A stretch of DNA of 15,045 bases. Source: an uncultured Gammaproteobacteria bacterium. Its GTDB lineage: Bacteria; Patescibacteriota; Patescibacteriia; UBA2591; UBA6264. Below the pieces are notes generated by a model that was given only the letters and a program-made list of their open reading frames with translations, was not told where the DNA came from and did not search any database. Numbering within the stretch: the stretch's first letter is position 1; the number at the start of each line of letters is the position of its first letter. The DNA is taken from assembly GCA_964617525.1 (NCBI GenBank), contig CAZTWG010000007.1, positions 1 through 15,045 of the forward strand, in the 5' to 3' direction. Positions 1-15,045 of the stretch are shown in pieces. The translations under genes were made by a program, and so were the position numbers.

Positions 1-53
1 ATATAAGGCATTCATATGATCTTTTGGCATAAAGATATTTTTTTTCTTGGTTT

Positions 54-1700
54 TCATATTTTTATTTTGTAAACAATTGCTTGTTCATCTTCGTAAACTT
101 TTTTTAAGTTTGTTGACCTTTTTAGCAATTTTACGAATTTTCCATCGTTTCTACATTTAGAAGCGATAATATATGAGGAGTTAAATCTTTCTTTAATCAC
201 TTTTGCTGTTTCATTTGGGTTTGTCTTCCCTGAAAATAAACTAAGCCAATCATCATAAAGTTTTTTATCATATTCATACATAAATGTTTGGTCTAAACCA
301 TTTATATAATAGTGACTATCGTCAAAGTAAAATAATTCCGGAAATATGTCCCAATTGCTATGGAATATTATTTCTTGGGGAGGAACATTGTTTTTAACCC
401 ATTGAGTTGCTCCCTGAAGGTGATTGACTGGGCGAGCTAAGCTCTGATAATTTTGTCTTGAATTATAAACTCCACGGATTAAATAGAAGCCAAGAAAAAA
501 AATGCAAACTGAACTTAATATGATTGTTGCAATAAAATAAAAATTATTTTCAGTTGAACGAAACAAACCTTTAATTTCCTTTTTAACTTTATCCCAGTTT
601 ATACTTTTTATAATCTGCGTAAATATTAATGCATTAAAAATAATGAGTGTAGGTGTTAGATATTCAATAATTCGGCGGGCTTTTAATGTATAGAATAAGA
701 AAAATAGAGATATAAAGAAGAAGAAGAATTCCTTTGTTTTTTGTTTTTTAATATAGACAATAAACCATGCAATTGAAATAATGTATGGCATCAAAAGTGG
801 TAAGGCATCAATGTAAAAATTAGATACTTTTGGCGCATACCATTCTGCGCCAACTCCAATTATATTTTGATAATTTAGGGCGGCAATTTTTATTGTTTGA
901 AACCAATAAAAAGGAAGTGTTTTTGGAAAATAGGGATTAATGATAAGCCCAGATAGCAGTCCGAATGTGCAAGCGCATAATAGTTTGTTGTTTGTTCTAC
1001 TAAAAAATAATTTTAAAAAAAGAGTGAATTTTATTGATTTTTTGTTAATTAATTTTTTTATAGCATATGAAAAACAATAAATAAGCACGCAAATAAACAT
1101 TAAAGGCCATCCCCCATAAAACCAAACGTAAAGAAGGGAAATTATAAAAACACCTAAATATTTTTTTTTGACAATAAGATAAAAACCTAAAATTAAAATA
1201 ACCAGAGAGAGCGCTGGACTCCGGCTAAGGGACATTCGATTTAAAAAATTCATTATAAGCAAACTGCTTAATGCCCAAAAAATAGGTATTTTAGCCTTAA
1301 ATCGGCGGAGTAACCAATAGATTGCTAAAATAGCTAGACCTGCGAAGAAAGCGCTAGCTAGCTTTACTTTCAGCAAGGGGTCTATTTGCGTAGATAGAGC
1401 GTCAAGATTTTTAGGAGTTGGAATGCTTAAAAATGGTAGAAGTAAAAAATGATATCCAAAATGATGGTCAACAAATAGATTTTTATAAGTGGTAAATTGA
1501 GTCCATGGGAAATTTTTAACAACACCGCTTTCTTTTATGAGTAGTGCCATTTTAGTATGATAAAATCCGTCGGGACATAGTAATGTCGGTGGAGCTAAAA
1601 CATAAAGAAAAATAATAAAAGCAATGGTGAATATTATAAAATAAAGCAACCATCGCCTTTTAGATATGGAATTATAAATTTTATAAACAAAGTTAAGCAT
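54..1700 (-). CDS. polytopic membrane protein, probable GT-C-fold glycosyltransferase (ArnT/PMT/STT3-like); family not resolved
   Basis: 548-aa ORF from the track, ATG at 1700, TGA stop at 54-56. By eye it has about 10 or more hydrophobic helices (e.g. WLLYFIIFTIAFIIFLYVL, LASAFFAGLAILAIYWLL, LVILILGFYLIV, FIISLLYVWFYGGWPLMFICVLIY, FFFFFISLFFLFY, FYFIATIILSSVCIFFLGFYLI). An acidic/aromatic motif PDGFYH sits right after TM1, where GT-C enzymes carry their catalytic Asp loop. The C-terminal ~130 aa look soluble. The function is inferred from architecture, not from a recognised signature. Confidence 0.6.
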   Translation of the reverse strand: MLNFVYKIYNSISKRRWLLYFIIFTIAFIIFLYVLAPPTLLCPDGFYHTKMALLIKESGVVKNFPWTQFTTYKNLFVDHHFGYHFLLLPFLSIPTPKNLDALSTQIDPLLKVKLASAFFAGLAILAIYWLLRRFKAKIPIFWALSSLLIMNFLNRMSLSRSPALSLVILILGFYLIVKKKYLGVFIISLLYVWFYGGWPLMFICVLIYCFSYAIKKLINKKSIKFTLFLKLFFSRTNNKLLCACTFGLLSGLIINPYFPKTLPFYWFQTIKIAALNYQNIIGVGAEWYAPKVSNFYIDALPLLMPYIISIAWFIVYIKKQKTKEFFFFFISLFFLFYTLKARRIIEYLTPTLIIFNALIFTQIIKSINWDKVKKEIKGLFRSTENNFYFIATIILSSVCIFFLGFYLIRGVYNSRQNYQSLARPVNHLQGATQWVKNNVPPQEIIFHSNWDIFPELFYFDDSHYYINGLDQTFMYEYDKKLYDDWLSLFSGKTNPNETAKVIKERFNSSYIIASKCRNDGKFVKLLKRSTNLKKVYEDEQAIVYKIKI

Positions 1701-1758
1701 TACTTCATTTTATCATTAACATTTTACTTTGTCTATTTAAAATGTTAATATACTATAT

Positions 1759-2481
1759 ATGAGTGGACATTCTAAATGGTCAAAAGTAAAACATTCTAAG
1801 GGGGCTTTAGATGCCAAAAGAAGTGCCTTGTTTACCAAACTCGGCCAAGCTATTATTATTGCAGCTAGAGAGGGTGGTGGTGATTTAGATTCTAACTTTA
1901 AACTTCGTTTAGTTGTAGAGAGAGCAAAAAAGGCAAATTTACCCAAAGATAATATAGAAAGAGCAATTAAAAGAGGTACGGGAGAAATAAAAGGCAAGAA
2001 GATAGAGGAAATAACCTATGAGGCATTTGGGCCTGGAGGCACTGCTTTTATTGTAGAAGTCTTAACAGATAACAAAAACAGGATTGCCACTAGTCTTAGA
2101 ATTATTTTCAACAAACATGGAGGGAGCTTGGCTGGCAAAAATTCAGTTCTTTGGATGTTTAATCGTTTAGGGGTTATTCGTATAAACTCTGATTTGATTG
2201 AAAAAAACAAGGAGGAGTGGCAATTAAAGATTATTGAGTCAGGCGCAGAAGATTTTAAAGAAGATGGGCGGGAATTGGTTATCTATACAAGTCTTAATAA
2301 TTTACAAAAGCTTAAGGAAGTTGTTGAAAAAGATGGGTTAGAAACAGAAAGCGTGGGAATAGAATGGATAGCGAAAGAATTAATCAGCATTGATGAATCT
2401 AAGAGACAAAAGGTTGCCACTATTTTCGAAGAACTGGAAAATGACCCTGATGTTCAAGACTATTATACCAACATTAGATAG
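1759..2481 (+). CDS. yebC: YebC/PmpR family DNA-binding transcriptional regulator
   Basis: 240-aa ORF. The N-terminus MSGHSKWSKVKHSKGALDAKRSALFTKLGQAIIIAAREGGGD...NFKLRLVVERAKKANLPKDNIERAIKRGTGE is the hallmark YebC/TACO1 signature. It lies directly upstream of ruvC, the conserved synteny. TAG stop. Confidence 0.95.
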   Translation: MSGHSKWSKVKHSKGALDAKRSALFTKLGQAIIIAAREGGGDLDSNFKLRLVVERAKKANLPKDNIERAIKRGTGEIKGKKIEEITYEAFGPGGTAFIVEVLTDNKNRIATSLRIIFNKHGGSLAGKNSVLWMFNRLGVIRINSDLIEKNKEEWQLKIIESGAEDFKEDGRELVIYTSLNNLQKLKEVVEKDGLETESVGIEWIAKELISIDESKRQKVATIFEELENDPDVQDYYTNIR

Positions 2482-2534
2482 AAATTATTAGAATATGGAA
2501 TGAAAATTCCTAATACCCAAATGATAAAAGTGAA

Positions 2535-2614
2535 AATTGCTGGTTGCTGATTGTTTAAAAATCCACAAATAGCTAGCAATTGATAACAGCAATCAATAAT
2601 TAACAATTGGTCAA
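2535..2614. repeat. intergenic repeat element, copy 1 (TTG/CAAT-rich, self-complementary)
   Basis: Block 1, TTGCTGATTGTTTAAAAATCC (2544-2564), matches 7137-7156 with one substitution and one T indel. Block 2, AATAATTAACAATT (2595-2608), matches 7181-7194 at 13/14 positions. Block 1 starts 63 nt after the yebC stop. The element is followed by a T/G-rich tract (2615-2660). Confidence 0.6.
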
Positions 2615-2665
2615 TTTAGTTTTGTTGTGTTGTTCTGTTAATTTGTTTAAATGTTTTAATATTTT

Positions 2666-3178
2666 ATGATTATTCTAGGAGTTGACCCAGGGTACGCGAT
2701 TACTGGATATGCTATTATTGATGTTGATGCTCAAACTAAACTAATATCTTTGCTCGATTATGGGTGTATTTTATCTTCCTCTAAAGATATTTTTTCTAAA
2801 AGATTATTAATTGTTTACGAGAAGATTAAAGAGATAATAGAAAAATATAATCCAGACAAGATAGCTGTAGAAAGTATTTTTTTTGCCAAGAATGTTAAGA
2901 CTGCTATTAAGGTTAGCCAAGCTAGAGGGGTTATTGTTTTGGCAGCTGCGATTAAAGATATTGAGGTTTTGGATTTTACTCCTTTACAAGTCAAGCAAGC
3001 TTTAACTGGCTATGGCAGGGCTTCTAAAAGTCAAATTCAACAAATGGTGAAAAATGTTTTGAAACTAAAAAGTATTCCACGTCCAGATGATGCCGCCGAT
3101 GCGTTGGCTATCGCACTTACTTGCGCGCAGACAAAGTCATGGGAACATAAGAACAAGTTGAAGCTACCTGGGGACTGA
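2666..3178 (+). CDS. ruvC: crossover junction endodeoxyribonuclease RuvC (Holliday junction resolvase)
   Basis: 170-aa ORF. MIILGVDPGYAITGYAII carries the first catalytic Asp, AVESIFF the catalytic Glu, and PDDAADALAIAL the C-terminal acidic pair. Length is typical. TGA stop at 3176-3178. Confidence 0.95.
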   Translation: MIILGVDPGYAITGYAIIDVDAQTKLISLLDYGCILSSSKDIFSKRLLIVYEKIKEIIEKYNPDKIAVESIFFAKNVKTAIKVSQARGVIVLAAAIKDIEVLDFTPLQVKQALTGYGRASKSQIQQMVKNVLKLKSIPRPDDAADALAIALTCAQTKSWEHKNKLKLPGD

Positions 3179-3225
3179 GTTCCTAAGCAATAAATGTTTG
3201 GACGCTCAGTGTTTAAACAAATGAG

Positions 3226-3254
3226 AAAAATACAGGGAAACCTGTATTTTTTTT
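3226..3254. terminator. bidirectional Rho-independent terminator between convergent ruvC and the LysM-CHAP gene
   Basis: AAAAA-TACAGG-GAAA-CCTGTA-TTTTTTTT. The 6-bp core stem (3231-3236 / 3241-3246) has a GAAA tetraloop, an A5 run upstream and a T8 run downstream. It therefore reads as a hairpin plus U-tract on both strands. It lies in the 141-nt gap between two convergent stops. Confidence 0.65.
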
Positions 3255-3319
3255 ACTTGGGGGCCGAGTTTTCAATTAGATTATTTTTTTATGCTCTGAT
3301 GTTATTATACTCTCACGCT

Positions 3320-4543
3320 CTAACGCTTTGGATATATGTACCCTACTATTTGCCATCTACCTTGAGACGTGCTTTGCCACGCAGTTGTTCTTTTTAATCT
3401 TCTGGTAACTGGTTTTTGTGTCCAACTTGGATTTGACGGGCCGTTCATTTCCGAGAAATAAACATAGTCATTGTCAAATTTTTCTATATAAGCGACATGT
3501 CCATACCAATTATTACATCTCAAAACCACTATTGACCCTTCGTCGCCCTTGTTTAGAGTTAATCCTGTTCTGAACCCATCGTTTCTAGCGTTTTGTAGCC
3601 ATGTTCTAGCATTTCCCCAATTATTTGGACCTACACATTGACCCAATTCAGTCGCCCATTTATAGGCCACCCAATCAGTGCATTGTCCTGGTTTCGTGTA
3701 GTAACGTTTACATGATGCACAACAACGTTTATATCTCCAATCTGTATAACTACAATTACTTTTTTCAGTGGCTGTAGATAGAGAGGTTGTTGCTCTTGGT
3801 TTGTAAACTGGTTTTAATTTTGGCAAAGGTGAGGCTTCAGGGATAATTAGTGTTTCCCCTACTTGTAAATTATCGGGATTAATAAGGTTGTTAAATTCAA
3901 TTATTTTTTCGCTATCTGCTTTGTATTTTTTTGCAATTTGCAAAAGTTTTTCGTCCTTTTTTATTTTATGTAAAATTCCATCTACGGGTAGAATTATTAA
4001 TTTGTCTCCAGGTTGAATATTGGCTCGCCAATAAGTTAAATCATTTGCCCAAAGTATGGTCCAAACACTTAGGCCGAATTTTTCAGCAATATTCCAAGGA
4101 TTATCATTAGGTTTGACTATATAGTATTCAATTTTAGTTCTGGTGGGTAAAATATTTTTATTGACTTCATTGTTGGAAGCAACTAAAGCAGTATTATTTA
4201 AGGTTAGCGGAATTTCAGATGGAGCCCCTTCTTCTCTTAATAGAGTGGCGATTTGGAAATCATGATTTTCTTCCTCTAAATCTTGCTCAGAGGAGATTAT
4301 ATCTAAATGAATGTTTTCGTTAGTATCTTCGGAAAAAATAATATTATTACTTTGATTTATTGTTTGAGAGTAAGAAAATAACACAAAAAATAAAACAGCC
4401 ATGATGATAGGCAGTTGTTTTCCTGGTTGTAATTTTTTAAAGGTTTTAGATAGAAAATGTCCAAAATAAATAACACGAAGAATGCTTCCCTTTAAAGCTT
4501 TGATACTATGCCTGACAATTTGTCGTAATAGTTTATCTTGCAT
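3320..4543 (-). CDS. membrane-anchored/secreted peptidoglycan hydrolase: 2x LysM + C-terminal CHAP amidase/peptidase domain
   Basis: 407-aa ORF. There is an N-terminal hydrophobic anchor (LPIIMAVLFFVLFSYS). Two LysM repeats are present: YYIVKPNDNPWNIAEKFGLSVWTILWANDL...IQPGDKLIILP and LHKIKKDEKLLQIAKKYKADSEKIIEFNNL...LQVGETLIIP. The CHAP signature has the catalytic Cys in GQCTDWVAYKW and the His in YGHVAYIE. TAG stop at 3320-3322. Confidence 0.85.
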   Translation of the reverse strand: MQDKLLRQIVRHSIKALKGSILRVIYFGHFLSKTFKKLQPGKQLPIIMAVLFFVLFSYSQTINQSNNIIFSEDTNENIHLDIISSEQDLEEENHDFQIATLLREEGAPSEIPLTLNNTALVASNNEVNKNILPTRTKIEYYIVKPNDNPWNIAEKFGLSVWTILWANDLTYWRANIQPGDKLIILPVDGILHKIKKDEKLLQIAKKYKADSEKIIEFNNLINPDNLQVGETLIIPEASPLPKLKPVYKPRATTSLSTATEKSNCSYTDWRYKRCCASCKRYYTKPGQCTDWVAYKWATELGQCVGPNNWGNARTWLQNARNDGFRTGLTLNKGDEGSIVVLRCNNWYGHVAYIEKFDNDYVYFSEMNGPSNPSWTQKPVTRRLKRTTAWQSTSQGRWQIVGYIYPKR

Positions 4544-4603
4544 AAAACGATTTTTTTTTGTATGATAATAATTATTATGCCTAAAATTGTAAAAAAATCA
4601 AGT

Positions 4604-7072
4604 ATGAGTTATCAACATCTGAATTTAAACGCGAAATGGTTTAAAATTTGGGATAAGTTGGGGGTTTATCACACATCAGAACAAACAGACCAAGAAAAAA
4701 AGTATATTTTAGTTGAATTTCCTTATCCATCTGGGGATGGTTTACATCTTGGGCATGCTTTTGCTTTTGTTGGAGCTGATATTTATGCGCGCTTTCAAAG
4801 AATGCAAGGGAAAAGAGTACTTTTCCCCATGGGTTGGGATGCCTTTGGTTTGCCAACTGAAAATTATGCCATTAAGACCAAAGCTAATCCTCGTCAAATA
4901 ACTAAAAAGAATACGAATAGATTTAAAGACCAGATGAAAGAACTGCAACTTTCATTTGACTGGGAGATAGAAGTCAACACCACTGACCCTGATTATTATA
5001 AATGGACTCAGTGGATTTTTGTTGAATTATTCAAAAGGGGATTAACATACAAAAAGGAAATGCCTATTAATTGGTGTCCTAAATGTAAAATAGGGTTAGC
5101 TAACGAAGAGGTAGTGAATAATAAATGTGAAAGATGCGGAGCTGAAGTTTCGCGTAGAAATATTTCTCAGTGGATTGTAAGGATTACAGATTACGCAGAC
5201 AGATTAATCGATGGTTTATCTCAAACAGATTTTATCAAAAAAGTTAGAACAGCGCAGATAAATTGGATTGGGAAAAGTAATGGGGCGGAAGTTATCTTTA
5301 AAATTAAAACTAACAGAAAAGAAGAGGATTTAAAAATATTTACAACTCGTCCAGATACATTATGGGGAGCGACTTTTATGGTTTTAGCCCCAGAACATCC
5401 TTTGATTAATAAATTTTTAGATAGCGATTCTATTAATTCTACTATTAAAGAAAAAATAAAAGAGTATATAACTAAAAGCAAAAATAAATCCGATTTAGAA
5501 AGAACAGATTTAGCTAAAGAAAAAACAGGAGTTTTTAGTGGATTTTATGCAATTAATCCTGTAAATAGTAAGGAAATTCCTATTTGGATATCTGATTTTG
5601 TTTTAATTTCATATGGGACTGGAGCTATTATGTCTGTTCCTGCTCATGACCAAAGGGATTGGGAGTTTGCTCAAAAATTTGGTTTAGAGATAATTCCCGT
5701 AATTCAACCTTCAACGAATTGGGATTTTAAAAAATGTGCTTATACCGATATTTCAAACGGAAAAATTGTAAATTCTGAACCAATTAATGGTTTGAGCCCA
5801 GACGATGCTTTTGAAAAAATGATCAATTGGTTGGAAGAGAAAAAGATAGGTAAAAGAGCTAAAAATTATCATTTAAGGGATTGGATTTTTTCTCGTCAAC
5901 ATTATTGGGGTGAACCAATTCCAATGATTTATTGTCCTAAATGTGGATGGCAACCCGTTAAAGAAGAAGACCTGCCCATAAAACTTCCAGAGATAGAACA
6001 TTATGAACCAACCAATACAGGAGAAAGCCCTTTGGCTGAAATTGAAGAATGGGTTAAAACTGTTTGTCCTAAATGTGGAGGTCCAGCGAAAAGAGAAACA
6101 GATACTATGCCGAATTGGGCGGGTTCAGATTGGTATTTTTTAAGATATACTGACCCCAAGAATAAAAAGATGTTAGCTAGCAAAGAAAAAATGAAAAAAT
6201 GGCTTCCAGTTGATATTTATATTGGAGGAGATGAACATAATACTCTTCATCTTCTATATTCTCGTTTTATTTATCAATTTCTATGGGACATCAATGTTGT
6301 GCCAAAAGAGAATCTAGAGCCATATCAAAAAAGAGTGTCTCATGGAGTAATTCTTGGCCCAGATAACCAAAGGATGAGTAAATCTAAAGGTAATGGGATT
6401 GCCCCAGAAGAAGTAATAGGAAGGTTTGATAAATATGGGTCAGATATTTTAAGAATGTATCTAATGTTTATTGGACCCTTTGAGGGAACTATGGCATGGA
6501 ATGACCAAGCGCTAATGGGTATAAAAAGATTTTTGGAAAAAATAGAGGATTATATTGATTCTTGGACATCTTCCCAAAAAGAGCATCCAGAAGCAATACA
6601 TAATAATGATATAAAACCTTTACTACATCAAACAATAAAAAAAGTAACTGAAGATATTAAAAATTTAAGATATAATACAGCTATTGCTTGTTTAATGGAA
6701 TTTTTAAATAAAATAAAAGCAAAAAAGGGTAAGATAAACCAAGATGATCTTGAAATTTTTCTTGTTCTTTTATCCCCATTTGTCCCTGTTTTTAGTGAGG
6801 AGCAGTTACAAAAAATTGATTCGTCAGTACAAAGTATTTTTTTGAAATCTTGGCCAAGGTTTGATTGTCAGTTGGCTAAAAATAAAAAAATTGAATTTGT
6901 TGTGCAGGTTAATGGTAGAATTAGGGGTAGGTTTAAGACTAAAATTGGGCTTTCCCAGGAACAAGCTGAAAAAAATGTTTCTTCAATGCCTCAAATCCAG
7001 AAATATTTACAAGGAAAAGAAATTAAAAAAGTAATTTTTATCCCTGACAAATTAATTAATATGGTTATTTGA
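4604..7072 (+). CDS. leuS: leucine--tRNA ligase (LeuRS)
   Basis: The HIGH motif (HLGHAF), KMSKS motif (RMSKSKGN), CP1 editing-domain start (TTRPDTLWGATFMVLAPEHP) and two CxxC...CxxC zinc knuckles are all present. The track ORF begins at 4538 and would overlap the divergent 4543 start. I place the start at ATG 4604 (MSYQHLNLNAKWFKIW), which gives the usual spacing from Met to the conserved KW..W. ATG 4577 is an alternative. TGA stop at 7070-7072. Confidence 0.92.
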   Translation: MSYQHLNLNAKWFKIWDKLGVYHTSEQTDQEKKYILVEFPYPSGDGLHLGHAFAFVGADIYARFQRMQGKRVLFPMGWDAFGLPTENYAIKTKANPRQITKKNTNRFKDQMKELQLSFDWEIEVNTTDPDYYKWTQWIFVELFKRGLTYKKEMPINWCPKCKIGLANEEVVNNKCERCGAEVSRRNISQWIVRITDYADRLIDGLSQTDFIKKVRTAQINWIGKSNGAEVIFKIKTNRKEEDLKIFTTRPDTLWGATFMVLAPEHPLINKFLDSDSINSTIKEKIKEYITKSKNKSDLERTDLAKEKTGVFSGFYAINPVNSKEIPIWISDFVLISYGTGAIMSVPAHDQRDWEFAQKFGLEIIPVIQPSTNWDFKKCAYTDISNGKIVNSEPINGLSPDDAFEKMINWLEEKKIGKRAKNYHLRDWIFSRQHYWGEPIPMIYCPKCGWQPVKEEDLPIKLPEIEHYEPTNTGESPLAEIEEWVKTVCPKCGGPAKRETDTMPNWAGSDWYFLRYTDPKNKKMLASKEKMKKWLPVDIYIGGDEHNTLHLLYSRFIYQFLWDINVVPKENLEPYQKRVSHGVILGPDNQRMSKSKGNGIAPEEVIGRFDKYGSDILRMYLMFIGPFEGTMAWNDQALMGIKRFLEKIEDYIDSWTSSQKEHPEAIHNNDIKPLLHQTIKKVTEDIKNLRYNTAIACLMEFLNKIKAKKGKINQDDLEIFLVLLSPFVPVFSEEQLQKIDSSVQSIFLKSWPRFDCQLAKNKKIEFVVQVNGRIRGRFKTKIGLSQEQAEKNVSSMPQIQKYLQGKEIKKVIFIPDKLINMVI

Positions 7073-7134
7073 TTATTAATGAGTCAGAACACTATATAAC
7101 GAACAAAAATATTAATGCTTAGATATCAAACCAG

Positions 7135-7196
7135 AATTGTTGATTGTTAAAAATCCGAAAGCAGTCAACAATCGACAACTAATAATCAACAATTAA
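7135..7196. repeat. intergenic repeat element, copy 2 (hairpin with two alternative 3' partners)
   Basis: TTGTTGATTGTT (7137-7148) pairs with AACAATCGACAA (7167-7178). This is 12 bp with one G-U wobble on the + strand RNA, and the 18-nt loop is AAAAATCCGAAAGCAGTC. Alternatively AATTGTTGATT (7135-7145) is a perfect complement of AATCAACAATT (7184-7194). Blocks 1 and 2 are shared with 2544-2564 and 2595-2608. Block 1 starts 65 nt after the leuS stop. Confidence 0.6.
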
Positions 7197-7223
7197 TTTG
7201 CGTTGCGTATTTTATATATAATA

Positions 7224-8129
7224 ATGAGTGTTCTAAAAGAAACTAAATCTACTTGCAAGCAGTATAATTTTGTCCCTTTGCGTCGTCGGGGGCAAAATTT
7301 TTTAATTAATCCTAAGATTATTGAACGGATTATAGATGTAGCTAAGATAGATAGGGAAGATATTATTCTAGAAATAGGTCCAGGTCTAGGAGCGTTAACA
7401 GAAGAAATTGTTAACAAATGCAAAAAAATAATTGTAGTTGAAATTGACCAAAAGTTAGCCCAGATATTGAAAGAGCGTTTAAGAAAACATAAGAATATAG
7501 AAATAGTTAGAGCTAGTATTTTAGATGGGATTCCAGACTTGAGTCTAAAAGGAAAGAAATATAAGGTAGTGGCTAGCTTGCCTTTTAATATTGTTGGTAG
7601 AATTTTAAGAATTTTAATGACAGAGAAAGATAAATTAGAATCAATTGTAGTGGTGGTTCAAAAAGAAGTTGCTCAAAGGATAATTGCTCAACCTCCCTAT
7701 ATGTCTCTTTTGTCTTTATCAATCCAATTTTATAGCCGAGTAAATGTTGTTTTTGATATTAATAGAAGTAATTTTTGGCCACAACCTAGAGTAGATTCAA
7801 CTGTGCTAAAAATAGAGCCAAAAGAATGTAAGGTTAAAAAAGAAATTGAAAATAATTTTTTCCGACTTATTAAAGCTGGCTTTTCTTCTAAGCGGAAATA
7901 TTTACTTAACAATTTATCTAAAAATGTTATAATGCAGGATATAAAATACAAAAAACAAAAAACAAACAATAAAAAACAAACAATAATTAATAATCAAATG
8001 AATTATTTTATCCCCGGAAAAAAAGAATTTTTTTTAAATATTTTTAGAGAAATTGGGTTGAATGAAAAAGTTAGAGCGCAAGAATTATCAATTGAACAAT
8101 GGATACAACTTGCGAGCAAAATAAATTAA
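7224..8129 (+). CDS. rsmA: 16S rRNA (adenine1518/1519-N6)-dimethyltransferase RsmA/KsgA
   Basis: RRRGQNFLINPKIIERIIDVA plus the SAM-binding ILEIGPGLGALTEEI motif, and the C-terminal RAQELSIEQW helix. The track ORF starts at TTG 7203. The first ATG (7224, MSVLKE...) is the more likely start. The gene contains a K/N/Q-rich insertion of about 35 aa before the C-terminal helix. Confidence 0.9.
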   Translation: MSVLKETKSTCKQYNFVPLRRRGQNFLINPKIIERIIDVAKIDREDIILEIGPGLGALTEEIVNKCKKIIVVEIDQKLAQILKERLRKHKNIEIVRASILDGIPDLSLKGKKYKVVASLPFNIVGRILRILMTEKDKLESIVVVVQKEVAQRIIAQPPYMSLLSLSIQFYSRVNVVFDINRSNFWPQPRVDSTVLKIEPKECKVKKEIENNFFRLIKAGFSSKRKYLLNNLSKNVIMQDIKYKKQKTNNKKQTIINNQMNYFIPGKKEFFLNIFREIGLNEKVRAQELSIEQWIQLASKIN

Positions 8130-8139
8130 TTTAAAATAT

Positions 8140-8832
8140 ATGCCTAATAAATCTAAAATTTTGTCATTATCTTTTTTGTCAGCGCTGTCTTTGTTTATCT
8201 TGGTTTTAGGTTTTTTACAGATTAGGGGAACGATTTATGGTCCGTTTAGAGGTTTTAAAAAATCTAATACAGAGAAAAAAATGACATTAACGCAAGAAGA
8301 GATTTTATCTGTTTTGTCAGAACAGGCTAAACAAGAAGACACGGACAAAGACGGTCTTTCTGATTATGACGAAGTTTATGTCCATAAAACATCTCCATAT
8401 ATTGAAGATTCTGATAGCGACGCTTTCTCTGATGCAGAGGAGGTAGAAGCTGGTAGTGACCCATTAAATTCTTTTTCAACGCCTTATCGTCAGGGCAAGG
8501 ATACAGAAAGCAATTTATCAGAAGATTCTATGCCTCAAGTTACTGAGAACGAACAATTTTCCTCAGAAGATATTCGAAATTTTTTAATTCAAGCGGGAAT
8601 AGATAAAGAAATTCTAGACAATATTGATGACAATGAGTTGAAAAAGTTATATAATAATACTAAAGAAGAAACAGGAATTGACCCGCAGGATTTAGGGTTG
8701 CCATCTTCTCCTGAGGTTGATATTTCTTTATTAAGGCAATCTCTGATAGATGAAGGAGTTGATGCTTTGATGTTAGAACAAATAGATGATGATACGTTAA
8801 AAGCAATGTTTTTGGAAAACTTAAAATATTAA
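8140..8832 (+). CDS. membrane-anchored acidic protein with thrombospondin type-3-like Ca-binding repeats and a duplicated C-terminal helical motif
   Basis: 230-aa ORF starting 10 nt after rsmA. The N-terminal anchor/signal is ILSLSFLSALSLFILVLGFL. It carries TSP3-like repeats and two copies of a ~26-aa motif at a 53-aa offset. TAA stop at 8830-8832, only 3 nt before the giant ORF's ATG. Confidence 0.8.
   Translation: MPNKSKILSLSFLSALSLFILVLGFLQIRGTIYGPFRGFKKSNTEKKMTLTQEEILSVLSEQAKQEDTDKDGLSDYDEVYVHKTSPYIEDSDSDAFSDAEEVEAGSDPLNSFSTPYRQGKDTESNLSEDSMPQVTENEQFSSEDIRNFLIQAGIDKEILDNIDDNELKKLYNNTKEETGIDPQDLGLPSSPEVDISLLRQSLIDEGVDALMLEQIDDDTLKAMFLENLKY
8338..8469 (+). other. thrombospondin type-3-like calcium-binding repeat region (protein domain)
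   Basis: DTDKDGLSDYDEVYVHKTSPYIEDSDSDAFSDAEEVEAGSDPLN follows the bacterial TSP3 pattern D-x-D-x-D-G-x-x-D-x-x-E ... G-[ST]-D-P-x-N. This match is from my memory of the family consensus. Confidence 0.65.
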
Positions 8833-8835
8833 AAC

Positions 8836-8943
8836 ATGAAGTTTAAGAAATTAAATAATATTTTTACGAAAGGAGCAATTTCATCAATAATGCTTATATT
8901 AATTGTTTCTTCTTTTTTGTTTTTACCTGGAAGGGCTCAAGCT
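8836..8943 (+). other. Sec-type signal peptide of the giant protein
   Basis: MKFKKLNNIFTKGAISSIMLILIVSSFLFLPGRAQA|QF has a Lys-rich n-region, a ~16-residue hydrophobic core, and an A-x-A (AQA) cleavage motif. Confidence 0.75.
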
Positions 8944-11900
8944 CAATTTATTGTTAATGATACAGTTAAGACCGTTCGGGATGCAGTTAAATGGGCATGG
9001 GATAAAGGTGGGGCTGTTGCTTATAGAAACTCTTTAAATTTTTTCTTACAACAAGCCGCCAAACAATCTGGTGAATGGCTAGCAACTGGTGATGTAGGCA
9101 AAAAACCAGCATTTTTAACTGATCCAGATTTTTATAAAAAAGCGGGAGACCAAATGTTGGGAGAATTTGTTGATTCTGTGGCGGGTAATTTTTTGGGGCA
9201 GAGTCTTTGCGATACCTTAGATCCAACGGTCAAATTTAATATGTTAGCGACATTAGACCCAAATTATAACAAAATGAAATGGGCAAAAGAGCCAAAATGT
9301 TCTTTTACTCAGATTAAAAAGAATCTTAAAGATGCTAGCAAAAAGAAACTATTTGAATTTTCTGCTGACGTGAAAGAAGGAAAAGTTGCGAAACAGCGCT
9401 CTAGTATTAGCACCATAATCCAAGGTGATCCAATTCTAACTGAAGGGATGAAACATATTTTAGATGGTAAATTGGATATTTGTCCTGGGGATGGCAAAGA
9501 TGTTTTGCAATGTCCTGCAGGAGCGATTAATTGTGGGTTAGGAAATGTTTTTTATTTCTACGAAGAAGGTTATATAGGAGTTGGAGCTCAATTACATAAA
9601 TATACTAATGAATTTGAGGATATTTTGTCAGCCCTAAGGCATGATGAAAAAGTTATAGAACTTGCTCCAGGTGAAGAGGCGCCTGAATTAGATCCAAAAG
9701 CCCCTATAAACCAGACAGCAGCTGCCGCTTTTAAAGATTTAAAGAAAAAATTAGACCCAAAGGAAACAACGGCAAGTATAAGTATATGGGGGGACGGAAC
9801 TGGAGTTGGTTTAAATACGTTAGGTTTAAAATATTTAAATAAAACGAGTTCAGAATGTTCTAGGAAGAGCCCAAGTGATGTGTGTGATGAAAATAAATGT
9901 GTTCTTATATGTGATATTGGTGGAGCTGATTTATGTAAAGCTTCAGAAGAATCTAAATCAGAATGCTATAATCGTATCAAAAGAGTTAATAAATATACAA
10001 AGCAATTAATAGAATGGGCGACGACTCTTTATGATATGATAACTCAGGTTACTGAGAATTGGGAGGCACAACAAGGTATGCCTGACTTGGATCCATTAGA
10101 AGATGCTAGTAATATGTTCAATCCAGAAAGTAATCCTATGGGTATACAGATGGAGTTAAAAAGCAAATTATTTGAAAAACAGACGGATGCGATTGAAAAG
10201 AGTAAAACTTTCAGAGATATCCAAGGCTCAATGAATGCAGTGACCTCAAAAGTTTCTGGCATCGTTAAGCTACCTTCTACTTTTGTGAATGAAAAGGCGC
10301 GAGAATCTGTAAAAGCCGGGACAGCTAGTTTTAATACTTATACGGGCGTGGCTTTAGCTGATGCTCTCGGAGTTTTTGTCAATACTTTTTTAACTCAATA
10401 TGCTAAAGTTTTTATTGAAGGGCTTAACCCTGCTGCTGACAGTAGTAGGGTTACTACTACTAGCGATGAGGACGAAACACCAAATCCAGACACAACATCT
10501 ATTTTAAGCGATATAAAAGTAATTCCTATTAATCAAAGCAGTAATGAAATGACAATTTACGATGAATTCGCGGTTTGTCCTACCGGAACTGACCAAAAGT
10601 ATAAATCTCAATTTAATTGTTTGTTAGACAATAAATTAGCTCGGGCAGTAGAAGAAAGAATGACCATTCAAGAAGCTATGGCAAATGGTCTTCTTAATCA
10701 GGATGAACGTTTGGGTATACGTGGAGACAAAAGCGGTTTGCTATCAAAGAATCATATTCAAAAATTACGGCTGATTGGCATTCTGCCCTTAGGTGCGCAA
10801 ATTGCTAGTGAAATAATTATGGAAGGGCCACATACTAGTAGTGGAGTGACCTTGTCTGACGTAGTAGATGGATTTGACAAAAGGGGAGAAGATGGCATTT
10901 GTGGCACTTCTGACACGGGAGAAAGTGAATTTTGTAATTTAGTTGACCCTAACTGGGTTTTGAAAGCTCCTAGTTATTTGTGTGAAATAACAGGTTATTC
11001 GGCTGTTCCTTTGCGTGATAGTTCTTTTCGCCAAGAATCCTGTTTAGATTTAAAAACATGTATTAACGAGACAGAAAGCAATCAATGTGATACTTGGTCC
11101 TATTGCACTCGCGAAAAGAATGTTTGGCGCTTTGGAGGCAATGAATGTGATTCTCAGTATAATACCTGCACTTCCTATGTTCAAAAGAGTAGTAAAGAGA
11201 TTTCTTCTTATCTTTCCAATACTTTAGATTTTGATAATTGTAGCGCTAGTAACGTGGGCTGTAAGTGGTATTGTTCAAGGTGGGACCAAACATATTCAGG
11301 AGTAGGTGGTGATTGGGCTTGCACGTCTCCTGGTTGGCGGCAATATACTTGTTATTTAGGAGACGTATGTAATGCTTCTAATGGGTGTGACTGTGCTTGT
11401 GACGGAGATAATGGTTGCCCAGATGGTTTGGGGAATTGTTTGGTTGCAATGGGGGGGATTTCTTGCTCTTTGGAGATGCCAGAATTAAGAAATGTAGCCT
11501 TTTTCAGTGACCAGATTAAGGAATGCCAAGAGTCTAACGAGGGCTGTTCTCAATATATTAGAACTAAGCCAGGGATGGGAGTTAACTTTTTGTCTAACGG
11601 AAGCTTTGAGTTGCCTTCTAAAGATGAGGATATTCCTATTGGTTGGCAGGTCAATGGTCCAGTCCAGCAGATTACTCCTTTATCTAGAGCACAAAATGGT
11701 AGCAATGTGGTGCAGATTCAAAATACTGAAACAGCAGTGGATTGCCAATTAAGTCAGTCTATTTATAACATCCCATCGCAAGGCGATTTCGTAGTCTCTG
11801 GATATTATAGGAGGAATGATACTGTGTCCTCTAGTCCTAATATGAAGGTGCAAATTTGCTACGATAATAATTGTTCTGACAAAGATGAAATAGTATCTCC

Positions 11901-14900
11901 GATTGATTTTAATGATAATAACTGGAAATATGTTTCTGTATCCTTATCTTCTGATAAAGAAAAAATTATTGACCATATTGAGGTTTTTGCTTTTGATTCT
12001 CCTAGTTTTACTGGCAATGTTTATGTTGACACAATGCAACTTAGAAACGAACCCATGAATTCATCTTACAGAGAATATGGTTCTAAGGGAATTACTTATT
12101 TAAAAAGTGCTATGGGGTGGATGAATTGCTATGATAGCGACGAAAATAATGATGATGTTGATTGTGAAAATTTTGTTCAAAAGTGTAGTCTAGAAAATGT
12201 TGGTTGCGAGCTTTATTCTCCTGTTGATAATAATATGTCTGATATCCCAGCGTTGGTTAATGATTCAGATTTATGTCCTTACTCTTGTGTTGGTTATGAA
12301 ACTTTCGAAGAAATGCCTACGAATTTTGAGAATAATCAGGACAAGAGATTAGTTCATTTAATCCCGTCAACAGCTCAAAAGTGTTCTGCCCCTGGTTGTG
12401 AGGAGTTTACGAATCTAGACGCAGTTTCTGACGGAGGTGAGGGCAGAGAATATTATACATATTTACGCCAATGCATTAAAACTAATGCTCAGGGCATGGC
12501 AATTGTGAATTCTTCTGGCAACCAAATCTCTCCTGCTTCAGCTGATACTTGTCAGTATTATTATACTTGGGTTGGAGAAGATACAAGTGGGTACCAACTA
12601 AAAAAATATTATTTAGAAGCTGATTCATCTTTGGGAGGACCAGCTCAAGTTAGTCAAAATCCAAATTCAGAGTGGGGGTTGTGCGACGAAGATAATTTAG
12701 ACAATCCTCATTGTAGACAGTTTTATGATGCTATGGGCAACGTTTATTATCGTCTCTACAAAAACACTACTACATGTTCAACGGATTGTAGCCCGTATCG
12801 TCGGGTAATAGACAACTCGATTGAAATGGCGATTGGCGCGGAGGCGGAAGTGTGTAATGCCAGTGATATGGGTTGTAGGGAGTATAAAGGGTCTACTTAT
12901 GGAAATATAAAAAATCTATTTTTAGATAAATTTATTTCTAGTTCTGAACCATGGGAAAATGTTGAAATTAGTTATGAATCAATTAGCTATTTGGGTAATT
13001 CAATAAAAGCAAACGCTAATCTTGCCAAAAGGCCAGTAGATGGTTTGGTTCAAAAGGGAAAGGCTTACTCTCTATCTCTCTGGGTTAAAGGTAGTGGAAA
13101 CTATATAGCTTCTTTCGGAAATGATTTGTATTTTATCACGAGTGAACCTCATAACATTTCAGTTACTTCTAATGATTGGCAGGAAATAAGATTTGGTTCA
13201 ATTTATTTTAATAGAAATCCAGAGAATGATGAAAAATTAATAATTCAAGGCCCAAATCAATTTTATTTAGACAACATTACTCTTAATGAAATTCAAGATA
13301 ATGTTTATTTAATTAAGGATTCTTGGAATACTCCAGAGGTATGCGATATTGACGATGAGGGAAATGTATCGTTGGGCTATATGCTTGGTTGCCAGGCATA
13401 TCGTGACAGATTCCAAGACGCTCATTATCTAAAGTCATTTAGCAATCTTTGTCCAGAAAAAGAAGTTGGGTGCGAAGCTATGATTGATACCCAGAATTCA
13501 ACTTCTCCTTTTAGTGAGGAATTCAATAGCGGGTCTCCTCAGGGAGATGAAATTATTATTCCATCTGATAACTTAATTTATAGAGTTTATGATACAAGCA
13601 AGAGCTGTCTGCCAGAAGATAAAGGATGCCAAAGATTTGGTTTGCCCGAACTTGATTCTAACCAAGAAGCAATTGATTTCACAGATGTTTATTTGTTAAA
13701 TAATCCGGATTTATATAAATTGCAATCTACCTTATGCGATATAGAGGGAGAGGGATGTCAAGAATATGAAGGACAAGTATATTTTAAGGAGCCGACTGAT
13801 AATGTCTGTGAATATCGTGAAAATGTTTTTGTTGGCGGAGAAAACAAAAATGGTTGGTTTAAAAAAGGAACTAAAAATCCTTGCTATACAGAGAACGGTT
13901 TTGCCTATCAACCATATGGGTCAGTTTATGGCATTCGCACAAATAAAGATTCTTTATATGAAGGAATTGTAGGTATTTGTCCTGAAAGTCAGAATGGATG
14001 CACTCGGTTTATCAATCCAGTTGAACAAAATTTAGTTTTAAACGGTGGTTTTGAATTAGATAAGAATGAGGATAATATTCCTGATGGCTGGACTCCATAC
14101 GCTGACCCTGAAAACTCATTTTCGTTAGTAACAGATGGTTGTTTAAGTGGTAGTTGTTGGAGAGTTAATCAATCCATGGATATGGATTCTTTTTCAGCTG
14201 GCAGGCAGTATATAAAAATACAGCCAGGTTCTACTTATGAACTTTCAGCTTGGATAAAGGCAACAGATGATTCTTCTGGTAACAGCAAAATTTATCTTGC
14301 TTATACTGATAGCACGTCCTATAGTGGCCCTACTTGGCCATGGGGCATTATTATTTCTGAACAAAAAGGGTCTACGGACGGAAAATGGATAAAACATACT
14401 GTTACATTGAAAGCTCCTACAGATGCAGTGTATGCTAGCATTTTAGCTCCTTACGTTAATGGTGGTAAGGTGGACATGATGATAGATAATATTTCCTTAA
14501 TAGAAAAGAATTCCCCTAAAGGCAGTTATTATTATTTGAGCGACGGAAATATAGATGAAACTTCTTGTAATGGAATGGTTGGAATAAAAGATGGCTGTGT
14601 ATTATTTAACAATACTTCCTTTTCGGGGAAGCAATATGATTCAGCTTACACTTACGCATTAAGCGAAGCTCAAGGAGATACTTCGGTCCCAGCACAAAGT
14701 GTTGTGAATCCTCAAAGTGACAATGAAGGAGATAGTAATGTAGTTCTTAAGGTAAGACGAGATAGGGTTTGTGGTGAATGGTTACAGTGTTCGGGATATC
14801 GTTCTGTTTGGGATAGTTCTATTGATGAATATCGTCCAGTTTGTGATTCATGGATTCGTTGTGACGAATTAATTGGCTCTGGCAAGCAAGCTCAGTGTGG

Positions 14901-15045
14901 ACATGTTGTTTCTAATCCCAATCCAAGCGTTTTAAACAAAAATGAATATATTAGTCGCGATGTCTCTTGGGCAGGAATGGATTATTCAGGTTATTCTCTG
15001 CCAAATATGTATCCTATAGAAAAATTATTCCCAAGCGAAGATAAC
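8836..15045 (+). CDS. giant secreted cysteine-rich multi-lectin-module surface protein, 3'-partial (>=2,070 aa, continues beyond window)
   Basis: I translated frame 1 by hand, codon by codon, from ATG 8836 to codon 15043-15045 and found no TAA, TAG or TGA. It is not in the supplied track, presumably because no stop lies inside the window. Only short antisense or out-of-frame ORFs are listed across this span. It has a Sec signal peptide, about 76 Cys, three CBM4/9-like modules and recurrent C-x5-G-C-x2-[YFM] motifs. Confidence 0.9.
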   Translation, partial: MKFKKLNNIFTKGAISSIMLILIVSSFLFLPGRAQAQFIVNDTVKTVRDAVKWAWDKGGAVAYRNSLNFFLQQAAKQSGEWLATGDVGKKPAFLTDPDFYKKAGDQMLGEFVDSVAGNFLGQSLCDTLDPTVKFNMLATLDPNYNKMKWAKEPKCSFTQIKKNLKDASKKKLFEFSADVKEGKVAKQRSSISTIIQGDPILTEGMKHILDGKLDICPGDGKDVLQCPAGAINCGLGNVFYFYEEGYIGVGAQLHKYTNEFEDILSALRHDEKVIELAPGEEAPELDPKAPINQTAAAAFKDLKKKLDPKETTASISIWGDGTGVGLNTLGLKYLNKTSSECSRKSPSDVCDENKCVLICDIGGADLCKASEESKSECYNRIKRVNKYTKQLIEWATTLYDMITQVTENWEAQQGMPDLDPLEDASNMFNPESNPMGIQMELKSKLFEKQTDAIEKSKTFRDIQGSMNAVTSKVSGIVKLPSTFVNEKARESVKAGTASFNTYTGVALADALGVFVNTFLTQYAKVFIEGLNPAADSSRVTTTSDEDETPNPDTTSILSDIKVIPINQSSNEMTIYDEFAVCPTGTDQKYKSQFNCLLDNKLARAVEERMTIQEAMANGLLNQDERLGIRGDKSGLLSKNHIQKLRLIGILPLGAQIASEIIMEGPHTSSGVTLSDVVDGFDKRGEDGICGTSDTGESEFCNLVDPNWVLKAPSYLCEITGYSAVPLRDSSFRQESCLDLKTCINETESNQCDTWSYCTREKNVWRFGGNECDSQYNTCTSYVQKSSKEISSYLSNTLDFDNCSASNVGCKWYCSRWDQTYSGVGGDWACTSPGWRQYTCYLGDVCNASNGCDCACDGDNGCPDGLGNCLVAMGGISCSLEMPELRNVAFFSDQIKECQESNEGCSQYIRTKPGMGVNFLSNGSFELPSKDEDIPIGWQVNGPVQQITPLSRAQNGSNVVQIQNTETAVDCQLSQSIYNIPSQGDFVVSGYYRRNDTVSSSPNMKVQICYDNNCSDKDEIVSPIDFNDNNWKYVSVSLSSDKEKIIDHIEVFAFDSPSFTGNVYVDTMQLRNEPMNSSYREYGSKGITYLKSAMGWMNCYDSDENNDDVDCENFVQKCSLENVGCELYSPVDNNMSDIPALVNDSDLCPYSCVGYETFEEMPTNFENNQDKRLVHLIPSTAQKCSAPGCEEFTNLDAVSDGGEGREYYTYLRQCIKTNAQGMAIVNSSGNQISPASADTCQYYYTWVGEDTSGYQLKKYYLEADSSLGGPAQVSQNPNSEWGLCDEDNLDNPHCRQFYDAMGNVYYRLYKNTTTCSTDCSPYRRVIDNSIEMAIGAEAEVCNASDMGCREYKGSTYGNIKNLFLDKFISSSEPWENVEISYESISYLGNSIKANANLAKRPVDGLVQKGKAYSLSLWVKGSGNYIASFGNDLYFITSEPHNISVTSNDWQEIRFGSIYFNRNPENDEKLIIQGPNQFYLDNITLNEIQDNVYLIKDSWNTPEVCDIDDEGNVSLGYMLGCQAYRDRFQDAHYLKSFSNLCPEKEVGCEAMIDTQNSTSPFSEEFNSGSPQGDEIIIPSDNLIYRVYDTSKSCLPEDKGCQRFGLPELDSNQEAIDFTDVYLLNNPDLYKLQSTLCDIEGEGCQEYEGQVYFKEPTDNVCEYRENVFVGGENKNGWFKKGTKNPCYTENGFAYQPYGSVYGIRTNKDSLYEGIVGICPESQNGCTRFINPVEQNLVLNGGFELDKNEDNIPDGWTPYADPENSFSLVTDGCLSGSCWRVNQSMDMDSFSAGRQYIKIQPGSTYELSAWIKATDDSSGNSKIYLAYTDSTSYSGPTWPWGIIISEQKGSTDGKWIKHTVTLKAPTDAVYASILAPYVNGGKVDMMIDNISLIEKNSPKGSYYYLSDGNIDETSCNGMVGIKDGCVLFNNTSFSGKQYDSAYTYALSEAQGDTSVPAQSVVNPQSDNEGDSNVVLKVRRDRVCGEWLQCSGYRSVWDSSIDEYRPVCDSWIRCDELIGSGKQAQCGHVVSNPNPSVLNKNEYISRDVSWAGMDYSGYSLPNMYPIEKLFPSEDN
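11581..12051 (+). other. CBM4/9-like (galactose-binding-like jelly-roll) module 1 of giant protein
   Basis: VNFLSNGSFE...IPIGWQVNG ... GDFVVSGYYRRN ... NNWKYVSVSL ... GNVYVDTMQL. It shows the family-typical N-x-x-x-N-G-x-F-E entry, the G-x-x-Y/F-x-x-S-x-[WY] strand, the central W and the closing [VY]-x-D-x-x-x-L strand. This match is from memory of PF02018-type domains. Confidence 0.6.
12913..13293 (+). other. CBM4/9-like module 2 (most diverged)
   Basis: NLFLDKFISSSEPWENV ... GKAYSLSLWVKGSG ... NDWQEIRFGS ... NQFYLDNITLNE. It keeps the same order of landmarks as modules 1 and 3 but lacks the NGxFE entry. Confidence 0.45.
14029..14508 (+). other. CBM4/9-like module 3 (best match)
   Basis: NLVLNGGFELDKNEDNIPDGWTPY ... 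GSTYELSAWIKATDD ... GKWIKHTVTLKAP ... GKVDMMIDNISLIE. Confidence 0.65.

What the first reader, a model, noticed from the sequence alone, without database searches (positions are those of the whole stretch)
8836..15045. Giant open-ended ORF (>=2,070 codons) that the ORF track does not show
The track lists only five short ORFs (62-81 aa, antisense or frame 2) across 6.2 kb, so the region looks non-coding. Reading frame 1 by hand from ATG 8836 to the last full codon (15043-15045) gives no stop codon at all. In DNA this AT-rich a random frame hits a stop every few dozen codons, so this frame is coding. The N-terminus is a textbook Sec signal peptide (AQA|QF). The mature protein has about 76 Cys, three lectin-like modules and no catalytic motif I recognise. 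The gene runs off the window, so its true size is unknown. Giant secreted proteins of this style are reported from small-genome episymbiotic or predatory lineages (CPR/Patescibacteria, Omnitrophota), and their functions are mostly unknown. This is the best candidate for an undescribed surface or host-interaction apparatus in the window.
Basis: partly seen in the sequence, partly recalled or inferred. Interest (0 to 1): 0.85.

Follow-up and report, generated by a model that had tools for sequence, protein, structure and literature searches.

The report
Giant secreted protein beside Patescibacteria T4SS
The open frame is real: it is the first three quarters of a roughly 2,750-residue secreted, cysteine-rich, sugar-binding surface protein of an ultra-small (Patescibacteria) bacterium. 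It belongs to a large unnamed family that in many lineages sits at the head of the type IV secretion gene cluster, and it may be that machine's missing host-contact subunit.

Summary
Frame 1 from ATG 8836 to 15045 has 2,070 codons, no stop and 76 Cys. The ORF tool omits it only because it runs off the window.

It is a real gene. Thirteen full-length homologues (2,708-2,940 aa, 53-71% identity) exist, and three independent assemblies of near-identical strains keep it open.

The family is large and unnamed: 294 species genomes and at least 768 clusters at 50% identity. All named genomes are Patescibacteria.

Only CBM_4_9 carbohydrate-binding modules are recognisable, and only one of the three is significant alone.

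A small membrane-anchored TSP3 calcium-repeat gene (8140-8832) precedes the giant in all 76 loci examined.

In 23 of 49 informative loci, including this window's closest relatives, the giant lies directly upstream of extended VirB6, PrgI/VirB3, TrsD and VirB4.

The mature N-terminus (AQA|QFIVND) matches the VirB5 minor-pilin signature (Agrobacterium QFVVSDP, Bacteroides TraI QWVVSDP). That similarity does not extend past about 8 residues, and fold searches gave nothing significant.

Best reading (confidence about 0.45): it is the extracellular host-contact subunit of the Patescibacteria type IV secretion system. The main rival is a generic surface adhesin.

The parts
8140..8832 (+). Partner gene (230 aa): N-terminal membrane anchor, two bacterial TSP3 calcium-binding repeats, an acidic linker and two C-terminal 'IRxxLxxxGxxxxxLxxxxDxxLxxLY' repeats. 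Its stop lies 3 nt before the giant's ATG.
   Evidence: Pfam TSP3_bac 34.4 bits (cut-off 25), two stretches. Hydrophobic segment at residues 4-34; 48 D+E against 21 K+R. A homologue lies directly upstream of the giant in all 76 non-redundant loci examined, with a median gap of 9 nt.
8836..15045 (+). Giant ORF: the first 2,070 codons of a gene of about 2,750 codons. It is open at the 3' end of the window.
   Evidence: No stop in 2,070 codons. Homologues of 2,708-2,940 aa cover 100% of the query at 53-71% identity. Strain contigs keep the frame open to 2,202, 2,084 and 1,880 codons.
8836..8943 (+). Predicted Sec signal peptide (aa 1-36) with predicted cleavage AQA|QF.
   Evidence: Hydropathy. 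The AxA|Q site is conserved across the family. No SignalP was available.
8944..8961 (+). Mature N-terminal motif QFIVND (aa 37-42), the same signature as VirB5-type minor pilins.
   Evidence: Agrobacterium and rhizobial VirB5: ARA|QF[VL]V[ST]DP. Twelve plasmid VirB5s: AQ-(I/F)-(P/V)-V-x-D. Bacteroides p5482 TraI: FG|QWVVSDP. The strict motif occurs in 18/88 locus giants against 1/2,378 background ORFs. hhalign gives E 1e-4 and probability 56-59%.
8944..9480 (+). Conserved N-terminal helical module (aa 37-215): two long helices, the 'AxxxAxWLAxGxxGKxPxF' loop and two conserved Cys (C125, C155).
   Evidence: Alignments A3, A6 and A9. An exhaustive profile search finds 1,399 clusters carrying it, almost all on proteins of 2,000-3,600 aa. 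AF2 models it as helices with pLDDT 50-75.
9481..10125 (+). Clade-specific insert (aa 216-430): a helices-plus-small-beta-sheet subdomain with Cys pairs.
   Evidence: AF2 pLDDT 80-97 for about aa 185-415. It is detectable in fewer than 20% of family members. Strain L103 carries indels and 34 non-synonymous changes at aa 264-337.
10501..11280 (+). Family-defining core domain (aa 556-815) with the motifs FCNLVDPNW and YCTREKNVWRF.
   Evidence: It aligns in 98-100% of 71 full-length relatives over aa 650-800. The two motifs were the patterns that recovered 294 genomes. No Pfam hit.
11584..11955 (+). CBM_4_9-like module 1 (aa 917-1040), sub-threshold.
   Evidence: Pfam tile E 1.6e-3, 19.2 bits against a cut-off of 25.9. 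Present in about half of relatives.
12133..13935 (+). Conserved scaffold (aa 1100-1700) with repeated disulfide-hairpin motifs C-x5-6-G-C-x2-[YF]. It includes CBM-like module 2 (partial hit at aa 1391-1422).
   Evidence: Motif positions 1117, 1340, 1539, 1591 and 1634 fall in this span; further copies lie outside it at 802, 897, 1715 and 1911. It aligns in 90-100% of relatives. Pfam tile E 2.5e-3.
14026..14427 (+). CBM_4_9 module 3 (aa 1731-1864), the only individually significant carbohydrate-binding module.
   Evidence: Pfam E 3.5e-8, 34.3 bits. A PDB profile search hits the CBM22 region of C. thermocellum xylanase Y (2W5F/2WYS) at E 3e-6. It is present in only about 20% of relatives. Strain differences cluster at aa 1779-1880.
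14533..15045 (+). Conserved Cys-rich segment (aa 1900-2070) that continues beyond the window into a C-terminal region of about 700 aa with no known domain.
   Evidence: It aligns in 86-99% of relatives. The C-terminal tiles of homologues have no Pfam hit. There is no TM helix or LPXTG at the C-terminus.
3320..4543 (-). LysM-LysM-CHAP peptidoglycan hydrolase (407 aa), a candidate VirB1-like wall-opening enzyme. Its membership of the system is inferred from synteny only.
   Evidence: Pfam LysM E 4.8e-19 and CHAP E 6.7e-13. It occupies the same position and strand in 15 related loci. PMC12102498 reports VirB1-like CHAP/LysM proteins associated with virB4 in Paceibacteria.

Best explanation
The window holds the 5' three quarters of a gene for a Sec-exported, disulfide-rich extracellular protein of about 300 kDa from a Patescibacteria (Parcubacteria-type) genome. 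I propose it is the extracellular, host-contacting subunit of the chromosomal type IV secretion (T4SS) apparatus of these episymbionts.

Proposed steps:
1. Sec exports the protein and signal peptidase cuts at AQA|QF. The cleavage site is inferred from sequence.
2. The conserved N-terminal helical module, which starts with the VirB5-type motif QF(I/V)V(T/S/N)D, docks the protein onto the extended-VirB6 platform or onto the tip of the VirB2-like pilus. It may also bind the co-encoded membrane-anchored TSP3 calcium-binding protein. This step is inferred.
3. The conserved Cys-hairpin scaffold forms a rigid stalk. This step is inferred.
4. Lineage-specific CBM_4_9 lectin-like insertions bind host cell-surface glycans and set host specificity. 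The domain identity is shown; the ligand is inferred.

What is shown directly: the gene is real, the family is large and restricted to Patescibacteria, the partner gene is always present, the giant lies next to the T4SS core in about half of lineages, and the N-terminal motif is shared with VirB5-type proteins.
For: Gene reality.

Family size and range:
- 294 species genomes encode a relative. All informative record titles are Patescibacteria, Uhrbacteria, Falkowbacteria, Buchananbacteria or Parcubacteria.
- 1,399 clusters at 50% identity match at E<=1e-3 and 768 at E<=1e-10.

Context:
- In L001/L004 (55% identity) the order is four T4SS_pilin genes, YebC, RuvC, LysM-CHAP, LeuRS, RsmA, the 236-aa partner, the giant, TrbL_3/VirB6 (882 aa), a 531-aa protein, PrgI, TraC-like/TrsD, VirB4, 196-aa and 200-aa proteins, and another pilin.
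- The window shows the same order from YebC to the giant.
- The same giant-VirB6-...-VirB4 order holds at only 25-30% identity (L007, L062, L075, L087).
- 23 of 49 non-redundant loci with at least 2.5 kb downstream have VirB6 next.
- VirB4 is confirmed (NF045971, 330 bits against a cut-off of 325) and TrsD hits at E 1e-7. PrgI and the pilins are confirmed. The VirB6-like protein has 6-8 hydrophobic segments followed by a 540-aa hydrophilic domain.

N-terminal signature:
- It is shared with Agrobacterium VirB5, IncN/IncW/other VirB5s and Bacteroides TraI. The rhizobial and several other VirB5 genes, and TraI, lie immediately upstream of a type IV secretion/VirB6-type gene; in the remaining VirB5 plasmids a small EexN entry-exclusion gene follows virB5.
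- hhalign gives E about 1e-4.
- Pfam DUF4141 hits 12 of 77 N-termini. It is also the only Pfam hit of bona fide Agrobacterium VirB5.

Literature:
- Patescibacteria T4SS have VirB2-like pilins. No adhesin was detected, and no VirB5 homologue is listed among the components found in the Patescibacteria-clade systems (PMC12102498; PMC12857230).
- VirB5 docks on a VirB6 pentamer and ends up at the pilus tip (PMC9259494).
- VirB5 homologues can keep only an N-terminal helix-loop-helix and carry extra domains, as F TraH does (bioRxiv 10.64898/2026.07.31.741991).

Variable lectin modules on a conserved scaffold. Strain-level changes cluster in the insert and in CBM3.
Against: - The T4SS genes are not in the window. 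The link rests on synteny in relatives.
- In 26 of 49 informative loci (mostly Uhrbacteria-type, giants of 3,000-4,500 aa) the pair is followed by unrelated genes such as NusA and YidC.
- The housekeeping gene RsmA is an even more constant neighbour (54 loci). Conserved gene order in these small genomes is therefore weak evidence of function.
- The VirB5 similarity is confined to the signal peptide plus about 8 mature residues. With signal peptides removed hhalign gives P 0.0088, and without the motif P 0.2.
- The strict motif is present in only about 20% of the family.
- No member hits Pfam PF07996.
- Foldseek against PDB found no VirB5/TraC/TrwJ. The best E-values were 0.4-0.6, to generic helical bundles and ClyA-type toxins.
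- The N-terminal part of the model has only pLDDT 50-75.
- In this Pfam copy the 882-aa protein gave no TrbL hit. Its VirB6 call rests on a precomputed hit, its topology and its position.
- Southlakia's essential T4SS cluster has no such giant.
Confidence: 0.45

Rival explanations
1. A generic cell-surface adhesin or envelope (fibril or S-layer-like) protein. It would be tethered by the co-encoded TSP3 membrane protein and work independently of the T4SS. Its position next to VirB6 would be inherited gene order with no functional meaning.
For: - The only universally conserved neighbour is the TSP3 partner, present in all 76 loci examined.
- Half of the informative loci have no T4SS gene downstream.
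- RsmA, LeuRS, RuvC and YebC are equally syntenic.
- Large Cys-rich extracellular proteins thought to act in attachment are a general CPR trait (PMC4736985, PMC8080830).
- TSP3-repeat proteins such as MtsD and CglD act in cell cohesion or adhesion; the NCBIfam hits to them are weak.
Against: - The giant-VirB6 adjacency survives down to 25-30% protein identity in several classes.
- The most N-terminal 100-200 residues are conserved family-wide, which suggests a docking function rather than a mere leader.
- The N-terminal motif coincides with that of VirB5 and TraI.
Confidence: 0.35
2. A secreted glycan-targeting enzyme or pore-forming/lytic toxin. Its unrecognised domains would carry catalytic or membrane-damaging activity against the host envelope, with the CBMs serving as targeting modules.
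For: - In characterised proteins CBM_4_9/CBM22 modules usually accompany glycoside hydrolases; the PDB hits are xylanase Y and an endoglucanase.
- More than 85% of the protein has no assigned domain.
- The top, non-significant, fold matches of the N-terminal region are ClyA-family alpha-pore-forming toxins (HblL1, Cry6Aa, ClyA, AhlB, NheA, XaxA).
Against: - No catalytic family was hit in Pfam, NCBIfam or PDB profiles.
- The fold matches have E >= 0.4 and TM <= 0.26.
- The repeated disulfide hairpins and lectin modules look like a structural or adhesive array.
Confidence: 0.1
3. A pseudogene remnant or an assembly artefact or chimera that only appears as one long frame.
For: All contigs that carry it end inside the gene, so the 3' end was never assembled for this strain.
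Against: - There are no stops in 2,070-2,202 codons.
- Collinear homologues are complete at 2,708-2,940 aa on contigs of up to 658 kb.
- Three independent assemblies agree.
- There are no DNA repeats.
Confidence: 0.01

Closest known systems
VirB5-type minor pilins (A. tumefaciens VirB5, pKM101 TraC, R388 TrwJ, RP4 TrbJ)
   Same: - Sec signal peptide, and a mature N-terminus Q-hydrophobic-V-V-(S/T)-D(-P).
- An all-alpha N-terminal region.
- The gene lies immediately upstream of the VirB6 homologue.
- The system also encodes VirB2-like pilins.
- The expected role is tip-located adhesion.
   Different: - About 12 times larger (roughly 2,750 against 220 aa).
- No Pfam PF07996 hit.
- Profile similarity ends after about 8 mature residues.
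- No significant fold match.
- The host is a monoderm, and the gene is not always next to VirB6.
Bacteroides conjugative-element TraI (Pfam DUF4141)
   Same: - The mature N-terminus is QWVVSDP.
- The gene sits between the VirB4 (TraG) gene and a weak TrbL/VirB6-like gene.
- DUF4141 is the only Pfam family hit repeatedly by the giants' N-termini.
- Patescibacteria pilins also resemble the Bacteroides-type DUF4134.
   Different: TraI is 189 aa and its function is untested. The DUF4141 hits on the giants are below the gathering score (best E 1.4e-4) and partly cover the signal peptide.
F-plasmid TraH, recently proposed as a divergent VirB5 with an extra domain (bioRxiv 10.64898/2026.07.31.741991)
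   Same: It is a precedent for a VirB5 equivalent that is undetectable by sequence or fold, keeps only an N-terminal helix-loop-helix and carries additional domains.
   Different: TraH is 458 aa and was validated at the pilus tip by immunogold. Nothing comparable exists for this family.
PrgB / aggregation substance and other Gram-positive T4SS adhesins (pCF10)
   Same: It is a large Sec-exported surface protein encoded in a monoderm (MPF-FATA-related) T4SS locus and is thought to make cell-cell contact.
   Different: - The giants have no LPXTG or sortase signal or C-terminal anchor.
- There is no sequence similarity.
- PrgB binds eDNA and lipoteichoic acid through different domains.
- PMC12102498 found no PrgB-like adhesins in Patescibacteria.
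Large cysteine-rich extracellular proteins of CPR bacteria (Peribacteria, Vampirococcus)
   Same: They are Sec-exported, several thousand residues long and Cys-rich, are presumed to act in attachment, and vary between strains (PMC4736985, PMC8080830).
   Different: Those reports describe a loose category, not this family. They note no T4SS linkage, no TSP3 partner and no VirB5-type N-terminus.

Membership tests
CBM_4_9 carbohydrate-binding module (Pfam PF02018) | Profile score above Pfam's gathering cut-off (25.9 bits) | tested here: met
   The whole protein scores 53.8 bits in 3 stretches. Module 3 alone scores 34.3 bits (E 3.5e-8). Modules 1 and 2 alone score 19.2 and 18.6 bits, below the cut-off. 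The PDB profile hit is the CBM22 region of xylanase Y, E 3e-6.
CBM_4_9 carbohydrate-binding module (Pfam PF02018) | Demonstrated glycan binding | not testable with these tools
   Needs recombinant modules and glycan arrays.
VirB5 / TrbJ minor pilin family | Match to the family profile (Pfam PF07996 'T4SS') | tested here: not met
   None of 77 N-termini hit it at E<=1. As a control, IncW VirB5 hits at E 9e-46. Bona fide Agrobacterium VirB5 also fails at E<=0.01, so this test is not very sensitive.
VirB5 / TrbJ minor pilin family | Sec signal peptide followed by the mature N-terminus (A)Q-hydrophobic-(P/V)-V-x-D | tested here: met
   The window has AQA|QFIVND. Within the giant family the strict motif is present in about 20% of members.
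VirB5 / TrbJ minor pilin family | Profile-profile similarity extending over the helical bundle | tested here: not met
   hhalign gives E 1e-4 and probability 56-59% over 26-74 columns. It gives P 0.0088 without signal peptides and P 0.2 without the first 8 mature residues.
VirB5 / TrbJ minor pilin family | Three-helix-bundle fold like TraC (1R8I) or TrwJ | tested here: inconclusive
VirB5 / TrbJ minor pilin family | Gene adjacent to (upstream of) the VirB6 homologue | tested here: met
   Met in relatives: 23 of 49 informative loci, including the closest ones (L009 at 69% and L001/L004 at 55% identity). It cannot be seen in the window itself, which ends inside the gene.
VirB5 / TrbJ minor pilin family | Pentamer on VirB6; location at the pilus tip | not testable with these tools
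   Needs multimer prediction, cryo-ET or immunogold labelling.
Patescibacteria chromosomal T4SS locus (MPF-FATA-related; PMC12102498) | VirB4 of the monoderm type, with PrgI/VirB3, TrsD, VirB6 and VirB2-like pilins nearby | tested here: met
   In relatives' loci: VirB4 NF045971 at 330 bits (cut-off 325) and TrsD at E 1e-7; PrgI at E 1.3e-5 and T4SS_pilin at E 6e-10; VirB6 by the precomputed PF19590 hit plus topology. None of these genes lies inside the window.
PrgB-type sortase-anchored T4SS adhesin | C-terminal LPXTG or TM anchor, and adhesin domains of the antigen I/II type | tested here: not met
   Full-length homologues end in ...GIIKVNINN and similar sequences, with no hydrophobic C-terminal segment or LPXTG. 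There are no such Pfam hits.
Bacterial TSP3-repeat protein (partner gene, Pfam PF18884) | Profile score above the cut-off | tested here: met
   34.4 bits against 25, two stretches. The DTDxDGLSDYDE...DTDSDG motif is conserved in 77 orthologues.
ClyA-family alpha-pore-forming toxins | Significant fold match | tested here: not met
   These proteins are the top Foldseek hits, but with E 0.6-2 and TM <= 0.26.

The most novel reading that the evidence does not exclude
The giant is the missing VirB5 of the Patescibacteria type IV secretion pilus. In this reading it is a minor pilin whose N-terminal helix-loop-helix docks as an oligomer on the extended VirB6 and rides to the pilus tip. It would be fused to a disulfide-braced stalk of about 2,500 residues carrying exchangeable lectin modules that select the host cell. 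That would make it by far the largest VirB5-type tip adhesin known, and it would show how these episymbionts couple host recognition to an essential secretion or uptake channel.
Probability: 0.25. Interest if true: 0.8.

Novelty: new variant of a known kind. Interest (0 to 1): 0.62.

Why it matters
Patescibacteria make up a large share of uncultured bacterial diversity and live attached to host cells. Their chromosomal T4SS is the first T4SS shown to be essential for its owner's growth (Southlakia, PMC10633639), yet its role is described as 'completely unknown' (PMC11665869). The phylum-wide survey found pilins but no adhesin (PMC12102498), and no VirB5 homologue is listed among the components of the Patescibacteria-clade systems.

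A widespread family encoded at the head of that cluster is a concrete candidate for the part that touches the host. The family is found in at least 294 species genomes. It has a VirB5-type N-terminus, a conserved stalk and lineage-specific, strain-variable lectin modules.

This gives testable handles: multimer modelling with VirB6 and the pilins, glycan binding by the CBMs, and localisation by cryo-ET. It also offers a possible marker of host range in metagenomes.

If the T4SS link is wrong, it is still a very large, unnamed two-gene surface module specific to this phylum.

Tried and rejected
- **N-terminal word-index search.** A protein search with the N-terminal profile returned only four short fragments and not even the parent proteins, so the search was largely wasted.
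- **Full-length alignment search.** One search found nothing beyond the original 16 proteins. The family's true breadth came only from the exhaustive representative search and the genome scan.
- **First AF2 model.** With 14 sequences it reached pLDDT 58 and was poor at the N-terminus.
- **Second AF2 model.** With 39 sequences it reached pLDDT 69.8 but still only 50-75 in the key region.
- **PDB sequence and profile searches.** They found only CBMs.
- **C-terminus.** I suspected a PKD-like C-terminal domain from the 'IDWDD...NHTY...KVYIKDNWGWC' pattern. Pfam does not support it.
- **Weak Pfam hit.** A FliD_N (filament cap) hit at aa 437-498 (E 0.042) is dismissed as coiled-coil noise.
- **Apparent CBM3 hypervariability.** An apparent 109 non-synonymous differences in CBM3 between strains was an indel-registration artefact. 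Proper alignment gives 14-55 non-synonymous changes in three small patches.
- **ClyA-like pore former.** Rejected as unsupported.
- **Saccharibacteria check.** Southlakia's T4SS cluster has no giant; its largest protein is 1,113 aa.
- **Artefact checks.** Tandem-repeat, tRNA and Rfam scans of the window were negative.

Full report
**1. The observation**

Translating window 8836-15045 on the + strand gives 2,070 codons with no stop. The other five frames of the same span contain 103-281 stops. From base composition, the probability of a stop-free run of this length is about 1e-71. The frame is closed upstream by TAA at 8830-8832, which is the stop of the preceding gene, so ATG 8836 is the first possible start. 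The protein has 76 Cys.

The ORF listing shows only short ORFs here because it does not list ORFs that run off the source. No tandem repeats, tRNAs or Rfam families occur in the region.

**2. It is a real, conserved gene**

A protein search returned 13 full-length homologues of 2,708-2,940 aa. They are 53-71% identical over 100% of the query. Three more distant relatives were 25-35% identical. Their sources name them 'hypothetical protein' or 'carbohydrate binding domain-containing protein' from Parcubacteria or Patescibacteria. The window therefore lacks about 700 C-terminal residues.

Looking up the neighbouring 230-aa protein found contigs of near-identical sister strains in three ENA assemblies. 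Each has the same upstream gene set as the window (one begins inside the first gene), and each ends inside the giant gene, after 2,202, 2,084 and 1,880 codons, without a stop.

Against these strains the upstream 7 kb differs at 5-9 positions. Differences in the giant cluster in three patches, at aa 264-337, 487-515 and 1779-1880. An earlier impression of massive CBM3 divergence was an indel-registration artefact.

**3. Size and range of the family**

A back-translated pattern scan of one genome per species found 294 genomes that encode a relative. The 80 best were fetched. Every informative record title is Patescibacteria, Uhrbacteria, Falkowbacteria, Buchananbacteria or Parcubacteria. The many 'uncultured Gammaproteobacteria' titles are generic labels on third-party MAGs that have Patescibacteria-type content.

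An exhaustive HMMER search with the N-terminal 570-residue profile found 1,399 clusters at 50% identity with E<=1e-3, and 768 with E<=1e-10. Nearly all full-length hits are 2,000-3,600 aa. So the N-terminal module occurs essentially only on giants.

**4. Anatomy**

- **aa 1-36:** a basic n-region, a hydrophobic core and AQA.
- **aa 37-215:** a helical module conserved across the family, with the loop 'AYDxAVWIASGGKGQxPLF' (consensus) and two nearly invariant Cys.
- **aa 216-430:** a clade-specific insert. AlphaFold2 models it confidently (pLDDT 80-97) as helices plus a small sheet.
- **aa 431-545:** conserved helices, followed by an acidic Pro-rich linker.
- **aa 556-815:** the most conserved domain of the family. 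It aligns in 98-100% of 71 relatives over aa 650-800 and has no known relative.
- **aa 815-2070:** repeated C-x5-6-G-C-x2-[YF] hairpins interleaved with three CBM_4_9-like modules.

Only the third CBM (aa 1731-1864) is individually significant (E 3.5e-8). It is present in only about 20% of relatives. The first is present in about half. The region holding the second is universal.

PDB profile searches find only CBM22-type modules of xylanase Y and an endoglucanase. The C-terminal 700 aa of homologues have no Pfam hit and no anchor. More than 85% of the protein is unassigned.

**5. Genomic context**

The gene at 8140-8832 encodes a 230-aa protein with an N-terminal membrane anchor, two bacterial TSP3 calcium-binding repeats (34.4 bits against a cut-off of 25) and an acidic tail. 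A homologue precedes the giant in all 76 non-redundant loci examined, with a median gap of 9 nt.

In the two best-assembled relatives (contigs of 658 kb and 268 kb) the gene order is as follows:
- four T4SS_pilin genes;
- YebC, RuvC, LysM-CHAP (opposite strand), LeuRS and RsmA;
- the partner gene and the giant;
- TrbL_3/VirB6-like (882 aa) and a 531-aa protein;
- PrgI (VirB3), TraC-like/TrsD and VirB4;
- 196-aa and 200-aa proteins, then another pilin.

The window has the identical order from YebC to the giant. I re-checked the key assignments:
- VirB4 hits NF045971 at 330 bits, above its 325-bit cut-off.
- The TraC-like protein hits TrsD at E 1e-7.
- PrgI and the pilins hit their Pfam families.
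- The 882-aa protein has 6-8 hydrophobic segments followed by a 540-aa hydrophilic domain, the 'extended VirB6' architecture (PMC12857230). In this Pfam copy, however, it gave no TrbL hit.

I built iterated HMMs from these proteins and searched all 88 loci then held. VirB6-like is the next conserved gene in 23 of 49 non-redundant loci with at least 2.5 kb downstream. These include relatives only 25-30% identical (L007, L062, L075, L087). The other 26, mostly Uhrbacteria-type giants of 3,000-4,500 aa, are followed by unrelated genes.

RsmA, a housekeeping methyltransferase, is upstream in 54 loci. Gene order alone is therefore weak evidence of function in these genomes.

**6. The VirB5 lead and how far it goes**

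Pfam gave a weak DUF4141 hit on the N-termini of two homologues, and then on 12 of 77 family N-termini (best E 1.4e-4). It was the only family hit repeatedly. DUF4141 proteins are encoded next to traJ (VirB6) in Bacteroides conjugative elements (PMC10434189).

I fetched real VirB5 genes from plasmid records. Rhizobial VirB5s read ARA|QF[VL]V[ST]DP. Eight further VirB5s from other plasmid lineages (IncN, IncW and six plasmids of other bacteria) read AQ-(G)-I-P-V-x-D or similar. The full ORF of Bacteroides p5482 TraI reads FG|QWVVSDP and is followed by a weak TrbL-like gene.

The window protein reads AQA|QFIVND. Relatives read QFVVTDP, QWVVTDP, QLVVSDP and similar. Bona fide Agrobacterium VirB5 also hits only DUF4141, not PF07996.

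Profile-profile comparison gives E about 1e-4 and probability 56-59%. My controls limit what this means. With signal peptides removed, P is 0.0088 (score 23.3, against at most 19.7 in 20 column shuffles). Without the first eight mature residues, P is 0.2. The strict motif occurs in 18/88 locus giants against 1/2,378 other ORFs, so it is present in only about a fifth of the family.

Two AlphaFold2 models (pLDDT 58 and 69.8) show an all-alpha N-terminus with two long helices, but at pLDDT 50-75. Foldseek against PDB returns nothing below E 0.37. The top hits are ClyA-family toxins, ExbB and BAR domains, and no VirB5 appears.

For context, Macé et al. note that pentameric VirB5 resembles the pore-former HlyE (PMC9259494). 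A 2026 preprint shows that F TraH is a VirB5 equivalent that shares only an N-terminal helix-loop-helix. So the lack of a fold match is not decisive either way.

My judgement: the shared motif plus the shared position next to VirB6 in three T4SS classes is a real lead. It is not a demonstration of homology.

**7. Literature status**

The phylum-wide T4SS survey states that no adhesins such as PrgB were detected and reports VirB2-like pilin arrays. It does not mention this family (PMC12102498). The Southlakia Tn-seq study found the T4SS essential. Its cluster contains no protein larger than 1,113 aa (PMC10633639). Reviews call the function of the system unknown (PMC11665869; PMC12857230). Large Cys-rich CPR surface proteins are known only as a loose category (PMC4736985, PMC8080830).

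**8. Verdict**

The best explanation (confidence about 0.45) is that the giant is the extracellular host-contact subunit of the Patescibacteria T4SS. Its parts would be a VirB5-type N-terminal docking module, a disulfide-braced stalk and exchangeable lectin modules, and it would work with a membrane-anchored calcium-binding partner.

The main rival (about 0.35) is a T4SS-independent surface adhesin tethered by the same partner. An enzyme or toxin role (about 0.1) and an artefact (about 0.01) are less likely.

I rate it a new variant of a known kind, with interest 0.62. If the VirB5 reading holds (probability about 0.25), interest would be about 0.8.

Noticed in passing
window 54-1700 (-): A 548-aa polytopic membrane protein with no Pfam hit. 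In the relatives L001 and L004, the position upstream of YebC is instead occupied by an array of four VirB2-like T4SS_pilin genes. The pilin array of this strain must therefore lie elsewhere or beyond the window.
   Followed up: partly
window 3320-4543 (-): A LysM-LysM-CHAP peptidoglycan hydrolase keeps the same position and strand in 15 related loci. It sits between housekeeping genes, within about 5 kb of the giant. It is a candidate VirB1-like wall-opening enzyme for the T4SS.
   Followed up: partly
window 1759-8129; L001 and L004 2900-9050: Housekeeping genes (YebC, RuvC, LeuRS, RsmA) are interleaved between the pilin array and the T4SS core, in the same order in relatives only 55% identical. 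RsmA stays next to the TSP3-giant pair even where the T4SS core is not adjacent. Guilt by association is therefore unreliable in these genomes.
   Followed up: yes
window 4538-4577: The mechanical LeuRS ORF starts at TTG 4538 and overlaps the start of the divergent CHAP gene (ATG at 4543 on the minus strand). Gene callers on the sister contigs use ATG 4577 (831 aa).
   Followed up: no
window 9625-9846, 10294-10380, 14170-14475 (aa 264-337, 487-515, 1779-1880): Among four near-identical strains, differences in the giant cluster in three patches: the clade-specific insert, a helix near aa 500, and CBM3. About 1,900 other codons and the upstream 7 kb are almost invariant (5-9 SNPs). This suggests local recombination or diversifying selection on exposed parts.
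   Followed up: partly
L102, L103, L104 (ENA ERZ27248007, ERZ27248307, ERZ27248110): All three independent assemblies break inside the giant gene, at codons 2,202, 2,084 and 1,880, shortly after CBM3. This hints at strain heterogeneity or coverage problems in the 3' part of the gene.
   Followed up: no
L022-L077 (for example L029, L064, L076): Uhrbacteria-type relatives are much longer (3,000-4,532 aa) and are followed by variable genes and then NusA-YidC instead of the T4SS core. Some carry a different, Pro-rich N-terminal extension before the conserved module.
   Followed up: partly
L101 12149-12718 (B. thetaiotaomicron plasmid p5482): The annotated 'conjugal transfer protein TraI' starts at 12236, at a Leu codon, and so lacks its signal peptide and the QWVVSDP motif. 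The full ORF starts at ATG 12149 (189 aa).
   Followed up: yes
L089 1501-2160 (A. fabrum pEHA105 virB5): Bona fide Agrobacterium VirB5 does not reach E<=0.01 against Pfam PF07996 (the VirB5 family). Its only hit is the N-terminal part of DUF4141. This suggests DUF4141 captures a cross-class VirB5-type leader and N-terminus signature.
   Followed up: partly
record titles of L009, L012-L014, L016, L017 and others: Many third-party MAG records that carry this Patescibacteria-type locus are titled 'uncultured Gammaproteobacteria bacterium'. This looks like a generic or wrong label.
   Followed up: no
L004 22489-22860: A 23S_rRNA_IVP-family gene (123 aa) is inserted between the 530-aa protein and PrgI in one T4SS cluster only.
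   Followed up: no

Follow-up and report, generated by a model that had tools for sequence, protein, structure and literature searches.

Homologous CBM-type jelly-roll modules in a giant Cys-rich protein of Patescibacteria, a candidate surface adhesin encoded near type IV secretion genes

The 15,045-nt stretch of DNA analysed here (the window) ends inside a giant gene, and the question raised by this locus is how the encoded protein is built and what its lectin-like modules might bind. The initial annotation described a secreted, Cys-rich scaffold in which a unit of Cys-rich spacer plus lectin module occurs three times, each module being entered through the same Cys junction, and suggested multivalent binding to a polysaccharide surface. 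A secreted Cys-rich scaffold bearing modules is indeed what we find: the N terminus carries a signal peptide or anchor (MKFKKLNNIFTKGAISSIMLILIVSSFLFLPGRAQAQ), and the visible part of the ORF contains 76 Cys residues, most of them invariant across 14 close homologues. Full-length homologues measure 2700-2940 aa, and the window covers the first three quarters of a protein of about 2,750 aa. The features referred to below are as follows.

8140..8832, + strand: small acidic protein, membrane-anchored, whose TSP3 repeat (Pfam TSP3_bac) is of the calcium-binding type; directly upstream of the giant gene
8836 to beyond 15045, + strand: giant ORF, at least 2070 aa, open at the window end
11239..11271, + strand: extra strict motif copy, CSASNVGCKWY (aa 802), no module after it
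11524..11556, + strand: junction 1, CQESNEGCSQY (aa 897-907), Cys-clasp motif ahead of M1
11584..12045, + strand: M1, CBM4/9-like beta-sandwich (aa 917-1070 by HMM envelope, 924-1072 by AlphaFold)
12091..12108, + strand: segment after M1, ITYLKS (aa 1086-1091)
12184..12216, + strand: extra strict motif copy, CSLENVGCELY (aa 1117), no module after it
12382..12408, + strand: looser motif copy, CSAPGCEEF (aa 1183), with EYYTYLRQ 13 aa further on
12853..12885, + strand: junction 2, CNASDMGCREY (aa 1340-1350)
12910..13296, + strand: M2, diverged CBM4/9-like beta-sandwich (aa 1366-1487 by HMM envelope, 1359-1486 by AlphaFold)
13300..13320, + strand: segment after M2, NVYLIKD (aa 1489-1495), modelled as a beta strand with M2
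13450..13482, + strand: extra strict motif copy, CPEKEVGCEAM (aa 1539), with IYRVY 31 aa further on, no module
13606..13638, + strand: extra strict motif copy, CLPEDKGCQRF (aa 1591), with VYLLN 16 aa further on, no module
13735..13767, + strand: extra strict motif copy, CDIEGEGCQEY (aa 1634), with QVYFK 2 aa further on, no module
13978..14010, + strand: junction 3, CPESQNGCTRF (aa 1715-1725)
14026..14514, + strand: M3, CBM4/9-like beta-sandwich (aa 1731-1893 by HMM envelope, 1739-1891 by AlphaFold)
14524..14544, + strand: segment after M3, SYYYLSD (aa 1897-1903)

M1, M2 and M3 are homologous jelly rolls of the CBM4/9/16/22 type. M1 and M3 align in BLASTP with E=1e-8, and hhalign comparison of family-wide profiles gave 99.9% for this pair, 98.4% for M2 against M3 and 97.4% for M1 against M2, as compared with <1% for modules against scaffold blocks. 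Iterated profile searches started from any single module recovered all three sites and did not retrieve a single one of the 808 decoys (reversed or shuffled sequences). The module spans originally assigned by eye (11581-12051, 12913-13293 and 14029-14508) match both the HMM envelopes and the islands predicted by AlphaFold. The Pfam family proposed for the modules, PF02018 (CBM_4_9; CAZy families 4, 9, 16 and 22, galactose-binding-like beta-jelly roll), has a gathering threshold of 25.9 bits and recognised the whole giant protein at 53.8 bits and M3 scanned alone at 36.1 bits (model positions 1-122 of 136). Scanned singly, M1 (18.6 bits, E=0.0026) and M2 (18.0 bits over only 32 residues) fell below the cut-off and have diverged too far to be recognised by the Pfam model on its own; they are counted as CBM_4_9 because they are homologous to M3 and share its fold. 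Automated annotation shows one CBM in these proteins, M3, and misses the two diverged modules as well as the recurring Cys motif.

The predicted structures bear out a beta-sandwich, or jelly-roll, fold. AlphaFold placed three confident all-beta islands, one after each junction, with pLDDT values mostly of 86-95 in the core of M2, 70-88 in M1 and 70-85 in M3. In Foldseek searches a large model matched CBM16 and CBM22 (TM 0.70-0.74 relative to target) and the M2 model matched CBM22, CBM4-2 and, as its best hits (E=2e-7), the receptor-binding domains CDTb RBD1 and iota toxin Ib; the CBM structures matched by the predicted module folds include 4xup (CBM22), 2y6j (CBM4-2), and 2zex and 3oea (CBM16), with TM values of 0.6-0.74 relative to target. 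Phage tail-fibre and receptor-binding proteins in BFVD were matched as well. In the binary toxins and phages the same fold is used for recognition of target cell surfaces; the similarity to our modules is at the level of the fold (13-18% identity), and because the receptors of some of these domains are proteins, such a match is no proof that the modules bind glycans. The CBM fold also has protein-binding and purely structural roles, and the residues that contact ligand are not conserved between CBM families.

Because modules of CBM families 4, 9, 16 and 22 are typically attached to glycoside hydrolases, and the PDB matches are the CBMs of xylanases and glucanases, the protein might be a giant polysaccharide-degrading enzyme whose catalytic domain is brought to the substrate by the modules. 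We consider this very improbable. Neither Pfam nor NCBIfam detected a catalytic domain, either in the protein encoded by the window or in its full-length homologues: CBM_4_9 was the sole Pfam family found in the window protein and in three full-length homologues (P0001, P0006 and P0011), an NCBIfam scan of the giant protein returned no match, and a PDB sequence search with it returned no relative. Unlike the usual CBMs, the modules are internal insertions in a Cys-rich scaffold with no recognisable glycoside hydrolase attached.

How the modules are connected to the scaffold is seen at the junctions. The three junction peptides (ECQESNEGCSQYIRTKPGMGVNFLSNGSFE, VCNASDMGCREYKGSTYGNIKNLFLDKF and ICPESQNGCTRFINPVEQNLVLNGGFE) are encoded in frame 1 (+ strand) and lie at about aa 896, 1339 and 1714; their first Cys codons lie at nt 11524, 12853 and 13978, and the distances given between module starts, 1,332 and 1,116 nt, are correct. 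A junction common to all three module entries is therefore real, but it is not specific to module entry. The strict pattern C-x(4,6)-GC-x2-[YFM] occurs eight times in the giant ORF, against a mean of 0.07 and a maximum of 2-3 in 5000 shuffles, and a module follows only three of the eight copies; the remaining five have no module after them, nor do looser versions at aa 771, 1183, 1503/1519 and 1911. At aa 1634, CDIEGEGCQEY and the QVYFK that follows it form the minimal version of a motif-plus-segment unit. The Cys-rich scaffold was modelled by AlphaFold with pLDDT <40, so the hairpin geometry and disulfide pattern that we propose for such units are drawn from sequence only.

The family to which the giant protein belongs shows how these sites are used. 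It comprises 1077 clusters at 50% identity (E<1e-30), mostly of 2,000-3,800 aa, and every informatively named member comes from the ultrasmall Patescibacteria. Within the family M2 is constitutive: all 165 proteins examined have it, and site 2, which is never vacant, contains 130-199 aa in 147 of 164. Nothing is inserted at site 1 in 24 of 156 relatives, or at site 3 in 55 of 160. M1 is missing from the relatives P0014 and P0016 and M3 from P0015 and P0016; the M3 site is expanded in P0014. Where M1 or M3 is missing, the scaffold on either side is preserved and continues without a break: in relatives that lack M1, ITYLKS directly meets junction 1, its putative partner, and SYYYLSD meets junction 3 directly in P0015 and P0016. 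Family members carry between 1 and 5 modules. Mean pairwise identity among close homologues is 0.58 for M1 and 0.54 for M3, as compared with 0.69 for M2 and 0.70-0.74 for scaffold blocks. M1 and M3 thus evolve faster than M2, and their sites are empty, filled or expanded according to lineage. The modules look like cassettes put in after a recurring Cys motif.

These observations bear on the proposed super-repeat, in which a unit of Cys-rich spacer plus lectin module would have been triplicated in tandem and then diverged. The homology of the three modules, and the presence of the same motif ahead of each, are as such a history would predict, and the spacers S1 and S2 are collinear with weak support in hhalign (59-67%, E about 5e-5 to 9e-5), S0 against S2 reaching 74% (E for these comparisons about 3e-5 to 9e-5 overall). 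These alignments are anchored on short Cys motifs, however, and S0 against S1 (6-11%) and every comparison with S3 (3% or less) were not significant. A clean three-fold repeat also fits poorly because the junction motif occurs eight times and only three copies stand ahead of a module, and it is at odds with a constitutive M2, with M1 and M3 sites that are often empty within an intact scaffold, and with module numbers of 1 to 5. We regard a true three-fold tandem super-repeat as unlikely; given the weak collinear similarity of S1 and S2, a larger unit may nevertheless have been duplicated long ago. The statement that no repeat is visible at the nucleotide level holds, with just five two-copy matches of 18-25 nt. 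No further units are expected downstream of the window, as had been contemplated, since close homologues of full length have exactly three modules.

The gene neighbourhood bears on function. As the contig ends inside the giant gene, the type IV secretion context described here rests on homologues, which are 26% to 71% identical to the query at loci with a VirB6-like gene. The conserved order is KsgA, the small TSP3 protein, the giant gene, a VirB6-like gene (TrbL_3), a TraC-like gene and VirB4, and T4SS_pilin genes also belong to the conserved neighbourhood. A homologue of the small TSP3 protein lies upstream on the same strand at 67 of 71 loci, and the VirB6-like gene downstream on the same strand at 48 of 52, often within tens of bases; where the flank was long enough, TraC-like and VirB4 genes were found at 18 and 14 of 30 loci, respectively. 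Across lineages, genes of the family are thus usually encoded in or beside a virB4 cluster.

Conserved order is by itself no proof of a functional link, as the synteny includes the housekeeping gene KsgA (a neighbour at 58 of 68 loci). The protein might accordingly be a general surface adhesin or S-layer-like protein that has nothing to do with type IV secretion and merely shares a conserved chromosomal neighbourhood. LeuRS, RuvC and YebC are likewise conserved neighbours, the distant Uhrbacteria member P0015 does not have type IV secretion genes next downstream, and type IV secretion genes of Patescibacteria, which are of the Gram-positive MPF-FATA type, are often found next to housekeeping genes close to the replication origin (PMC12102498). 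The persistence of a VirB6-like gene as the next gene on the same strand, over the full range of identities given above, makes this explanation rather improbable, somewhat more so than the structural role considered next.

In that alternative the giant protein would span the envelope as a structural element of the cell surface or of the type IV secretion machinery, and its modules would anchor it to the cell's own peptidoglycan or surface glycan in place of a host. Gram-positive-type secretion systems need wall-spanning parts, the giant gene adjoins the VirB6-like gene, the scaffold with its invariant Cys residues is extremely conserved over more than 1000 clusters, and M2 is both constitutive and as conserved as the scaffold. 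Variation in the presence of M1 and M3, and their faster evolution, fit a changing external ligand better than self-anchoring, and the wall-anchor domains LysM, SLH and LPXTG were not found in the giant protein by Pfam or NCBIfam. The C-terminal consensus of the homologues likewise contains neither an LPXTG motif nor a transmembrane segment. A structural role is, in our judgement, an unlikely reading of these data.

We favour the view, with a probability of roughly 0.6, that the giant protein is a Sec-exported, Cys-rich surface adhesin or recognition component that binds host glycans multivalently and stands at the head of a type IV secretion cluster, a position that makes an adhesin or recognition role the most likely one. 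In a Patescibacterium of the Parcubacteria/Paceibacteria type, the protein would be exported by Sec to the surface. Its conserved scaffold carries the recurring short motif C-x6-GC-x2-aromatic, several copies being followed by a loop of varying length and an aromatic 'Y-Y-L-K'-like segment. Three of these loops hold a whole CBM4/9/16/22-type jelly-roll module of 130-165 aa, and these homologous modules differ in role, M2 being constitutive and M1 and M3 variable. By gripping glycans of the host envelope, such an adhesin could keep the secretion machinery in place on the host cell. It is plausible for an epibiotic Patescibacterium to bind a host envelope, and the type IV secretion neighbourhood fits with it; glycan binding and a functional link to secretion are predictions from fold and gene order.

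In a cultivated Saccharibacterium both the type IV secretion system and envelope proteins that carry glycan-binding domains are essential (PMC10633639), while the role of the system in Patescibacteria has been stated as unknown (PMC11665869) and no adhesin for it has been identified according to the literature (PMC12102498). More tentatively, the family may represent an unrecognised host-recognition adhesin of Paceibacteria-type type IV secretion, with a conserved Cys-stapled stalk, a constitutive M2 in a core role, and hairpin loops that dock CBM-type cassettes whose gain, loss and exchange determine host specificity. A giant CBM-bearing protein directly upstream of VirB6-like and VirB4 genes is a testable candidate for recognition of and attachment to the host envelope by epibionts, and the variable M1 and M3 sites provide a starting point for genome-based prediction of host range.

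Two known systems resemble the giant protein in part. PrgB of pCF10, an adhesin of MPF-FATA systems, is likewise a large protein secreted to the cell surface whose gene directly precedes VirB6, VirB3 and VirB4 homologues, and its presumed polymer-binding, cell-contact role may by analogy apply to the giant protein. The features of a PrgB-type Gram-positive conjugation adhesin were nonetheless absent: Pfam, NCBIfam and the C-terminal consensus gave neither a polymer-adhesin domain nor an LPXTG anchor, there is no sequence or domain similarity, and the giant protein is about twice the size of PrgB, Cys-rich and specific to Patescibacteria. The repeats of Reelin, a eukaryotic protein, consist of two CBM-like subrepeats around a Cys-rich EGF module. 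The likeness is at the level of the fold, with a global TM of about 0.1-0.15 and no sequence relationship, and Pfam does not recognise the Cys motif of the giant protein as an EGF domain. The same alternation of CBM-type beta-sandwiches and small disulfide-rich elements is seen in both proteins, and the Reelin fragments 5b4x, 3a7q and 2e26 were among the top multi-domain Foldseek matches.

The three junction peptides that the initial annotation quoted as entrances to the CBM4/9-like modules of the giant protein match the sequence exactly, with first Cys codons at 11524, 12853 and 13978, and the region is, as proposed, devoid of nucleotide-level repeats, just five short chance-like pairs being found. 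Assignment of the modules (M1, aa 917-1070; M2, aa 1359-1487; M3, aa 1731-1893) to Pfam CBM_4_9 held for the whole window protein (53.8 bits) and for M3 alone (36.1 bits; cut-off 25.9), and failed for M1 (18.6 bits) and M2 (18.0 bits, over 32 residues only). Whole-protein self-BLASTP returned no internal match, while M1 and M3 were related in pairwise comparison (E=1e-8) and M2 was barely detectable in this way. In hhalign, profiles built from 14 close homologues only gave weak values of 13-49%; these profiles were too narrow, and profiles from all 165 family members compared in depth were therefore needed. With the latter, M1 and M2 were linked at 97.4% (E=1e-11), M2 and M3 at 98.4% (E=4e-15), and M1 and M3 at 99.9%, an upper bound because their profiles may share some sequences; modules against scaffold blocks gave <1%. 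Iterated profile searches of the segments filling the three module sites in the 165 proteins, begun from any one window module, recovered all three sites in 3-5 rounds without drawing in a single decoy out of 808 (reversed or shuffled). A profile search with family alignment A2 added no new family proteins.

The predicted structures agree with this relationship. AlphaFold modelled aa 1330-1540, containing M2, as an all-beta sandwich with core pLDDT mostly 86-95, and its best PDB matches were the iota toxin Ib and CDTb receptor-binding domains, CBM22, CBM4-2 and a porphyran-binding CBM (best E=2e-7). In a model of aa 880-2070, run with 10 sequences, the only confident parts were three beta-rich islands (aa 924-1072, 1359-1486 and 1739-1891), separated by scaffold with pLDDT <40. 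This model matched tandem CBM22 and CBM16 (TM 0.70-0.74 relative to the target), as well as other multi-sandwich proteins such as Cry protoxins and reelin repeats. Taken together, the Pfam, pairwise, iterated profile, hhalign and AlphaFold results show that M1, M2 and M3 are three homologous jelly rolls of CBM4/9/16/22 type, about where the initial annotation placed them. Its lectin-like reading is thus supported by homology and predicted fold, with ligand binding putative. The CBM domain as such is ordinary, and M3 is already annotated automatically. That the protein is a carbohydrate-active enzyme is highly improbable given that no catalytic domain was found, and a glycoside hydrolase reading was rejected for that reason.

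We then consider what surrounds the modules. The motif C-x(4,6)-GC-x2-[YFM] occurs 8 times in the window protein against 0.07 expected, so the recurrent junction is real. Its presence does not signal module entry: five strict copies (first Cys at aa 802, 1117, 1539, 1591 and 1634) and looser copies at aa 771, 1183, 1503/1519 and 1911 have no module behind them. The proposed three-fold super-repeat rests on a real observation but simplifies it too far. The copies compared share a common unit, Cys-x6-Gly-Cys-x2-aromatic, a loop, and then an aromatic 'φ-Y-φ-φ-K/N' segment. A regular expression for this 'return strand' was right for 5 copies and misassigned others, the remainder being read by eye. 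Loop lengths were as follows.

After C1634: 2 aa
After C1183: 13 aa
After C1591: 16 aa
After C1539: 31 aa
After C897, C1340 and C1715, holding M1, M2 and M3: 139-179 aa

Distant homologues confirm the unit by joining motif and segment directly. In P0014 and P0016, junction 1 runs straight into the 'YLK' segment known from behind M1, 6-9 residues standing where the window protein has 164; in P0015 and P0016, junction 3 likewise runs straight into the 'YFF/YYF' segment known from behind M3. The protein is better described as a scaffold of repeated Cys motifs, some of whose loops have received domain cassettes, than as a three-fold super-repeat. The hairpin and disulfide geometry of this scaffold, modelled at pLDDT <40, is inferred. 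Alternatively, the modules could have arisen by a real ancient triplication. The Cys-rich spacers show weak but collinear similarity, anchored on the Cys motifs (S1 to S2, 59-67%; S0 to S2, 74%; E about 3e-5 to 9e-5), and a larger unit may thus have been duplicated long ago; we regard triplication as unlikely. At the nucleotide level, motif recurrence has left a single trace, a direct repeat of 23 nt (13340-13362 and 13733-13755; 83% identity), each copy of which supplies the opening L-C-D-I-[DE] of a motif copy (C1503 and C1634).

Site occupancy across the family speaks against a clean triplication of spacer plus module. Site 2 is filled in all 165 proteins, while site 1 is empty in 24/156 and site 3 in 55/160; elsewhere in the family these sites span 30 to >500 aa, and proteins carry 1-5 modules. 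Because scaffold HMMs match one another, the placement of other members' extra modules on the scaffold is blurred. Full-length close homologues (2,708-2,940 aa, 53-71% identical) have exactly three modules, with none in the roughly 690 aa past the window; no more units follow there. Identity between close homologues is 69-74% in the scaffold blocks and in M2, but only 54-58% in M1 and M3. In one homologue, P0010, M2 is itself interrupted by some 40 Cys-rich residues (VMCNLDNICDVDDGCPCTIGAQSCVVHKGNDSCIIFG; columns about 160-195 of alignment A3) similar to CDCACDGDNGCPDGLGNC, an element of the window protein at aa 851-868, so small Cys elements also seem mobile within the family.

The family is large. 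Searched exhaustively with aa 880-2070, it comprises 1,379 representatives at 50% identity. Of these, 1,077 match at E<1e-30, and lengths among the E<1e-30 matches listed are mostly 2,000-3,800 aa. All informatively named sources are Patescibacteria (Parcubacteria, Uhr-, Buchanan-, Falkow- and Komeilibacteria, Paceibacter). Many family-bearing species-representative genomes (L006-L085), bulk co-assembly MAGs, are titled 'uncultured Gammaproteobacteria bacterium'; since every informatively named record is from Patescibacteria, these titles are probably placeholder mislabels. NCBI names one member 'carbohydrate binding domain-containing protein' and nothing more specific, no NCBIfam model matches, and the PDB has no relative by sequence, whether the protein itself or profiles A3 and A4 served as query.

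The giant gene lies in the following setting (window G+C, 28-39%).

54-1700, minus strand: ORF of 548 aa, strongly hydrophobic, apparently a multi-pass membrane protein, no Pfam match
3320-4543, minus strand: LysM + CHAP peptidoglycan hydrolase, in the same place at loci L001 and L002
8140-8832, plus strand: small acidic protein, 230 aa, membrane-anchored at its N terminus and carrying a TSP3 (calcium-binding type) repeat
8836 to beyond the window end, plus strand, frame 1: giant ORF, 2070 codons and still open, with 76 Cys and an N-terminal signal-peptide-like segment (MKFKKLNNIFTKGAISSIMLILIVSSFLFLPGRAQAQ)
Neighbours of the giant ORF: housekeeping genes YebC, RuvC, LeuRS and KsgA

A phage or mobile-element origin was rejected because these last neighbours are housekeeping genes. 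At the position of the 548-aa ORF, upstream of YebC, L001 has four T4SS_pilin genes instead. The small TSP3 protein, whose gene ends 3 nt before the giant ORF, probably acts together with the giant protein, and the hydrolase could be a VirB1-like wall-opening enzyme of the type reported near virB4 in Paceibacteria.

Longer contigs extend this arrangement into a type IV secretion cluster. The gene order around P0012 (55% identical, 659-kb contig) is four T4SS_pilin genes; YebC, RuvC, LysM/CHAP, LeuRS and KsgA; the small protein; the giant gene; TrbL_3 (VirB6-like); two genes without assigned identity; TraC-like; VirB4 (DUF87/AAA_10); and another pilin. P0016, only 26% identical, has the same order plus PrgI (VirB3). 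Across 83 distinct loci, counting for each neighbour those with a long enough flank, the small protein was upstream on the same strand in 67/71 and KsgA upstream in 58/68; downstream were a VirB6-like gene on the same strand (48/52), TraC-like (18/30) and VirB4 (14/30). One Uhrbacteria member has no type IV secretion genes downstream. Loci such as L001, L005 and L007 show the giant gene directly upstream of VirB6-like TrbL_3, PrgI, TraC-like, VirB4 and T4SS_pilin arrays.

The Patescibacteria system has been assigned to the Gram-positive MPF-FATA class, with KsgA near virB4, in a survey that did not detect adhesins such as PrgB (PMC12102498); its main text mentions no giant or large protein and no carbohydrate, and the giant family is absent from it. 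In S. epibionticum both the secretion system and certain envelope proteins that carry glycan-binding domains are essential (PMC10633639), and the role of the system in Patescibacteria has been described as completely unknown (PMC11665869). We suggest that the giant protein, with its signal peptide, is exported by Sec, and that its many invariant Cys would form disulfides stiffening an elongated extracellular scaffold. CBM-type modules projecting from hairpin loops could bind host-envelope glycans multivalently, M2 as the constitutive module and the more variable M1 and M3 as putative lineage-specific, faster-evolving specificity modules. Placed at the head of the secretion cluster in homologues, the protein would occupy the position that surface adhesins have in Gram-positive conjugation systems, and could keep the apparatus in place against the host. 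The same CBM-type modules might instead anchor a wall-spanning structural part to the bacterium's own glycans, which we consider improbable; a general adhesin, its synteny with secretion genes being coincidental, seems slightly less probable again. Three features appear undescribed in the literature searched: the cassette-in-Cys-motif architecture, how large and conserved the family is, and its place in the secretion cluster.

The window's own contig (ENA ERZ27248007 k141_414945; 15,442 nt) and its two sister assemblies, L086, L087 and L088 in all, are three independent assemblies, and every one stops inside the giant gene. In alignment A1, a 200-column stretch lying about 400-600 columns beyond the end of the window falls to only 26% identity between homologues that elsewhere share about 70%; hypervariability of this region may be what breaks the assemblies. 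The C-terminal ~200 aa of P0001-P0016, also past the window and matching nothing in Pfam or NCBIfam, are strongly conserved even in 25-35% identical relatives, with the consensus …FYAWAD.NHMPIRE..IDW…KNH…C…F.H.Y.C…CCF.P.V.V.DNWGWC.

Follow-up and report, generated by a model that had tools for sequence, protein, structure and literature searches.

The insect peptide thanatin is a free peptide of 21 residues in which a C-x6-C pair closes an eight-residue ring between antiparallel strands, with a Gly in the turn. On a very different scale, large extracellular cysteine-rich proteins have been reported in Peribacteria of the Candidate Phyla Radiation (CPR), where a 14-gene cluster with 7.2% Cys shows weak similarity to the Myxococcus Cys-rich repeats; this high Cys content was proposed to give rigidity and/or to aid attachment (PMC4736985).

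We analyzed a 15,045-nucleotide stretch of DNA (the window) that encodes a giant secreted protein comparable to both; all features described below lie on the + strand. In frame +1, no stop interrupts the stretch from 8833 to 15045, an ATG lies at 8836, and the resulting ORF (8836–15045), recognized also by its orthologs, runs off the end of the window, in which it specifies 2,070 aa. Thirteen orthologs (53–71% identity) cover 100% of this part, and the full-length orthologs have 2,708–2,940 aa, about 2,750 aa. The N-terminal signal peptide (MKFKK...FLFLPGRAQA; 8836–8943), identified from the sequence, is the sole hydrophobic segment of the full-length ortholog P0001. Like the Peribacteria proteins, the giant protein is very large and Cys-rich, has a signal peptide, is encoded by a CPR bacterium and is without functional annotation. 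However, as far as the two can be compared by description, the Peribacteria proteins belong to another phylum and have nearly twice its Cys content (3.7%), and the giant protein has a different motif as well as CBM_4_9 domains. The Cys residues of this motif are seven apart, as in thanatin, and would close an eight-residue ring that includes a turn Gly. This likeness is a structural analogy only: Gly is one position earlier in thanatin, the flanking sequences are unrelated, and the motif recurs at least 12 times within a protein of about 2,750 aa.

A recurrent cysteine motif at fixed positions

The first-pass annotation had described a recurrent motif with eight exact copies and at least three looser variants. 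Its recurrence was confirmed: the regular expression C.{5}GC.{2}[YFM] has exactly eight matches in the frame +1 translation (11239–14010), all of them within the ORF of the giant protein. When all six frames of the window were scanned and [YFMWLIV] was allowed at the last position, the same eight matches were returned and no others. The matching segments comprise 11 residues rather than the 12 originally given. They are CSASNVGCKWY (aa 803; 11239–11271), whose pattern is retained in 157 of 163 homologs; CQESNEGCSQY (aa 898; 11524–11556), located by the expression; CSLENVGCELY (aa 1118; 12184–12216) and CNASDMGCREY (aa 1341; 12853–12885), both also seen in an AlphaFold model; CPEKEVGCEAM (aa 1540; 13450–13482), with the pattern in 162 of 166 homologs; CLPEDKGCQRF (aa 1592; 13606–13638) and CDIEGEGCQEY (aa 1635; 13735–13767), supported by the expression, the model and homolog conservation; and CPESQNGCTRF (aa 1716; 13978–14010), supported by the expression and homolog conservation.

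Chance or amino acid composition was ruled out as the origin of these copies by three kinds of shuffle, which gave between 0 and 2 matches. Among 20,000 shuffles of the whole protein, 98% had no match and the maximum was two; 5,000 shuffles of the Cys-rich part (aa 690–2022) gave 97.6% and again a maximum of two. When the Cys residues were kept in place and the remaining residues shuffled, 91% had no match and the maximum was still two. The chance expectation is about 0.02–0.1 copies against the eight observed, the analytic value for aa 690–2022 being 0.025. The C-x6-C spacing itself occurs 11 times in aa 690–2022, a number reached in one of 5,000 shuffles.

The three looser variants were also found: a short-loop site, CSAPGCEEF (aa 1184; 12382–12408), with 99% conserved Cys; a long-loop site, C-x15-C-QAY (aa 1504–1523; 13342–13401), seen in the homolog alignment; and a second long-loop site, CNGMVGIKDGCVLF (C-x9-C-VLF; aa 1912–1925; 14566–14607), located by regular expression and homolog alignment. 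We found a fourth, CDSQYNTCTSY (C-x6-C-x2-Y; 11146–11178), in which Thr replaces Gly and the Cys are 96–98% conserved. Loose sites carry the canonical motif in other homologs; the aa 1504 site, for example, reads C-x5-G-C in some (P0037 and P0063). In distant homologs, the aa 1184 site has a five-residue loop with Gly or Asn at its end.

Each copy occupies a fixed, conserved position across 166 homologs. In this set, the eight exact sites have a constant loop length in 96–100% of the homologs, retain Gly in 62–98% and have a hydrophobic residue at +3 in approximately 97–100%. Cys conservation is 90–99% for all eight exact copies as well as for the aa 1184 and 1504 variants, and Cys was invariant at all 11 sites checked in a set of 17 sequences with identity down to 25–30%. 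Within a site, both Cys are not only conserved but also lost as a pair: the 898/905 pair shows six double losses and one single loss, and the 1912/1922 pair shows 14 and six, respectively, among the 166 homologs. Cys covariation was scored at the three sites with enough variation (898, 1716 and 1912). The best covarying partner of each Cys was its own motif partner at 898/905 (phi 0.92; next-best column ≤0.4) and 1912/1922 (phi 0.83; next-best ≤0.46), and the second Cys was the best partner of the first at 1716/1723 (phi 0.60; next-best ≤0.48). No coupling between one Cys pair and a second pair was detected at these three variable sites. The total number of Cys per homolog is mixed, being not consistently even and sometimes odd.

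Domains and distribution of the protein family

The motif had been described as one that could not be assigned to a nameable Cys-repeat family, and this is supported by searches of Pfam, NCBIfam, PDB sequences and PDB folds, in which only CBM domains were matched and by which a known Cys-rich domain was rejected. With hmmscan at E ≤ 1, the 2,070-aa protein matched CBM_4_9 only, and not EGF, TSP1, Kazal or other curated Pfam Cys-rich families; three full-length homologs gave CBM_4_9 or nothing at E ≤ 0.01. Among NCBIfam models, the Cys-repeat entries, including the Myxococcus cysteine-rich repeat, did not match the 2,070-aa protein, and the sole match was NTTRR-F1 in the CBM region (18.7 bits against a cut-off of 70). 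The motif profile had a best E-value of 1.9 against PDB sequences, the family profile gave weak CBM matches only against the PDB, and Foldseek of the model returned jelly-roll CBM matches only, a result in which the CBM domain may mask weaker matches of the Cys-rich modules.

Three domains of the protein match PF02018, with 53.8 bits for the whole protein over three stretches against a gathering threshold of 25.9. Domain 1 (11584–12090, approximate limits) is a CBM_4_9-like jelly roll recognized by Pfam and forming a confident beta sandwich in our first AlphaFold model. Domain 2 (12907–13314, approximate limits), also CBM_4_9-like and found by Pfam and in the AlphaFold model, matches CBM22 structures in the PDB with a target-normalized TM-score of 0.63. 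Domain 3 (CBM_4_9; 14026–14505) holds the best Pfam stretch, which covers residues 1731–1864. The three domains thus resemble CBM_4_9/CBM22 in both profile and fold, but the Cys motif lies outside them, and carbohydrate binding by these copies is putative.

The motif had also been pictured as a rivet between larger modules. This placement applies to part of the sites: the copies at aa 898, 1341 and 1716 lie immediately before CBM_4_9 domains 1, 2 and 3, respectively, and those at aa 1118 and 1540, together with the 1504 and 1912 variants, come after a CBM_4_9 domain. By contrast, three exact copies (aa 803, 1592 and 1635) and the 1184 variant are internal to Cys-rich modules.

A search with a 32-aa motif profile matched 1,104 protein clusters or representative proteins, and the best 150 of these were all homologs of the giant protein with 7–11 motif copies each. 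A repeat of the word-indexed homolog search, run with the 17-sequence alignment, added nothing new. A 9-residue peptide pattern retrieved 416 species genomes encoding a relative of the giant protein, which were Patescibacteria wherever named. In the literature searched, we found no description of the motif or of the giant protein. We read the protein as a member of a large, unannotated family of undescribed giant surface proteins in Patescibacteria.

Predicted structure and function of the motif

The structure of the motif sites was examined in an AlphaFold model of aa 1090–1735 built from a 42-sequence alignment (mean pLDDT 78.6, pTM 0.63). In the earlier model (1,111 aa, 17 sequences), none of the Cys-rich parts reached a pLDDT of 50, and this model served only to set the CBM limits. 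Four of the six canonical sites in the model show the same order of elements: strand, Cys, one residue, a three-residue helical turn, one residue, Gly, Cys and strand. According to DSSP, the Cys residues flank a turn between strands, confidently at these four of six sites. The aa 1118 copy has Cys, helical turn, Gly-Cys and strand at a pLDDT of approximately 81, the aa 1540 copy is modeled at approximately 87, and at the aa 1341 copy, strand 240–250 is followed by Cys251, the turn, Cys258 and the next strand at approximately 93 (model numbering). The sites at aa 1635 and 1716 keep the Cys-turn-Gly-Cys loop in low-confidence parts of the model.

We propose, with a probability of roughly 70%, that the motif is a disulfide-closed loop that braces a giant secreted protein of Patescibacteria. 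The element, of approximately 11–25 residues, occurs at least 12 times in this one protein, in which Cys-rich modules alternate with the three CBM_4_9 jelly rolls. A beta strand would stop at the first Cys, and five polar residues would make a tight loop with one helical turn; Gly would permit the chain to reverse, and the second Cys would open the next strand, followed three residues on by a side chain that is hydrophobic or aromatic. From sequence and predicted structure, Cys i and i+7 probably form a disulfide, closing the eight-residue ring, and this bond may fix the loop and lend stiffness to an extracellular protein that is very long and built of many modules. The stapled hairpin suggested by the first-pass annotation agrees with the indirect evidence, namely the signal peptide, the high Cys conservation, joint loss and covariation of the pair, and the loop ends in the model, from which the bond itself is deduced.

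Many Patescibacteria inhabit anoxic water, which counts against a disulfide, and our literature search on an oxidizing system (Dsb/VKOR) gave nothing specific. The organisms are probably anaerobes, in which extracellular disulfides are less expected; this point, the abundance of Glu, Asp, Asn and Ser in the loops and the indirect nature of the evidence for the bond would suit Cys pairs that serve as metal ligands, either with two motifs forming a Cys4 site or with one pair and nearby acidic residues. However, each motif has two Cys only and no conserved His, export of the protein also speaks against it, and at the three variable sites losses of a pair are uncoupled from those of any second pair, as the low next-best phi values indicate. 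To our knowledge, C-x6-C is also not a usual metal-knuckle spacing, and we regard metal binding as improbable. Free reactive thiols or modification sites that cross-link the protein intermolecularly to a partner protein or host surface would agree with the sometimes odd Cys totals, which are not direct evidence, and with probable contact with other cells, as deduced from the gene neighborhood. Against this, the strict i/i+7 spacing, a Gly immediately preceding the second Cys and covariation within sites indicate that each Cys has its partner in its own motif, and the model puts the two at opposite ends of one short loop; we consider this reading highly improbable.

It is also conceivable, though unlikely, that the motif is no independent element but the conserved border of some larger domain that has been duplicated, one example being a CBM_4_9 jelly roll with an N-terminal extension. 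The three pre-CBM copies do align with each other over 33–42 columns reaching into the CBM, with hhalign probabilities of 96.5% (898/1716), 91% (1341/1716) and 80% (898/1341); two other top-scoring pairs of this profile–profile comparison were window-overlap artefacts and were disregarded. However, no CBM follows the other five exact copies or any of the variants, the in-register similarity of the non-CBM copies spans mostly 11–36 columns about the motif, the Pfam CBM_4_9 match begins past the motif, and PDB CBM structures match the jelly roll only. One long repeated domain was rejected, as profile similarity between sites is mostly confined to the motif, save for the three motif-plus-CBM units.

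Gene neighborhood and possible link to type IV secretion

Directly upstream of the giant gene lies a gene (8140–8832) for a 230-aa acidic protein that is membrane-anchored and contains a TSP3_bac repeat (Pfam match). Its product is 52% identical to that of a 236-aa gene upstream of the ortholog P0012, and a homolog is found directly upstream of the giant gene in 62 of 65 loci; this gene is a conserved upstream partner of the giant gene. Downstream, a VirB6-like TrbL_3 gene is present in 51 of 52 loci. P0012 is surrounded by T4SS_pilin, TrbL_3, TraC-like and VirB4-like genes, and the type IV secretion cluster context is taken from this one ortholog locus with Pfam-annotated neighbors. The neighborhood is not universal: no TrbL gene is downstream of the distant homolog P0015. 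Given this gene order, including the location of the P0012 locus in a type IV secretion cluster, the giant protein is likely a surface or contact structure linked to the secretion apparatus.

Patescibacteria depend on host cells. PrgB of pCF10, the adhesin of a monoderm conjugative type IV secretion system, resembles the giant protein in that the latter is large, exported and encoded within a monoderm-type cluster. This likeness is one of genomic location only, and an adhesin function is putative: PrgB Pfam domains were not found in the giant protein or three full-length homologs, nor was a C-terminal hydrophobic anchor found in P0001. One cultivated member of Patescibacteria cannot grow epibiotically without its type IV secretion cluster, as cited in a 2025 survey (PMC12102498). 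This survey detected no PrgB-like adhesin in Patescibacteria, so the adhesin role is vacant; its matching passages and chromosomal-context section do not mention the giant protein (PMC12102498). A tentative proposal, rather doubtful at present, is that the giant protein is a dedicated extracellular component of the type IV secretion apparatus of Patescibacteria: the adhesin or contact stalk that is missing there could be this protein, binding host glycans and positioning the channel in episymbiosis, and disulfide loops could give a long fiber mechanical and protease resistance.

The motif by itself is a modest structural finding. Its signature is simple and highly specific, and it marks widespread giant proteins of Patescibacteria that are still annotated as hypothetical. 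A conserved, exported giant protein with lectin domains beside VirB6, in a group for which the survey gives no PrgB-like adhesin, thus offers a concrete candidate for the part that contacts the host.

The giant protein frame and its Cys motif

The window is low-GC bacterial chromosome. On the minus strand, a 548-aa polytopic membrane protein without a Pfam hit (54–1700) is followed in window order by YebC, RuvC, and a LysM+CHAP hydrolase (3320–4543, minus strand); LeuRS, KsgA, and a 230-aa protein with a TSP3_bac repeat (8140–8832, plus strand) lead to the giant frame, which runs on the plus strand from 8836 past the window end, with a signal peptide at its start and 2,070 residues in the window. 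Residues are numbered in the frame starting at nt 8833. The 230-aa protein has an N-terminal membrane anchor and a very acidic body, and its TSP3_bac repeat is of the calcium-binding type.

A pattern scan for C-x5-G-C-x2-[YFM] recovered all eight exact copies reported in the first-pass annotation (aa 803, 898, 1118, 1341, 1540, 1592, 1635, and 1716; nt 11239–14010), at the same coordinates, although the segments are 11 and not 12 residues long. The pattern, relaxed to [YFMWLIV] at the last position, was absent from every other frame of the window. In the shuffled-sequence control suggested by that annotation, whole-protein shuffles (20,000 trials) yielded zero matches in 98% and at most two, far below the eight copies. 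Shuffling the Cys-rich part alone gave a similar outcome (expectation 0.025), and with every Cys fixed and the remaining residues shuffled, zero matches occurred in 91% of trials. The motif is real, non-random, and strongly constrained. At least three looser variants had also been claimed, and four were located, at aa 1184 (CSAPGCEEF), 1504–1523, 1912–1925, and 772–782.

A large family carrying the motif

The initial homolog set (n = 16) comprised 13 full-length orthologs (2,708–2,940 aa, 53–71% identity), the named ones being Parcubacteria or Patescibacteria, and three distant homologs (25–35%). Every motif Cys is invariant across these 16. At the eight exact sites in 166 sequences, the motif Cys are 90–99% conserved, the loop length is constant in 96–100%, the Gly is retained in 62–98%, and the hydrophobic or aromatic residue at +3 is retained in about 97–100%. 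The distant homologs have a 5-residue loop ending in Gly or Asn at the short-loop site 1184, and some family members have the canonical C-x5-G-C at the long-loop site 1504; because loop lengths differ among homologs in this way, the loose variants are one and the same element, altered by insertions or deletions in the loop. The Cys-dense stretch CDCACDGDNGCPDGLGNC (aa 830–878, about 11320–11470) aligns in only about 30–55% of the family, and its Cys are retained in about 13–24% of members, which suggests a lineage-specific insertion.

In line with the HMM search that the first-pass annotation had proposed, a profile spanning 32 residues around the motif was run against 1.84 billion representative proteins; it matched 1,104 with E <= 0.001, of which 793 had E <= 1e-10. 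The best 150 of the 1,104 (856–3,852 aa, with 7–11 matched stretches apiece) are all homologous to the window protein over most of its length. Among the matches listed, the motif thus appears to be the signature of one large family and not a cross-family module.

Pfam detected CBM_4_9 alone in the giant protein, in three stretches, and no other domain in three full-length homologs; NCBIfam returned nothing meaningful for the giant protein, and searches for solved relatives with the motif and whole-family profiles gave none except weak CBM matches. The view that this is not a known Cys-repeat family therefore holds in these searches. Foldseek against the PDB retrieved jelly-roll carbohydrate-binding modules and toxins containing them, which at the level of predicted structure confirms the CBM domains and is uninformative on the Cys-rich modules, perhaps masked by the CBM. 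Large Cys-rich extracellular proteins have already been noted in CPR bacteria (PMC4736985).

Pairing and placement of the motif Cys

Where a site has lost Cys, usually both are gone, with six double versus one single loss at 898/905 and 14 versus six at 1912/1922. When the presence or absence of Cys was correlated across all Cys columns, each variable motif Cys paired best with the i+7 or loop partner of its own site (phi = 0.92 for 898–905, 0.83 for 1912–1922, and 0.60 for 1716–1723). No second pair was coupled to any of these three pairs in that correlation, which favors a bond inside the motif and speaks against metal sites formed by four Cys. The non-motif Cys at aa 1240 and 1315 (about 12550–12780), 75 residues apart, have a phi of 1.0 across the 166 homologs, suggesting a long-range pair within module A, the Cys-rich part before the second CBM.

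Hairpins stapled by a disulfide are an established structural device, and the first-pass annotation had suggested one acting as a rivet between modules. In a first structural model (aa 785–1895, 17 sequences), confidence was confined to the CBM domains. A second model (aa 1090–1735, 42 diverse homologs) reached a mean pLDDT of 78.6 and a pTM of 0.63, and at all six canonical sites in it, the first Cys is separated by one residue from a helical turn of three residues, after which come one residue, Gly, and the second Cys. At 1118, 1341, 1540, and 1592, a strand or bridge residue reaches or nears the first Cys, and the next strand opens at or just past the second. Block pLDDT is 81–93 at 1118, 1341, and 1540; the sites at 1592, 1635, and 1716 score lower. 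The earlier interpretation is thus mostly upheld, with coupled Cys pairs and a loop between strands in the model, from which we infer the disulfide itself.

Pairwise profile-profile alignment of ten sites mostly restricted in-register similarity to 11–36 columns around the motif, so the motif is a short recurrent element with some copies at module borders. Similarity extends furthest among the three copies preceding CBM domains, which, judged from sequence, look like duplicated motif-plus-CBM units. Copies 898, 1341, and 1716 precede a CBM and copies 1118, 1504/1540, and 1912 follow one; the rivet role fits these and not the remaining copies, which lie inside Cys-rich modules.

Type IV secretion neighborhood

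The locus of one ortholog (P0012), on a 658-kb contig, has the gene order of the window (L001 1–28367 versus window 1759–15045). Four T4SS_pilin genes lie upstream, and the giant gene is followed by TrbL_3 (VirB6-like), two unknown genes, a TraC-like gene, a VirB4-like ATPase, two unknown genes, and T4SS_pilin. The giant gene of this locus is embedded in a conserved type IV secretion cluster that includes T4SS_pilin arrays alongside TrbL_3/VirB6-like, TraC-like, and VirB4-like genes. The window has the 548-aa membrane protein (54–1700) in place of the four pilin genes. The LysM+CHAP peptidoglycan hydrolase (3320–4543) occupies the same position in both loci and could be a VirB1-like wall-opening enzyme of the cluster.

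One motif-derived peptide pattern, run against 185,579 species genomes, identified 416 with a gene for a relative of the giant protein; those titles that are informative name Patescibacteria lineages. Of 80 loci retained for neighbor counts, 52 extend far enough downstream of the giant gene to be scored for TrbL_3, and 51 of these have a homolog of it there. On the upstream side, 65 loci extend far enough, and in 62 a homolog of the 230-aa gene lies immediately before the giant gene; for this reason its product may be a partner of the giant protein. The distant homolog P0015 (Uhrbacteria, 3,506 aa; L083 10–10530) keeps the motif sites, and its gene is followed not by TrbL_3 but by NusA, YidC, and chaperonin genes; therefore, the tie to secretion genes is not universal.

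L003, L005, L006, and many more loci titled "uncultured Gammaproteobacteria bacterium" (TPA assemblies) also encode relatives. Many of them carry neighbors like TrbL_3 and p236 (the 236-aa gene upstream of P0012), as in Patescibacteria-titled loci, and the Gammaproteobacteria titles seem to be mistaken or mere placeholders.

A survey of type IV secretion in Patescibacteria, published in 2025, places KsgA near virB4 and reports that a PrgB-like adhesin was not detected; its section on chromosomal context makes no mention of the giant protein (PMC12102498). The motif is best read as a putative disulfide-closed loop bracing a giant extracellular Patescibacteria protein, which presumably has a function connected with the neighboring type IV secretion genes. 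The protein family that the motif marks is of higher interest than the motif itself.
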